Source: an uncultured Eubacteriales bacterium (GTDB lineage Bacteria; Bacillota; Clostridia; Oscillospirales; Butyricicoccaceae). From it: a DNA stretch of 61,725 nucleotides. The notes beneath the pieces were generated by a model, which saw only the letters and a list, made by a program, of their open reading frames with translations, was not told the origin of the DNA and did not search any database. Positions 1 through 61,725 of the stretch are shown here, in pieces (within the stretch, counting starts at the first letter, position 1; each line of letters begins with the position of its first letter). Both the position numbers and the translations under genes were made by a program. Where the stretch lies: assembly GCA_934636325.1 (NCBI GenBank), contig CAKUAK010000033.1:1-61725 (forward strand), written 5' to 3'.

Positions 1-49
1 AGGCTATGTCCCCCTTCGCCCTCTTACCGAATGATATCTCATGAATAAT

Positions 50-84
50 AAAACCCGCCGCGGGAGCTTCCCGCGGCGGGTTTT
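50..84. terminator. bidirectional rho-independent terminator
   Basis: Perfect 12-bp GC stem CCCGCCGCGGGA (54-65) / TCCCGCGGCGGG (69-80), flanked by an A-run and a T-run. It lies directly 3' of the minus-strand permease gene (stop at 106-108) and 3' of a short open frame entering from the left edge (TGA at 42-44). Confidence 0.75.
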
Positions 85-105
85 ATTATTGGTATGGTAT
101 AGGTG

Positions 106-1086
106 TTACCGCTCCTCGCGGAAATAGGACTGCCCGAGGCTTGCCGGGGGCTGGTTCTCGCGCTTTTTGCGGACGCTTACGGCGACAAGAACGATTATGG
201 TAACGATATAGGGCAGCATCTGGATCAGCGGTATTATCTGCATCGGAACATCTATATAATTGAAAAGGATATAGAGTCCGCCGAAGAGATAGGAACCGAA
301 TATGGCCATATTGGGCTTCCATGTGGCGAAGATGACGATGGCTATGGCAAGCCAGCCGCGGTCGCCGAAGCCGTTGTTCGACCAGATGCCGTTGCTGTAA
401 TCCATGATATAGAAGAGCCCTCCGAGGCCGGCTATCATACCGCCGATGCATGTGGCCATATATTTATACCTTGTGACATTGATGCCGGCAGCGTCGGCTG
501 TGGCGGGGTTCTCGCCGACGGCGCGGAGATGAAGACCGGCACGGGTCTTTTTGAGGAATATGCTGACGGCCACGGCCAGTATGACGGCAAGATAAACAAG
601 GAAGCCATAGGAGAACAGAAGGTCGCCTATCGCGCCCATGCTCTTGGCAAAGGGCAGCGTGACCTTATATGCCTTGGCTATCTTGACAAGAGCCAGATAA
701 GGAACGTCGCTCTTGACGATCTTTATAAGCGAACCGCCGAAGAAGTTGCCGACGCCGACGCCGAAGGTCGTTATGGCAAGGCCTGTGACATTCTGGTTGG
801 CCTTCAGCGTGACGGTCAGGAAGCAATAAAGCAGGGATGTCAGAAGCGAGCCTACAAGGCAGCATATGAGCGGGATCAGCACGGCAAGGAAGTTACTTAA
901 CTGCCCGCCGGAGGTCTGATAGAAAAAGCCGCCGATGACGCCGGAGATGGCGCCGATATACATGATTCCGGGTATACCGAGGTTAAGGTTGCCCGATTTC
1001 TCGGTCAGTATCTCGCCTGTCGAGCCGAACAGCAGCGGAGTGCCCTGAAGTATCGCGCGCTGTATGAAGTTGATGATTATGCCCAT
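106..1086 (-). CDS. ABC transporter permease, BMP/nucleoside-uptake type (second permease, NupQ/YufQ-like)
   Basis: 326-aa polytopic hydrophobic protein. It is the last gene of an SBP-ATPase-permease-permease operon and abuts the upstream permease with a 1-nt gap. Confidence 0.9.
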   Translation of the reverse strand: MGIIINFIQRAILQGTPLLFGSTGEILTEKSGNLNLGIPGIMYIGAISGVIGGFFYQTSGGQLSNFLAVLIPLICCLVGSLLTSLLYCFLTVTLKANQNVTGLAITTFGVGVGNFFGGSLIKIVKSDVPYLALVKIAKAYKVTLPFAKSMGAIGDLLFSYGFLVYLAVILAVAVSIFLKKTRAGLHLRAVGENPATADAAGINVTRYKYMATCIGGMIAGLGGLFYIMDYSNGIWSNNGFGDRGWLAIAIVIFATWKPNMAIFGSYLFGGLYILFNYIDVPMQIIPLIQMLPYIVTIIVLVAVSVRKKRENQPPASLGQSYFREER

Positions 1087-1087
1087 A

Positions 1088-2212
1088 TCAGTTCTCCCCC
1101 TTTGCGGCGGCGCCGTTCTTTCTGTGATGATTCATATGTACCTGGTAGTTTATAAAAAACTCGCAGCCGATGATGAAGAAGAGGATTATGCCGGTCAGGA
1201 TATCGGCAAAGTCGCTGTTGAGGCCGAACTTCGAAGAGACCTCGTCGGCGCCCCTGGCAAGAAAGACGAGCAGCAGGGTCGTCGCCACCATCGAAGCAGG
1301 ATCGAACTTTGCGAGCCACGATACCATGATGGCCGTAAAGCCGCGGCCATCGACAAGGTTGGAGTCGATGGAATGTGAGGAACCGCCGACCAGAAGCAAT
1401 CCGGCAATACCGCACAGCGCACCCGACAGGGCCATCGTCCTCATGATGACCTTCTTGACGTCGATGCCTATGTAATGGGCGGTGTTCTCGCTCTCGCCGA
1501 CGACGGATATCTCATAACCGTGCTTGCTGTACTTCAGATAAATGTACATTATAACGGTGATAAAGCAGACGATGATGATATTGAGCAGATACTTGACACC
1601 GAAGATATCGGGCAGCCAGCCGTGGGTCAGCAGATCGGGGCCGACGACGTTCGATCCGGTCTTGTCGGCGATCTTTAAGAAATACTCGACCAGCTGCATG
1701 GCGACATAGTTCATCATAAGGGTGAAAAGGGTCTCGTTTGTCCCCCATTTGGCCTTAAAGAAGGCCGGGATAACGCCCCAGATCATACCGGCGATAACGG
1801 CCGAGACCGTCATTACAACGATGAGCAGAGGGTCGGGTATGCGTCCGCCGAATACGAACATGCTGACGGCCGTGGCAAGGCATCCGGCAAGCACCTGGCC
1901 CTCCGCGCCGGTATTCCAGAACCTCATGCGGAAGGCAGGGGTAACGGCCAGCGCTATGCAGAGCAGAATGGCAATATCATGCAGGGTAACAAGTGTTCGG
2001 CCTTTACCGAAAGCGCCGTGGAATATAGTCGCAAAAATTGATATCGGATCGTCGCCGGTCAGGACCTTTGTCACTATACCGCAGACGACAAGAGCCATAA
2101 GTATGGCCGCCGCCCGTATTCCAAGAGCCTTTTTGAAGGGGACGTTGTCCCTTTTCGTCACATAGAAAAGCGGTTCACGGCTGTGGTTTTTCTTCTTATT
2201 CATGATGGTCAT
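1088..2212 (-). CDS. ABC transporter permease, BMP/nucleoside-uptake type (first permease, NupP/YufP-like)
   Basis: 374-aa polytopic membrane protein overlapping the ATPase stop. An alternative start at 2203 (ATGAATAA overlap with the ATPase stop) is equally plausible. Confidence 0.9.
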   Translation of the reverse strand: MTIMNKKKNHSREPLFYVTKRDNVPFKKALGIRAAAILMALVVCGIVTKVLTGDDPISIFATIFHGAFGKGRTLVTLHDIAILLCIALAVTPAFRMRFWNTGAEGQVLAGCLATAVSMFVFGGRIPDPLLIVVMTVSAVIAGMIWGVIPAFFKAKWGTNETLFTLMMNYVAMQLVEYFLKIADKTGSNVVGPDLLTHGWLPDIFGVKYLLNIIIVCFITVIMYIYLKYSKHGYEISVVGESENTAHYIGIDVKKVIMRTMALSGALCGIAGLLLVGGSSHSIDSNLVDGRGFTAIMVSWLAKFDPASMVATTLLLVFLARGADEVSSKFGLNSDFADILTGIILFFIIGCEFFINYQVHMNHHRKNGAAAKGEN

Positions 2213-3725
2213 CCTTTACCGCCTTTGTCATAAGCAGCCCTATCTCTTCTTTTTCGGCTGTGCGTCCGTCGACTATGCCGCTTATCTGCCCGCCGCTTAT
2301 GACCATGATGCGGTCACAAAGGGCGATAAGGACGTCGAGATCCTCGCCGACGAATATGACGGCGGCGCCGTTTTCCTTCTGCTGGTTGAGAAGGTTATAT
2401 ATAAGATACGATGAATTGATATCAAGACCCCTTACCGGATAGGCCGCCATAAGGACCGTCGGCGCGGAGGCTATCTCTCGCCCGACAAGGACCTTCTGGA
2501 CATTGCCGCCCGAAAGACGTCTTACCGGCGTCTGGGCGCCGGGAGTGACGACGTCAAGCTCTTCGATTATCTGGTCGGCCAGCTGACGCGGAGGCTGGCG
2601 GTTGAGGAAGGCCGAGCGCCCCTTGCGGTAGCTTCGCAGCATCATGTTATCGACGATATCCATGTTGCCGACAAGGCCCATTCCGAGGCGGTCCTCCGGC
2701 ACGAAGGAAAGCCTTACGCCCAGCTCGCGTATCTGAAGGGGCGTCTTATTGCGCAGATCCTCTGGCTGGCCGGTCTTGGGATCGTGATAAAGTATCTGGC
2801 CCTCGGAAAGCTCCTGAAGCCCGGCGATGGCCTCGAGAAGCTCGCGCTGGCCCGATCCGGCGATACCGGCTATTCCGAGTATCTCGCCGCTGCGCGCCGT
2901 AAAGGATACGTTGTCGAGTATCCGGACGCCGTCGCGGCTGACACATCCGACGCCGCGCACCTCGAGACGATCCTCGACGTCATGGGGCTCGGCGCGGTCG
3001 ATATTGAGGGTGATCTTTTTGCCGACCATCATTTCGGTCAGCTGGGATTCGTTGGTCTCCGATGTCTCGACCGTGCCGATATACTCGCCCTTTCTGAGCA
3101 CAGACACCCGGTCGGAGATGGCAAGGACCTCGTGGAGCTTATGTGTGATGATTATGATAGACTTGCCGTCGTCGCGCATCCTGCGCAGCACGGCAAAGAG
3201 CTTTTCGGTCTCCTGCGGGGTAAGAACGGCCGTAGGCTCGTCGAGGATAAGTATATCGGCGCCGCGATAGAGCACCTTTACGATCTCGACGGTCTGCTTT
3301 TCCGACACCGACATCTCATAGATCTTCTTGCCCGGATCAATGTCGAAACCGTATTTCGAGGATATCTCCTCTACCCTTTTTGTGGCCTCTTTAAGATTAA
3401 AAGGCCTGCCGTCCTCTATGCCGAGGACAATATTCTCGGTGGCGGTGAACACATCGACCAGCTTGAAATGCTGATGGATCATGCCTATGCCATAGCCGAA
3501 GGCGTCTCTCGGCGAAGCGATGACTGCCGGCTGTCCGCCGACAAATATCTCTCCCTCGTCGGGATGGTATATACCTGCGATCATATTCATCAGCGTCGTC
3601 TTGCCGCTGCCGTTTTCACCAAGGATGGCCAGTATCTCACCCGAGCGGACAGAAAGGCTGACCTCACGGTTGGCGACCACCTTCCCGAAACGTTTAGTAA
3701 CGTTGTGTAATTCAAGCGCGTTCAC
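2196..3725 (-). CDS. ABC transporter ATP-binding protein with duplicated ATPase domains
   Basis: Two Walker A motifs (GENGSGKTT, GIAGSGQRE) and two signature motifs (LSVSEKQ, LSGGNVQK). Start reassigned to GTG at 3725, which is preceded by AGGGGG 6 nt upstream. The 32 extra N-terminal codons of the track ORF have no homology-like character. Confidence 0.9.
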   Translation of the reverse strand: MNALELHNVTKRFGKVVANREVSLSVRSGEILAILGENGSGKTTLMNMIAGIYHPDEGEIFVGGQPAVIASPRDAFGYGIGMIHQHFKLVDVFTATENIVLGIEDGRPFNLKEATKRVEEISSKYGFDIDPGKKIYEMSVSEKQTVEIVKVLYRGADILILDEPTAVLTPQETEKLFAVLRRMRDDGKSIIIITHKLHEVLAISDRVSVLRKGEYIGTVETSETNESQLTEMMVGKKITLNIDRAEPHDVEDRLEVRGVGCVSRDGVRILDNVSFTARSGEILGIAGIAGSGQRELLEAIAGLQELSEGQILYHDPKTGQPEDLRNKTPLQIRELGVRLSFVPEDRLGMGLVGNMDIVDNMMLRSYRKGRSAFLNRQPPRQLADQIIEELDVVTPGAQTPVRRLSGGNVQKVLVGREIASAPTVLMAAYPVRGLDINSSYLIYNLLNQQKENGAAVIFVGEDLDVLIALCDRIMVISGGQISGIVDGRTAEKEEIGLLMTKAVKDDHHE

Positions 3726-3766
3726 AAAAAACCCCCTAAACCATTCTGCTCTGCAAAAGTCAAAAT

Positions 3767-3794
3767 ACACAAGGAGAGACCTCTCCCCTTGTGT
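3767..3794 (-). other. intercistronic stem-loop (imperfect)
   Basis: ACACAAGG / CCTTGTGT 8-bp stem with further partial pairing, between the SBP and ATPase genes. Confidence 0.35.
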
Positions 3795-3828
3795 GACTTT
3801 GAGCTTTGCGGAACATTTCAAACATCAG

Positions 3829-3858
3829 AGTCGGCCCTGGTATTTCACAGGGCCGACT
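3829..3858 (-). terminator. intercistronic hairpin: partial terminator or mRNA-stabilising stem-loop after the SBP gene
   Basis: Perfect 11-bp stem AGTCGGCCCTG (3829-3839) / CAGGGCCGACT (3848-3858), 10 nt downstream of the SBP stop. Only a weak U-tract follows, so it probably attenuates rather than fully terminates. Confidence 0.45.
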
Positions 3859-3868
3859 GCATTTTCAA

Positions 3869-5194
3869 TTAGTCGCCGAAGTTGGTGTTCAGGTTCTCTA
3901 CACCATCAATTATGATGTCGAAATAAGGAGCCGAACGGAAATCAACAGCATTAGACTCGTCAAAGTATCCGTCATGGATAACATTTGTCTCGCCCTGGAA
4001 GTCGCCGTCAACATCGGCAAGATACTCTGTCAGATGCTCGCCGTTAACGGTGAAGCTCTCTGTATCAAAGACATGGACTGTGCCGGCCTCGAGATCCTTG
4101 ATGACCTCGTTCATCTTCTCGATGGTGCCGACAGCGGCAACATCCTGGTTGACGCCGCTCAGAACGACCGAGTTGGTGGCAACATCGCCGCACCAGTCAG
4201 AGTCGATCTCTTCGCCGTTTATGACAGTCTCGATGATGTACTGGAAGTAAGGAGCCCAGTTGATGGCCGAGGAAACGATGAATGTCGTCTCGCCGGCGGA
4301 ATATGTGCTGCCGTTATAGGAAACATTGGGGACACCGGCCAGCTCGCAGGCTGTCGGGGCGCCGAGAGAGTCGGCATGCTGGCTGATCAGAACGCAGCCG
4401 TCCTTTTCGATAAGGGCATTGGCGGCTTCCTGCTCTTTGGCCTGGTCATACCAGGAGCCTGTATAACGGACCTTCATCGTTGCGCTCTCGCAGACAGAGC
4501 GGGCGCCCAGATAGAAGGATGTCATGCCGGAGATAACTTCAGCATATGTGAAAGCGCCGACATAGCCGATAACGGCCTGCTCGGCTGTGATCTCGCCGTT
4601 GTCAATCATTTCGTTGAGCTTCATGCCTGCGGCAACGCCGGCCAGATAACGGCCCTCATAGATAGAGGCAAAGGCATTATGGAAGTTTGCGATGCCGGCT
4701 GTCTTGCCGGATGTGCCTGTGGCATGGCAGAACTGGACATCGGGATACTTCTGTGCGGCCTGCTTGATGAAAGACTCGTGGCCGAAAGAATCGGCAAAGA
4801 TGACCTTGCAGCCCTTGTTCTTGGCCAGATCCTCGGCAGCATCATAGCATGTGCTGTCTTCGCCGATACCGGTGACGATAACGACCTGATCGTCATTGAG
4901 GCCGAGGCCCTGCTGGACCTGCTTCAGAGCCTGGATGAAGTTGTTGTCATATGTCGAGTTCTCGTCGTGCAGGCAGATCATACCGATCTTGAAATCCCCG
5001 GGGATCTCGACACTCGATGTGATGTCCTTTCTGGGCAAGACATCATCGCTCATGCCCTTGACCTTGTCTCCAACATCTTCGCCGCCGTTATTTTCGGTAT
5101 TGGCATCATTGTTGTTGCCGGCGTCATTGCTGCCGCAGGCGGCCAATGAGAACAACATCATTGCCGCAAGAAGCAGCGCCAGAAGCTTTTTCAT
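3869..5194 (-). CDS. BMP-family ABC transporter substrate-binding lipoprotein (purine nucleoside/basic membrane protein type)
   Basis: Signal peptide with lipobox (MKKLLALLLAAMMLFSLAAC-GS) followed by an Asn/Asp-rich linker. First gene of the transporter operon, with AGGAAGAA upstream of the ATG. Confidence 0.9.
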   Translation of the reverse strand: MKKLLALLLAAMMLFSLAACGSNDAGNNNDANTENNGGEDVGDKVKGMSDDVLPRKDITSSVEIPGDFKIGMICLHDENSTYDNNFIQALKQVQQGLGLNDDQVVIVTGIGEDSTCYDAAEDLAKNKGCKVIFADSFGHESFIKQAAQKYPDVQFCHATGTSGKTAGIANFHNAFASIYEGRYLAGVAAGMKLNEMIDNGEITAEQAVIGYVGAFTYAEVISGMTSFYLGARSVCESATMKVRYTGSWYDQAKEQEAANALIEKDGCVLISQHADSLGAPTACELAGVPNVSYNGSTYSAGETTFIVSSAINWAPYFQYIIETVINGEEIDSDWCGDVATNSVVLSGVNQDVAAVGTIEKMNEVIKDLEAGTVHVFDTESFTVNGEHLTEYLADVDGDFQGETNVIHDGYFDESNAVDFRSAPYFDIIIDGVENLNTNFGD

Positions 5195-5260
5195 TTTTTC
5201 TTCCTCCGTAGTTTCTCTTTATTTTTACCGCGCGGAACGCGGCAAGAGACAAAACAAAAA

Positions 5261-5836
5261 TCAGTCGATGAACTCGACCCCGCCCTCGGGACTCATGGAG
5301 GCTACCCTTGCAAGGCTCTCTACCCTGACGCCCCTGCCCCTGATGCGCTTTCCGCCGTCCTGGAAGGCCTTTTCGATAAGGATGCCGGCGCCGACGACCA
5401 CGCCGCCCGCCTGCTCGACGATGCTTATGAGACCCTGAAGCGCCTCGCCGTGGGCGAGAAAATCGTCAATAAGAAGGACATGCTCGTCCTCATGCAGGAA
5501 CTCCTTCGATACGATGACCTGGCTCACTGTGCCGTGGGTGTAGGACTTTACCGGCGCGCTGTAAAGGTCATCGGAAACATTAGAGGTCTTGGACTTCTTG
5601 GCAAAGACCAGCGGCACATGAAAGGCCTGTGCCGTCAGACAGGCGATGCCGATGCCCGACGCCTCTATGGTCAGGATCTTGTCGATCTTCTCGCCGTCAA
5701 AAAGGCGGCGGAACTCGGCGGCGAGCTGTTCCATAAGCTCGATGTCCATCTGATGGTTGATAAAGCCGTCTACCCTGAGCACATTCCCGGGCGCGACCTT
5801 GCCTTCACGGCGTATTCTGTCTTCCAGAAGCTTCAT
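5261..5836 (-). CDS. xpt: xanthine phosphoribosyltransferase
   Basis: MKLLEDRIRREGKV... N-terminus and PRPP loop VLLIDDFLAHGEA. Start placed at ATG 5836 (GGAGGACAGG upstream) because the track ORF's 44 extra codons run through the riboswitch terminator. Confidence 0.9.
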   Translation of the reverse strand: MKLLEDRIRREGKVAPGNVLRVDGFINHQMDIELMEQLAAEFRRLFDGEKIDKILTIEASGIGIACLTAQAFHVPLVFAKKSKTSNVSDDLYSAPVKSYTHGTVSQVIVSKEFLHEDEHVLLIDDFLAHGEALQGLISIVEQAGGVVVGAGILIEKAFQDGGKRIRGRGVRVESLARVASMSPEGGVEFID

Positions 5837-5868
5837 AAAGCCTGTCCTCCCAAGTTTTGCGGGGAAAT

Positions 5869-5900
5869 AAAAAAACAGGGGCGCGTCTTTCGCTCCTGCC
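5869..5900 (-). terminator. riboswitch expression-platform terminator
   Basis: On the minus strand, CAGGAGCG-loop-CGC(C)CCTG forms an 8-bp stem with 1 mismatch, followed by UUUUUUU. It lies between the aptamer and the xpt RBS. Confidence 0.7.
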
Positions 5901-5950
5901 AATACATAAACCAGGCAGCGCATCATATATGAACCGCTGCCTTGCCCGTG

Positions 5951-6021
5951 CATCGATAGTCCGGTCATTTACGGCAACCGGGTAGAAACTTCAAAACCGT
6001 ATTTTTTGATATATATCGATA
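5951..6021 (-). promoter_or_regulatory. purine riboswitch aptamer, guanine/xanthine class
   Basis: The minus strand reads UAUCGAUA-UAUA-UCAAAAAAUACGGUUUUGA-AGUUUCUACC-CGGUUGCCGUAAAUGACCGG-ACUAUCGAUG. It matches the B. subtilis xpt G-box core (AGUUUCUACC..CCGUAAAU..GACUAU) with P1, P2 and P3 all able to pair. A C at the specificity position (GAC-UAU) indicates the guanine class. It sits directly 5' of xpt. Confidence 0.9.
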
Positions 6022-6045
6022 AAATCCCGCTTAGTTGTCGAAGAT

Positions 6046-6074
6046 ATTATACCGCCCGGGGCTTTTCTTGTCAA
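6046..6074 (-). promoter_or_regulatory. sigma-A type promoter for riboswitch-xpt
   Basis: Minus strand: TTGACA (6069-6074), 17-nt spacer, TATAAT (6046-6051). Both hexamers are consensus, about 25 nt upstream of the aptamer. Confidence 0.7.
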
Positions 6075-6228
6075 TTCCGGTCGATTTGTCGTTTTGACCG
6101 AAGGATGAAGTATTTTTTTGTGTAGTTTTAACATCATTCGGTTTTGGAGCATAAAAACGCTGCAAACGAGATCTCGTGTGCGGCAATTTGCTCATTATTG
6201 ACGAAAGAATCTATGACCTTATTTCTAT

Positions 6229-6262
6229 AAAAAAATATCGGGGCAAAGCCGAACTTTGCCCC
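6229..6262 (-). terminator. rho-independent terminator after tRNA-Leu
   Basis: GGGGCAAAG / CTTTGCCCC 9-bp stem (6240-6262). On the minus strand it is followed by GAUAUUUUUUU. Confidence 0.7.
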
Positions 6263-6266
6263 GATA

Positions 6267-6348
6267 TGGTGCTGGTGAAGGGACTCGAACCCCCACGGTT
6301 TCCCACCTGATTTTGAGTCAGGCGCGTCTGCCATTCCGCCACACCAGC
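6267..6348 (-). tRNA. tRNA-Leu (anticodon CAA), encoded CCA
   Basis: The reverse complement folds as a cloverleaf: acceptor GCTGGTG/CACCAGC, anticodon stem CCTGA/TCAGG with loop CTCAAAA, a long variable arm, T-loop TTCGAGT, and 3' ACCA. Confidence 0.93.
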
Positions 6349-6362
6349 ATAAATTACAATTT

Positions 6363-6391
6363 ATTATAGTATACTCCCCGCAAAAACGCAA
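6363..6391 (-). promoter_or_regulatory. sigma-A type promoter for tRNA-Leu
   Basis: Minus strand: TTGCGT (6386-6391), 17 nt, TATAAT (6363-6368), about 15 nt upstream of the tRNA 5' end. Confidence 0.6.
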
Positions 6392-6401
6392 TACCTTCGT
6401 T

Positions 6402-6977
6402 TCATTTATTTTGCCGCCTCAGCAGCGGCTGTGAAATCAGAAGATACCCGAAAAGTATGATGGTCCAAAGTCCACCGCCCCTCTGCGCAGACCATGCGGC
6501 CGCGGCCGTCATCGCCATGCATGCTGCCAACGAAACCGCGCCCGATACTGTCCAGCCGATATACGGACCGAAAAAATACTCCAGTGCAAGATACAGCGAC
6601 CGGCCGCCGTCCAGCGGGTATATCGGAAGAAGGTTAAAAAGACACAGGGCAAGATTCATACCGACAAAGGCCCGCGATCCCTCTCCCGCCCCCGACAAAA
6701 GGAAGCACACCGCAAGATTGGCCGCCGGGCCGGCCAGCGCGGCGGCCAGATCGGCCCAATAGGGCGACGCCCCGCCCCTATATCTTATATCGGCGCCCCC
6801 CGGTATGAGTGTGACGGCCTCTATTTTCAGCCCCAGCAGCATCATGCAGGCGGCATGTCCCGCCTCGTGAACAAAGGCCGCCGCAAGGACCGGCCACAGT
6901 CCCCTCCCGCCCAGCACGATCACGACCGCCGCAAAGGGCACAAACATCGGATGGCACTTTATTTTTATATCCATCAC
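6402..6977 (-). CDS. spoIVFB: site-2 (M50) intramembrane metalloprotease, SpoIVFB-like, short form without CBS domain
   Basis: HEAGHA zinc motif in a TM helix plus NLLPIYPLDGG second motif. Only 191 aa. Lies immediately downstream of an M23/LytM-domain membrane protein, as in the spoIVFA-spoIVFB arrangement. Confidence 0.75.
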   Translation of the reverse strand: MMDIKIKCHPMFVPFAAVVIVLGGRGLWPVLAAAFVHEAGHAACMMLLGLKIEAVTLIPGGADIRYRGGASPYWADLAAALAGPAANLAVCFLLSGAGEGSRAFVGMNLALCLFNLLPIYPLDGGRSLYLALEYFFGPYIGWTVSGAVSLAACMAMTAAAAWSAQRGGGLWTIILFGYLLISQPLLRRQNK

Positions 6978-6982
6978 CCCGA

Positions 6983-7924
6983 TCAGAAGGTAAAATATCC
7001 GTTTGGGTCCTGAACATAGCCGTTGTGCCTGACCTCAAAGTGAAGATGCGGCCCGGTGGAATAGCCCGTCGACCCGACAAGGCCGATCTGCTGGCCGGCC
7101 TTGACGCTCTGGCCCTTCTTAACGCTTATTTTGCTCAAATGCGCGTAATTGGTGAGAAATCCGCCCTCATGAGATATCTTGACATAATTGCCGTTAATAT
7201 TGCCGAAGCCCGTTTCGGCCACCGTCCCGGCAGCGGCGGCCGTCACCTTTGTTCCCGAAGAGGCCGCCATATCGACACCGTAATGAAAGGTCGTGTTGCC
7301 GCTTATCGGATGTACCCGATAGCCGTAAGGCGATGTTATGCGATAGCTTTTAAGGGGCAGCCGAAAGGTATATCCGGGCTGATAGATATTATCGTCGACT
7401 ATATCGGGGCTTGGGATGCGGAAGGCCTCGTTGGGTGTACCGTCATATTCTTCCTCTTCGTCAAAGCCGATATCGTCGTATGTCTCTCCCCTCGGGGGCG
7501 GCGATTCGCTTATACCAAAGGCAAGGCCGGAGATATCCCCGGCCCTGCTGTCCCCCGCCATATTCCCGAAAAGGACGCCGGAGGTCGGCTGTTCTCCGGC
7601 GTCGGCATCAACATCGGCATTATCCTCAAGCCCGAGGATCAGGCGGCCGAAAACCAGCATGGCATTATCATCGCCGTCATCTTTACCGGAAAAGACACGC
7701 CCGAGGGTCTCGGCCGCCTTTTCGAGATCGGTATTCCCGGCGATCACCTCGGAAAGCCTTTCCCGTGCCCTGTACAGCGGACCGGAGGACGCATAGCGCA
7801 TGGCCAGCGACAGGGCGATCACAATGATGAATATAAGCGGCTTGACCGACCCCGCCGCCGCGATCTTTCGTGAACTCCGCTTCTTTACGGAATACCGGCT
7901 TCGGCTTTTACGGCGAGCAGCCAT
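6983..7924 (-). CDS. membrane-anchored M23 (LytM) family peptidase, SpoIVFA/SpoIIQ-like
   Basis: Basic N-terminus and a single TM (PLIFIIVIALSLAM), an acidic linker, and a C-terminal LytM domain with intact HYGVD (HxxxD) and GPHLHFEV (HxH) motifs. Confidence 0.85.
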   Translation of the reverse strand: MAARRKSRSRYSVKKRSSRKIAAAGSVKPLIFIIVIALSLAMRYASSGPLYRARERLSEVIAGNTDLEKAAETLGRVFSGKDDGDDNAMLVFGRLILGLEDNADVDADAGEQPTSGVLFGNMAGDSRAGDISGLAFGISESPPPRGETYDDIGFDEEEEYDGTPNEAFRIPSPDIVDDNIYQPGYTFRLPLKSYRITSPYGYRVHPISGNTTFHYGVDMAASSGTKVTAAAAGTVAETGFGNINGNYVKISHEGGFLTNYAHLSKISVKKGQSVKAGQQIGLVGSTGYSTGPHLHFEVRHNGYVQDPNGYFTF

Positions 7925-7942
7925 AGATACCCACCTCCGTTA

Positions 7943-9418
7943 TCACAGGATTATACAGATAAGCCCGCCGCTGCCCTCGTTGATTATGCGCTGAAGGGTC
8001 TCCTGGAGCTTGCTTCTGGCGTCCTCGGGCATTTTATAGAGCTTATTGTTGAGGCCTTCGTTGACAAGCTCGCTCAAGGATTTGCCGAAGATATTGCTGT
8101 CCCATATCTTTTCGGGGGAATCCTCGAACTCGGCCAGCAGATATTTGACAAGATCCTCCGACTGCTTTTCGGAGCCGACCACCGGCGATACCTCGGTCTC
8201 TATATCGGCACGGATAAGATGTATCGAGGGCGCGCTGGCCTTCAGCTTGACGCCGTATCGCCCGCCCTGCATGACGATCTGCGGTTTTTCAAGGTGCATC
8301 TCATCGAGTGTAGGCATGACTATGCCGTAACCGGTCTGGCGCACCTGCTCCAGCGCGCCTTCGACCCGCATGTATTTTTCGCGGACCGAGGCCATCTCAC
8401 ACAAAAGGGGCAGAAGGTCGGCGTCGCTTCTGACCTTTACGCCCGACTGGCTCGAAAGGATATCATAATATATATCCCGCGGCAGCCCGACGGTGACGTT
8501 GACCACCCCATCGCCCAGATCTATGCCGTCTATCATGACGGAGGATATACGCCCGCAGCCGTTGAGACCCATGATCCGCCCGCGCACATCCTTCATTTTC
8601 GCCGCGCCCGCGCAGGCCGAGAGCATATCGGAGTAAAGACCTATCTTTATTTCGTTGTCATCGGGCAGAACGCTTACCCAATCAGGAAGTGTAAAGTCAA
8701 ACTCCTTTGCAGGGAATTCATACAGAACGGTCGTAAGTATCTCTGTTATATCCTGTTTTTCAAGCTCCATGCAGTTGACAGGAAGGCAGGATACGCCGTA
8801 TTTTTTTGAAAGACTGTCGGCAAGCTCGACCGTCTGGGGCGCCTTGGGCGACGAGGAATTGAGCAGCATGCAGAAGGGCTTATTTATCTCCTTGAGCTCC
8901 GACACGATGCGTTCTTCGGCGGGGACATAATCGGCGCGGGCGATCTCTCCTATCGTTCCGTCGGTCGTCACCACCAGCCCGATGGTCGAATGCTCTGTTA
9001 TCACCTTTCGGGTCCCGATCTCCGCCGCCTCGGTAAGGGGTATCTCGTGGTCGAACCAGGGGGTCATGACCATGCGCGGGGCGTCGTCCTCGAACTGCCC
9101 CAGCGCACCGTTGACCATATATCCGACGCAGTCTATCATGCGGACGCTGAGGCTTACCGACTCGTCGATAGTTATCTTTACGGCTTCCTCGGGGACGAAC
9201 TTGGGCTCGGCCGTCATTATGGTCCTACCCGACCCGCTCTGGGGCAGCTCGTCTCTGGCCCGCTCCTTCTGGTAAACATTCTCTATATTGGGCAGAACCA
9301 GCTGCTCCATAAAGCTCTTGATAAATGTCGATTTGCCGGTGCGCACAGGGCCGACGATGCCGAGGTATATCTGTTTGCCGGTGCGCTCGGCTATCGACTG
9401 ATAAATGCTTCTTTCCAT
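7943..9418 (-). CDS. spoIVA: stage IV sporulation protein A (spore coat morphogenetic ATPase)
   Basis: N-terminus MERSIYQSIAERTGKQIYLGIVGPVRTGKSTFIK (Walker A). 491 aa, with full-length resemblance to SpoIVA. Confidence 0.95.
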   Translation of the reverse strand: MERSIYQSIAERTGKQIYLGIVGPVRTGKSTFIKSFMEQLVLPNIENVYQKERARDELPQSGSGRTIMTAEPKFVPEEAVKITIDESVSLSVRMIDCVGYMVNGALGQFEDDAPRMVMTPWFDHEIPLTEAAEIGTRKVITEHSTIGLVVTTDGTIGEIARADYVPAEERIVSELKEINKPFCMLLNSSSPKAPQTVELADSLSKKYGVSCLPVNCMELEKQDITEILTTVLYEFPAKEFDFTLPDWVSVLPDDNEIKIGLYSDMLSACAGAAKMKDVRGRIMGLNGCGRISSVMIDGIDLGDGVVNVTVGLPRDIYYDILSSQSGVKVRSDADLLPLLCEMASVREKYMRVEGALEQVRQTGYGIVMPTLDEMHLEKPQIVMQGGRYGVKLKASAPSIHLIRADIETEVSPVVGSEKQSEDLVKYLLAEFEDSPEKIWDSNIFGKSLSELVNEGLNNKLYKMPEDARSKLQETLQRIINEGSGGLICIIL

Positions 9419-9436
9419 GTTGTCCTCCCCTTCGAA

Positions 9437-10963
9437 CTAACGCTGTGCAAAAGGTATGAGTATCAGCCTTCCGGCGGCGATCTCTTCGTCCTCGGCCATG
9501 CGGTTGGCCGCGGCGATGACCCGCGGATATGTGCCATAGGCCTTGGCGATATTCCATATGCTGTCGCTTTTGTCGGCCGATCTTACTATGACCGAGGCCC
9601 GGCTCCCGCCCGTTCTGGCCTTTTCTCTGTCGACCGTCATATCCGATATAACACAGGACGCGCGACGGGAGCTTTCATAACGGCTTATGCGGGCTTCAAA
9701 GCTTACCGATGCCTCTTCGCCGTTCAGCTCCCACTCGGGATGCAGGCATTCGCCGGCACACCATCCGCCCGATCCGATCGGCTCTTCGGCTTCGCCTCCG
9801 GCATATATGCGGCGGGTACAGACAGCCGGAGTGCCGTCGGCCTGCTGGCCGATGAAGGTAAAATAAAACCCTATGCCGGCCTCCCGCTCTTTTTCCTTTA
9901 TGACGGCATCGGCAGGGGTCACAAAAATGTCGATCACCTTTTCGATCCCGGCGTCGAGGGTCACGGTCTCTTTGACGGGCAGCGTCAGCGCCGCCGATCT
10001 GCACCCGCCCTCTAACAGCCATGTTTCGGCGCAGGAGCTCTCCCACTTTATGCTGTAAGCATCGCGCACGGCCGATATCTTCATCCGGCGTCTCACGCGG
10101 CATTGAGCCTCGGCCGTAAAGGTGAACCGCATAACATCGCCGCCGTCGGAGGACGATGTTATCTCGATCTCATCCCTAAGGGGGCGATATTCAAGCTCGG
10201 CCTCGTCATCGGGCGTTATTCCGTCGATCTCTATCATCTGTGAAAACGGGATCGTATATCTGTTGCGGCATGACAGGCTTCCGTCCCCGCAGACCGCGGC
10301 TATCCTGCTTTCGACATGGCCTCTTACCATGACCTTGTTAGCCATGATCTTCGTATCCTCGATCTCCCAGAGGGTATCGGTCCTTACGATAACGCAGCTG
10401 CTGTCGAGGCGTTCGCCGTCAAGACGTATCTCATCTCCGACGACGATCCGTTTTGAAACGACGCCGGTCAAAAGGCTGACGTCGACGGTATCCCCGCGAC
10501 TGCACACCCCGTCGTCATCGCCGGATATCAGCCTTTCGGCATATTCCTGAACGCATTTATGGTATACCCGCCGAAAGACCTCGACCTGTATTTTGACCGA
10601 TACCTTTCTCGGGTTTATCATCGACGCCGCGGCCGACAGCACCTTTACCGTCACCTCTGCCCTGTCCTCTTCGCCCATGTTTCCCAGCTCTCTGGAAAAA
10701 GAAAAGGGCACGGCGGCGTTTATCCTGTGGGGCGTATGTCCCTCTGTCGAAATATAGCTTATGCAGCAGTTGACGCTGCCGGCCGCTTTAACGAGCCCCT
10801 CCTGGCAGCTCTTTTCCTGAACATAAAGCAGAGGGCCGGCGGCTATTATCTGCAATATATCGGGCTCTGTATCGGGAACGATGACGACGAGGCTCTCGTC
10901 AAGTATATCGACGTCGGCCGACGCCATATCATAATGACCGAGCCGATTCTTTACGATCTCCAT
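9437..10963 (-). CDS. DUF3794/SPOCS-repeat protein with C-terminal LysM domain (SipL/SpoVID-like coat morphogenetic protein)
   Basis: 508 aa. The C-terminal LysM-like segment is SDSIWNIAKAYGTYPRVIAAANRMAEDEEIAAGRLILIP. The stop is only 18 nt upstream of spoIVA. The size and architecture match the clostridial SpoIVA partner SipL as I recall it. Confidence 0.7.
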   Translation of the reverse strand: MEIVKNRLGHYDMASADVDILDESLVVIVPDTEPDILQIIAAGPLLYVQEKSCQEGLVKAAGSVNCCISYISTEGHTPHRINAAVPFSFSRELGNMGEEDRAEVTVKVLSAAASMINPRKVSVKIQVEVFRRVYHKCVQEYAERLISGDDDGVCSRGDTVDVSLLTGVVSKRIVVGDEIRLDGERLDSSCVIVRTDTLWEIEDTKIMANKVMVRGHVESRIAAVCGDGSLSCRNRYTIPFSQMIEIDGITPDDEAELEYRPLRDEIEITSSSDGGDVMRFTFTAEAQCRVRRRMKISAVRDAYSIKWESSCAETWLLEGGCRSAALTLPVKETVTLDAGIEKVIDIFVTPADAVIKEKEREAGIGFYFTFIGQQADGTPAVCTRRIYAGGEAEEPIGSGGWCAGECLHPEWELNGEEASVSFEARISRYESSRRASCVISDMTVDREKARTGGSRASVIVRSADKSDSIWNIAKAYGTYPRVIAAANRMAEDEEIAAGRLILIPFAQR

Positions 10964-11050
10964 TGCTCTTCCAACCTTTCCGGGTTTTGATTTGGTTAAT
11001 ATCTATTAGGGCTTGGATATAAATATGCCTGCCGATCGCCGAAAGAGATG

Positions 11051-11086
11051 CAAAAAGCCCGGCAGACCGTTTTAGGTCCGCCGGGC
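11051..11086 (-). terminator. rho-independent terminator after pepF
   Basis: GCCCGGCAGACC / GGTCCGCCGGGC 12-bp stem (1 mismatch). On the minus strand it is followed by UUUUUG. Confidence 0.7.
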
Positions 11087-11113
11087 ATATGCCGGTCAGT
11101 ATATATCTGATAT

Positions 11114-12811
11114 TTAAAGCAGCCCGATATTTTTGTCGATGAACTCGCCCGCCGCCTTGACAGCTCCGTCGAGCGCGCCGTCCTCAAAGGGGACGTCAAG
11201 CCCGGCGTGCTCCACAAGGCCGACAAAGGTACGGCTGCCGCCCTGGCGGGTATAGGCCATATACTTATCCCATGCGGCCTGCCATCCGTCGGAAAGCATG
11301 ACGGCCAGAACCTCGAGAGCGACCGTCTGCGCCAGACAATAATCTATATAATAGAAGGGGTTGGTATAGATATGGAGCTGGCGCTGCCATGTCCTGCCCT
11401 GAGAATAGAAGGGCAGATCCTCGAAGTCGATATAGGGGCGGTACTGCTTTTCAAGCTCGGCCCACTTCTCGTGGCGCTGGACCGGGGTGAGCTCGGGGTT
11501 GTCATAGACGATATGCTGGAACTCATCGACCATGCAGCCATAGGGCAGGAACTCCAGCGCGCCGATAAGGTGTATAAGGCGGGCCTTTTCGGTGTTCTCG
11601 CCGTAAAAACGTTCGAGATAGGGCCAGCAGAGGAACTCCATCGACATCGAATGGACCTCGCAACTTTCCAGCGTCGGATCGCTCAGCCCCATATGATCCT
11701 TATCATCCATCATGAGGGACGCGGCAAAGGCATGGCCGCCCTCGTGGGTAAAGACCTCTACGTCCCCCGCCGTGCCGTTGAAGTTGGCAAAAATGAAGGG
11801 GGTCTTATAATCGGGCAGAACGGTGCAGTAGCCGCCGGTCATCTTATTCTCCCTCGAATAGAGGTCGAAGGCGCCCAGCTCGTCCATGCCGTTTATCATT
11901 GCCGCCGCTTCGGGCCCGAGCTCGCGGTACATCTCGACGCCGGCGTTATAAAGATCCTCATCCTCCAGGATCGGTTTGGGGTTGCCATCCTTTGTCTTTA
12001 TGCCGTCGTCATAAAAGGAGATATGGTCGAGGCCCAGCCTTTCGGCCTGCTTTTCCTTGAGATGCGCGACAAGAGGGACGATCTTATCCTTGACCTGCTG
12101 GCGGAAGTTCTTTACCATCTCGGGGTCATAGCTGTTTCTTGTCATACGCAGATAGCCGAGGGGCGTAAAGCTTTCGTATCCCAGCGTGCGGGCTATCTTT
12201 GTCCTTATGGCGACCATCTTGTCGTATATCTCGTCATATTCGGCAGCCTTGCTCAAAAATGCCCTGCCCTCTGCCTCATAGGCCTCGCGGCGGGTGGCGC
12301 GGTCGCTGCTGGTCTTAAAACGCCCCATGTTAGTAAGCGGGTATGTCTCACCGCGGAAATCGACGGTCAGCGAACCCTGGAGCTTCTGATATTCGATGGT
12401 CAGCAGGCTCTCCTCGTGGAGCATAGAGAGTATCTCGGGCGAAATGGTCTTGAGAGATATCTCGGCATTTATAAAGGCGACACTTCCGAACTGCTCTTCA
12501 AGATAGGCGCGGAAGGGGCTTTCCAGCATGGCCTTATAAAACGAATTGATCTTTTCCATAAAGGGAGGCACGACCTCGGCGTAATACTGCTCTTCGGCTT
12601 CATAGAACTCGTCGGCGGTATTCTGGGTCGATCTTATGGAAGAAAGCGATAATATGGTCGATATATGCCTTTCATCGGCAATGAACTCGCGCAGAACGGC
12701 GGCGGCCTCCTCGCCCGACGCGGCGGCGCTCAGCCTTGCCGTCAGGGTCTCTACCCTATTTATATACAGCGGCACATCAAGGCGGCTGTACGGAGCTTCA
12801 GATATCTTCAT
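11114..12811 (-). CDS. pepF: oligoendopeptidase F (M3B family)
   Basis: HEGGHAF zinc motif and ~565 aa M3B-like length. ATG at 12811 is preferred (AAGGA upstream). The track ORF begins two codons earlier at GTG 12817. Confidence 0.9.
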   Translation of the reverse strand: MKISEAPYSRLDVPLYINRVETLTARLSAAASGEEAAAVLREFIADERHISTILSLSSIRSTQNTADEFYEAEEQYYAEVVPPFMEKINSFYKAMLESPFRAYLEEQFGSVAFINAEISLKTISPEILSMLHEESLLTIEYQKLQGSLTVDFRGETYPLTNMGRFKTSSDRATRREAYEAEGRAFLSKAAEYDEIYDKMVAIRTKIARTLGYESFTPLGYLRMTRNSYDPEMVKNFRQQVKDKIVPLVAHLKEKQAERLGLDHISFYDDGIKTKDGNPKPILEDEDLYNAGVEMYRELGPEAAAMINGMDELGAFDLYSRENKMTGGYCTVLPDYKTPFIFANFNGTAGDVEVFTHEGGHAFAASLMMDDKDHMGLSDPTLESCEVHSMSMEFLCWPYLERFYGENTEKARLIHLIGALEFLPYGCMVDEFQHIVYDNPELTPVQRHEKWAELEKQYRPYIDFEDLPFYSQGRTWQRQLHIYTNPFYYIDYCLAQTVALEVLAVMLSDGWQAAWDKYMAYTRQGGSRTFVGLVEHAGLDVPFEDGALDGAVKAAGEFIDKNIGLL

Positions 12812-12837
12812 ATGCACCCATCCTTTTCCGGTTTATC

Positions 12838-12869
12838 CGCGGCCCGGATCCTGAATGATCCGGGCCGCG
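12838..12869. repeat. perfect 13-bp inverted repeat (hairpin/operator candidate)
   Basis: CGCGGCCCGGATC (12838-12850), CTGAAT, GATCCGGGCCGCG (12857-12869), about 20 nt upstream of the pepF start. No U-tract on either side. Confidence 0.8.
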
Positions 12870-12974
12870 ATCTTATAAAAGTATACAGCTTTGGGAGAGT
12901 AAAGTCAATCAAAGTTTCGTGATGATTTTAACATTATTTTGAATTTTTACATGCCACTATGTCAGGCAAAAGTG

Positions 12975-13003
12975 TTGTATTTTTGATATATCCGATGTAT
13001 AAT
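12975..13003 (+). promoter_or_regulatory. sigma-A type promoter for the rnf operon
   Basis: TTGTAT (12975-12980), 17 nt, TATAAT (12998-13003), in an AT-rich region 55 nt upstream of rnfC. Confidence 0.55.
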
Positions 13004-13058
13004 AACGCTATGCTTTTTTTACATGGGTAAATTATAAATTACACATAGAGGTGATGTT

Positions 13059-14369
13059 ATGTCCCAAACCTTCAAGGGCGGCGTCCACCCGGACGATCAC
13101 AAGTCGCTCACACATCAGAAACCAATAGAGCAGCTGCCCTTGCCGCAGCAGGTCATACTCCCGATGTCCATGCATATTGGCGCTCCCTGCCAGCCTGTCG
13201 TTGCCGTTGGCGACCATGTTTTCATGGGTCAGACGATCGGCACCTCCCCGGCCGCAGTATCCGCACCGGTGCATGCGACCATATCGGGCACAGTAAAGTC
13301 GGTCGGCCCGATGCTCCACCCCAACGGCACGATGGTCCAGTCGGTAGTCATCGAAAACGACTTCAAGGACGAGCTCGATCCGTCGGTCGTGCCCATAGAC
13401 CATTCATCCATGTCGCCCGAGGATATGATAGCGCGCATACGGGACGCCGGCATCGTCGGCCACGGCGGCGCGGCTTTCCCGACACATATAAAGCTCTCTT
13501 CGGCTATCGGCAAGGTCGATACCGTCATTATAAACGGCGCCGAATGTGAACCCTATCTCACATCCGACCACCGCATACTCACCGAGTATCCCTGGGAGGT
13601 CATTTCCGGCGTACAGCTCATACTCAAGATACTCAACATCAAAAACGCCTATATCGGCATAGAGGTCAACAAAAGCGACGTCTTTGACGGGGTCAAAAAA
13701 TGTCTGCCCGGCGACGGCAGCATAAAGCTGGTCCCCCTCATGACCAAATACCCCCAGGGCGCCGAAAAACAGCTGATCAAATCGGTCACCGGACGCGAGG
13801 TCCCCTCTGGCAAGCTGCCGGCCGACGCCGGATGTGCCGTATTCAACGTAGACACGGCCGCCTCGATATTCCGTCTCTTCAATTCCGGCATGCCCATGCT
13901 GCGAAGGATCGTCACGGTATCGGGCCCTGATATGGCGCTGCCCAAAAACCTTGAGGTCCGCATCGGCACGCCGATCAAGGATCTTATCGAATTCTGCGGC
14001 GGCTTTACAGAGCCCCCCACGAAGCTGCTCATGGGCGGACCGATGATGGGCACCGCCCTCTTCAGCGACGAGGTCCCGGTCATCAAGGGCACCAACGGCA
14101 TACTGGCCTTTGCCGAGACAGAGCCGCTTCACCTGCCCGACCCCAAGTGCATCCGCTGCGGCAAATGCGTCACCGACTGTCCCATGCATCTCATCCCCAC
14201 CTATATATATCAGGCATATATGGCCGGAAAGATGGATGACTGCAAGTCATACCATCCGCTGGACTGCATCGAGTGCGGCGTCTGTTCTTATACCTGCCCC
14301 GCCAAGATACCCCTTACGCAGGGCATCCGCACCGCCAAACAGCAGATAATCGCAGCCAGCAGAAAGTGA
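13059..14369 (+). CDS. rnfC: Rnf electron-transport complex subunit C
   Basis: Two ferredoxin-type motifs, CIRCGKCVTDCP and CIECGVCSYTCP, plus a GHGGAAFPT nucleotide-binding region. First gene of a C-D-G-E-A-B cluster. Confidence 0.95.
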   Translation: MSQTFKGGVHPDDHKSLTHQKPIEQLPLPQQVILPMSMHIGAPCQPVVAVGDHVFMGQTIGTSPAAVSAPVHATISGTVKSVGPMLHPNGTMVQSVVIENDFKDELDPSVVPIDHSSMSPEDMIARIRDAGIVGHGGAAFPTHIKLSSAIGKVDTVIINGAECEPYLTSDHRILTEYPWEVISGVQLILKILNIKNAYIGIEVNKSDVFDGVKKCLPGDGSIKLVPLMTKYPQGAEKQLIKSVTGREVPSGKLPADAGCAVFNVDTAASIFRLFNSGMPMLRRIVTVSGPDMALPKNLEVRIGTPIKDLIEFCGGFTEPPTKLLMGGPMMGTALFSDEVPVIKGTNGILAFAETEPLHLPDPKCIRCGKCVTDCPMHLIPTYIYQAYMAGKMDDCKSYHPLDCIECGVCSYTCPAKIPLTQGIRTAKQQIIAASRK

Positions 14370-14381
14370 GGAAACCCAGAT

Positions 14382-15383
14382 ATGAACGATCTTTCAAAGC
14401 TCAAGGTAAGCTCTTCTCCCCATATAAGAGCGGCCAACACGATCCGTCAGATCATGCTCGACGTGCTAATAGCGCTGACTCCCGCCCTTGTCATCGGCAT
14501 TTTCGTCTATGGCCTTCGCGCCCTGACGGTGACCCTCTGTTCGGTGGCCGGATGTGTCTTTTTCGAATGGATATACGAGGTCATCTCGCATAAGCCCATC
14601 ACGATAAAGGACCTCTCGGCGTCTGTCACCGGCGTTCTTCTGGCATTCTGCCTGCCGGTATCATCCCCCCTCTGGATGGTGCTTCTCGGCGATCTCTTCG
14701 CCATCGTTGTCGTCAAGCAGCTTTTCGGCGGCATCGGCAAGAACTTCGTCAACCCGGCCCTTTCGGCAAGAGCCTTTCTTCTGGCCGCCTTTGCCGGCAT
14801 CGTCTCGGTCATCCCGAGGATCAGAACGGCCCTTCCCCTCTTCACAACCCCGGTAGACGTCGTGACGACCTCGACGCCGCTGGTCCAGATGAAGCAGGGC
14901 GCGCTGCCTGATATCTCGATCCTTCAGGACGCTCTCGGCATGGTCGGCGGATGCATCGGCGAGATATCGGCCCTGGCCCTTCTTGCCGGCGGCGTGTATC
15001 TCGTTTACCGCAAGGTCATCTCGCCGAAGATCCCCCTGATATACATCGGAACGGTAGCCATCGTCACCTTTATCTTCCCTCAGGGCAATAATAACCTGAC
15101 ATGGATGGCCTATCAGCTCCTGTCGGGCGGCCTTATGCTCGGCGCCATATTCATGGCCACCGATTATACGACATCGCCCATCACGCCCAACGGCCAGATC
15201 GTCTATGCCGTCGGCTGTGGGCTCCTTACGGTATTTATCCGCTATTTCGGCACCTATCCCGAAGGCGTTTCCTATGCCATACTGGTCATGAACCTTTTCG
15301 TCAATCTTATCGAAAAGGCCACCATCCCCCGCCGCTTCGGCGAGATCAAGCAGAGAAAGAAGGCAGCCACAAATGAAAAATAA
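14382..15383 (+). CDS. rnfD: Rnf complex subunit D (NqrB-like membrane subunit)
   Basis: 333-aa polytopic protein in the conserved position after rnfC. Confidence 0.93.
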   Translation: MNDLSKLKVSSSPHIRAANTIRQIMLDVLIALTPALVIGIFVYGLRALTVTLCSVAGCVFFEWIYEVISHKPITIKDLSASVTGVLLAFCLPVSSPLWMVLLGDLFAIVVVKQLFGGIGKNFVNPALSARAFLLAAFAGIVSVIPRIRTALPLFTTPVDVVTTSTPLVQMKQGALPDISILQDALGMVGGCIGEISALALLAGGVYLVYRKVISPKIPLIYIGTVAIVTFIFPQGNNNLTWMAYQLLSGGLMLGAIFMATDYTTSPITPNGQIVYAVGCGLLTVFIRYFGTYPEGVSYAILVMNLFVNLIEKATIPRRFGEIKQRKKAATNEK

Positions 15384-15942
15384 CGAGTATATCCGTCTCG
15401 GCGGCGTCCTTCTCATCATCACCTCTGTCGTCGCGCTGCTGCTCGGCTTCTTCAACAGCAAGACGGCATCTGTCATCGCCGAGGCCGAAGCCCGGAAAAA
15501 GCAGGATTCGATGTCATCGGTCATGGAGGGTGCGGCTTCCTTCGTGCCCTATGACGGCGAGCTTGAGCTGACCGGCCCGATCACCGAGCTCAATCTGGCA
15601 TATAACGATGCCGGGGACCTTATAGGCTATTGCTTCACACTTGTCACAAGGGGCTATGGCGGAGACATAACCATCATGGCCGGCATTAACACAGAGGATA
15701 CGGTCACCGGAGTCGAGATCGTGAGCCATTCTGAAACGGCCGGCCTTGGCGCGAATGCCAATACTCCCGCATGGCTGTCGCAATTTGCCGGCAAGACCCA
15801 GGGACTTTCGGTCGTCAAGAATCTTCCCCAGGGCAACCAGATCCAGGCCGTGACAAGCGCCACCATCACATCGAAGGCCGTGACCGGAGCTATTGATGAA
15901 GCGCTGGTATTCGCCCAGACCCTTGCAGAAAAGGAGGATTAA
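15373..15942 (+). CDS. rnfG: Rnf complex subunit G (FMN-binding)
   Basis: N-terminal TM anchor and FMN-attachment-type motif AVTSATITSKAV. Overlaps the rnfD stop by 11 nt. Confidence 0.93.
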   Translation: MKNNEYIRLGGVLLIITSVVALLLGFFNSKTASVIAEAEARKKQDSMSSVMEGAASFVPYDGELELTGPITELNLAYNDAGDLIGYCFTLVTRGYGGDITIMAGINTEDTVTGVEIVSHSETAGLGANANTPAWLSQFAGKTQGLSVVKNLPQGNQIQAVTSATITSKAVTGAIDEALVFAQTLAEKED

Positions 15943-15945
15943 CAG

Positions 15946-16560
15946 ATGAACTCTTTTTTCAAACAGCTTAAAGAGGGCGTCCTGACCAACAACCCCATAT
16001 TCGTTCAGCTTATTGGCATGTGCCCGACGCTGGCTACCAGCACCTCGCTCAAAAACGGCATCGGCATGGGGCTTGCCGTCACATTCGTCCTTATGTGCTC
16101 CAACCTTGTTATCTCGATCCTCAGGGAGTTCATCCCCTCGAAGATACGCATCGCCGCCTATATCGTCATCATCGCCGGATTCGTCACCGTTGTCGACCTG
16201 ACCCTTCAGGCCTACATGCAGGAGCTTTCCTCTTCGCTGGGCATGTTCATACCTCTTATCGTCGTCAACTGCATCATTCTTGCCCGCGCAGAGGCCTTTG
16301 CCTCCAAGAACGCCCCGCTGCCCTCTCTCATCGACGGCCTTACCATGGGCCTCGGCTTTACCGTCGCCATCTCCATCCTGAGCACGGTAAGAGAGCTTCT
16401 GGGCGCAGGCACGATCTATGGCGTACAGGTATTCGGCCAGGGCTATACCCCGATAATCATGATGATCCTCCCCGCCGGAGGCTTCCTGACCCTCGGGTTC
16501 CTCATCGCCGTATTCCAGCACTTCATGGAAAAGAACAAAAAGAAGGAGGCGTCCAAATAA
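15946..16560 (+). CDS. rnfE: Rnf complex subunit E
   Basis: 204-aa polytopic NqrD/RnfE-like protein ([15 protein letters not shown]). Confidence 0.93.
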
Positions 16561-17147
16561 TGAGCGGCCTTAAATATTTCTTCTCTCTTTCACTGTCGGC
16601 CATCCTTATCGAGAACTTTATCTTTGTAAAGTTCCTCGGATGCTGCCCCTTCCTCGGTGTTTCAAAAAAGACCGACACGGCCTTCGGCATGGGCATCGCC
16701 GTTATCTTTGTCATGACGGTGGCTTCGGCCGCCACCAATCTGGTCAACACATATATCCTGCGCGAGGATTTCGCGTATATGCGCACCGTCGTCTTTATCC
16801 TCATAATCGCGGCGCTGGTCCAGTTCATCGAGATGTTCCTCATGAAATCAATGCCGGCCCTTTATGAATCCCTCGGCATATACCTGCCTCTTATCACGAC
16901 CAACTGCGCCGTACTCGGCGTCGCCAACCTCAACGTCGCCAACGGCCTCAACTTCATAAGCTCGGTCGTATACGGCTTCTCCGCCGGTGTCGGCTTTACC
17001 CTCGCCATCGTTCTTTTCGCGTCGGTGCGAGAGCGTCTTGAATATGCCGAATACCCGAAGTGCTTCTCCGGTTTCCCCATCGCCCTTATCGCCGCGTCGC
17101 TTCTGTCGATCGCTTTCATGGGCTTCCAGGGTCTTTCGGTATTTTAA
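16560..17147 (+). CDS. rnfA: Rnf complex subunit A
   Basis: [33 protein letters not shown] is NqrE/RnfA-like. The ATG at 16560 overlaps the rnfE TAA. The track ORF (from 16020) is an out-of-context upstream extension overlapping rnfE. Confidence 0.93.
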
Positions 17148-17163
17148 TGGGAGGTAAAGTCAA

Positions 17164-17973
17164 ATGCAAACCTTTGTTTATCCCGTCCTGATCCTTGGCG
17201 GGCTCGGCCTCTTTTTCGGCCTGCTGCTGGCCTTCGGATCAAAGATATTCCATGTCGACAAGGATGAGCGCGAGGCCCAGATAGTCGAGGCCCTTCCCGG
17301 CGCGAACTGTGGAGGCTGCGGATACTCCGGCTGTGCCGCCCTTGCCGCCGCCATACTCAAGGGCGAGGCCGACGTCAACACCTGCCCTGTCGGCGGCGCC
17401 AAAAGCGCCGAGGCCATTGCCGCCATCATGGGTGTCGAGGCCAAGCCGATCGCAAAAATGGCCGCCCACGTCGGCTGCCGCGGCGGAATCAACGCCAAGC
17501 GCAAGTTCGAGTACGACGGCATAACCGACTGTGTCGCCGCATCCAAGATCGCCGGCGGCCCGCTTGAATGTGCTTACGGCTGTCTCGGCCTCGGGACCTG
17601 CGTAAAGGCCTGCCCTTATGACGCCATCCATATCGTCAACGGCGTGGCCGAGGTCAACGCCGCCTCATGTAAGGCCTGCGGCAAATGTGTCGCCGCCTGC
17701 CCCCGCCACATAATCTCGATCCTCAAGGATCCCCTCGACATCGCCGTCAGCTGCTCTTCTCACCAGCGCGGCGCCGAGCTGCGGAAGATATGCAACATTG
17801 GCTGCATCGGCTGTATGCTCTGCCAGCGCAACTGCCCCACCGGCGCTATCACGGTCAGCGACAATCTGGCTTCCATTGATTATGACAAGTGCATCGGCTG
17901 CGGCAAATGTGTCAGTGTTTGCCCGAGAAAACTTATTGTCGACGCCAGTGATCATGTGGTAAAATCAGAATAA
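17164..17973 (+). CDS. rnfB: Rnf complex subunit B (polyferredoxin)
   Basis: N-terminal TM, a CGGCGYSGC cluster motif, and several CxxCxxCxxxCP 4Fe-4S motifs. Confidence 0.93.
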   Translation: MQTFVYPVLILGGLGLFFGLLLAFGSKIFHVDKDEREAQIVEALPGANCGGCGYSGCAALAAAILKGEADVNTCPVGGAKSAEAIAAIMGVEAKPIAKMAAHVGCRGGINAKRKFEYDGITDCVAASKIAGGPLECAYGCLGLGTCVKACPYDAIHIVNGVAEVNAASCKACGKCVAACPRHIISILKDPLDIAVSCSSHQRGAELRKICNIGCIGCMLCQRNCPTGAITVSDNLASIDYDKCIGCGKCVSVCPRKLIVDASDHVVKSE

Positions 17974-17984
17974 GAGATATTATC

Positions 17985-18019
17985 AAGGCCGACGCCGGAA
18001 TATCCCGGCATCGGCCTTT
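17985..18019 (+). terminator. terminator after the rnf operon
   Basis: AAGGCCGACGCCGG / CCGGCATCGGCCTT 14-bp stem (1 mismatch) followed by TTTAATAAT. Confidence 0.5.
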
Positions 18020-18062
18020 AATAATATTATACGATATTCTGCCGCAGCGGAGGTAACATGAC

Positions 18063-19160
18063 GTGTACAGAGGCCGAAATAATTTTTACAGCTCTTACAG
18101 GGGGCGGCGCTCCCCGAAGGAAAAAAAGCTCATATTTCTTTCGATACTTCTTCTGATCTTTATTGCATCCGGAGTGGGCTTTATAGTTCTGTCGGATCAC
18201 ATAGTTTTCTCGTCAGAGGGCTTCTATTTCACCTTTGACAAAAAAGCCCAGGGCGATATCCCATCGAATGGAACAGCGGATGACGGCACAACCCCCGGCC
18301 TGCCCGATGATAACGAAGAGGACTTTGATATCGTTATCCAAAAGCCGGCAGCAAACGAGAACGATCCCCTGCCGCGCATACTGGGCGTCAGCGACGATAT
18401 AGAAAATCTGCTGCGTCCCGGATATGGGAACGGTCTTGTAAGCGCGGCATCTGAAAGGGGCTGCAACACCCTCTGCTTCGACATCAAGGGCGAGGACGGC
18501 ATACTCTATATCCCCGTGACCTCGGAATATGCCGCGCCCGACGCTTTATATGAGAATGCCGAACAGATCAAGGAAGCCCTTCTGGACCTCGACCGCGGTG
18601 ATATGCACCTCGCGGCAAGGCTGACCGTACTCTGCGACGCCGTCGCGCCCCGCGCATTTACCTCCAATGCCATAAAAACCTCGGGTACTACGTGGCTCGA
18701 CAGAAATTTGAACAGCTGGATCGACCCATACAGCCAGATGGCTTCCGATTACCTTTGTGATATCATCAGGTCATCTGCCGACGCGGGCTTCGACGCTGTC
18801 ATTCTTGACGATCTCTGCTTCCCGACAAAGGGCAAGATCGACATGATAGATCTTTCCTCCGACGCGCCGCGATATGAGGCCATAAGGACGATACTCTCAA
18901 ACGCCAGGGCCGCGGCCGACGAATGCGGCGTCACCCTCTGCGCTTCCTATTACGGAGAGGATGCGGTCTCGGGCCAGCGTGCCGCCGACCTTGCTGAATA
19001 CTGCCACACGATCTTTGCCGTGACCGACGACGTCTCCTCCCTCGATACCCTGAATGCGGCCGCCGATCTCCACGGCTGTTTCACAGGTTCGTTCAGTTCA
19101 GACGCCTTTGCCGTTCCCTCGGATGATTCCGCTGCCCTGATCGCGGGCTATCTCGATTAA
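18063..19160 (+). CDS. membrane-anchored putative glycoside hydrolase-like protein (DUF4015-like)
   Basis: GTG start 9 nt after GGAGG. N-terminal TM (LIFLSILLLIFIASGVGFIVL). The body resembles the 'putative glycoside hydrolase' DUF4015 family (CFDIKGEDG..., DAVILDDLCFP). The family call is from memory only. Confidence 0.6.
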   Translation: MYRGRNNFYSSYRGRRSPKEKKLIFLSILLLIFIASGVGFIVLSDHIVFSSEGFYFTFDKKAQGDIPSNGTADDGTTPGLPDDNEEDFDIVIQKPAANENDPLPRILGVSDDIENLLRPGYGNGLVSAASERGCNTLCFDIKGEDGILYIPVTSEYAAPDALYENAEQIKEALLDLDRGDMHLAARLTVLCDAVAPRAFTSNAIKTSGTTWLDRNLNSWIDPYSQMASDYLCDIIRSSADAGFDAVILDDLCFPTKGKIDMIDLSSDAPRYEAIRTILSNARAAADECGVTLCASYYGEDAVSGQRAADLAEYCHTIFAVTDDVSSLDTLNAAADLHGCFTGSFSSDAFAVPSDDSAALIAGYLD

Positions 19161-19182
19161 AACAGAAGATCCTTATAAAGCT

Positions 19183-19220
19183 ATCCCCCCGGACTCTAAG
19201 CTCGGGGGGATAATTTTTTC
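19183..19220. terminator. bidirectional terminator shared by the DUF4015-like gene (+) and spoVM (-)
   Basis: ATCCCCCCGG / CTCGGGGGGAT stem (19183-19211) followed on the plus strand by AATTTTTTC. It lies 12 nt 3' of the spoVM stop on the minus strand. Confidence 0.7.
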
Positions 19221-19222
19221 TG

Positions 19223-19288
19223 CTATTTCATCAGCTTCTGCATAAGTGCCGAAATGGCCTTCGGCGGCTTTATAACATATATCTTCAT
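19223..19288 (-). CDS. spoVM: stage V sporulation protein M (21-aa amphipathic membrane-curvature sensor)
   Basis: Hand translation gives MKIYVIKPPKAISALMQKLMK*, compared with B. subtilis SpoVM MKFYTIKLPKFLGGIVRAMLGSFRKD (MK-Y-IK-PK shared, Pro9 conserved). GGAGG lies 10 nt upstream of the ATG. The position downstream of prkC-rsgA matches B. subtilis. Too short for the ORF track. Confidence 0.75.
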   Translation of the reverse strand: MKIYVIKPPKAISALMQKLMK

Positions 19289-19317
19289 ACCGGATCATCC
19301 TCCCGAAAAATAATATG

Positions 19318-19455
19318 CTAAATTATGCATATCAATGCCAGCAGGCCGCAGATGATCCAGAAGCACAGCCAGACCGGCAGCAGCAGGGCGAGCAATATCC
19401 CCACCGCTATCGCCGCAATATATGTACCGCATCCGCGACGCCGCCCGCATCTCAT
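19318..19455 (-). CDS. hypothetical 45-aa Cys-rich hydrophobic micro-protein
   Basis: Hand translation gives MRCGRRRGCGTYIAAIAVGILLALLLPVWLCFWIICGLLALICII*. AAGGAG lies 9 nt upstream of the ATG. Third-position GC and ATA-Ile usage resemble neighbouring genes. The stop is 29 nt upstream of the spoVM ATG. I recognise no homologue. Confidence 0.45.
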   Translation of the reverse strand: MRCGRRRGCGTYIAAIAVGILLALLLPVWLCFWIICGLLALICII

Positions 19456-19519
19456 ACACGATCGCTCCTTTGAAAAATAAAGGTCTACGATACATGATAT
19501 TCCATTTTGGCGGCGAAGG

Positions 19520-20071
19520 TTACCCGCGCATGCTCAGCGTCGAAAGGTAATAGTCCTCGCGCCGCAGGCTGTAGGACACAAGCGAGCATATTCGGCCGTC
19601 ATAGAGCTTGCGGGCGCTTTCGAGGCACCCTTCTTTTTTAAAGCCCAGCTTTTCGGCCACCCTCCCCGAACGGGGATTGAAATCATAATGCTGTATGGAA
19701 AGGATGGTCACATCCTCCTTTGAAAAGGCATATCTGATAAGCTCGGCCACGGCTTCAGGTATGATACCTCTGCCCCAGAATTCCTCCGACAGGACATACC
19801 CCAGCATGCGGGCGCCGGGGTTGGTCCTAAGGGGGTCTTTATGAAGGCCGACGGAGCCTATGACATGATGGCTATGCTTATCCTCGATGGCCCAGGTCTG
19901 CTGCTCGTTGATGAACATCTGGATGATCCCAAGAGACTCTTCGATATTGTCGTGGGGCTTCCAGCCGGCATTGGGGCCGACATTGGGGCTTTTGGCATAC
20001 TCATACAGATCCCTCGCGTCGTTTATGCTCCAATCGCGCAGAACGAGGCGCTCTGTTTCAAACCGCTGCAT
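19520..20071 (-). CDS. GNAT family N-acetyltransferase (RimJ/RimL-like)
   Basis: 183 aa. FETERLVLRDW N-terminus and WGRGI...A acetyl-CoA region typical of RimJ-like GNATs. Confidence 0.85.
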   Translation of the reverse strand: MQRFETERLVLRDWSINDARDLYEYAKSPNVGPNAGWKPHDNIEESLGIIQMFINEQQTWAIEDKHSHHVIGSVGLHKDPLRTNPGARMLGYVLSEEFWGRGIIPEAVAELIRYAFSKEDVTILSIQHYDFNPRSGRVAEKLGFKKEGCLESARKLYDGRICSLVSYSLRREDYYLSTLSMRG

Positions 20072-20072
20072 A

Positions 20073-20966
20073 TCATATCCCCTTTCTTTCCCAGTCCTTT
20101 ATCTTTGATACTTCCTCATAGAGCTTTTTATAGCTGAGATAACGGCTCTTTGATATTTCCCCATCCTTGACCCGCTGACGCACAGCGCAGCCGGGCTCTT
20201 TTATGTGGGCGCAGCCGGCAAAGCGGCATTTATCGAAATATCCGGTTATCTCGGGAAAATAGTGCTGGAGCTCGTCTTTTTTTATATACTCCATCCTTGT
20301 GACGTCAAAGGATGAAAACCCCGGCGTATCTATGACATATCCGTCGCCGCAGGGGAAAAGCTCGCTCTGTCGTGTCGTATGCCTGCCCCGGGCTATCTTG
20401 GCGCTTATCCTGCCGACCAGAAGATTCCTGTTGGGCATAAGGGCGTTGAGGATACTCGACTTGCCTATGCCCGAGTTCCCTGTAAAGCAGGATATGCCAT
20501 GGGAAGCCAGATCACGCACCTCGTCTATCCCCTGTCCTGTGACGGCCGACACGCGGATGACATGGAACCCCGCCGCCGTATATATGTCATACAGCTCGTC
20601 ACAGGGGTCTATATCGCATTTATTGAGAAGGATGATCGGTGTTATATCCTGACGCAGGGCTATGACGGTCACCTTATCTATCAGGAAAGGATCGGTGCTT
20701 GGCGAGGCCTGCGAGCCCACGATGAACAGACGGTCTATATTGGCCACCGGCGGGCGGGTCAGGCTGTTTTTTCTCGGGCGTATCTCGGTTATAAGGCCGT
20801 CTTCGCCGCACAGCTCGAAGGAGACGATATCCCCGGCCACCGGAGATATCGTTCCCAGCCGGAGCCTGCCCCCGGCCTTGCATTCGTAAACCGTCTTTTC
20901 ATCGTCAAGGACATAATAAAACCCGCCTATGCCCTTTAAAACTATTCCCCGTTTTTCACCGCTCAT
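20073..20966 (-). CDS. rsgA: ribosome small-subunit-dependent GTPase A
   Basis: Circularly permuted GTPase with NKCD, GNSGIGKSSILNAL, DTPG and the zinc motif CRFAGCAHIKEPGC. Confidence 0.95.
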   Translation of the reverse strand: MSGEKRGIVLKGIGGFYYVLDDEKTVYECKAGGRLRLGTISPVAGDIVSFELCGEDGLITEIRPRKNSLTRPPVANIDRLFIVGSQASPSTDPFLIDKVTVIALRQDITPIILLNKCDIDPCDELYDIYTAAGFHVIRVSAVTGQGIDEVRDLASHGISCFTGNSGIGKSSILNALMPNRNLLVGRISAKIARGRHTTRQSELFPCGDGYVIDTPGFSSFDVTRMEYIKKDELQHYFPEITGYFDKCRFAGCAHIKEPGCAVRQRVKDGEISKSRYLSYKKLYEEVSKIKDWERKGI

Positions 20967-22930
20967 TTAAAGGTCACGTTCTCCTCTTTGGTAAGCCTTC
21001 CGTTCTGGAACACCGTCACCGAGTGTGTGCCCTCTTCGGCCGTCAGCTCGACAACTATGCTGCCCTCATCCGAGGTATGTGTCCCGCTGTATCCGACCTT
21101 GCTGTCGACGGCGGCCATTATCTGTATCTCGCCCTCGATATCGTCGATCTCTATGACATAGCGGATGGTGACATCCTTTGCCGGTTCGGGATCAGGCTGC
21201 TTTTCCGGCTCTTTGCAGATATGGATATCTATCGTGCTGTTTTCATCGACGCTCGAACCGGCCGGCAGAGACTGGAATATGACCTGACCCGGCACACCGT
21301 CGGGGCTTTCGATGAACGAGGTCTCGCCCGGTGTAAGACCGGCGGCCTTTATCAGCGCCGCGGCTTCCTCGGCCGTCTTGCCCTTGAGGTTGGGGACGAT
21401 GACCGGTTTTACCTCCTTGCCCTTGCTGACGCGGACAAGGATAGTATCGCCGGAGCTGACCTCTGTGTCCTTATCGGGCGATGTCCCGATGACCAACCCC
21501 TCTTCGACCTCGTCGGAGAACTCGTACTGAAGATCGGGCTTGAGCCCCAGGCGGGTAAGGACGATGGAAACGCTGCGGCCGTCCATGTTCCTGTAATCAT
21601 CAAGGGCCGCCGTTTTTGGGCCGAGGCTGACGACGACCTTTATTTCTGTGCCCTCTTCAGCATTTTTACCGGCCGAGGGGCTCTGGGATATGATAAGTCC
21701 TTTATCAATATTTTCGCTGTACTGCTCTTCATCAAGGGTTATCTTGAAGGATGAATACAGCCCGTCGGCGTCCTCGAGCACCTGTTCATAGGATTCGCCT
21801 TCGAGCATAGGGACCTCAAGCCTTACATCGGTCTTTCCGAAGGGGTCTATGACCTTGAATACAAATACAACCGCGCCGATGAAAAACAGGAGGATGGCTA
21901 TGCCAGCATAAAGGACCGGATTGCCGCCGCGCTTTTTTCCGCGCGCAGGCTCTTCGTCCCGGTCGTCATCTTCGTCGACAGGCTGGTAGCGCGGCGTCGC
22001 CCTCGAAGCTATTTCCCCGGGATTGCTTATCTTGCGGGTCGCGTCGATATCATCGGACACCGACGCCATTATGGCCGGGCGCTCGACCTCTATCTTGACC
22101 GTCGGATCATTCTTGAAGCGTTCAAGATCGGCGATCATCTCTCCGGCCGTGGAATAGCGGCGTGAAGGCACGGGATCCATAGCCTTCATGGTGATGGCCT
22201 CCAGCGCCTGGGGGATGCCCGATACATAATCGCTGGGCGGCAGCGGGATGGAGTTCATATGCTGTATGGCGATATCCATCGGTGTGTTGCCCTCGAAGGG
22301 CAGGCGGCCGGTCAGCATTTCATACATGACGACGCCGAAGGAATATATATCCGACCGGTTGTCGATATGGCTGCCTCTTGCCTGCTCGGGCGATACATAA
22401 TGGACCGAACCGATGGCCTCTCCTTTTGAATAATCGGTCTGGCTGGAATTATAGTGTGCTATGCCGAAATCGGCCACCTTGACCGTGCCGTCCCGCAGCA
22501 GCATTATATTCTGCGGCTTGATATCCCTGTGGATGACGCCGCGGCTGTGGGCATGTTCAAGAGCCTTGGCTATCTGCACGGCAAAAAAGGTCGTTTCCTT
22601 CCACGACAGCGGGCCGCGGCGCGACAGGTATTCTTTAAGGGTCACGCCGTCGATGAGCTCCATCACTATATATTCGATATCGCCCGACCGGGAAACGTCA
22701 TACACATTGACTATATTGGGATGGGACAGCATGGCGACCGCCTGTGACTCTTCAAAAAAGCGGCGGCGGAACTCTTCGTCCTTGGCGAACTCTTCCTTCA
22801 TTACCTTGAGCGCCACATATCTGTTGAGCCTGTGACACTTGGCCTTATATACGATCGCCATTCCCCCGGTCCCGATGACCTCAAGGACCTCATAGCGATT
22901 ATCAAGCATTGTTCCTATCAGCTTATCCAT
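20963..22930 (-). CDS. prkC: Ser/Thr protein kinase with extracellular PASTA repeats
   Basis: Hanks kinase motifs (GGMAIVYKA, HRDIKPQN, DFG, SPEQ), a single TM, and repeated PASTA-like modules (VPNLKGKTAEEA...). Confidence 0.95.
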   Translation of the reverse strand: MDKLIGTMLDNRYEVLEVIGTGGMAIVYKAKCHRLNRYVALKVMKEEFAKDEEFRRRFFEESQAVAMLSHPNIVNVYDVSRSGDIEYIVMELIDGVTLKEYLSRRGPLSWKETTFFAVQIAKALEHAHSRGVIHRDIKPQNIMLLRDGTVKVADFGIAHYNSSQTDYSKGEAIGSVHYVSPEQARGSHIDNRSDIYSFGVVMYEMLTGRLPFEGNTPMDIAIQHMNSIPLPPSDYVSGIPQALEAITMKAMDPVPSRRYSTAGEMIADLERFKNDPTVKIEVERPAIMASVSDDIDATRKISNPGEIASRATPRYQPVDEDDDRDEEPARGKKRGGNPVLYAGIAILLFFIGAVVFVFKVIDPFGKTDVRLEVPMLEGESYEQVLEDADGLYSSFKITLDEEQYSENIDKGLIISQSPSAGKNAEEGTEIKVVVSLGPKTAALDDYRNMDGRSVSIVLTRLGLKPDLQYEFSDEVEEGLVIGTSPDKDTEVSSGDTILVRVSKGKEVKPVIVPNLKGKTAEEAAALIKAAGLTPGETSFIESPDGVPGQVIFQSLPAGSSVDENSTIDIHICKEPEKQPDPEPAKDVTIRYVIEIDDIEGEIQIMAAVDSKVGYSGTHTSDEGSIVVELTAEEGTHSVTVFQNGRLTKEENVTFK

Positions 22931-22940
22931 AGGTCACTCC

Positions 22941-23678
22941 TCATATCTCGATCAGGATGATCGTTATGTTGTCCGAACCGCCCCTTGAATTGGCGATGGT
23001 GACAAGGTTTTCGCAGGCCTGTTCGGGCTTTCCCGACTCGTATACCTCGTAATATATTTCCGGCCCGCTGACCTGATCGTTCAGGCCGTCGCTGCAAAGG
23101 AGGATATAATCGCCTCTGCGTATCTTCTTTACATATGTATCGCATCTGACCCTCGGGTCGGCGCCGATGGCCCGGGTTATAAGATTGCGTTTCGGGTGGC
23201 GCTGGGCCTCTATACGCGATATCTCGCCGCGGATGATAAGCTCGTTGACCAGCGAATGGTCTGTCGTTATCTGGCTTATCCCCTCTTCGTTTATATAGTA
23301 TGCGCGGCTGTCGCCGACATTTGCCAGAACAGCCTCGCCGTCGCCGCCGATGACCGCGGCAACTATCGTCGTTCCCATACCGCTGAAGGAGGCGTCGTTG
23401 ACCGCCGCCTGAAACACGCGGTCATTTGCCTCTTTTATGGCTGTTTTAAGACACTTTTCGACATGAGACGCCGACCATCGGTCATAATCCCTTAAAAATG
23501 CCTGTCTGAACGCCGTGGCGGCCATCTCGCTTGCCACCTCTCCGGCATTCTCTCCGCCCATGCCGTCACATACAACGCCGAGCATACAGCCCTGGCCCAT
23601 ATCCTCAAGCAGGCAGATATCCTCGTTGGGATTGCCCTTTCGGGATATCCCGACGTCACTTATTTTCCACGCCCTCAT
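22941..23678 (-). CDS. stp: PP2C-family Ser/Thr phosphatase
   Basis: NEDI, DGMGG, SDGL and GGSDNIT motifs. ATG at 23678 is preceded by GAAGGAG. It overlaps the rlmN 3' end by 23 nt. The track ORF has 23 extra codons. Confidence 0.93.
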   Translation of the reverse strand: MRAWKISDVGISRKGNPNEDICLLEDMGQGCMLGVVCDGMGGENAGEVASEMAATAFRQAFLRDYDRWSASHVEKCLKTAIKEANDRVFQAAVNDASFSGMGTTIVAAVIGGDGEAVLANVGDSRAYYINEEGISQITTDHSLVNELIIRGEISRIEAQRHPKRNLITRAIGADPRVRCDTYVKKIRRGDYILLCSDGLNDQVSGPEIYYEVYESGKPEQACENLVTIANSRGGSDNITIILIEI

Positions 23679-24723
23679 TATTCTTTGCTCCTTCACGCAT
23701 GACCCGCCGCCTGAGCTGGCCGCAGGATGCGTCGATGTCTGAACCAAGATGTCTTCTTACCGTTGTGGTTATATGATAGCTTTCAAGTATCCGCTGGAAC
23801 TCCTGAAGATCCCGGCGTGTCGACGGCTTCAGCGGACTCCCGTCGACATGGTTGAGCGGGATCAGGTTTACATGACAGTTAAAGCCCCGCAGCAGCCCCG
23901 CAAGCTCCAGCGCACAGGCCCTCGTATCGTTCACACCGGCTATCATGGCGTACTCAAAAGAAATGCGCCGCCCGGTCATGTCGAAATAATCGCGGCATGC
24001 CTTTATAAGGGTCTCTACGTTATACCTCCGGTTGACCGGCATCAGCTTTGTCCTGATTTCGTCGTTAGGCGCGTGCAGCGAGATCGAAAGGGTCAGCTGG
24101 CGCTTCTGCTCTGCCAGACGGTATATTCCCGGCACAAGGCCGCAGGTCGACAGCGAGATATGACGCATGCCGATATTGACCCCTTTATCGCAGGAGACAA
24201 GATCAAGGAAGGCCATCACGTTGTCGTAATTGTCGAGCGGCTCGCCTGTCCCCATAAGAACGATATTGGATATGCGCACTCCGGAATCCTTCTGCGCCGT
24301 GATGACCTCGAGAAGTATCTCGCCGGCCGTAAGATTGCGGGTAGCTCCCTTTTCAAAGGAAGCGCAGAAGATACAGCCCATCTTGCATCCGGCCTGGGTC
24401 GAAATGCAGATGCTGTAGCCGTGCTTATATTTCATAAGCACGCTCTCTATGCTGTTGCCGTCCCGAAGCTCGAAGAGGTACTTTATCGTGCCGTCCTGAT
24501 GGGACTCCTGTTTTCTTATTATCTCTATATGCTCTATGTAAAAGTGCTCTGCCAGCTTGGCGCGGAGAGCCTTTCCTATATCGGTCATTTCATCAAATGA
24601 ACCGACGCCCAGCGAGAGCCACTTGAAAATCTGGCCCGCGCGGTATTTCGGTTCTCCGAGAGCTGTAAGCTTGCTCTCAAGCTCTTCGTAGCGAAGAGAG
24701 TTTATCGGGATAAGCTGGCTCAT
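23656..24723 (-). CDS. rlmN: 23S rRNA/tRNA (adenine-C2)-methyltransferase, radical SAM
   Basis: CKMGCIFC radical-SAM motif and YRAGQIFKW N-terminal motif. ATGA overlap with the rsmB stop. Confidence 0.95.
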   Translation of the reverse strand: MSQLIPINSLRYEELESKLTALGEPKYRAGQIFKWLSLGVGSFDEMTDIGKALRAKLAEHFYIEHIEIIRKQESHQDGTIKYLFELRDGNSIESVLMKYKHGYSICISTQAGCKMGCIFCASFEKGATRNLTAGEILLEVITAQKDSGVRISNIVLMGTGEPLDNYDNVMAFLDLVSCDKGVNIGMRHISLSTCGLVPGIYRLAEQKRQLTLSISLHAPNDEIRTKLMPVNRRYNVETLIKACRDYFDMTGRRISFEYAMIAGVNDTRACALELAGLLRGFNCHVNLIPLNHVDGSPLKPSTRRDLQEFQRILESYHITTTVRRHLGSDIDASCGQLRRRVMREGAKNNEGVENK

Positions 24724-26042
24724 TGGGCCGTTCTCCTCTCCAAAAGCGCTGCAAAAAAGCCGTCAGTGCCGTCGACATGGGGCAGGAAGGTCTTGATCCC
24801 GCCGTACTGCTTTCCGCAGATGCTGAAATCCACAAGGTCAAAATCCCTGTGCCCGGCAAGAAAAGCCCTGACCACATTCTCGTTTTCCTCCGGGAGAATG
24901 GTGCAGGTAGTGTATATCATCCTGCCCCCCGGCTTGAGATAGGACGCGGCGTTTTCAAGTATCGACGCCTGAAGTACCGGAAGCCCGGCAAGGCTCTTTT
25001 CATCCTTATACCGTATATCGGGCTTTTTGCGTATTATGCCGAGGCCGGAACAGGGCACATCGCAAATGATCCTGTCGAAGCTGTTTTCAAGCCTGTCGAT
25101 GTGATGCGATGCATCGCTGCAGGCTGTATTTATGATATGTACGCCGTATTTTTCGGCATTCTGTTCGATCAGTCTGACCTTATGGGGATAGATATCATTG
25201 GAAAGTATCTCGCCGCGATCCTCCATGAGCTGAGCCGCGAGCAGGCTTTTGCCGCCCGGAGCGGCGCAGATATCCATCAGACGCTCCCCAGGCCGGGGCG
25301 CAAGGAGAGCCACGACATGCTGCGACGCGGCATCCTGGACGTAAAACTCGCCGCGCTCAAACATCGGGCTTTTGAGCAGCCCGGCCAGATCATCGGTATA
25401 AAAGGCGTTTTCAAGGCCCTCTGCGGCTTTCAGCCCATGGCCGAGCGCAGCCTCGCACCCCTCGGCAAAGGCCGTGGCCGTCGTTTTAAGGGTATTCACC
25501 CTTATAGTCGGGATGACAGACGCGTTATCGGACTTCAGGAGCTGCTCGGCGCCGTCGTCCCCGAAGAGGGATATGAATCGTTTGACCATCCACAGCGGAT
25601 GGCTGTATTTTATGCTCAGCGTCTCGGCCGCCGTCCTGCCCACGACCTGCGGCAGAGAATCCTTTGTGCGGCCGATCTGACGCAGTACGCCGTTTGCGAA
25701 GCCGGCCGCACGCTGGTTGCCGGTCTTTTTGACCAGCTTTATCGCCTCGTTGACGGCGGCGTTATCGGGTATCCTGTCAAGAAACAGCATCTGATAGACC
25801 GCCATGCGCATGGCCTCCAGCACATAGGGCGAAATGCGGTTCATCTTAAGGCTGCTGTACTGCGAGATATAAAAATCTATAAGCATGGTGTTCTGCACCA
25901 CGCCGTAGGTTATCGCCGAGACAAGGGCGGCCTGGCGGCTGTCCATTCCATCGGTCTTTTTTTTGAGATACAGATCGGGCCAGCTCCCGTCTTTTCGGAA
26001 CTCGAGCAGCGCGCCCAGCGCCGCTTCTCTCTCCCCGGCCAC
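24720..26042 (-). CDS. rsmB: 16S rRNA (cytosine967-C5)-methyltransferase
   Basis: NusB-like N-domain plus DICAAPGGKS, CDVPCSGLG and YTTCT motifs. Confidence 0.93.
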   Translation of the reverse strand: MAGEREAALGALLEFRKDGSWPDLYLKKKTDGMDSRQAALVSAITYGVVQNTMLIDFYISQYSSLKMNRISPYVLEAMRMAVYQMLFLDRIPDNAAVNEAIKLVKKTGNQRAAGFANGVLRQIGRTKDSLPQVVGRTAAETLSIKYSHPLWMVKRFISLFGDDGAEQLLKSDNASVIPTIRVNTLKTTATAFAEGCEAALGHGLKAAEGLENAFYTDDLAGLLKSPMFERGEFYVQDAASQHVVALLAPRPGERLMDICAAPGGKSLLAAQLMEDRGEILSNDIYPHKVRLIEQNAEKYGVHIINTACSDASHHIDRLENSFDRIICDVPCSGLGIIRKKPDIRYKDEKSLAGLPVLQASILENAASYLKPGGRMIYTTCTILPEENENVVRAFLAGHRDFDLVDFSICGKQYGGIKTFLPHVDGTDGFFAALLERRTAQ

Positions 26043-26737
26043 TATCTGTCACGATCCCTTCTGCCGCCGCCGAAGATAAGGAAGAGGCGCAGGAACTGCG
26101 CCAGCGCGACCATAAGCGCGGCGACATATGTCAGCGCGGCGGCCGTAAGGGTCTTCTGCGCGCCGGGAAGCTCGTCCTCGCCGAGGATCTGGGTGGCGGC
26201 AATGGCGTTGATGGCGCGGTTCGAGGCGTTTATCTCGACAGGAAGGGTCAGCAGCTGGAAGAGAACCGACATGAAGAAGAATATAAGCCCCAGCTTAATG
26301 AGTGAAAATGCATTGATAAACATGCCGATAAAGATCATGGGCATGGCCAGCGACGAACCGATCTGTGTCACGGGGATTATGGCCGCGCGCAGCTTGATCG
26401 GCACATACTGCTGTGCATACTGGACGGCATGACCGGCCTCGTGGGCCGCGACGCCCACGGCGGCGACGGTATCGGCATCGTAAACGCTGTCGGAAAGGCG
26501 GATGACATTGGTGCGCGGATCATAATGGTCGGTAAGATTGCCGGAGACCCGCTCTATCCTCACCCCGCCGACCCCGTTGGCCTCGAGGACGGCTCGGGCG
26601 GCATCGGCCCCGGTTATCCCGCGGCGCGTCCTGACGCTCGAATACTTATTAAAGGTCGTGTTGACCTTTGCCTGAGCTATCATGGCAAAGATGATGGCCG
26701 GAAGAACAAGGATAATATAATAGCTGTCTATAAACAT
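26042..26737 (-). CDS. membrane zinc metallopeptidase (Zn_peptidase_2 family)
   Basis: HEAGHAVQ motif flanked by TM segments. This is the usual position between fmt and rsmB in Clostridia. Confidence 0.85.
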   Translation of the reverse strand: MFIDSYYIILVLPAIIFAMIAQAKVNTTFNKYSSVRTRRGITGADAARAVLEANGVGGVRIERVSGNLTDHYDPRTNVIRLSDSVYDADTVAAVGVAAHEAGHAVQYAQQYVPIKLRAAIIPVTQIGSSLAMPMIFIGMFINAFSLIKLGLIFFFMSVLFQLLTLPVEINASNRAINAIAATQILGEDELPGAQKTLTAAALTYVAALMVALAQFLRLFLIFGGGRRDRDR

Positions 26738-26752
26738 GGTATCAGTCCTTTA

Positions 26753-27682
26753 TCAGTCAAATCTTTCTTCAAGAAGCTGCGGGCGGCCGCGGAAGCAGTC
26801 GGCAGCCGGCATGCGCTTCTTGCCGTTGAGCTGTACCTCTCTTATAAGAACGACGCCATCCTTTGCCTGAACGGCAAGCCCCTTTTTATCGCAGCCTATG
26901 ATCTCCCCCGGACCCCGTGAAACGGCAGCATCCCCTTTTACTGCCGAAAACAGCTTGATCCGCTCTCCGCCGAGAAACGCGAAAGCGCCCGGCGCTGGAT
27001 CGTATCCGCGTATATGACATGCGCAGGCGGCGGCATCCCATTCAAAGGATATCCGCGCATCCTCGGTCTTTATTATATGCGCATAGGTCGACAGGCTGTC
27101 GTCCTGCGGCGTATAAATGGCATTGCCGCTCTCGATCAGGTCGAGGGCCTCTAAAAGCAGCTGTCCGCCGACCGGCGCGAGCTTATCGTGCAGGCTGGCA
27201 TAGCTGTCGTCGGGCAGGATATCGACAGCGCGGGATATCAGCATATCGCCGGTGTCTATGCCCTTCGCCATCTTCATGATGGTGACGCCGGTCTGGCTTT
27301 CGCCCTCTATTATGGCAGCGTTTATCGGGCTCGCGCCGCGGTATTTGGGCAGCAGCGACGCATGGACGTTTATACAGCCGTACCGGGGCAGCTCAAGTAT
27401 ACTTTTCGGAAGGAACATCCCGTAAGCCGCAACGATAATGATATCTGGCTGTATGGACGCAAGGATATCGTATACCTCCTGCGAGCGCAGGGTCGAGGGC
27501 TGATATACCGGGATATCTTCCGCCAGAGCCGTTATCTTTACCGGCGGCATGGTCATCTTCATTCCCCTGTTCTTGGGGGTATCGGCCCTTGTGAAAACGG
27601 CGCAGACCTCATGCCGGCTGCCCAGAAGGGCCTTTAAAGAGGCGTCGGCAAAATCCGGCGTTCCCATAAAGACTGTTCTCAT
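26753..27682 (-). CDS. fmt: methionyl-tRNA formyltransferase
   Basis: MRTVFMGTPDFA and HASLLPKYRGASPI motifs. Confidence 0.95.
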   Translation of the reverse strand: MRTVFMGTPDFADASLKALLGSRHEVCAVFTRADTPKNRGMKMTMPPVKITALAEDIPVYQPSTLRSQEVYDILASIQPDIIIVAAYGMFLPKSILELPRYGCINVHASLLPKYRGASPINAAIIEGESQTGVTIMKMAKGIDTGDMLISRAVDILPDDSYASLHDKLAPVGGQLLLEALDLIESGNAIYTPQDDSLSTYAHIIKTEDARISFEWDAAACACHIRGYDPAPGAFAFLGGERIKLFSAVKGDAAVSRGPGEIIGCDKKGLAVQAKDGVVLIREVQLNGKKRMPAADCFRGRPQLLEERFD

Positions 27683-27684
27683 TA

Positions 27685-28170
27685 TCAGTTTTCCTCACCG
27701 TCGGAATAATACTCTTCGGGATCTATATATTCGCTTACCAGCTCGGTGAAAAGATGGCCGCTGAGATGGTCGATCTCGTGGCAGAAGGCCCTTGCCGTGA
27801 AGCCCTCGGCCTCGTATGTGAAGGGTTCGCCGTTGCGGTCCTGCGCCGTGATCTTGACCTTATTGGGGCGCATGACGATGCCGAATCTGCCGGGAACGCT
27901 GAGACAGCCCTCGGGGCCCTCCTGCATGCCGCTGGCCTCGACGATGGTGGGGTTGACGATCTCGAGGTAACTGCCGTCCTCAAGTACAACGATGGCGCAG
28001 GCGCGCAGCACGCCGACCTGAGGCGCGGCAAGACCGGCGCCGTCGGCCTTTCTGAGGGTATCCTTCATATCGTCAAGCAGCTGATGGAGACGGGGGTTGA
28101 AATCGGTCACCTTGCGGCACTGCTTTGCAAGGACCTCGTCGCCCTCCTGAACAATGTTTCTTATTGCCAT
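27685..28170 (-). CDS. def: peptide deformylase
   Basis: GAGLAAPQ, EGCLSVPG and HEIDHL motifs. ATG at 28170 follows GGAGG. The track ORF adds 10 codons. Confidence 0.93.
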   Translation of the reverse strand: MAIRNIVQEGDEVLAKQCRKVTDFNPRLHQLLDDMKDTLRKADGAGLAAPQVGVLRACAIVVLEDGSYLEIVNPTIVEASGMQEGPEGCLSVPGRFGIVMRPNKVKITAQDRNGEPFTYEAEGFTARAFCHEIDHLSGHLFTELVSEYIDPEEYYSDGEEN

Positions 28171-28183
28171 TTTGGTATTCCTC

Positions 28184-30646
28184 CTAATAATATAAAGCAT
28201 TGATATCGGCAGCGGCCGTCACTCCGCGCGTCTGCGCCTGTGACCCGAGCCATATAAGTATATCGGAAAGAAGCCGGCGCACCCGCTTCCCGGCATGTCC
28301 TTTAAACGAGACAACATACCGGTATTTGCCGTTGAGCCTGGCAAGCGACGCCGGCGCGGGCCCCAGCACCGGGGCTGCTATATCGGAAAAACTGCCCCTG
28401 AATGCGGCCTTTACCGCCCCGGCGGCCGCTTCGCCCGCCTGACGGGCGCGTTCTTCGTCCTCCGAGGTGAGAAAGATCGAACATATATCAAAGAACGGAG
28501 GGGCTTTTATAAGCTCCCGTATCTCGATCTCATAGTTATAAAATGCGTTATAGTCCTGCCGCGACGCGGCCTCTATGACCGGATTGGCCGGCGAAAAGCT
28601 CTGTATGACCGCCCTTCCCGGCTTGTCGCGCCGCCCGGCGCGCCCCACTACCTGCGATATGAGCGAAAAGCTGTGCTCCCCGGCCAGATAATTTCCCATA
28701 TTCAGCGAGGCATCAGCGTCGATGACCCCGACAAGGGTCACGTTGGGGAAATCCAGCCCCTTGGCCACCATCTGTGTGCCGAGAAGTATGTCGGCCTTAT
28801 CCTGCCCGAACATATCGAGCAGCTCTTCGTGCGAGCGCCGCCCGGTCGTCGTGTCGGCGTCCATGCGCAGCACCCTCGCCTCCGGGAAAAGGTCGGCCAG
28901 CTCTTCTTCGATCTTCTGCGTGCCGCAGCCGACCAGCTTGATGTGGCTGCCGCCGCATTCGGGACATTCGGTCATCAGCGGTATCGAATATCCGCAATGG
29001 TGACACATCAGCCTTCCGTTGGCCGAATGATAGGTCAGCGCAACGCTGCAATTCTCGCACTGCGGCACATAACCGCAGTCGGCACAGACGGCCATCCGCG
29101 CGTTTCCGCGGCGGTTGATGAAAAGGATCGTCTGTTCCCCCCGGCGCAGATTTTTTGCCATCTCCTCGCGAAGCACTGGGCCTATCGATCCGCCGTCGCC
29201 GTTTTTAAGGGTCTCCCGCATATTGGCGACGATGGTTTCCGGCAGTCCCGCATCGTTGAAGCGGCTGTCCAATGTGAAGAGGCGGTATTTCCCGTGCAGC
29301 GCGTTATAATAGCTCTCTACACTTGGTGTAGCCGAGCCGAGAAGCAGCAAACAGCCGCTTTTGACGCACCTGTATTTTGCCACATCGGCGGCATTATATC
29401 TCGGCGCGGTCTCCGAGCGGTAAGACCCCTCGTGTTCCTCGTCGAGTATGATGATCCCAAGATCCCTGCACGGCGCGAACACGGCGCTGCGCGTCCCGAC
29501 AACGACCCTGGCCCGGCCGGTTTTGATGCGCATATATTCATCATAGCGCTCAGCCGAGGTCAGCCCACTGTGGATGACGGCCACCATATCGCCGAAATGA
29601 CCTTTGAAGCCCCGGACCATCTGCGGCGTCAGCGATATCTCGGGCACCAGCATCATTGCCGACCGGCCCCGTGATATGACATCCCGGATGAGCTCTATAT
29701 ATATGGCCGTTTTGCCGCTTCCGGTCACGCCGTGAAGCAGAGCGCAGCCGGCGCCCGAGCGGCACATTTCGGCAAGCCCATCGAAGATCTCCTTCTGCCT
29801 GTCCGAAAGACTGAAGGGCTCTGACATGGCCTCTTCATCCCCGCGGACGGCATATCTCGGCATCATGTCGCTGTGGGCAAATCCGTGGGTGACAAGATAT
29901 GTCATATCCCCCGGCGTCGCCCCGGTCTGGTATCTCAGCTCTTCCTCGGGCATACTGCCGCGGTCAAGCAGAAGAGCCAGCGCCTCCCGCCTCCGGGCAT
30001 CGACGGCCTCTGTTCTTGAAAGCCTGCCTTCGGGCATGGATGCCACATCGGGTGTTACCATTTTTATACGTCTGCGGTCACTCTCTTCGAGCTGGTGCTC
30101 TACCGAGACCCAGCCCTCCCTTTCGAGGGCCGACAGATCCTTCAAAAGGCCTTTGATGCCGCATTTTTTCTCGAGCGCCGAAAGGGTCAGCCCCTCTTCG
30201 GACTGGGCCAATGCCGAAATGACCGACGCGAGATGCGGATCGACAGGCAGCGGACGGTCGGCATCGGGCGATATCGACAGGCGATATTTATCGGGCGACC
30301 TGCTCCATATGCCCGGCGGCAGCATGGCGGCCGCACATTCGAAAAAAGTGCAGAAACAGCGTGATCTCATCCAGAGCGCAAGCTCTATATCGGCCTTTGA
30401 CAGCGCGACGTCCCCGCTGTAAAGGTGGACGATGTGCTTGAGCCGCGGCGGGATGCTGCCACCATCGGATGCCGACACCGAGAGCACAAAGCCCTCGGTC
30501 AGCTTGTTTCCCTTCCCGAAGGGCACAAGGACCCTTCGCCCCGGGGCGATATTCTCCATCCCGGCCGATACGATATAATCAAACGGCTTGTCTATACTGT
30601 ATACGGCCGCCGAGACGGCTATCTTTGCTGTCTTAACTTCAGGCAA
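28184..30646 (-). CDS. priA: primosomal replication restart helicase PriA
   Basis: [12 protein letters not shown] and a Cys-rich zinc region (CADCGY..CENCS..CHHCG..CPECG). TTG start at 30646 is preceded by AGGAGG. Confidence 0.95.
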   Translation of the reverse strand: MPEVKTAKIAVSAAVYSIDKPFDYIVSAGMENIAPGRRVLVPFGKGNKLTEGFVLSVSASDGGSIPPRLKHIVHLYSGDVALSKADIELALWMRSRCFCTFFECAAAMLPPGIWSRSPDKYRLSISPDADRPLPVDPHLASVISALAQSEEGLTLSALEKKCGIKGLLKDLSALEREGWVSVEHQLEESDRRRIKMVTPDVASMPEGRLSRTEAVDARRREALALLLDRGSMPEEELRYQTGATPGDMTYLVTHGFAHSDMMPRYAVRGDEEAMSEPFSLSDRQKEIFDGLAEMCRSGAGCALLHGVTGSGKTAIYIELIRDVISRGRSAMMLVPEISLTPQMVRGFKGHFGDMVAVIHSGLTSAERYDEYMRIKTGRARVVVGTRSAVFAPCRDLGIIILDEEHEGSYRSETAPRYNAADVAKYRCVKSGCLLLLGSATPSVESYYNALHGKYRLFTLDSRFNDAGLPETIVANMRETLKNGDGGSIGPVLREEMAKNLRRGEQTILFINRRGNARMAVCADCGYVPQCENCSVALTYHSANGRLMCHHCGYSIPLMTECPECGGSHIKLVGCGTQKIEEELADLFPEARVLRMDADTTTGRRSHEELLDMFGQDKADILLGTQMVAKGLDFPNVTLVGVIDADASLNMGNYLAGEHSFSLISQVVGRAGRRDKPGRAVIQSFSPANPVIEAASRQDYNAFYNYEIEIRELIKAPPFFDICSIFLTSEDEERARQAGEAAAGAVKAAFRGSFSDIAAPVLGPAPASLARLNGKYRYVVSFKGHAGKRVRRLLSDILIWLGSQAQTRGVTAAADINALYY

Positions 30647-30730
30647 AAAGCCGCCCCTCCTTTTGTTCTCTTATGGTCGGGAAAAAGGGCAGATCTGTCT
30701 CAAACCTGCCCATACGCCGGTATCCCGGAA

Positions 30731-30982
30731 CTATTCCTGTTCCTCGGCGTTCTCGATATTCTCCTCGGTCGTCTCTTCCTCGGCCGGATGCTCGACGGGG
30801 ACGATCTTCCCGCTCATGATATCGTCGAGAGCCAGCGAGACCGGCTTCTCTTCAGCCACCATCTCGGGATCGTTCTCTGCCTGCTCGGCAATATCCCTGG
30901 CCCTTTTGGCGGCGACATTTACAAGCGAATATCTGTTGGGCACCTTTTTAAGAAGGTCGCTCAAAGAAGGATAAAGCATCAT
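30731..30982 (-). CDS. rpoZ: DNA-directed RNA polymerase subunit omega
   Basis: PSLSDLLKKVPNRYSLVNVAAKRARDI is the typical omega N-terminus. It follows gmk, as in most Firmicutes. Confidence 0.9.
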   Translation of the reverse strand: MMLYPSLSDLLKKVPNRYSLVNVAAKRARDIAEQAENDPEMVAEEKPVSLALDDIMSGKIVPVEHPAEEETTEENIENAEEQE

Positions 30983-31019
30983 AATATTGTATCTCCTTTA
31001 TGATAGATAAATCAAAGAT

Positions 31020-31616
31020 CTAAACCAGTTTTATTTGGTTCTTGCTGCTGCGGCACCTTTCCGCCGTTATGATGGCCGAAAGGTCGCGCACCGCATCATC
31101 AAGAAGGTCATTGACGACGATGAAATCATAGTCGTCCATATGGGCGCACTCTGCCCTGGCCTTTTGCAGGCGTTTCTCAACGACCTCTTCGGCCTCGGTG
31201 CCGCGGTTGCGCAGACGGCGCTCGAGAATGTCAAAGGAAGGCGGAACGATAAAAACAAGAACGGCGTCAGGGCGTTTTTCCTTTACGATCAGCGCGCCCT
31301 GCACCTCTATTTCGAGGATAACATCCTGTCCGTCCTCGAGCCTGCGATTGACAGGCCCCTCCGGAGTGCCGTAGCAGTTGCCGACATACTTGGCATGCTC
31401 GAGCAGCTCTCCCCGCTCGACCATCTCGTCGAAACGCTCTCTTGAAATGAAATAATAATTGACTCCGTCCTCTTCGCCGGGGCGGGGCTTTCTTGTCGTT
31501 GCCGAGACCGAAAGAAAGACATTTTCAAGCGACGGAAGGACTCGCGAAAGCACCGACCCCTTTCCTGCGCCCGAAGGCCCGGTAATAATAAAAAGGCTTC
31601 CCTTTCTCTTATTCAT
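31020..31616 (-). CDS. gmk: guanylate kinase
   Basis: [10 protein letters not shown]-loop with TTRKPRPGE and YYF motifs. ATG at 31616 overlaps the remA stop (ATGAATAA). Confidence 0.93.
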
Positions 31617-31875
31617 CGTCGTCCTCCTCATCGTCTTCATCGTCATAGCTCAGCCTGTTTGCGACCGTTTCCGGCTGAAGTGGAGACAGGATAACATGCT
31701 CTGAGTCGATTATCAGCACCGCGCGGCTGCGGCGGCCGTAGGTCGCGTCGATCAGCATATCCTTTTCCTTGGCCTTTTGGATAACACGTTTTATCGGCGC
31801 CGACTCGGGACTCACTATCGCAACGATGCGGCTTGCCGAAACCATATTGCCGAAACCAATGTTTATCAGCTTCAA
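31609..31875 (-). CDS. remA: RemA (DUF370) family extracellular-matrix/biofilm regulator
   Basis: [30 protein letters not shown]...ATYGRR is near-canonical RemA. It carries an unusual acidic tail, [13 protein letters not shown]. Confidence 0.9.
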
Positions 31876-31893
31876 AATAAACAGCCCCTTTTC

Positions 31894-32790
31894 CTATTCG
31901 AGATTCTGGATCTGTTCCCTTATCTTCTCTATCTCGGCCTTGAGCTCGACAACTGTATGGGCGATATCGTAATCGTTGGCTTTAGAGCCTATGGTATTGG
32001 CCTCGCGATTCATCTCCTGAACAAGGAAATCGAGCTTGCGGCCGACCGGCACCTTGCCCGTGACCATGCTCTCGAACTGTTTTATATGGCTGCGGAGCCT
32101 TACTATCTCTTCGGTTACAGAGACCTTATCGGCAAAAAGGGCGGCCTCTGAAAGTATCCTCTGCTGTGCGATCTCGGTATCGTCAAGAAGCTCTGTCATC
32201 CTGGCGGCGATCCTCTCGCGGTATTCGGCGACGCTGTCGGGCGAGCGCTTTTCAACGTGATCGACATATTCGAGGATCAACCTGCCGCGTCCCAGTATAT
32301 CTTCACAAAGGCGCGCCCCCTCCGTGCTGCGCATGGCGTCATATTCGGCCAGCGCCTGCGAAAGGGCCTCTGATACCTGGGCCGAAATGACCTCGGCGTC
32401 GGCCTCTTCCTTATCGGCGGCTATGGCATCGGGAAGGCGGATGACGTCGGACAGCTTGAGATCGTCCATCGAAAGCCCGAAGCGATCGGATATATCTTTG
32501 GCGGCCTTGAGATATCCCTCAACAACAGGCATATTGGGGGAAATACGGACGTCGCTTCCCTCTTTTTCCTTTATGGAAACATAAATATCGGTCTTGCCGC
32601 GCACAAGAACGCTCTGCACGGTCTTTTTGACCATATCCTCAAGATAGGCGTAAAGCCTTGGGACCTTTATATTAAGATCAAGATACCTGTGGTTGACAGA
32701 GCGGATCTCGACATTGATCTCCCTCTGGTCGTTTTCCAGCTTGGCACGTCCATATCCAGTCATGCTTTTAAGCAAAGGTAAACACCCCAT
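31894..32790 (-). CDS. yicC: YicC/YloC family stress-induced protein (putative endoribonuclease)
   Basis: SMTGYGRA N-terminus and C-terminal DUF1732-like EMNREANTIGSKA. The start is uncertain (ATG at 32790 or 32763; neither has a clear SD). Confidence 0.88.
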   Translation of the reverse strand: MGCLPLLKSMTGYGRAKLENDQREINVEIRSVNHRYLDLNIKVPRLYAYLEDMVKKTVQSVLVRGKTDIYVSIKEKEGSDVRISPNMPVVEGYLKAAKDISDRFGLSMDDLKLSDVIRLPDAIAADKEEADAEVISAQVSEALSQALAEYDAMRSTEGARLCEDILGRGRLILEYVDHVEKRSPDSVAEYRERIAARMTELLDDTEIAQQRILSEAALFADKVSVTEEIVRLRSHIKQFESMVTGKVPVGRKLDFLVQEMNREANTIGSKANDYDIAHTVVELKAEIEKIREQIQNLE

Positions 32791-32846
32791 TATATTTTAT
32801 TTCATACCCCGGCGGAGGCTCCACCCGAGATTTTGAATCATATTTC

Positions 32847-32875
32847 ATTATACCACAACAGCCTTTGGCCGTAAA
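32847..32875 (-). promoter_or_regulatory. sigma-A type promoter for yicC-remA-gmk-rpoZ
   Basis: Minus strand: TTTACG (32870-32875), 17 nt, TGgTATAAT (extended -10; TATAAT at 32847-32852). Confidence 0.5.
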
Positions 32876-32882
32876 GCACGGT

Positions 32883-33287
32883 TTAATCCAAAATATCGCT
32901 TATAGAGCTTTTCAGGCTGCCGCTGGCCGACGCACGCCTGGAATAGACGGCCGAAATACCGACGCCGAGAGCCAGGCCCAGAAGAGAGCAGAGGATCTTT
33001 ATGCCCTCGCCGCCCGACGGCACGAAATAAAAAACAAACATAAGGATGACCGGCAGTATATAGACGACCGAGGCCGACCGATAGACCCTTCCCGTCGACG
33101 CAGTTATCCTCACCCTGTCGCCCGGCTTTGCGCCGACTGGATCACTTACCGTCACCTCAAGTGTCTGCTGCGGATGTGCGCAGCCCTTGCAGCTCGAGCA
33201 GTCGCCGCCGCAGGACGACTGCCTTACTATCTCTACCACAGCGTCTCCGCCGGGAGTTTTGCGGAGCACCGTACCCTCCTGTGTCAT
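32883..33287 (-). CDS. RseC/MucC family (SoxR-reducing system) membrane protein
   Basis: N-terminal Cys cluster (SCGGDCSSCKGCA) followed by two TM helices. Overlaps the upstream flavoprotein stop by 4 nt. Confidence 0.8.
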   Translation of the reverse strand: MTQEGTVLRKTPGGDAVVEIVRQSSCGGDCSSCKGCAHPQQTLEVTVSDPVGAKPGDRVRITASTGRVYRSASVVYILPVILMFVFYFVPSGGEGIKILCSLLGLALGVGISAVYSRRASASGSLKSSISDILD

Positions 33288-34885
33288 ATTCCCTCCACCG
33301 GAGCATAAAGCTCCATTATCCTTTCCGCCGCGCGGATGCCGTCGACCGCCGCACTGACTATCCCGCCGGCATATCCGGCGCCTTCTCCGCAGGGTATGAG
33401 CCCCTGCACGCCCGGCATCATAAGATCGCCGCCCCGCTCTATGCGAACCGGCGAAGATGTCCTTGTCTCGGGCGCAGTAAAAACGGTATCGGCGGCGTCA
33501 AAGCCGCGTATTTTCCTGCCGAAATATGGCATGGACGACCTTATCATCCGGCAGACATATTCGGGCAGTATATTATTTATATCAACAAACTCGTATCCCC
33601 GTGGATATGTCGGCTCGACGCGGCCGAGACCCTTCGATACCCTGCCCTCGGCAAAATCGCCGAAAAGCTGCACCGGGCCGATGTTCTTCCCGCCGCAGGC
33701 GGCAAACGCCGCCTGTTCTATGCTGCGCTGGAAACACATTCCGGCCAGCACATCGGACGAACCGAAATCCTCGGGCGATACCGAAACGCAGACGGCCGAA
33801 TTGGCGTTCCTGCCCGACCGCGCGTGATAGCTCATGCCATTGGTCACTATGCCGCCCTCTTCGCTGGCGGCGGCAACGACATATCCGCCGGGGCACATGC
33901 AGAAGGTATAGCACGCGCGGTCGCCGTCCCGGCGCGAGAGGACATATTCGCCGGGCGGCAGCCACTCTTTTCCGGCATATTTACCGTAAAGGGCGGCGTC
34001 GATATCGCTTTGAAGATGCTCTGCCCTGACGCCGACCGAAAAGGGTTTTGCCTTCATCGGCAGCTGCTTGCTTTTGATAAGCTCGAATACATCGCGGGCG
34101 CTGTGTCCCGTGGCCAGGACGGCGACATTTGCGGGATACCTCTCCCCGTCCTTTCCGATGACGGCCGCAAAGCGGCCCGAACGTATCTCGAGATCGGTCA
34201 TGGGCTGTGAAAACACGACTGTTCCGCCGAGAGACCGTATGCGCTCTCTTATGCTCCTGACGACCCCCTTGAGCTTATCGGTCCCGATATGGGGCTTTGC
34301 CCGGCGCAGCATATCGCCGTCGGCGCCGTATTTATGCAGGATATCAAGGACCAGCTGGCTCCTCGGGTCGTTTATCCTTGTGGTCAGCTTGCCGTCGGAA
34401 TATGTGCCGGCACCGCCCTCGCCGAACTGGACGTTCGAAGAAAGATCGAGCCGACCGCCGCCGAAAAACTCGTCGACCCGCCTGTCGCGCTCTTCGATGG
34501 GAGCTCCCTTTTCAAGCACCAGAGGCCGGTATCCGTTTTCGGCCAATATGAGGGCCGCGAAAAGCCCGGCCGGACCGAAGCCTATCACCACAGGAGGCGA
34601 ATCGAGACGGTCTGTTCCGACCGGCAGAGGCAGACAGGCTTTGGCCCTCTGCCTTACAAAAGGGAGGCCAAGCCCTTTTACAAGCCTGGCCTCGTCTGTA
34701 TCGGTATCAAGTTCAACTGAATAGACCTTTGAAAGCCTGCCGTGGCGCAGGTCAAAGGACACCTTATGTACGCTGCCCGAAAGGACGCTCGAAGGTGACA
34801 GGCGCGCCGTGCGCACAGCCTGCGCGACCGCCTCTTCGTCGCTCGACCCAAAGGGCATTACTATATTTGAAACGACAATGCTCAT
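33284..34885 (-). CDS. FAD-dependent protein (COG2509-type uncharacterised NAD(FAD) dehydrogenase)
   Basis: VIGFGPAGLFAAL dinucleotide-binding motif and C-terminal GEGAGYAGGI. 533 aa. The start overlaps the cdaR stop by 1 nt. Confidence 0.85.
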   Translation of the reverse strand: MSIVVSNIVMPFGSSDEEAVAQAVRTARLSPSSVLSGSVHKVSFDLRHGRLSKVYSVELDTDTDEARLVKGLGLPFVRQRAKACLPLPVGTDRLDSPPVVIGFGPAGLFAALILAENGYRPLVLEKGAPIEERDRRVDEFFGGGRLDLSSNVQFGEGGAGTYSDGKLTTRINDPRSQLVLDILHKYGADGDMLRRAKPHIGTDKLKGVVRSIRERIRSLGGTVVFSQPMTDLEIRSGRFAAVIGKDGERYPANVAVLATGHSARDVFELIKSKQLPMKAKPFSVGVRAEHLQSDIDAALYGKYAGKEWLPPGEYVLSRRDGDRACYTFCMCPGGYVVAAASEEGGIVTNGMSYHARSGRNANSAVCVSVSPEDFGSSDVLAGMCFQRSIEQAAFAACGGKNIGPVQLFGDFAEGRVSKGLGRVEPTYPRGYEFVDINNILPEYVCRMIRSSMPYFGRKIRGFDAADTVFTAPETRTSSPVRIERGGDLMMPGVQGLIPCGEGAGYAGGIVSAAVDGIRAAERIMELYAPVEGI

Positions 34886-36093
34886 CAGGAGACACCCACC
34901 ATTACTGAATAATCGCCAACGACGACGACCTTGCTGTCGGCCGGGGTCACCGACGCCTGTATCTCGTTAAGACCCGGCTCAAGAGAATCCTCTGAATAAG
35001 AGAGGGCGACATTAAGGCTCGATGCACCGACCGACGCCAGATTATCCTGCGTCGTCCAGACCGTTACGGTAAGATCCGATTCATATTGAAAAAGATCGTT
35101 CTGCGGCAGAGCGTCGCGGCTTATCTCGACCGTCGTCTTGACAAGCTCCTTCGGCGTTATCGTCACATGGGCCTGGGTCACGGCCGTGTCGGCCGCGATG
35201 CCGTTGGGCAGCACCACCGGAAGATCGAACTCGAAGTTCTCGTTGTCAAATACCTGTTCGAGATTGACGCTTCCGAGGTCGATGCGGTTAAGCGTAGAAA
35301 CAACGTCGGGAGAACCGCTGACCTTTATGCTCGAAGGCTCTATCGAGATATCGACAAAATCGCTCGTGATAAAGCCGAAGCTGTTGACATTGAGAACAAG
35401 GGGCACCTCGCCGACCTGCCTTACGCCGTAAGAAAGCCTGACCGACGGAGTATCGGCCGTTATAAGGCTGTTCTTGATCTCGATCCCGTTCTCGTCCACA
35501 AGGGTATATGCCAGCGTCGTCTCGGTGGTTGTCTTGACCGTAGAAACATCGAAAACAGCGACGGCGCTCTTGATGGTATCAAGCAGCTTTTCCGGGCCTC
35601 TGACCGTGATCGCGTCGGGGGTCAGCACGAAATTATCGGAGACAAAGCCGTCCTGAAGCTCGCCGCTCAGCTGAAGGTCGACCGGTATCGACTGTGATAC
35701 GACGCGGTCTACCTCGATAGAGATGGTCGGCGTGATCTTGCTTATCGTCAGATCGGAAATAGAGGATGTCACCTGATACTTGACGTCATATACCCCGGGC
35801 ACCGTTATATTGGAAAGGTCGGCCGTGACCGTAAGGCCGCCGTTTTCCGACACCATGGCTATGCGTTCACTTTTGCCGGTGACCTTAAACGAGACCGTGC
35901 TGTGGCTCCCGTCGGTTATGACAAGGTTGTTGGCCGTCAGGCTCTCTGTCCCAAGCAGGTCGACCGCAACGCGGGAATAGGTCTGGGTCATATCGGGATT
36001 CGTGCTCGATATGACGTAAAGCCAGAGCAGCACGGCGCAGGCCAGCGACAGCAGCTTGAGCATGATATCATTTTTGCGAAGCCAGTCCATCAT
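34885..36093 (-). CDS. cdaR: YbbR-domain protein (CdaA regulator CdaR)
   Basis: N-terminal TM followed by repeated YbbR-like beta modules. The 4-nt overlap with cdaA is the canonical pairing. Confidence 0.88.
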   Translation of the reverse strand: MMDWLRKNDIMLKLLSLACAVLLWLYVISSTNPDMTQTYSRVAVDLLGTESLTANNLVITDGSHSTVSFKVTGKSERIAMVSENGGLTVTADLSNITVPGVYDVKYQVTSSISDLTISKITPTISIEVDRVVSQSIPVDLQLSGELQDGFVSDNFVLTPDAITVRGPEKLLDTIKSAVAVFDVSTVKTTTETTLAYTLVDENGIEIKNSLITADTPSVRLSYGVRQVGEVPLVLNVNSFGFITSDFVDISIEPSSIKVSGSPDVVSTLNRIDLGSVNLEQVFDNENFEFDLPVVLPNGIAADTAVTQAHVTITPKELVKTTVEISRDALPQNDLFQYESDLTVTVWTTQDNLASVGASSLNVALSYSEDSLEPGLNEIQASVTPADSKVVVVGDYSVMVGVS

Positions 36094-36929
36094 TTACCCA
36101 GCACCCCCTTAAGCCAGCTGACAAAGCTACTGCCGGCCGGATGCTTCTCCGGCATGAGCTCCTGGAGCAGCATGCGTTCAAGCATCTCGGGCGCGAGATG
36201 ACGCTTCAGAAGTCCGCCCTTGGCGAAGGATATCGACCCTGTCTCTTCGGAAACGACGACACAGCAGCAGTCGCATGTCTCTGTAACGCCGATGGCCGCA
36301 CGGTGCCTCGTGCCCAGCTCTTTGCTGAGATCGAACTTGGCGGTCAGCGGCAGTATGCATCCCGCGGCCTCCAGCCTGCCGTTGGCGACGACGACGGCGC
36401 CGTCATGGAGCGGCGCGTTATGGAAGAAGATATTTTTGACCAGCTCGGAAGCGACATCGGCATTGATCGTCGTTCCGGTCGAAGCTATATGTGAAAGAGA
36501 ATCGCCGGTCTCAAAAACGATAAGAGCGCCGGTCTTTGCCCAGGCCATGGAGCTGACTGCGTCAACGATCTGCATGACCATGAGCTGCGTCGCCTCGCCG
36601 TCCTCCTTCTTTCCCCTCAAAAACCGGAAATCGGTCTTGCCGAACTGCTCGAGTATGCGGCGCAGCTCGGGCTGAAAAATAACGACCAGCGCGAATGTGC
36701 CGAGCTGCATGGCATTGAGCATGATGAAATTGACGACATGCAGGCTGAAAAGCTCGGACGCATACATGATGGCCAGTATGACAAAGATGCCCTTCAGAAG
36801 CCGCGCCGCCGCCGTATTTCTTATCAGCTTTATGAGCTTATACAGCAGGGCCGCCACGATCAGGATGTCGACTACATCCGAGATCGTGGCCAGCCGTATA
36901 TATTGTCCGAAATAATTAAATACGTTCAT
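36090..36929 (-). CDS. cdaA: diadenylate cyclase (c-di-AMP synthase), membrane-bound
   Basis: Three N-terminal TM helices and a DAC domain with DGAVVV and TRHRAAIG motifs. Confidence 0.93.
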   Translation of the reverse strand: MNVFNYFGQYIRLATISDVVDILIVAALLYKLIKLIRNTAAARLLKGIFVILAIMYASELFSLHVVNFIMLNAMQLGTFALVVIFQPELRRILEQFGKTDFRFLRGKKEDGEATQLMVMQIVDAVSSMAWAKTGALIVFETGDSLSHIASTGTTINADVASELVKNIFFHNAPLHDGAVVVANGRLEAAGCILPLTAKFDLSKELGTRHRAAIGVTETCDCCCVVVSEETGSISFAKGGLLKRHLAPEMLERMLLQELMPEKHPAGSSFVSWLKGVLGK

Positions 36930-36976
36930 CCAAACACCAGAAATCTGTTATTGAGTAATTGATATTATCCTATTTA

Positions 36977-37005
36977 ATAATAACAATTCGCATTAACATT
37001 TTCAA
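36977..37005 (-). promoter_or_regulatory. sigma-A type promoter for the cdaA operon
   Basis: Minus strand: TTGAAA (37000-37005), 17 nt, TATTAT (36977-36982). Confidence 0.5.
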
Positions 37006-37030
37006 TGGCTAAATGAAAACTTTTCGTGAT

Positions 37031-38158
37031 TTATTCAGACACTATTTTCCTGATTTCAGCGGCAAACGCCTCTATTTCCCGAATATTGTTGAAATACGAA
37101 AAGCTGACGCGGGCCGTGCCCTCTTCGATCGTTCCCGCGCTCTGATGGGCCAGGGGCGAACAGTGCAGCCCGCCGCGCAGACAGAAGCCCCGGGCCGCCA
37201 GTTTCAAGCACAGCTCCTCTGACGGGATATCCTTTACAGCTATCGACACAGGACCGCAGAGCGATATCCGATCGTAATACACCGTCAGGCCGCCGATATC
37301 GCGAAGGCGGGATTCGAGCCTTCGGGCCAGCATGCGCTCCTTCTGTTCGATCTGGCTCAGCCCGGTCTTTTTCACGAATCTTATGCCTTCGGCCAGCCCG
37401 GCAATACCGCAGACATTAAGGGTCCCGCTTTCAAATATATCGGGCAGCATATCGGGCTGGCTCACATTGCGCGAATCGCTGCCTGTGCCGCCCTGCATAA
37501 GGCTGTAAAGGTCATTGTCATTACAGCATATCAGTATACCGGTGCCCTGCGGGCCGTAAAGGCCCTTATGCCCCGGCATACAGATAAAGGATGTGTTTTC
37601 AAGCTCCGATACATTGACCGGCAGAACGCCGGCCGACTGCGACGCGTCTATTATCAGCTTTATACCCTTTCGGCCGCAGTATTCATCAAGCCGTTTTATC
37701 GGCAGGATGAACCCGAACACATTGGAAACATTGGTGCAGATGATGCAGGTCGTGTCATCCCGCACGGCGGCGACAATGGCATCATAGGCCGCCGCCTGAT
37801 CGAACAGCGGCGACTGCGCGACGGTATAGCTTACGTTCTCCATTGCGTTGAGCGGGCGGACGACCGAATTGTGCTCATACCCAGATATAACGGCATGGCC
37901 TCCGCCGTGGAGCTGAGACTTGATGGCGATATTGAGTGCATGCGTGGCATTCAGTGTGAAAACGATCCTCTCCGGCTCGGACACGCCGAACAGATCGGCG
38001 GCCTCCTCGCGGCATTCATACACGATCCTGGCCGCCTGCATGGCGGCGCGATGGCCGCTCCTTCCGGGATTCCCGCAGGAAAGCATGGCGGCCTCGACAG
38101 CACGGCAGACCGACGTCGGCTTATGGAGCGTTGTGGCCGCGCTGTCAAGATATATCAT
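37031..38158 (-). CDS. class-V aminotransferase / cysteine desulfurase family protein
   Basis: 375 aa. PLP-lysine context MPGHKGLYGPQGTG and C-terminal GGLHCSPLAH, typical of NifS/Csd-like enzymes lacking the IscS loop. Confidence 0.88.
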   Translation of the reverse strand: MIYLDSAATTLHKPTSVCRAVEAAMLSCGNPGRSGHRAAMQAARIVYECREEAADLFGVSEPERIVFTLNATHALNIAIKSQLHGGGHAVISGYEHNSVVRPLNAMENVSYTVAQSPLFDQAAAYDAIVAAVRDDTTCIICTNVSNVFGFILPIKRLDEYCGRKGIKLIIDASQSAGVLPVNVSELENTSFICMPGHKGLYGPQGTGILICCNDNDLYSLMQGGTGSDSRNVSQPDMLPDIFESGTLNVCGIAGLAEGIRFVKKTGLSQIEQKERMLARRLESRLRDIGGLTVYYDRISLCGPVSIAVKDIPSEELCLKLAARGFCLRGGLHCSPLAHQSAGTIEEGTARVSFSYFNNIREIEAFAAEIRKIVSE

Positions 38159-38403
38159 ATCATGACCTCCCTGTATCCGCTTCCCTCACGGACATATGCG
38201 CCGCTGATCGGAATACTTGTATTTTTAAGCGCGTCGGCGGCCCGGGAAAGCTCTCCCGTCCTTATCCTGAGCGCATAACTGCACGAGCCGCGCCCCAGCG
38301 AGACCGGCGGCTTTATTATAACGGCCGATATCCTTATCCTTGAAAGAACGGCAGCCGCCCGCTGGGCGTAGGTTATTGATTTAAAAATAATAAGACAGCC
38401 CAT
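38155..38403 (-). CDS. DUF3343 domain protein (putative S/Se carrier)
   Basis: 82 aa. The IIFKSITYAQRAAAVL...GSCSYALRI pattern matches the DUF3343 fold family. 4-nt overlap with the desulfurase gene. Confidence 0.75.
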   Translation of the reverse strand: MGCLIIFKSITYAQRAAAVLSRIRISAVIIKPPVSLGRGSCSYALRIRTGELSRAADALKNTSIPISGAYVREGSGYREVMI

Positions 38404-38450
38404 ATACAGACCCTCCCTCAGTCCAGAATATGAGCTGCCCTGAAAATATG

Positions 38451-38933
38451 TTACGCCTTATAGATAAGAGCCACCGCATGGGCCGACATGCCGTCGCCGC
38501 TGCCGGTGAAGCCAAGCTTTTCTTCGGTCTTGGCTTTAATGCCGACGCGGTCCTCCGTTATCCCCGCCGCCCCGGCTATAATGGCCTTCATGGCCGGGAT
38601 ATGGGGCATCATCTTCGGCCGCTGAGCCACTATGATCGAATCTATATTGCCTATGCTCCAGCCCTCGTCCCGCAAAAGCTGCGCCGTCCTTCGCAGCAGC
38701 TCTATGCTGTCGGCCCCCTTGTATCGCGGGTCGCTGTCGGGAAAATGGGTGCCGATATCGGCCATACCCGCGGCGCCGAAAAGAGCGTCTATTATCGCAT
38801 GGGCCAGCACGTCGGCGTCGCTGTGGCCATCGAGGCCCTTTTCAAAAGCAATATCGACGCCGCCTATTATCAGCCTGCGTCCCTCGGCCAGCCGATGGAC
38901 GTCATATCCGTTTCCGATCCTGATATCCTTCAT
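38451..38933 (-). CDS. ispF: 2-C-methyl-D-erythritol 2,4-cyclodiphosphate synthase
   Basis: IRIGNGYDVHRL and GHSDADVLAHA motifs. Confidence 0.95.
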   Translation of the reverse strand: MKDIRIGNGYDVHRLAEGRRLIIGGVDIAFEKGLDGHSDADVLAHAIIDALFGAAGMADIGTHFPDSDPRYKGADSIELLRRTAQLLRDEGWSIGNIDSIIVAQRPKMMPHIPAMKAIIAGAAGITEDRVGIKAKTEEKLGFTGSGDGMSAHAVALIYKA

Positions 38934-39646
38934 ATTTCCTCCTCAAAAAGAGCGGCGGCAATGGCAAGATCCTCTGCCGTGGTTATTTTTATATTGCGGA
39001 ACGAGCCATCGACCAGCGCGGGCTTGGCCCCCAGAGCCTCCAGCGCGGCGCAATCGTCGGTCGCCGTTATCCCCTTGTCGATACAGTTTTTAAGCGCGGC
39101 GGCCAGAAGCTGCCTGTCCGAACCCTGCGGCGTCTGCATGGCGCGCATACGGCTGCGGTCGGCAAGGGCGATCGCCCCGGTGTCAGGGTCTATCACCCTT
39201 ATGGTATCATTGACCGGGACGGCGGCGGCGGCACAGCCGGTCTCGATCGTCTTTTCGACGACGCGGTCGATGACCTCTGCCGTAACGAGCGGCCGCGCGC
39301 CGTCGTGGACAAGGACATAAGCGCAGTCGGGCCCGCAGGCGCACACGCCCTTGTATACGCTTTCGGCGCGGGATGCCCCGCCCGACACCACCTGCGTCAC
39401 CTTGGATATTTCAAAGGTCCGGGCAAGATCGGCATAATCGAGCAGCAGGTCTTCGCGCGCCACGATGACGATCTCGTCTATATTCCCGTTTGCCTCAAAA
39501 GCCCTTAATGTATGAGCGAGCACCGGCATGCCCGCCACCTCTGCCAGCAGCTTGTTGCCGCCCTTCATCCTGGTCGACGATCCGCCTGCCGCGATAACGG
39601 CGGCGACATGCGGACGCTCCGGCTTCTTTTTAAACAGACCGAACAT
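38930..39646 (-). CDS. ispD: 2-C-methyl-D-erythritol 4-phosphate cytidylyltransferase
   Basis: VIAAGGSSTRM P-loop-like motif. 4-nt overlap with ispF. Confidence 0.93.
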   Translation of the reverse strand: MFGLFKKKPERPHVAAVIAAGGSSTRMKGGNKLLAEVAGMPVLAHTLRAFEANGNIDEIVIVAREDLLLDYADLARTFEISKVTQVVSGGASRAESVYKGVCACGPDCAYVLVHDGARPLVTAEVIDRVVEKTIETGCAAAAVPVNDTIRVIDPDTGAIALADRSRMRAMQTPQGSDRQLLAAALKNCIDKGITATDDCAALEALGAKPALVDGSFRNIKITTAEDLAIAAALFEEEI

Positions 39647-39718
39647 GGCTCATCCTCCCCGAAACACCTCTCAAAGCATCCTTTAGTCATCACGGCGCCG
39701 GCTGCGCCATATGTTATC

Positions 39719-39746
39719 ATTATACACGCCGGGCATATATTTTCAA
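39719..39746 (-). promoter_or_regulatory. sigma-A type promoter for the ispDF operon
   Basis: Minus strand: TTGAAA (39741-39746), 16 nt, TATAAT (39719-39724). Confidence 0.5.
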
Positions 39747-39758
39747 GCCGGACAGCAC

Positions 39759-39786
39759 CAGAGGGGACGCCTCAGCGCCCCCTCTG
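39759..39786. other. GC-rich hairpin 3' of spo0A (possible U-tract-less terminator)
   Basis: CAGAGGGGACGC / GCGCCCCCTCTG 12-bp stem (1 mismatch) with loop CTCA. Confidence 0.4.
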
Positions 39787-39798
39787 TGCGATCGGGAA

Positions 39799-39830
39799 TC
39801 TTCCATTTTTTCGGCTCTTCCATTTTTCGG
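39799..39830. repeat. tandem direct repeat (16 + 15 nt)
   Basis: Plus strand: TCTTCCATTTTTTCGG, c, TCTTCCATTTTTCGG. On the minus strand the copies contain TGCCGAA and AGCCGAA cores. Confidence 0.8.
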
Positions 39831-39864
39831 CACCCTGCCGCCTGCCCCTTTTTACAGCCGGCCT

Positions 39865-40644
39865 TTATCCGACGTCGCACATATCAAGACGGATCTTGTC
39901 GGCGATCATCGAAATAAACTCCCCGTTTGTCGGCTTTCCCTTTGTGTTGGACACCGTGTATCCAAAGAAATGATTGAGGACCTCCACGTCCCCGCGATCC
40001 CACGCGACCTCTATTGCGTGGCGGATAGCCCTTTCTACCCGCGACGAGGTCGTCTGGTGGTTTTTGGCGACGGCGGGATACAGCACCTTTGTTATCGAGT
40101 TTATCGTCTCGATATTATGAACAGCCATGATTATCGACTCTCTAAGATACTGATAACCCTTTATATGTGCCGGAACGCCTATCTCGTGAAATATCTGTGT
40201 CACCTTGACCTCCAGCTCGTGCCGGGCCGCGGCATCGTCCAGCTTCTCCAGCCGCGCCGTTTCCGGGGTGCGCCGGTATTTGAGCACCCTTTCGGCCAGG
40301 GTCGCATAGTCGATCGGCTCGAGCATAAGGAACGACACATCAAGGTCGATGGCCTCGGCGCTCATGCCCTGGCTGACAAAAGAGCTGGTGACAATGGTGA
40401 ACACCTTTTCGCCGCCGGGGATCTGCCTGATGGCCTTTATCGCCGCAAGACCGTCTATCCCCGGCAGCATGGCCGACGTAATGACGACCTGTGGGTGGTG
40501 ACGCCTGAAGGCCTCGATAAGCTCGGCTCCGGTCGACGGCATTTCGACTATCTCGATCCGCCCGTCGGAGCACAGCATATCGCGCATGACCTGACGCCTC
40601 TCGCTTCTGTCTACTGCTGCAACAACTTTAATGATTTCCTCCAT
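39865..40644 (-). CDS. spo0A: Spo0A-family sporulation master regulator with atypical (degenerate) receiver domain
   Basis: C-terminal domain carries [39 protein letters not shown] and KPTNGEFI signatures. ATG at 40644 (MEEIIKVV...). The receiver region has V11, S57 and E109 where Asp, Asp and Lys are expected. Confidence 0.9.
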
Positions 40645-40708
40645 CTTTGGCACCTCTTCCGATTCTTCTTTGGCTGTCCGCAAATTAAAATTACCATATT
40701 TTGGGATA

Positions 40709-40739
40709 AAATTCAATATCTTTTTCGAAATTTCCCTAT
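40709..40739 (-). promoter_or_regulatory. sigma-H-like promoter upstream of spo0A
   Basis: Minus strand: atAGGGAAA (40731-40739), 13 nt, attGAATtt (40709-40717). Compare the sigma-H consensus RnAGGAwww / RnnGAATww. Confidence 0.45.
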
Positions 40740-40745
40740 AATCTT

Positions 40746-40772
40746 TTCGACATTTTCCGACACGATCCGACG
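40746..40772 (-). promoter_or_regulatory. three phased 0A-box-like repeats
   Basis: Minus strand: CGTCGGA (40766-40772), TGTCGGA (40756-40762), TGTCGAA (40746-40752), at exact 10-nt spacing. The proximal box equals the TGNCGAA 0A-box consensus and sits 6 nt upstream of the -35-like element. Confidence 0.5.
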
Positions 40773-40845
40773 TTTTTAGGTTAAAATGACAAACAGCCGT
40801 TGTCGATTTTCCCATGATATTGATATCAAAAAGATACCTTTATCG

Positions 40846-40876
40846 GCCTATACCGGCCTTTTGCGCCGGTATAGGC
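40846..40876. other. perfect 12-bp hairpin
   Basis: GCCTATACCGGC (40846-40857) / GCCGGTATAGGC (40865-40876), just downstream of the pfk terminator. Confidence 0.6.
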
Positions 40877-40879
40877 GGG

Positions 40880-40909
40880 AAAAATACCGCCAGAGACTTC
40901 GGTATTTTA
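40880..40909 (-). terminator. rho-independent terminator after pfk
   Basis: AAAATACCG / CGGTATTTT stem immediately after the stop at 40910. On the minus strand it ends in UUUUU. Confidence 0.6.
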
Positions 40910-42145
40910 TCAGGCCCTGACCTTTTTGAGCTGGGCAAATCTGGGCAGACCGTTTTCCCAGCAATAGGGGTTTTCTCCCTTTATAAGGGGCAGAGCATAG
41001 GCGAAGAACTCGTCCTTTATGCCCGTGCCATCCTCGGTGATCCATTCCAGGGGGAACTTTTTTTCTGTATTGGCGACGACCGAAAGATCGAGCAGCTCTA
41101 CCTTCGGGGCATATTCTTCGCCCTCGCCACGGCTGATTGCGACCATGCGATCGGTGACGCCGCTGACGGCGGCCTTGACGGCCTCCTTCCCCATAAGTAC
41201 GGCCTCATTCACATCGGTCTCGGATGCGCAATGGGCGGCACAGCGCTGCATGAGCGAGAACTCAATGGCACGCACCTTGGCGCCGGTGGCGGCCTTGACG
41301 GCCGAAGCCAGGTACGCGGCCGAGCCGCCCATCTGCTTGTGGCCGAAGGCGTCAGCCGCGCCGCCCTTGCTGGCATATTCAGCGATAAAGACGCCGTCCT
41401 TATCCTTTATGCCCTCAGAGATAACGGCGATGCAGTTGCCCTTTTCCTTATAGCATGCCGCGGCGCGCTCGACGAAAGAGTCGACGTCAAAGGGCAGCTC
41501 GGGCAGATAGATAAGATCGGGGGCACAGCCGCTCTTGCCCGCCAGCGCGGCGGCGGCCGTCAGCCAGCCGGCATTCCTGCCCATTGCCTCGATTATCGTT
41601 ATGGCGCCGGTGTCATATACCGTGGCGTCACGATAGATCTCAGCGCAGGAGGCGGCGATATACTTTGCCGCCGAGCCATAGCCGGGGCAATGGTCTGTGC
41701 CGAAAAGGTCGTTGTCGATCGTCTTGGGTATGCCTATAACGCGGCACTCGTAGCCCTGGCTGAGCAGGTATTTTGAGACCTTGTTGCAGGTGTCCATCGA
41801 ATCGTTGCCGCCGTTATAGAAGAAATAACGGACATCGTATTTTTTGAATATTTCAAGTATGCGCTTATAGTCGGTGTCATCGACCGAAGAATCCTTGAGC
41901 TTATACCGGCAGGAGCCAAGGGCCGACGAGGGCGTGCTTTTGAGCAGCTCGAGCTCGCGGGGATCTTCCTTTGAGATATCGTAAAGGACATCGTCCAGAA
42001 CGCCCTTTATGCCATGGGCCGCGCCGAGAACGCGGGTGATGTTGGGATCCTTGAGCGCCTGGCTGAACACGCCGTAAGCGCTGGAGTTTATAACGGAAGT
42101 CGGCCCGCCCGACTGGCCGAAGATACATGCACCTTTAAGAGACAT
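40910..42145 (-). CDS. pfp: 6-phosphofructokinase, long clostridial type, probably pyrophosphate-dependent
   Basis: GQSGGPTSVINSS N-terminus. GGNDS (Asp at the E. coli Gly104 position), PKTIDND (Lys at the Gly124 position) and MGRNAGW. Confidence 0.85.
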   Translation of the reverse strand: MSLKGACIFGQSGGPTSVINSSAYGVFSQALKDPNITRVLGAAHGIKGVLDDVLYDISKEDPRELELLKSTPSSALGSCRYKLKDSSVDDTDYKRILEIFKKYDVRYFFYNGGNDSMDTCNKVSKYLLSQGYECRVIGIPKTIDNDLFGTDHCPGYGSAAKYIAASCAEIYRDATVYDTGAITIIEAMGRNAGWLTAAAALAGKSGCAPDLIYLPELPFDVDSFVERAAACYKEKGNCIAVISEGIKDKDGVFIAEYASKGGAADAFGHKQMGGSAAYLASAVKAATGAKVRAIEFSLMQRCAAHCASETDVNEAVLMGKEAVKAAVSGVTDRMVAISRGEGEEYAPKVELLDLSVVANTEKKFPLEWITEDGTGIKDEFFAYALPLIKGENPYCWENGLPRFAQLKKVRA

Positions 42146-42241
42146 CGAAAAAACCTCCAGTATGATTATATGGAAAGTTTATCACACACCCATGAAAAAA
42201 ACAACCGAACATTGCCCGGCCGACGCCTGTCAACTATTTGA

Positions 42242-42270
42242 TTGAATATTTGCGCAAATGCTGTTAGAAT
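42242..42270 (+). promoter_or_regulatory. sigma-A type promoter for fba with embedded palindrome
   Basis: TTGAAT (42242-42247), 17 nt, TGtTAGAAT (TAGAAT at 42265-42270). The spacer begins with the perfect palindrome ATTTGCGCAAAT (42248-42259). Confidence 0.55.
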
Positions 42271-42305
42271 ACAAATATACGTTATGTAAGGAGGGTGCAT
42301 GAACC

Positions 42306-43241
42306 ATGCCGCTTGTAACAACAAAAGAAATGTTCGAAAACGCCTATAAGGGCGGATACGCCATCGGCGCTTTCAATGTAAACAATATGGAGATAATCCA
42401 GGGCATCACAGAGGCTGCCATGGAAGAGCGCTCGCCCGTCATCCTTCAGGTGTCGGCCGGCGCTCGCAAATATGCAAGACACACCTATCTCGTAAAGCTG
42501 GTGGAAGCCGCCATCATCGAGACCGGCGTTCCCATCGCCCTGCATCTCGATCACGGCGAAAACTTTGATATATGCAAGGCCTGTGTCGACGGCGGATTTT
42601 CGTCGGTCATGATCGACGGTTCGAAATACAGCTTCGAGGACAACATTGCTCTCACCAAGCAGGTCGTCGATTATGCCCATTCCAAGGGTGTCGTCGTCGA
42701 GGGCGAGCTGGGCAGGCTCTCGGGCATTGAGGACGCCGTCAATGTTTCGGATGAGGACGCGCAGTTCACCGATCCCGCACAGGTCGAAGAGTTCGTCGCC
42801 CGCACCGGTGTCGACTCGCTGGCCATCGCCATCGGCACCAGTCACGGCGCATACAAGTTCAAGCCCGGCCAGAAGCCCAGGCTGCGCTTCGACATCCTTG
42901 AAAAGATCCAGAACAGGCTCGAGGGCTTCCCCATCGTCCTCCACGGCGCATCCTCCGTTCCCCAGGAGCAGGTAGCCATCATCAACAAGTTCGGCGGTGC
43001 CATGCCCGATGCCATCGGCATCCCCGAGGATATGCTGCGCCAGGCCGCCAAGATGGCAGTCTGCAAGATCAACATCGACTCTGACCTTCGAATCTGCATG
43101 ACGGCCGCTGTCCGCCAGCATCTGGCCGAACATCCCGATCATTTCGATCCCAGGCAGTATCTGACCGACGGCAGGACGGCCATCAAGAATATCGTCGCAC
43201 ACAAGATGCGCGATGTTCTCGGCTCTTCCGGCACACTTTAA
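42306..43241 (+). CDS. fba: class II fructose-1,6-bisphosphate aldolase
   Basis: MPLVTTKEMFENAYKGGYAIGAFNVNN, HLDHG, GELG and HGASS motifs. AAGGAGG upstream. Confidence 0.95.
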   Translation: MPLVTTKEMFENAYKGGYAIGAFNVNNMEIIQGITEAAMEERSPVILQVSAGARKYARHTYLVKLVEAAIIETGVPIALHLDHGENFDICKACVDGGFSSVMIDGSKYSFEDNIALTKQVVDYAHSKGVVVEGELGRLSGIEDAVNVSDEDAQFTDPAQVEEFVARTGVDSLAIAIGTSHGAYKFKPGQKPRLRFDILEKIQNRLEGFPIVLHGASSVPQEQVAIINKFGGAMPDAIGIPEDMLRQAAKMAVCKINIDSDLRICMTAAVRQHLAEHPDHFDPRQYLTDGRTAIKNIVAHKMRDVLGSSGTL

Positions 43242-43258
43242 TTTCAGATGATCTTCAG

Positions 43259-43296
43259 GACCCGGCTGTTTCAAAACGGCCGGGTCTTATTTTTTC
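43259..43296 (+). terminator. rho-independent terminator after fba
   Basis: GACCCGGC / GCCGGGTC stem followed by TTATTTTTTC. Confidence 0.7.
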
Positions 43297-43387
43297 AAAA
43301 AAACCTGGCATTTCTTTGAATGGCATGTTTTTTAAAGTCGTTTTTCATCTCCGCAGGGCAAAATAGCTATCGAAGGGAGCGTGAAAA

Positions 43388-44437
43388 ATGATCTGTCAGA
43401 AAATCAGAAAAAAATTGGCAAAAACAGCGGCATTTCTTATGGCCGCGGCATTATGTTTCCCGATTTTTACCGAAAATATCAATGCCGCGGGCAAAAAGCT
43501 CATCCCTCTCGGCCGCACGACCGGCATCAAACTCTTCTCCGGCGGCGCGATGGTGGTCGGCTTTGCCTCCTCCGAGGCGACCGGAGGCCCATCGCCTGCC
43601 CAGCGGGGCGGCCTGTGTATCGGCGACGTCATAATGGCGGTCGACGGCATATCGGTCGAAAGCAACGAGGAGCTTTCCTCCGCCCTATCCTCTCTCAAAT
43701 GCGACAGTACCATGCTGACCGTCCGCCGCGGCGGCGATACCCTCGACGTCACGGTCGGCGGTCTGCTTCCCGATGAGGGCGGCGGATACCGTCTCGGGGC
43801 ATGGGTGCGCGACAGCATGGCCGGCATAGGCACGATAACCTTTGTCGACCCGACCACCGGCGAGTTCGGCGCGCTGGGTCACGGCATATGCGACGTCGAT
43901 ACCGGCAGGCTCATGCCCTTTGACAACGGCAGCACCATGACCTCGACCGTGACCGGCGCCGTCCGCGGCCAGAGGGGCAAGCCGGGGCAGCTAACCGGCG
44001 AGTTCGATCTGCGGCAGGACAGCGGAGTTCTACGCGAAAACACCGGCGGCGGCATATTCGGCGTCCTGACCGACAAAAGCCTATACAGCGGCCTTAAAGC
44101 CGTCGAGACGGCAGGGATCGACGATGTCCGATGCGGCAAGGTCGAGATACTCTCGAATGTAAACGGCACAGAAGTCGAGCGCTATTCGGCAAAGATCACA
44201 CGCATAATGAAAAACGAGGAAAGCGGCCGTGACTTCATGCTTGAGATAACAGACGACCGGCTTATCGGCCGGACCGGAGGCATCGTCCAGGGCATGAGCG
44301 GAAGCCCGATCCTTCAGGACGGCCGCCTGATCGGCGCCGTCACCCATGTTCTCATCAATGATCCCGAGCAGGGCTATGGTATATCCATCGACAATATGAT
44401 GGGTTATTCAAGCACCCTTACCCTCAGCGCAGCATAA
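43388..44437 (+). CDS. spoIVB: SpoIVB peptidase (S55 signalling serine protease with PDZ domain)
   Basis: N-terminal signal/TM, PDZ segment (GDVIMAVDGISV), GTITFVDPTTGEFGALGH (His) and GIVQGMSGSPI (Ser). Confidence 0.92.
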   Translation: MICQKIRKKLAKTAAFLMAAALCFPIFTENINAAGKKLIPLGRTTGIKLFSGGAMVVGFASSEATGGPSPAQRGGLCIGDVIMAVDGISVESNEELSSALSSLKCDSTMLTVRRGGDTLDVTVGGLLPDEGGGYRLGAWVRDSMAGIGTITFVDPTTGEFGALGHGICDVDTGRLMPFDNGSTMTSTVTGAVRGQRGKPGQLTGEFDLRQDSGVLRENTGGGIFGVLTDKSLYSGLKAVETAGIDDVRCGKVEILSNVNGTEVERYSAKITRIMKNEESGRDFMLEITDDRLIGRTGGIVQGMSGSPILQDGRLIGAVTHVLINDPEQGYGISIDNMMGYSSTLTLSAA

Positions 44438-44443
44438 AACACA

Positions 44444-44478
44444 AGTATTCCGGCGGGGACATCCCGCCGGAATACTTT
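44444..44478 (+). terminator. hairpin terminator after spoIVB
   Basis: Perfect 14-bp stem AGTATTCCGGCGGG / CCCGCCGGAATACT. Only a short U-tract follows. Confidence 0.55.
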
Positions 44479-44485
44479 CCGGTCA

Positions 44486-44514
44486 TTGACAAAGACCGAC
44501 GATGCTCATATAAT
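44486..44514 (+). promoter_or_regulatory. consensus sigma-A promoter for mnmA
   Basis: TTGACA (44486-44491), 17 nt, TATAAT (44509-44514). The track's ORF start at 44486 falls inside this promoter. Confidence 0.65.
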
Positions 44515-44569
44515 TACATTTAACATACTTATTCAGTATGAATTAGATCATCGGAGAACCGTGATATAT

Positions 44570-45637
44570 ATGAAGATACTTGTTGCCATGAGCGGCGGCG
44601 TCGATTCGAGCGTCGCCGCAAAGCTGCTGACCGATCAGGGAAACGAATGTATCGGCTGCACCATGAAGCTCTATAATAACGAAGATGTCGGAATACCCCG
44701 ATCCCACACCTGCTGTTCCCTTGAGGACGTCGAGGACGCGCGCCGGGTGGCCTGGGATCTGGGCATGGAATATTTTGTTTTCAATTTTTCATACGATTTC
44801 CGCGAAAAGGTCATCGACAAGTTTGTCGACAGCTATTGCCGCGGCCTTACCCCAAACCCCTGCATCGACTGCAACCGGTATATGAAGTTCGAAAAGCTCT
44901 TTGACCGCGCCGATATACTTGAATGCAGCCATATCGCCACCGGTCATTACGCCCGGATAAGCTATGAAAACGGGCGTTATTGCCTGAAAAAAGCTCTGGA
45001 CCCATCGAAGGACCAGAGCTATGTTCTCTATTCCATGACCCAGGAGCAGCTTTCAAGGACGCTGTTTCCCCTCGGCGAGCTCTGCAAGACAGAGACGCGC
45101 GCCATCGCGTCGAGCGGCAGCTTTATAAATGCCGACAAACCAGACAGCCAGGATATCTGCTTCGTCCCCGACGGCGACCATGCGGCGGCCATCGAGCGTT
45201 TTCTCGGCCATCCCGCCCCTGAGGGGGATTATATCTCGCCCGACGGAGAGATCCTCGGACGCCATCGCGGCATAATACGCTGCACCATCGGGCAGCACCG
45301 CGGCCTTGGGATAGATCTGCCGGGAAAGCGGTATGTCTGCCGTATCTGCGCCCGCGACAACACGGTTACCCTCGGCACGGCCGACGATCTTTACGGCAGC
45401 CGCGCCGTCTTATCCGACGTCAACTGGATATCGGGCGTCGCGCCGGAAGGTCCGATCAAATGCCGCGTCAAAATACGCTATCGCCAGCCCGAACAGCCGG
45501 CCGCCGTTATCCCCACGGGAAAGGACACGGCGGAGATCATATTCGACCAGCCCCAGCGGGCCGTAACGCCCGGACAGGCCGCGGTATTTTATGACGGAGA
45601 CTATGTCCTCGGCGGCGGGGTTATAGATCCTCAATGA
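44570..45637 (+). CDS. mnmA: tRNA 2-thiouridine(34) synthase
   Basis: MKILVAMSGGVDSSVAA PP-loop. Conserved Cys in the CxxxNPC region (TPNPCIDCN). Confidence 0.93.
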   Translation: MKILVAMSGGVDSSVAAKLLTDQGNECIGCTMKLYNNEDVGIPRSHTCCSLEDVEDARRVAWDLGMEYFVFNFSYDFREKVIDKFVDSYCRGLTPNPCIDCNRYMKFEKLFDRADILECSHIATGHYARISYENGRYCLKKALDPSKDQSYVLYSMTQEQLSRTLFPLGELCKTETRAIASSGSFINADKPDSQDICFVPDGDHAAAIERFLGHPAPEGDYISPDGEILGRHRGIIRCTIGQHRGLGIDLPGKRYVCRICARDNTVTLGTADDLYGSRAVLSDVNWISGVAPEGPIKCRVKIRYRQPEQPAAVIPTGKDTAEIIFDQPQRAVTPGQAAVFYDGDYVLGGGVIDPQ

Positions 45638-46037
45638 CATCCGCGGTCAGATCGGCCAGAGTCATGCCGGAAAAATATTCGCGGGTCATATCGTAAAACC
45701 CCTTCCATACAGGCAGCGTGCGGCAGCCTTCGGCGCGCTCGCACCTTTCGGCGTCCTTCTGTAGGCAGGCCACGGGAGCAAGGTCGCCCTCGGCACATTC
45801 GAGTATCTCCCAGAGAGTATATTCGCCGGGTGCGCGGGTCAGCCTGTATCCCCCGCCCGCGCCATGGCAGCTTTCGACCAGCTTGGCCGTGCGGAGCGCC
45901 GGCATCAGACGTTCGATATATTTGAGCGATATCCCCTGTCTTTTGGCCACATCACGCATGGGCACATACCCGGTCGATGAGTTGCATGCGATATCGAGCA
46001 TTATTCGAAGTGAATATCTTCCTCTTGTAGAGATCAT
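45621..46037 (-). CDS. Rrf2 family transcriptional regulator (IscR/CymR-like, Cys-ligand bearing)
   Basis: MISTRGRYSLRIMLDIA winged-helix N-terminus and a C-x6-C-x5-C cluster (CLQKDAERCERAEGC). Its 3' end overlaps mnmA's convergently by 17 nt. Confidence 0.88.
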   Translation of the reverse strand: MISTRGRYSLRIMLDIACNSSTGYVPMRDVAKRQGISLKYIERLMPALRTAKLVESCHGAGGGYRLTRAPGEYTLWEILECAEGDLAPVACLQKDAERCERAEGCRTLPVWKGFYDMTREYFSGMTLADLTADVIEDL

Positions 46038-46077
46038 TTTCTCCCCCCAAAGATCTAATTCTTTTTATTACATAAAT

Positions 46078-46106
46078 ATTATACAACAAAAGTATACTAT
46101 AAGCAA
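46078..46106 (-). promoter_or_regulatory. sigma-A type promoter for the Rrf2 regulator gene
   Basis: Minus strand: TTGCTT (46101-46106), 17 nt, TATAAT (46078-46083). The spacer contains the palindrome AGTATACT. Confidence 0.5.
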
Positions 46107-46130
46107 ATGGATTTTCTCTTTTGAGATAAC

Positions 46131-46169
46131 AAATATCCCTGCCCCATGAAATAAAGGGCAGGGATATTT
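46131..46169. terminator. hairpin terminator after polC (bidirectional geometry)
   Basis: Perfect 14-bp stem AAATATCCCTGCCC / GGGCAGGGATATTT with T-run and A-run flanks. Confidence 0.55.
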
Positions 46170-46171
46170 TT

Positions 46172-49100
46172 TTACATGGCTTCAAAAAGGCTGAGCTGAT
46201 TGGTCTTTGGTATGCCGGCAAGCGCACCTGCGGCGTCAAGGGTCTCGGCGACAGCCTTCGAGACCTTTCCGCAGCGGGATATCATCTCTTCGACCGACAT
46301 GAACTTGCCGTTGACACGCTCGTCGACGATGGCCTGTGCCGCGGCCTCGCCGACGCCGGGCAGCGATGTAAACGGAGGAATAAGGGTATTGCCCTCTATC
46401 CTGAAGCGCTTGACGTCGGAATTATATACGTCAACCGGGGTGAAGCTGAAGCCCCGCTTATAGAACTCGTGGCATATCTCGAGGGTACTCATGGTGTCAT
46501 CCTCGACAGCCGAGCGCTTGGGCTGCGCCTTGAGCTCGCGGTACTTTTTGCAGACCAACTGGTCGCCCTTTGTCATGAGGTTGGCATCAAAGCCGCCGGC
46601 CCTTATGGTGAAATAGGCGGCGTAGAAATCAAGCGGACGATGGACCTTGAACCATGCGATCCTGAAGGCCATCATGACATAGGCGACGGCATGGGCCCTG
46701 GGGAACATATACTCGATCTTATTGCACGATTCGATATACCAATCGGGGATATTCTTTTCGCGCATCTCGTCTTCCCATTCCGGCTTGAGTCCCCTGCCCT
46801 TTCGGACGCTTTCCGACATATTGAAGGCCTTCGACGGCTCGATCCCCATCTTGATAAGATAGAGGGTGATGTCGTCGCGGACGCATATTACGTCGTTCAG
46901 GGTGGCTATGCCCTTGAGGATATAATCCTGAGCGTTGTTTCGCCAGACGTTGGTGCCGTGGGACAGGCCGGAAATACGAAGCAGACCGTCGAAGGTGACC
47001 GGCTGTGTTTCGATAAGCATCCCGCGGACGTTCTTCGTTCCGAACTCGGGTATGGCGGCGGCGCCGGTCTGTTCGAGGATATCATCCTCCTCTATGCCCA
47101 GCGGAGCTATGCTCGTGAATATGCCCATCGTCTCTTTATCGTCGAGGGGCAGCTTTTTGGTGTCGAGGCCCGAAAGGTCCTCGAGCATCCTTATCATGGT
47201 CGGATCATCGTGGCCCAGAAGGTCGAGCTTGAGAAGGTTATCGTGGATCGAATGGTAATCGAAGTGGGTCGTGATTATATTCGACGTCGTATCGTCGGCC
47301 GGATGCTGCACCGGCGTGAACTCGTGTATGTTCCTGTCCCGCGGCAGGACGATAAGGCCGCCGGGATGCTGTCCGGTCGTCCTCTTGATGCCGGTGCACC
47401 CGGCGACGAGGCGGTTGATCTCGGCCGTATTGAGCACCATGCCCTTTTCTTCAAGATATTTTTTGACGAAGCCATAGGCCGTCTTGGATTTGACCGTGCC
47501 TATCGTTCCGGCGCGGAAAACATTTTCTTCGCCGAAAAGGTTTATCGTCTCGCGATGGGCCTGGGACTGGTACTCGCCCGAGAAATTGAGGTCGATATCG
47601 GGGGTCTTGTCACCCTTGAAGCCCATGAATGTGGCAAAGGGTATGTCGAACCCGTCCTTGTCCATCTTATGGCCGCATATGGGGCAGTCCCTGTCGGGCA
47701 GATCGACGCCGGTGCGGTAATCCCCCTCGATGTCAAAGATGCTGTGGCGGCAGTTGGGGCAGCGATAATGGGGCGGCAGGGCGTTGACCTCTGTTATGCC
47801 TGTGAAATAGGCCACCACCGAAGAGCCGACCGATCCCCTCGAACCGACAAGATATCCGGCCTCGAGGGATTTCTGAACCAGCTTCTGGGCGATGATATAC
47901 ATGATGTCATAGCCGTGGCCGATTATCGAATTGAGCTCCATTTCGAGCCTGTCGCGGACGATCGGCGGCAGCTCGTCGCCGTAAAGCTCGGCCGCGCGGG
48001 TGCGGGCCAGCGAGTTTATCTCTTCGGCCGAATTGGCGATCGACGGAGGATATGTGCCGTCCTTGACCGGCGTGACCTCCTCGCACATATCGGCGATCAT
48101 GTTGGGGTTCTTTATGACGACGTCATAGGCCGTTTCGCGGCCGAGATAAGAGAACTCTTCAAGCATCTCGTCGGTCGTCTTGAAATAGAGCGGCGCCTGC
48201 TCCGAGGCATCCTCGAAGCCCATACCGGTCATGATTATCTCGCGGTATACCGAATCCTCTGGGTCTATGAAATGGACGTCGCCGGTGGCGCAGACAGGCT
48301 TGCCGAGGCTCTTGCCCAGCTTGACTATCGTGCGGTTGAAATCACGCAGCTGCTCGACATCCTTGGCCAAGCCGTTTCTGACCATGAACATGTTGTTGCC
48401 GATCGGCTGTATTTCGAGAAAATCAAATATCTTTGCAATGGCGACAAGCTCACTCCAGGGCCTGCCCTGGGCCACCGCCGAAAAGAGCTCTCCGGCCTCG
48501 CAGGCCGAGCCGAGTATGAGCCCCTCGCGCTTTTCGAGGAGCATGCTGAGGGGTATCAGCGGGTGACGCTTGAAATACTTCAGATGGGAGGCCGATATCA
48601 TCTCATAAAGATTGCGCAGACCCTTCTGATCCTTTACAAGTATCAGAAGATGATATGATCTGCCCTTGGGTGCACTGTCGCCGTGGCCCTCGCTCAAGGC
48701 CCGCATATTGTCGTTGAGCTCCGACAGCTTTGTCGAGATGCCCTTGGCCTTTATCAGCTTGATGAGCTCGAAGAATATCTTTGCCAGCACGCCGGTATCA
48801 TCGTCGGCACGATGGTGGTTGAAGGTAAAATGGAACTCTGCCGCAAGGTCGTTGAGCCTGTGCTTCTTCATATTTGGCAGCAGGGCGCGTGACAGCTCGA
48901 CGGTATCTATCGAGCAGAACTGACGCTCTATGCCCATGTCGAGGCAGGCTTTTTTTATAAACGACATATCGAAATCGGCGTTATGGGCACACATTGGCCT
49001 GTCGCCGCAGAACTCGAGGAAGCCGGGCAGAAGGTCGGCTATCGCCGGTGCATCGGCGACCATGTCGTTGGTTATGCCGGTCAGTGAGGTTATCTCGTAA

Positions 49101-50500
49101 GGTATCGAAGCCTTCGGCTTGACGTATGTATGATAAGAGTCGACTATCTCTCCCGCCCTGACCTTGCAGGCGGCGATCTCTATTATCTCGCATCTGACCG
49201 GGCTGAGCCCTGTCGTTTCAAGGTCGAAAACAATTATCTCGTCATCAAGGTCGGCTTCGGAAAGGCCCTTGACTATGCCTCCCGCGATATCGTTGACGCA
49301 ATAAGCCTCGAGACCATAGATTATCTTTATCTCCTTGCCGTCCTTTTTAAGGGCGCGGGCGGCATTCATGGCGTCGGGGAAGGCCTGCGCCACGCCGTGA
49401 TCGGTTATGGCTATCGCCTTATGGCCCATGCTCTGGGCCAGCGCCACGACCTTCTTGGTGTCGCACAGCCCGTCCATTGCCGACATTACGGTGTGAAGAT
49501 GCAGCTCTACCCTCTTTTCGTGGGCGTTGTCGGCCCGCGTATGGGGCTTGTCCTTGATTATGGCAAAGGGTGTTATGACATTGTCGTTATCGAACTTATC
49601 AAAGCTCAGCCGCCCCTGAACGACGACGGCCTTGCCGATCTTTATATTATCCTTAAAGGGCTGCACCTCGTCGTCGAGCAGCAGCTTTTTGACCTTTACA
49701 GATCCCGTGCCGTCGGTCATCTCGAAGGATACCACAGTCTTGCCCTTGCCGTTGAGCTTGCGCAGATCGGTGGAGAATATCTCGCCGTAAACGGCGACCT
49801 TGTCGTTGTCGAGGGTCAGGTCGGCGATCTTGTTGAGCTCGCGCCTGACCGGCTTGCCGTAAATTATTTTGTCCTCGTCGACCGGCGGGATGTATGTCTC
49901 CCCCTTGGGCGCGGAGGGGCGGCGCTGGAACTGGCGCTGCCCGCCGCTCTGCGGACGCGGCGCGGGACGCTCGGAAGGCTCGGGCATGGGCGGGCGCTCG
50001 GAGACTATGCGCTCCATATCCTGCCGGCGGCGCTCTTCAAAAGAGACCTCCTGCTTGTGCTTTGCTATATTGATCGGCTTTCGTCCCATATCCAGACCGG
50101 CGCAGACATCGTCGATGGCGGCACGCAGATCCTCCTCGCGGCAGGCCCAATCCTCCGGCATGCCGAAGGATATGACCGCGCCGTCAAAAGAAAATGTGTC
50201 AGGCTCTATTGCCTTTAAAAGGGCCGGATATTTCTCTTTGAGCTTGCCCATTACAAGCTCGGCCGGGGATCTGTTCTCGCCCTCGGCTATCCTCATAAGA
50301 AGTCCTTCTATGCCGTATGCCTCCGATATTGCGGCAGAGGCGGCTGCGATATCCTCACCCGATGCCGAGCAGGTGTGGTCAAGAAGCACCTCGACCATAC
50401 CGCTGGCCGAGGATATGCTCATTTCTTCTATACAGACGTCAAAAACGGCCGAACCATTGTCGGCCTCTTTGAATACATCCCTCAGCATTGCGGGACTCAT
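46172..50500 (-). CDS. polC: DNA polymerase III alpha subunit, PolC type
   Basis: 1442 aa. PHP motif (ELHLHT), inserted 3'-5' exonuclease (VFDLETTGL, HNADFD) and a zinc finger (CPNCRH..CPICGH). Confidence 0.97.
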   Translation of the reverse strand: MSPAMLRDVFKEADNGSAVFDVCIEEMSISSASGMVEVLLDHTCSASGEDIAAASAAISEAYGIEGLLMRIAEGENRSPAELVMGKLKEKYPALLKAIEPDTFSFDGAVISFGMPEDWACREEDLRAAIDDVCAGLDMGRKPINIAKHKQEVSFEERRRQDMERIVSERPPMPEPSERPAPRPQSGGQRQFQRRPSAPKGETYIPPVDEDKIIYGKPVRRELNKIADLTLDNDKVAVYGEIFSTDLRKLNGKGKTVVSFEMTDGTGSVKVKKLLLDDEVQPFKDNIKIGKAVVVQGRLSFDKFDNDNVITPFAIIKDKPHTRADNAHEKRVELHLHTVMSAMDGLCDTKKVVALAQSMGHKAIAITDHGVAQAFPDAMNAARALKKDGKEIKIIYGLEAYCVNDIAGGIVKGLSEADLDDEIIVFDLETTGLSPVRCEIIEIAACKVRAGEIVDSYHTYVKPKASIPYEITSLTGITNDMVADAPAIADLLPGFLEFCGDRPMCAHNADFDMSFIKKACLDMGIERQFCSIDTVELSRALLPNMKKHRLNDLAAEFHFTFNHHRADDDTGVLAKIFFELIKLIKAKGISTKLSELNDNMRALSEGHGDSAPKGRSYHLLILVKDQKGLRNLYEMISASHLKYFKRHPLIPLSMLLEKREGLILGSACEAGELFSAVAQGRPWSELVAIAKIFDFLEIQPIGNNMFMVRNGLAKDVEQLRDFNRTIVKLGKSLGKPVCATGDVHFIDPEDSVYREIIMTGMGFEDASEQAPLYFKTTDEMLEEFSYLGRETAYDVVIKNPNMIADMCEEVTPVKDGTYPPSIANSAEEINSLARTRAAELYGDELPPIVRDRLEMELNSIIGHGYDIMYIIAQKLVQKSLEAGYLVGSRGSVGSSVVAYFTGITEVNALPPHYRCPNCRHSIFDIEGDYRTGVDLPDRDCPICGHKMDKDGFDIPFATFMGFKGDKTPDIDLNFSGEYQSQAHRETINLFGEENVFRAGTIGTVKSKTAYGFVKKYLEEKGMVLNTAEINRLVAGCTGIKRTTGQHPGGLIVLPRDRNIHEFTPVQHPADDTTSNIITTHFDYHSIHDNLLKLDLLGHDDPTMIRMLEDLSGLDTKKLPLDDKETMGIFTSIAPLGIEEDDILEQTGAAAIPEFGTKNVRGMLIETQPVTFDGLLRISGLSHGTNVWRNNAQDYILKGIATLNDVICVRDDITLYLIKMGIEPSKAFNMSESVRKGRGLKPEWEDEMREKNIPDWYIESCNKIEYMFPRAHAVAYVMMAFRIAWFKVHRPLDFYAAYFTIRAGGFDANLMTKGDQLVCKKYRELKAQPKRSAVEDDTMSTLEICHEFYKRGFSFTPVDVYNSDVKRFRIEGNTLIPPFTSLPGVGEAAAQAIVDERVNGKFMSVEEMISRCGKVSKAVAETLDAAGALAGIPKTNQLSLFEAM

Positions 50501-51555
50501 ATTTTTTCTCCAGTCATCTTCTCGATCTCTGCTATAAGCTCGTCGGCAAGGCGGTCTTCGGGGACCTTTCTGAGTATCTCACCCTTTTTGATGATAAGCC
50601 CCTCTCCCTTGCCGCAGGCAATGCCGATATCGGCCTCCCGGGCCTCCCCCGGGCCGTTGACGGGGCATCCCATAACGGCGACCGTCAGGCGCGACTTGAC
50701 ATTTTTAAGCCTGCGCTCGACCTCGGAGGCGATGGAAATAAGGTCGACCTGGGTCCTGCCGCATGTCGGGCATGAAACGATGGTGACCCCGTCGGGGTTC
50801 ATGCCGAGGGCTTTGAGGATGTCATGGGCGGCATATACCTCGTTGACCGGATCGTCGGTCAGCGACACACGGATGGTATCGCCGATACCGTCACAGAGCA
50901 GTGCGCCGAAGGCCGCCGCCGACTTTATCGTTCCCATATACCTCGATCCCGCCTCTGTGACGCCGAGATGCATGGGGTAATCACATTCTCCGGCCAGCAG
51001 ACGGTAAGCCTCTATGGTCGAAAAGACGTTAGAGGATTTGAGCGAAACGCAGATATCGTCAAAGCCGAACTCGTTGAGGGCTTCGATATTGCGCACAGCG
51101 CTGCGGTAGAGCGTAAAGGGGGTGACGCCGTATTCCTCACGCAGATCTTTGTCGACCGAACCGGAATTGACCCCTATCCTTATGGGTATGCCGCAGGCCC
51201 TGCTGGCGTCGGCTACCTCTTTGATCTTCCATTTTTCGCCGATATTGCCCGGGTTGATCCTGATCTTGTCGACACCTGAGCGGCAGGCCTCGAGAGCCAG
51301 CCTGTAGTCGAAATGTATGTCGGCGACAAGGGGCAGCTCGGTCCTCTTTTTGATCTCTGCGATGGCCTTCGCCGCCTCCATGTCGGGCACGGCCAGCCGG
51401 GCGATCTGGCACCCGGCCTCGTTTAAGCGAGCCAGCTGCGCGGCCGTCGCCTCGACATCGCGTGTATCGGTGTTGCACATCGACTGCACCGCCAGCGGCC
51501 TGCCGCCGCCGATGGTGACCGATCCTATTTTAAGTTCTTTTGATCTTCTTTTCAT
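50497..51555 (-). CDS. ispG: 4-hydroxy-3-methylbut-2-enyl diphosphate synthase
   Basis: RRSKELKIGSVTIGG N-terminus and C-terminal Fe-S ligands (SCPTCGR ... VMGCPVNGPGE). ATG at 51555 is preferred over the track's TTG at 51570. Confidence 0.93.
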   Translation of the reverse strand: MKRRSKELKIGSVTIGGGRPLAVQSMCNTDTRDVEATAAQLARLNEAGCQIARLAVPDMEAAKAIAEIKKRTELPLVADIHFDYRLALEACRSGVDKIRINPGNIGEKWKIKEVADASRACGIPIRIGVNSGSVDKDLREEYGVTPFTLYRSAVRNIEALNEFGFDDICVSLKSSNVFSTIEAYRLLAGECDYPMHLGVTEAGSRYMGTIKSAAAFGALLCDGIGDTIRVSLTDDPVNEVYAAHDILKALGMNPDGVTIVSCPTCGRTQVDLISIASEVERRLKNVKSRLTVAVMGCPVNGPGEAREADIGIACGKGEGLIIKKGEILRKVPEDRLADELIAEIEKMTGEKI

Positions 51556-51559
51556 ATCA

Positions 51560-52603
51560 TCATCCCGCAATCAATCTTGCAATATCATTATAGGTTACAA
51601 AAGCAAACAGAATAAGTACCAGGCCCAGCCCGGCATAGGATATATAATTTTCGATCTTCGGATCGAGAGGCTTTCTTCTTATAAGCTCTATTATCATAAG
51701 CAGCAGCTTGCCGCCGTCGAGCCCCGGCACGGGAAGCATATTGACAAACGACAGGTTGACGGCAATATATGCGACAAAATACCACATCTCGGTCATCGAC
51801 TGCCCGGCGCGCTCGCTTATCTCGTTGGCTATGCCCACCGTACCCATAAGGTCAGAGGTCTTTGCCCGGCCGGTTATCAGCATGCCTAGGCTCTTGTATG
51901 CCGACTGGAAAAAGCTGAGGGCATTATCGAAGGCATAGCTCAGCTTGCCAATGCCCTTTATCTCTTCATAACCGAAATTGAGGCCGAAGCGCAGCCTGCC
52001 GGTGCCGTCGTAATCCTTCGGTTCGAGTTCGAGATCGCTCAGCACGATCTTTTCTCTGCCGCGGCGCACCGTTATATCGTAGGGCTGACCTGTGCCGAGC
52101 TGAAGGGCGGTCACGACGTCATTATAGACAAAAATGTGGAAGCCGTTGATATCTACGATCTCGTCACCCTCCTGAAGGGTACCTTCCAGCGGGAAGCCTT
52201 CGGCAAAGCCGGTCAGAACGGGCTGTGCCACAGAGCTGGCCGGAATGAGGATGAACATGATTATGACTATGCCGCAAAGGAAGTTCATCAGCGATCCGGC
52301 TATTATGACGGCAAATCGTCCCAGCCAGGGCGCCTCCTGAAAGCTGCCCTCCGACGTCCATTCGGCGGGGTCGATATCCTCGGGCGGGTCCTCTCCGGCA
52401 TCCTTGAGCATGACGGCCCCGCCCACCGGCAGGAGCCTTATTGCATAGAGGGTCTCGCCCAGCTTCTTTTTGATAAGCGCCGGGCCGAAGCCGATATTGA
52501 ATTGATAGACAGTTATACCGGCTAACTTGGCGGCCGTAAAATGTCCCAGCTCATGCACAAAGATTATGAGCCCGAAAACCAATATCGCATAAATAACTGT
52601 CAT
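51560..52603 (-). CDS. rseP: RIP metalloprotease RseP/RasP (M50 with PDZ)
   Basis: HELGHF in TM1, a central PDZ, and C-terminal NMLPVPGLDGG. Confidence 0.93.
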   Translation of the reverse strand: MTVIYAILVFGLIIFVHELGHFTAAKLAGITVYQFNIGFGPALIKKKLGETLYAIRLLPVGGAVMLKDAGEDPPEDIDPAEWTSEGSFQEAPWLGRFAVIIAGSLMNFLCGIVIIMFILIPASSVAQPVLTGFAEGFPLEGTLQEGDEIVDINGFHIFVYNDVVTALQLGTGQPYDITVRRGREKIVLSDLELEPKDYDGTGRLRFGLNFGYEEIKGIGKLSYAFDNALSFFQSAYKSLGMLITGRAKTSDLMGTVGIANEISERAGQSMTEMWYFVAYIAVNLSFVNMLPVPGLDGGKLLLMIIELIRRKPLDPKIENYISYAGLGLVLILFAFVTYNDIARLIAG

Positions 52604-52625
52604 CTGATCTCCTTTCGATCAACGA

Positions 52626-53765
52626 TCAAAGCGCGGCCGATACGGCCCTTCTGGCCTCGGCATCGCTTTCAAACACTTCATCAACAGACGGTTTTGTTGT
52701 AAAGCCTACACGCTTTACAGCATTCTCCACAAGCCTGTAAATATCCAGGAAGCCTATGCGGCCATCAAGAAATGCCGCGACGGCGGCCTCGTTTGCTCCG
52801 TTAATGACCGCGCCCATATTTCCCCCACGCTTTGAGGCCTCTTCACAGAGGGCCAGCGCCGGGAAATTATGCCTGTCGGGCTGAAAAAAGGACAGAGAGC
52901 CGAGGCTGAAGATATCAAGGGTCTCAAAGGGGTTGACCGTCCTCTCGGGATATTCGACGGCATACTGGATCGGCAGACGCATGTCGGCATTACCCATCTG
53001 GGCGATGACCGAACCGTCGACAAATTTGACGGCCGAATGAAGTATGCTCTCGCGGTGAACGACGACGTCGATCCTATCGGCGGGAACGCCGAACAGCCAC
53101 GATGCCTCCATGACCTCGAAGCCCTTATTCATCATGGTCGCCGAGTCGATGGTTATCTTTTTGCCCATTTTCCATGTGGGGTGGCGCAGGGCATCGTCCA
53201 CCGTGACGCCGGCCAGCATCTTTTCATCCCAGCCGAAAAACGGCCCGCCGGAGGCCGTGAGGATAAGGCGGTCGACCTCGCTCGATCTGCCCGCGCGCAG
53301 GCACTGGAAGATGGCGCTGTGCTCGGAATCGACAGGCAGCACCTCGGCCTTATTGGATCTGGCCGCATCCATAACGATATGTCCGGCGCAGACAAGGGAC
53401 TCTTTGTTGGCCAGCGCCAGCCTTTTTCCCCCATTAAGCGCGGCAAGGCTGGGGCGCAGACCGGCAATGCCGGTCGCCGCATTGACGACGGTATCGGCAT
53501 CCTCATATGAAGCGGCATGAAGGACAGCCTCCTGCCCGCCGCCCACGATACAGCCTGTATCGGCGACGCGGGAGCGGAGCTCCGCGGCGGCATTTTCATC
53601 CATAAGGGCGTAATACTTCGGCTTCAGCACGCGGATCTGCTCTTCGGCAGCCTTTGCATTGCTTCCGCAGGCCATGGCCGTGACCCCATACCCCTTGGCA
53701 TAGGCAAGCTGCACCGTCTGGGTTCCCACAGAACCGGTACTACCAATTATAGAAAGTTTTTTCAT
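52626..53765 (-). CDS. dxr: 1-deoxy-D-xylulose 5-phosphate reductoisomerase
   Basis: GSTGSVG NADPH motif, and LANKESLV and DSEHSAIFQC motifs. Confidence 0.95.
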   Translation of the reverse strand: MKKLSIIGSTGSVGTQTVQLAYAKGYGVTAMACGSNAKAAEEQIRVLKPKYYALMDENAAAELRSRVADTGCIVGGGQEAVLHAASYEDADTVVNAATGIAGLRPSLAALNGGKRLALANKESLVCAGHIVMDAARSNKAEVLPVDSEHSAIFQCLRAGRSSEVDRLILTASGGPFFGWDEKMLAGVTVDDALRHPTWKMGKKITIDSATMMNKGFEVMEASWLFGVPADRIDVVVHRESILHSAVKFVDGSVIAQMGNADMRLPIQYAVEYPERTVNPFETLDIFSLGSLSFFQPDRHNFPALALCEEASKRGGNMGAVINGANEAAVAAFLDGRIGFLDIYRLVENAVKRVGFTTKPSVDEVFESDAEARRAVSAAL

Positions 53766-53768
53766 AAA

Positions 53769-54590
53769 TTATACTCCGATTATATTGACGGCTATAAGAT
53801 AAAGCTCAAAGAGCGGCGCCGTGAAGAGGATACTGTCGAATCTGTCGAGAACTCCGCCGTGGCCCGGGAATATCCTTCCGAAATCCTTGATGCCGACATT
53901 GCGTTTGATGAGCGACATCGAAAGGTCACCCAGCTGACCGGCGGCCGCGCCGAAAATACCCGCGATGAAGAGCGGAAGCACGCTGAAGCCGGTGTTAAAG
54001 AAGTGGTCCATGCAGAGACCGAAAATGACTATTCCGGCCGCGCCGCCCAAAAGGCCGCCTATCGAACCCTCTATGGTCTTTTTGGGGCTGACATGGGGGG
54101 CCAGCTTGTGCTTTCCGCAAAGCCTGCCGACGGCATATGCCAGCATATCGCTTACCCACGCGGCGATGCAGGGCATGAGTATATAATACTTTCCCAGCTC
54201 GCCCGCCCCCTCATATATCCTCAAAAGGGACGAAAGAAAATACGGAAGGACAAAGGCGCCCATAAAGGACATGGCCAGCTTATCGAAGGTGACCCGCTTA
54301 TAGTCAAAGATGCCCATTACAAAGGCCACGAACCCGAAGGCGAAAAGCACCAGTGTAAGAGAACCCTCTTTGGGCGCATAGGCCGTCAGATAGGGCACAA
54401 AGAAGGCCGCCGCACAGGATACATAGAGCAGCGGATGACCCTTGAGCTCCCCTGTCTCGCCGAGAAGCTCATATGCGGCGAGGGCCGACAGCAGACACAA
54501 TACCGCGGCAAGTACCCACGAGGGCAGAAAATAAAGAATAACTATTACTGCGGCTATGCCGACAACCGATGTTACAAGGCGAATGCCCAT
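53769..54590 (-). CDS. cdsA: phosphatidate cytidylyltransferase
   Basis: Polytopic protein with the C-terminal signature SLIKRNVGIKDFGRIFPGHGGVLDRFDS. Confidence 0.93.
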   Translation of the reverse strand: MGIRLVTSVVGIAAVIVILYFLPSWVLAAVLCLLSALAAYELLGETGELKGHPLLYVSCAAAFFVPYLTAYAPKEGSLTLVLFAFGFVAFVMGIFDYKRVTFDKLAMSFMGAFVLPYFLSSLLRIYEGAGELGKYYILMPCIAAWVSDMLAYAVGRLCGKHKLAPHVSPKKTIEGSIGGLLGGAAGIVIFGLCMDHFFNTGFSVLPLFIAGIFGAAAGQLGDLSMSLIKRNVGIKDFGRIFPGHGGVLDRFDSILFTAPLFELYLIAVNIIGV

Positions 54591-54593
54591 AGA

Positions 54594-55328
54594 TCATACT
54601 CCCCCAAAACGTCTTTTCCTGTGCATATATTCTTTCATTGCGGCGGCCAGATCCTCTTCGGTCATATCGGGCCACAGCTTATCGGTGAAATAAAACTCGC
54701 TGTAAGCACACTGCCACAAGAGGAAATTGGATATGCGCTTTTCTCTTCCCGGCCTGATTATAAGATCGGGGTCGGGCGTACCGGCCGAATACATATTGTC
54801 GGACAAAACCTGCTCGGTGATATCCTCGGGCCCGAGCTCGCCCGCTGCCGCCCTTCTGGCTATCTCCGCCGCCGCGCGGACTATCTCCTGACGTCCGCCG
54901 TAATTCAGGCATACATTGACGCAGAGGCCTGTCTGTTCGCGGGAGATGGCATTGGTCCTGTCGATAAGGTCAAGCAGCCTGCGGGGCAGGACCGATACAT
55001 CGCCCCAGAACCGAAGCCTTATGTTCTTCTCGGCCATGCTTTCGATGGCCTCGTTGAGATACTTTTCAAAAAGGAACATTATGGCCGAGACCTCTTCGGC
55101 CGGGCGTTTCCAGTTTTCGGTCGAAAAGGCATAGACCGTAAAATATTTTACTCCGACATCGGCCATGTATTCGGCCGCCCTGCGGAAGGTCTCACTTCCC
55201 GCCTTATGCCCGGCGGACCTGGGCAGTCCCCGGGCCTGAGCCCATCTGCCGTTGCCGTCCATTATGACGGCGACATGGGTCGGGACATGCAGGAGCTCTT
55301 CGGGCGTAAGATAAAGATGATCTGACAT
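54594..55328 (-). CDS. uppS: isoprenyl transferase (undecaprenyl diphosphate synthase)
   Basis: HVAVIMDGNGRWA and RPGREKRISNFLLWQ motifs. ATG at 55328 follows AGGAGA. The track ORF adds 20 codons. Confidence 0.93.
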   Translation of the reverse strand: MSDHLYLTPEELLHVPTHVAVIMDGNGRWAQARGLPRSAGHKAGSETFRRAAEYMADVGVKYFTVYAFSTENWKRPAEEVSAIMFLFEKYLNEAIESMAEKNIRLRFWGDVSVLPRRLLDLIDRTNAISREQTGLCVNVCLNYGGRQEIVRAAAEIARRAAAGELGPEDITEQVLSDNMYSAGTPDPDLIIRPGREKRISNFLLWQCAYSEFYFTDKLWPDMTEEDLAAAMKEYMHRKRRFGGV

Positions 55329-55454
55329 ATTTTCTCCTATTACCGCATATGAGGCGGCGCAAACGCACCGCCCCATACCAATAAGCATATCATGTCGTTT
55401 GTCCGGACGCAGAACACCTGATATACGTCTGCCCCCGGAAGCTGACGGCAGGAA

Positions 55455-56009
55455 TTAAAGCTCCATGAGCTCCTTTTCCTTCTTGGCCATCTCTGAGTCG
55501 ATCTCCTTGCAGTATTTATCGGTCGCGTCCTGGATCTCCTTTTCAAGGCCCTTGAGGTCATCCTCTGTGATCTCGCTCTTCTTCTTCTGGGCCTTGAAGG
55601 TGTCGACGGCGTCGCGGCGGATATTCCTGACGGCGACCTTGGCGTCCTCGCCCATCTTCTTGACCTGCTTTGTCAGATCCTTACGTCTCTCCTCTGTCAG
55701 CTGGGGGAAGGTCAGGCGGATGACCTTGCCGTCATTCTGGGGATTGATGCCCAGATCGGAGGCAAGGATGGCCTTCTCGATGGCCTTTACGGCGCCGGAA
55801 TCCCAGGGCTGGATGACGAGCATCCTGGGCTCGGGCGAGCTGACCGAGGCCAGCTGGTTGATCAGCATGGAAGAGCCGTAATGCTCGACGGTTATCTTAT
55901 CGAGGACGGCGGGATTGGCCCTGCCGGCCCTAACTGTGGCGAAATCGCTCTTGAGGACTTCGATGCTCTTCTGCATTTTTGATGTATATACTTCGCACTC
56001 TTTACTCAT
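55455..56009 (-). CDS. frr: ribosome recycling factor
   Basis: 184 aa, with LKSDFATVRAGRANPAVLD and LTEERRKDL motifs. Confidence 0.95.
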   Translation of the reverse strand: MSKECEVYTSKMQKSIEVLKSDFATVRAGRANPAVLDKITVEHYGSSMLINQLASVSSPEPRMLVIQPWDSGAVKAIEKAILASDLGINPQNDGKVIRLTFPQLTEERRKDLTKQVKKMGEDAKVAVRNIRRDAVDTFKAQKKKSEITEDDLKGLEKEIQDATDKYCKEIDSEMAKKEKELMEL

Positions 56010-56038
56010 AAGGGTGATCCTCCTAAATATTATTTAAA

Positions 56039-56755
56039 TTACTCTTCAACTACCGTGCCGACATGCTCGCCCATCAGGACACGCTTGATATTATCGGGAT
56101 CCTGAACGGCAAAAACAAGAAGCGGAATGTGGTTATCCATCGAAAGCGATGTGGCCGTGCTGTCCATAACGGCAAGGCCGCGGTTGAGGACTTCTTTATA
56201 TGTTATGCTGTCAAAGCGCTTGGCATCCTTGTCGACATGAGGATCGGCATTGTATACGCCATCGATGTTCTTGGCAAGAAGGATGGCGTCGGCCTCGATC
56301 TCGGCGGCGCGCAGAGCGGCGGCCGTATCGGTCGAGAAGAATGGGTTGCCGGTGCCGCAGGCAAAGATGACGACCCTGCCCTTTTCAAGATGCCTTATGG
56401 CGCGAAGCCTTATATAAGGCTCGGCAATTTTTGTCATGTCGATCGCCGTCTGCACCCTGACGTCGACGCCGTTGTTTTCAAGGACATCGGCCAGAGCCAG
56501 CGCGTTTATCGTCGTGGCCAGCATGCCCATGTGATCGGCGCGGGTACGCTCCATGCGTCCGCCGCCGTCCTTTACGCCGCGCCAAAAGTTGCCTCCGCCG
56601 ACGACGACGCCGATCTGAACGCCGAGAGCCGTGCATTCCTTGATGGCCTTTGCAACGGCATCGACAACGTCGAAGTTAAGGCCTCTCTTCTGGTCGCCGG
56701 CCAGAGCCTCGCCGCTTATCTTGAGCAGCACCCTTTTATATTTAGGACTTTCCAT
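56039..56755 (-). CDS. pyrH: UMP kinase
   Basis: [14 protein letters not shown]-terminus and [10 protein letters not shown] motif. Confidence 0.95.
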
Positions 56756-56807
56756 ATCTATCTCCCACCAAACTTGAATTGATGTCTTTATTCTAATATA
56801 AAGTCGG

Positions 56808-56832
56808 ATATTTGAAAAGCCATATTTGAAAA
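56808..56832. repeat. 11-nt direct repeat x2
   Basis: ATATTTGAAAA at 56808-56818 and 56822-56832, between the uvrA stop and the pyrH start. Confidence 0.8.
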
Positions 56833-56833
56833 A

Positions 56834-59659
56834 TTAAAATAAAAATTTCTTTAAATATTGTCCGGTATAGGACTGCGGCACGGCGGCCACCTCTTCGGGC
56901 GTGCCCTCGGCGATGATCGTTCCGCCGCACGCGCCGCCCTCCGGCCCGAGGTCGATTATATGGTCGGCGACCTTTATGACGTCGAGGTTATGCTCGATGA
57001 CGATGACGGTGTTGCCGCTGTCGGCAAGGGCGTTCAGGACCTCTATCAGCTTGTGTACGTCATAGGCGTGAAGGCCGGTGGTCGGCTCGTCGAGGATATA
57101 AACGGTTCGGCCCGTGGCGCGGCGCGAAAGCTCGGTGGCCAGCTTGACACGCTGTGCCTCGCCGCCCGAAAGGGTCGTCGAAGGCTGCCCCAGCTTTATA
57201 TACCCCAGCCCGACGTCAAAAAGGGTCTGAAGTCGGCGGTGTATCTTTGGGATATTCTCGAAGAAGCCGAGAGCCTCTTCGACGGTCATATCGAGCACAT
57301 CGCTTATGCTCTTGCCCTTGTATTTGACCTCGAGGGTCTCGCGGTTATACTTTTTGCCCTTGCAGACATCGCAGGGCACATATATGTCGGGCAGGAAGTG
57401 CATTTCTATCTTGACAAGACCGTCGCCCGAGCATGCCTCGCAGCGTCCGCCCCTTATATTGAAGGAAAATCGGCCCGGGCCGTATCCCCTCGCCTTTGCA
57501 TCGGCCGTTTTGGCAAAAAGCTCGCGGATATCGCCGAACACGCCGGTATATGTCGCCGGATTCGATCTCGGTGTGCGGCCTATCGGCGACTGGTCGATGT
57601 TTATGACCTTATCGAGATTTTCAAGCCCCAGCATATCCTTGTGGGCGCCCGCCCTTGTCCTTGCGCCGTTGAGGTCGGCGGCAAGCCGCTTATATATGAC
57701 CTCGTTGACCAGCGAGCTTTTGCCCGAGCCCGAAACGCCGGTGACGCAGGTCATCATCCCGAGGGGTATCTTTACATTTACATTTTTAAGGTTGTTCTCG
57801 CTCGCACCCTTTACCGTCAGGAAAAGGCCGTTTCCGGGGCGGCGCTTTTCGGGAACAGGGATCTTTCTCGCGCCGCTCAGATACTGGCCGGTCATCGACT
57901 TGGGGTTCTTCATGATCTCTTCGGCCGTGCCGACAGCGACTATCTCTCCGCCGTGGACCCCCGCGCCGGGGCCGACATCTATTATATTATCGGCTGCCAG
58001 CATGGTATCCTCGTCATGTTCTACGACTATAAGGGTATTGCCGAGGTCGCGCAGGCGCTTGAGGGCGTTGAGCAGCTTCTCGTTGTCACGCTGGTGCAGG
58101 CCGATCGACGGCTCGTCGAGGACATACAGGACCCCCATGAGATATGAGCCTATCTGGGTGGCAAGGCGTATCCTCTGGCTCTCGCCGCCGGACAGTGTGC
58201 CGGATGAACGCGAAAGGGTCAGGTAATCGAGGCCGACATTTTTGAGGAAGCCCAGGCGATCGCGTATCTCCTTTATGATCCTGTCGCCTATCATATGCTC
58301 ACGCTGGCTGAGCTCCAGCCCGTCAAGGAACTCCAGCTCTTCTGTTATCGACCTTTCGGTAAACTCGATTATGTTGATACCGCCGACCGTGACGGCAAGC
58401 ACCTCTTTTTTAAGACGCTTGCCCTTGCAGTCGGGACAGGGTATCTCGCTCATGCACTCTTCGATCTCTTCCTTGACCGACTCGCTGTTGGTCTCGGCAT
58501 ACCGCCTTTTAAGGCTGTTGACGACACCCTCAAAGGCGTGATAATATGTCCCGCCGCCTCCGCCGGGACGCTTCCAGAAAAGCTCTAACTTTTCATCTCC
58601 GTTTCCGTAAAGGATAAGATCCATCGTCTCCTTTGAAAGCTCCTTTACAGGCACATCGAGAGAAAAGCCATAGCGTTTGGAAAGGGCGTCGAGATACATG
58701 TGGGCAATGCTGGTCTCGTCCATCGTCGAATAGCCCGAAGCCTTTATCGCACCCTGATTGATCGAAAGGTTCTTGTTGGGGAATATAAGATCGGGGTCGA
58801 TCTCGAGCCGCATGCCGAGGCCGGCGCAGGTCGGGCAGGCGCCGTAGGGATTATTGAAGGAAAACATGCGGGGCGTAAGCTCTTCTATCGAGATGCCGCA
58901 TTCGGGGCAGGCATAACTCTGGGAAAACATGACCTCGCCGTTCTCCATCATATCGGCGATGACAAGCCCGCCGGAAAGGGACGACGCCGTTTCGACCGAA
59001 TCGGAAAGGCGGCTTTTGATCTCCGGCTTGATGACGATGCGGTCGACGATGACCTCTATGTTGTGCTTTTTATTCTTATCGAGCTTTATGGTCTCGCCGA
59101 GGTCGTAAAGGCTGCCGTCGACCCTCACGCGGGAATAGCCGCTCTTGCGGGCGTCCTCGAACACCTTCTGATATTCGCCCTTTCTCGAACGTATGACCGG
59201 AGCGAGGATCTGCATGCGGGTCCCCTGAGGATAGGACATGAGCTGATCGACTATCTGGTCGACGCTCTGCTGCTTTATCTCACGCCCGCATTTGGGGCAG
59301 TGCGGCACGCCGATGCGCGCCCAGAGAAGGCGAAGATAATCGTATATCTCGGTGACCGTTCCGACCGTCGAGCGCGGATTCTTGGAGGTCGTTTTCTGGT
59401 CTATGGCTATGGCCGGCGAAAGGCCCTCTATATAATCGACGTCGGGTTTTTCCATCTGACCGAGGAACTGACGCGCATAGGATGACAGCGATTCTACATA
59501 CCTCCTCTGCCCCTCGGCATAGATCGTGTCAAAGGCCAGCGAGCTCTTGCCCGAGCCCGAAAGGCCGGTGATGACGGTCAGCGTATCGCGTTTTATCTCT
59601 ACATCGACGTTTTTCAGGTTGTGCACCCTTGCGCCCTTAACTAAAATACTGTCGCGCAT
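56834..59659 (-). CDS. uvrA: excinuclease ABC subunit A
   Basis: Two ABC modules ([18 protein letters not shown]) and zinc modules ([29 protein letters not shown]). ATG at 59659 gives the canonical [17 protein letters not shown] start, 1 nt after the uvrB stop. Confidence 0.96.
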
Positions 59660-59660
59660 T

Positions 59661-61649
59661 CTATTTTCCCTTTCTGTCTTCTTTTTCAAGCTGAGCGCGC
59701 ATCTCTTTTATCTGGTCGCGCAGCACGGCGGCATATTCGAACTCCAGCATCTTCGAGGCCTCTTTCATGGCCTTTTCCAGCTTGACTATCTCCTGTTCCT
59801 TTGCCGCGCGGGTCAGCTTTTTGACGCTCTGCGCCGGGACCTTCGAGCTGTCCTGCGATATCTCTATAACGTCGCGGACGCTCTTGAATATCGTCTTGGG
59901 GACGATGCCGTGCTCTTTATTGAAATCGTCCTGTATCTTTCTTCTTCTCGCCGTTTCGTCGATGGCATATCTCATAGACGGCGTTATGGTGTCGGCATAC
60001 ATGATGACCCGGCCTTCGGCGTTTCGCGCCGCGCGGCCTATCGTCTGGATAAGCGAGGTCTTGCTTCGCAGGAAGCCCTCTTTATCGGCGTCGAGTATGG
60101 CGACAAGCGAGACCTCCGGCAGGTCGAGGCCCTCTCTCAGAAGGTTGATGCCGACCAGCACCTGGAACTCGTTGAGGCGCAGGTCGCGTATAAGCTGCAT
60201 TCTCTCTATCGTATCTATATCATGGTGCATATAGCGCACCCTTATGCCGCTTTCCGAAAGATAATCGGTAAGCTCCTCTGCCATACGCTTGGTCATGGTC
60301 GTGACCAGGACCCTCTCGCCCCGGGCGTCGCGCTCTTTTATCTCGGCGATAAGATCGTCGATCTGGCCGTCGACAGGGCGTATCTCTATCTCCGGGTCGA
60401 GCAGGCCGGTCGGCCGTATGATCTGCTCGACGATCTGCCCCGAGCGGGTCGTTTCGTACTCGCCGGGGGTCGCGCTGACATATATGACCTGATTTATGCG
60501 CTCTTCAAACTCGTCGAAATTGAGCGGGCGGTTGTCGAGCGCCGACGGCAGGCGGAAGCCATAATCTATAAGCTGCTGCTTCCTGGCCCGGTCGCCGTGG
60601 AACATGGCCCTTATCTGGGGCAGCATGACATGGGATTCGTCGATGAAAAGCAGGTAATCCTTCGGGAAATAATCCATAAGAGTATAAGGCGCGCTGCCCG
60701 GCTCGCGCCCCGAAAGCACGCGGGAATAGTTCTCTATGCCGGTGCAGAAACCGATCTCCCGAAGCATCTCCATATCATATGTCGTCCGCTGGCGCAGGCG
60801 CTGGGCCTCGACCAGCTTGTCGTTTTCCTGGAACCACTTTACCCTCGCTTCCATCTCGCGTTCGATCTCGACAAGTGCCTCGTCCAGCTTGTCCTTTGGC
60901 GTGACATAATGGGAGGCCGGATATATGGCCACATGGTTGACATATCGGTTGACGACCCCGGTCACCGGGTTTATCTCGGAAATACGGTCGATCTCGTCGC
61001 CGAAAAACTCGACGCGGACGGCGTAATCATCGGTATATGCCGGGCGGATCTCGATCGTATCTCCCCTGACGCGGAATTTATTGCGTTCAAAAGCGATGTC
61101 GTTGCGCTCGTACTGGATATCGACCAGCTTGCGGCAGACCTCGTCCCTGTCGCGTATCTGACCGGTGCGCAGCGAAACGACCATGTTGGCGTAATCTATC
61201 GGGTTGCCCAGGGAATATATGCTGGATACCGAAGCGACGATAATCACGTCCCGCCGCTCGAAGAGCGCCGAGGTGGCCGAATGACGCAGACGTTCGAGCT
61301 CAGAGTTGATATCGGAATCCTTTTCTATATAGGTATCGGTCGAAGGGATATATGCCTCCGGCTGATAGTAATCGTAATAAGAGACGAAAAACTCAACGGC
61401 GTTTTCGGGGAAAAACTCGCGGAACTCCGAGCAAAGCTGGGCCGCCAGCGTCTTGTTGTGGGTCAGTACCAGCGCCGGGCGCTTTTCCCGCTCTATTATA
61501 TTGGCCATGACGAAGGTCTTGCCCGAGCCCGTAACGCCCAGCATAGTCTGCTCGTGTATGCCGAGCTCGACCCCCTTTGCCAGCGCGTCTATGGCCTGCG
61601 GCTGCCCGCCGGCCGGTTTATACGGAGCGTGCAGTTTGAAATCGCCCAT
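59661..61649 (-). CDS. uvrB: excinuclease ABC subunit B
   Basis: [18 protein letters not shown]-terminus, [12 protein letters not shown] and a C-terminal UVR domain ([12 protein letters not shown]). ATG at 61649 follows GGAGGA. Confidence 0.96.
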
Positions 61650-61725
61650 TATTCTTCCTCCGTTACCCTGTCTGTATGATATCATGCCCCCATAGAGGGC
61701 CTTAGAGTCGACTTGATCCTTATAG

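Follow-up and report, generated by a model that had tools for sequence, protein, structure and literature searches.

A Spo0A orthologue with an aspartate-less receiver domain shared by a clade of uncultured Clostridia

In the model organisms, the unphosphorylated receiver of Spo0A inhibits the effector domain, and single mutations in the receiver pocket are loss-of-function. The effector is active once this inhibition is removed, as in the B. subtilis variant Spo0A-Sad67, which becomes constitutively active after a deletion within the receiver. A precedent for a developmental master regulator of the response-regulator type acting without Asp phosphorylation is provided by Streptomyces, in which WhiI and the BldM-WhiI pairing represent orphan atypical developmental regulators. 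For Spo0A itself, reviews and experimental papers describe each sporulation-initiation pathway as converging on one conserved aspartate. In C. difficile, the substitutions D10A, D11A, D56A and K108A each lead to a severe sporulation defect and weaken dimerisation, and no phosphorylation is left in D56A. According to the same mutant study, regulation by phosphorylation is common to all Spo0A proteins studied, and the reviews agree. Receivers without the phosphorylated aspartate are known as a class, the ALRs, whose members ChxR, HP1043, RitR and FrzS combine a receiver fold lacking the phospho-Asp with a DNA-binding output. In the census of Maule et al. 2015 (PMC4395418), the acceptor is often replaced by Ser (15% of ALRs). 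As a rule, the first of the two acidic residues is retained in ALRs (65%), as is the Lys of the pocket (70% basic), and the second acidic residue is lost. The supplementary table of that paper lists 7 ALRs among 391 proteins of the Response_reg~Spo0A_C architecture, while its text mentions Spo0A for laboratory mutants only, so that the seven are counted and not described. This count is the only trace of a natural aspartate-less Spo0A that we found in the openly accessible full-text literature, in which no description of one was found. What is new here is therefore a Spo0A orthologue of the ALR type, the ALRs as a class being already known.

A genuine Spo0A at the ancestral locus

The DNA analysed (hereafter the window) is a stretch of 61,725 nucleotides from an uncultured Eubacteriales bacterium (contig CAKUAK010000033.1 of the assembly GCA_934636325.1). 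At positions 39865-40644 of its minus strand it encodes a Spo0A of 259 amino acid residues (the query) in an uninterrupted ORF closed by a stop codon. As a first, sequence-only reading of the DNA had stated, the frame is continuous from an ATG preceded by a Shine-Dalgarno sequence, GAGGTG at 40651-40656. The gene and its parts are as follows.

39865..40644, minus strand: spo0A coding sequence, assigned by TIGR02875 and by Pfam Spo0A_C and Response_reg; the start Met is common to the homologues
40279..40644, minus strand: pseudo-receiver domain without the aspartate (residues 1-122), its (beta/alpha)5 fold intact (AF2, Foldseek, dN/dS)
40255..40278, minus strand: clade-specific hinge motif Y123-R-R-T126-P-E128-x-V130 at the junction of receiver and linker (alignment)
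39880..40209, minus strand: Spo0A effector domain for DNA binding and transcription activation, residues 146-255 (identity and TM-score to 1fc3 and 1lq1)

The protein passes the NCBIfam equivalog spore_0_A (TIGR02875) with 241.4 bits against a cut-off of 200, residues 5-255 covering model positions 3-259 of 262. Pfam Spo0A_C (PF08769) matches residues 148-251 with 148.2 bits (cut-off 25) over the full model (1-104/104), and Response_reg (PF00072) matches residues 12-120 with 39.6 bits (cut-off 30.2). The C-terminal half had already been recognised as a Spo0A effector from three quoted motifs, all of which are found; compared with solved structures, this domain is 66% identical to 1fc3 and 60–64% to 1lq1, and the identity inside the clade described below is 75–95%. 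[quoted passage not shown] It shares with the canonical proteins of B. subtilis, G. stearothermophilus and C. difficile the two-domain architecture, the curated family, an effector domain of 60–66% identity and the receiver fold, as well as spoIVB in the neighbourhood and 0A boxes upstream of spo0A itself.

The neighbourhood and the sporulation genes of the window include the following.

43388..44437, plus strand: spoIVB, the classical neighbour of spo0A (TIGR02860, 305.5 bits), with 69% identity to the gene that immediately precedes spo0A in L005, the closest genome locus
42306..43241, plus strand: fba
40910..42145: pfp
38930..39646, minus strand: ispD, first gene of the conserved downstream block, in the same order in the clade loci L011, L012, L016 and L017 and in the canonical L014
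7943..9418: gene for SpoIVA (708 bits, cut-off 460)
9437..10963: gene for SipL

The gene set around spo0A comprises polC, mnmA, spoIVB, fba, pfp, spo0A, ispD, a Se/S carrier gene, a cysteine desulfurase gene, cdaA and ybbR, the downstream block being ordered ispD, Se/S carrier, cysteine desulfurase, cdaA and ybbR. In L005 (72% identity, S57/E109), the order is pfp (on the minus strand), fba, spoIVB, spo0A, ispD, ispF, cysteine desulfurase, cdaA and ybbR. The sole difference between the window and the order of the L005 type is the inversion of the pfp-fba-spoIVB block, and the same holds for L004 and L016; spoIVB thereby lies 2.7 kb from spo0A in the window, across the inverted pfp-fba block. 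Moreover, the gene of a canonical relative with the pocket DDDSK (P0076) is followed by ispD to cdaA-ybbR as in the window, the order pfk-fba-spoIVB-spo0A is found with two further relatives (P0025 and P0032), and a YunB gene adjoins spo0A in L011 and L012. Since spoIVB is near and ispD-cdaA lies downstream, the window gene stands at the ancestral spo0A locus and is thus the orthologous spo0A of a Clostridia lineage, probably one related to the Oscillospiraceae, and not a stray copy.

This position bears on whether the gene could be a specialised or regulatory second copy, while sporulation is run by another spo0A of the genome, canonical and phosphorylatable. Such a situation has parallels, since in one published survey (Galperin et al.) ten of the 118 Spo0A-positive genomes carried two spo0A paralogues and one carried three. 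For the window gene we regard it as quite unlikely, because the gene lies at the ancestral locus, where spoIVB and the ispD-cdaA block are its neighbours, and because canonical proteins are absent from the clade. The one canonical-looking protein that ranks among the clade by score (P0007) was rejected as a member, as it has 376 amino acid residues, a duplicated effector domain and 48% identity. In addition, an apparent second spo0A in the related assembly RGIG2201 (L003 and L006) proved to be a single gene split over two contig ends, which overlap by about 160 nt with a single mismatch.

The sporulation-specific genes of the window are intact, namely those for SpoIVA, SpoIVB and SipL, which are full-length and score as equivalogs, and an M23/M50 pair. 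The M50 peptidases of the window number two, and PrkC and, adjacent to PrkC, a PP2C phosphatase are also encoded. The sequence-only reading had noticed this PrkC/Stp pair and a series of late sporulation genes; of the latter, SpoIVA, SpoIVB and SipL are borne out, while spoVM was not found in the window by a pattern search.

Pocket residues and their distribution

Gap-free alignments place Val11, Asp12, Ser57, Ser87 and Glu109 of the query at D10, D11, D56, T86 and K108 of B. subtilis Spo0A. The catalytic quintet D-D-D-T/S-K is thus represented by V-D-S-S-E, with two of the five residues kept. The substituted sites are located as follows, each by phmmer and MAFFT.

40609..40614, minus strand: codons 11-12 (Val-Asp), at the site of the acidic pair D10-D11
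40474..40476, minus strand: codon 57, TCG (Ser), in the column of the phospho-acceptor Asp
40318..40320, minus strand: codon 109 (Glu), in the column of the pocket Lys (K108 of B. subtilis)

The phmmer match to the Spo0A receiver structure 5wq0 runs without gaps over residues 3-123, and sets V11-D12 opposite D-D, S57 at the acceptor Asp (vvitSam against vlllDii) and E109 at the Lys (lmlEp against fmlKp). The same columns are obtained in a MAFFT alignment of the query with B. subtilis Spo0A and 120 homologues (122 sequences), in which Lys occupies the K108 column in 100 sequences. The three substitutions among the five receiver residues that had been read by eye (Val11, Ser57 and Glu109) are therefore real columns; the TCG codon on the minus strand was confirmed in the nucleotides, and the acceptor column holds Ser57 and no Asp. 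Furthermore, the neighbouring family-wide columns P51, D64 and G65 are invariant too in the 76 relatives with D56 and K108, a group selected for Asp and Lys in those two columns, which shows that the substitutions are not alignment noise.

A sequencing error, a frameshift or a misaligned acceptor column could in principle mimic such a protein, and we assign this a negligible probability. Around the site, phmmer, MAFFT and the structural superposition give one and the same gap-free alignment, in line with the earlier judgement that a slip of the alignment or of the frame was unlikely, and the pattern is common to 20 relatives. Moreover, an independent Logan assembly (L009, from SRR25571542) with 97.3% nucleotide identity over 1,963 nt contains the same gene with identical pocket residues, its spo0A having 5 nucleotide differences from that of the window, with two amino-acid changes and two synonymous ones. 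A local sequencing or assembly error, including one at 40474-40476, is thus ruled out.

Pockets without D56 and K108 have no catalytic geometry for the formation of an acyl-phosphate, as is established in receiver-domain chemistry. The conserved Asp56, by whose phosphorylation Spo0A is activated, is absent from the query at the sequence level, and, judged from these residues, the query cannot be phosphorylated at the canonical site.

A homologue search against 5.8 billion proteins returned 20 closest clusters of 59–99% identity, behind which the score falls from 334 to 288 bits. When the five diagnostic columns are left out, neighbour-joining unites the query and these 20 in one clade, which is nested among canonical relatives and with which no canonical protein groups. 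Glu stands at the K108 column in all 21 clade members, and Asp stands at the D10 column in none. The acceptor Asp is missing in 19 of the 20 closest proteins, its column being occupied by S, T, N, Q, R or A; the sole member with Asp at position 56 (P0009) is without D10, D11 and K108, which suggests that K108E and the loss of D10 preceded that of D56. At position 12, 19 of the 21 have an acidic residue (D or E) and the other two C or a gap. In three members (P0016, P0017 and P0020) the residue at position 57 is Arg, beside the invariant Glu109, which suggests a polar contact in place of the Asp-Lys pair. The exchange of the acceptor and of the Lys, for which the sequence-only reading had left it to the relatives whether it extends to the clade, is thus clade-wide. 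In comparison with the norm among ALRs, the pattern is reversed, since in this clade the first acidic residue and the Lys are always lost, whereas the second acidic residue is mostly kept.

Outside the clade, Glu at position 56 together with a retained Lys occurs in nineteen relatives, and others have S, N or A; among 112 full-length representatives nearest to the query (50% clustering), about 30 are without Asp in the acceptor column, in which a few rows are poorly aligned. The relatives with Glu-56 are scattered in the tree among those retaining Asp and are not a single group, which indicates independent losses of the acceptor. These Glu-acceptor proteins (P0022, P0026-P0028, P0031-P0033 and others), from related uncultured Clostridia, belong to the same family as the query, also have no phosphorylatable Asp and have an overlapping neighbourhood (pfk-fba-spoIVB-spo0A in L015). 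However, D10/D11 (or E/D) and K108 are still present in them, which leaves the acceptor as the only changed residue, possibly a phosphomimic, and they lie outside the clade. No cultured organism with an aspartate-less Spo0A was found, every cluster that was looked up being a metagenome assembly.

A maintained and remodelled receiver

A decaying receiver was considered and rejected on the grounds of dN/dS and of the receiver identity relative to that of the effector. In two close clade pairs with unsaturated dS (0.7–1.0), the dN/dS of the receiver is 0.106 and 0.091, that of the hinge and linker 0–0.02 and that of the effector domain 0–0.003; the calculation was restricted to close pairs because the distant ones are saturated. 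The purifying selection on the variant that the sequence-only reading had proposed to look for is therefore present. Furthermore, at a given effector identity the receiver identity is 0.47–0.55 in the clade and 0.43–0.60 in canonical relatives, so that the clade is no lower. Together with the sequence data above, the loss of the aspartate is a real, clade-wide and selected variant of a textbook regulator.

The AlphaFold2 model (from a 102-sequence alignment) has a mean pLDDT of 87.5, with the receiver mostly above 90 and its strands and helices in the canonical order, while the pTM of 0.51 makes the inter-domain geometry unreliable. By Foldseek, the receiver superimposes on 5wq0 and 1qmp with TM-scores of 0.89–0.92 and an rmsd of 1.2–1.7 Å and on CheY receivers with a TM-score of about 0.9, and the effector domain on 1fc3 and 1lq1 with 0.88–0.93. 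The query therefore has what characterises an ALR, namely the receiver fold without a phosphorylatable Asp and a domain maintained by selection.

Several conserved canonical residues are gone in the clade in addition to those of the acceptor and the Lys, namely the first acidic residue, F16 of helix alpha1, P81, F89, the aromatic switch residue F106 and L116; the surface of helix alpha1 is the phosphodonor contact in Spo0F and Spo0A. Whereas the query thus differs from canonical Spo0A in having no D10, D56, K108 or aromatic switch residue, the clade has invariants of its own: G77, G78, F82, E100, E109 and the hinge Y-R-R-T126-P-E128-x-V. Every clade member has T126 and E128, and the hinge motif is absent in canonical relatives; it falls in a low-confidence, non-helical part of the AlphaFold2 model, in which residues 128-133 are disordered. 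The receiver is maintained and remodelled, not decaying, and the retained fold, the selection and the new invariants indicate that the domain is still functional. The clade also differs from WhiI/BldM and Sad67, which are of other families or are laboratory mutants, in keeping a natural, selected, full-length receiver.

Regulatory region and control of the aspartate-less Spo0A

Two elements were recognised upstream of spo0A.

40743..40763, minus strand: two 0A boxes in tandem at a period of 10 bp, the first, TGTCGGA, at 40756-40762 and the second, a perfect TGTCGAA, at 40746-40752
40688..40716, minus strand: promoter-like block TTGAAT - 17 nt - TAATTT with a TG extension (extended -10 type), conserved in L001-L005

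The columns TGTCG...GTCG of the boxes do not vary when six clade loci are aligned with that of one canonical relative (L014). The promoter-like block, about 30 bp downstream of the boxes, is kept in five other clade loci; a consensus scanner made no call there, its -10 matching at 3 of 6 positions. From its sequence, the block would fit a sigma-A extended -10 promoter better than one for sigma-H. A partial match to a sigma-H-type promoter in the window was rejected, as its -35 element is not conserved in the relatives. The stop codon of spo0A is followed by a stem-loop, and ispD has a strong promoter of its own there, so that spo0A looks monocistronic. That the tandem boxes are retained suggests a Spo0A that is still able to recognise 0A boxes, probably in dimeric form, and that controls its own expression.

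We hold it to be fairly probable, though with considerable doubt, that the Spo0A of the clade, its receiver turned into a pseudo-receiver lacking the aspartate, functions independently of His-Asp phosphotransfer, with an activity set by its level and possibly by a partner or modification. A receiver that has lost the acceptor Asp and the Lys of the pocket along with the first acidic residue, the aromatic switch and the helix-alpha1 residue would not undergo His-Asp switching, and its role would most likely be in dimerisation, in control of the effector domain or in reception of a different input. As the effector domain is essentially unchanged, it would be expected to bind 0A boxes as a dimer. 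Since the promoter of the gene keeps the tandem boxes, the activity would most likely be set by the amount of protein, via an autoregulatory loop, and a partner or modification still to be identified, acting at the remodelled receiver and hinge, could contribute. Because in the model organisms the receiver inhibits and pocket changes are loss-of-function, a working aspartate-less Spo0A would need compensating changes, for which the clade offers candidates. We infer that control by phosphotransfer has been lost, that DNA binding has been retained, that control is exerted by level or by a partner, and that the role is in sporulation.

A second possibility is that the protein is still switched by phosphorylation at another site, either the hinge Thr126 (RRTPE), by a Hanks-type Ser/Thr kinase such as PrkC, or the acidic position 12. 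T126 and E128 are invariant, clade-specific and placed in a flexible hinge, and the window encodes PrkC and the PP2C phosphatase; position 12 has an acidic residue in all but two members. However, PrkC/Stp pairs are near-universal in Firmicutes, so that their presence is unspecific, those two members have C or a gap at position 12, and a pocket deprived of D56 and K108 offers no geometry for an acyl-phosphate. Ser57, which the sequence-only reading had named in speculation as a target of the PrkC/Stp pair, does not hold as a conserved kinase site, since position 57 varies in the clade (S, T, N, Q, R or A, and D once), which argues against any conserved chemistry there, Ser phosphorylation included. 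We therefore consider switching at another site unlikely; among the alternative sites, Thr126 would be the best candidate.

It could also be assumed that sporulation has been, or is being, lost in the lineage, Spo0A being kept for other regulation and the loss of the site reflecting release from the sporulation decision. Many asporogenous Firmicutes do keep Spo0A (Galperin et al.), neither a cultured isolate nor a member verified to form spores was found for the clade, whose clusters, where looked up, were metagenome assemblies, and loss of the acceptor is recurrent in related uncultured gut lineages. Against this, SpoIVA (708 bits against 460), SpoIVB and SipL are full-length with equivalog scores, the receiver is under purifying selection with an almost frozen effector, and the tandem 0A boxes are retained, and we think the assumption improbable.

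Returning to the pseudo-receiver Spo0A that works without phosphotransfer, a wider and more tentative reading, to which we give clearly less than an even chance, is that the clade consists of gut or rumen Clostridia that still sporulate and enter sporulation without His-Asp phosphotransfer to Spo0A, the decision being made by its level or by a new input through the remodelled receiver and the RRT126PE hinge. A protein partner or Ser/Thr phosphorylation would be examples of such an input, acting via GG77-78, F82, E100, E109 and the hinge. The finding questions the universality of Spo0A phosphorylation and is of interest to specialists. If the reading is true, then, together with the independent lineages in which Asp became Glu, Ser, Asn or Gly, phosphorylation of Spo0A would not be universal among spore formers, and if the clade does sporulate, the master switch of endospore formation would be operable without two-component chemistry. 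This would change how sporulation potential is deduced from gut metagenomes, where the presence of spo0A is taken to mean the canonical pathway, and the clade would be a natural experiment in the re-purposing of a receiver domain.

Apparent transcription unit and gene order at spo0A

Two features lie between spo0A and ispD:
about 39755-39785, minus strand: GC-rich stem-loop, 3' of the spo0A stop codon and ahead of the ispD promoter
39719-39746, minus strand: near-consensus ispD promoter, TTGAAA-16-TATAAT (11/12)

With a stem-loop past its stop codon and a separate promoter for ispD, spo0A appears from these sequence features to be transcribed alone, as its own unit separate from ispD. The perfect 0A box TGTCGAA, the Spo0A target, occurs 13 times in the whole window against 6.4 copies expected, a number reached in 1 of 100 shuffles, and the majority of the copies are intragenic, including two within sipL; the copy looked at in detail is the one 5' of spo0A. 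By comparison with the related locus L005 (positions 2190-5714), in which the classical spoIVB-spo0A adjacency is retained, the three-gene block pfp-fba-spoIVB (40910-44437) is inverted relative to spo0A, and the related loci L016 and L004 have the same inverted orientation as the window.

Other genes in the window

SpoIVB (43388-44437, plus strand) passes its NCBIfam model marginally (score 305.5 against a cut-off of 305.25), and the match spans model positions 84-396, the N-terminal part of the model being missing. Two places in the window encode M50 peptidases:
6402-7924, minus strand: short M50 peptidase ORF of 191 aa, its match split into two segments, beside an M23 peptidase
51560-52603: second M50 peptidase, full-length

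The M50 and M23 neighbours are located immediately 3' of spoIVA and could be a SpoIVFA/SpoIVFB-like pair. No Pfam match at E <= 1e-4 was obtained for the 602-aa ORF at 53517-55325 (plus strand).

Hinge and receiver pocket among Spo0A relatives

One motif is particular to the aspartate-less clade, that is, the window Spo0A and its 20 closest database proteins:
40255-40278: hinge motif Y-R-R-T-P-E-x-V, Spo0A residues 123-130, with Thr126 and Glu128 invariant

The structural model is flexible at this motif, a candidate regulatory site. The homologue P0007, encoded on an ENA contig of 1,662 nt, is a 376-aa Spo0A-like protein with the effector domain in two tandem copies, probably an assembly artefact; it ranks among much closer homologues through its summed score.

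In 19 related Spo0A proteins (drawn from P0022-P0050, P0067, P0071, P0078 and P0116), the acceptor Asp is replaced by Glu, while Lys108 is kept and the acidic pair mostly so. Their scatter over several tree branches points, at the sequence level, to a second route away from phosphorylation, independent of the aspartate-less clade, and the Glu is possibly a built-in phosphomimic. Among the relatives with Asp56 and Lys108 intact, many have Cys, Gly, Ser or Thr at the position of D11, the second acidic residue and normally a metal ion ligand. Written as the residues at D10, D11, D56, T86 and K108, these include the DCDSK proteins P0059, P0066, P0086, P0089, P0090, P0093, P0095, P0097 and P0107, together with DGDSK, DSDSK and DTDSK proteins. 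Within this part of the Clostridia, the plasticity of the Spo0A pocket seems unusually high.
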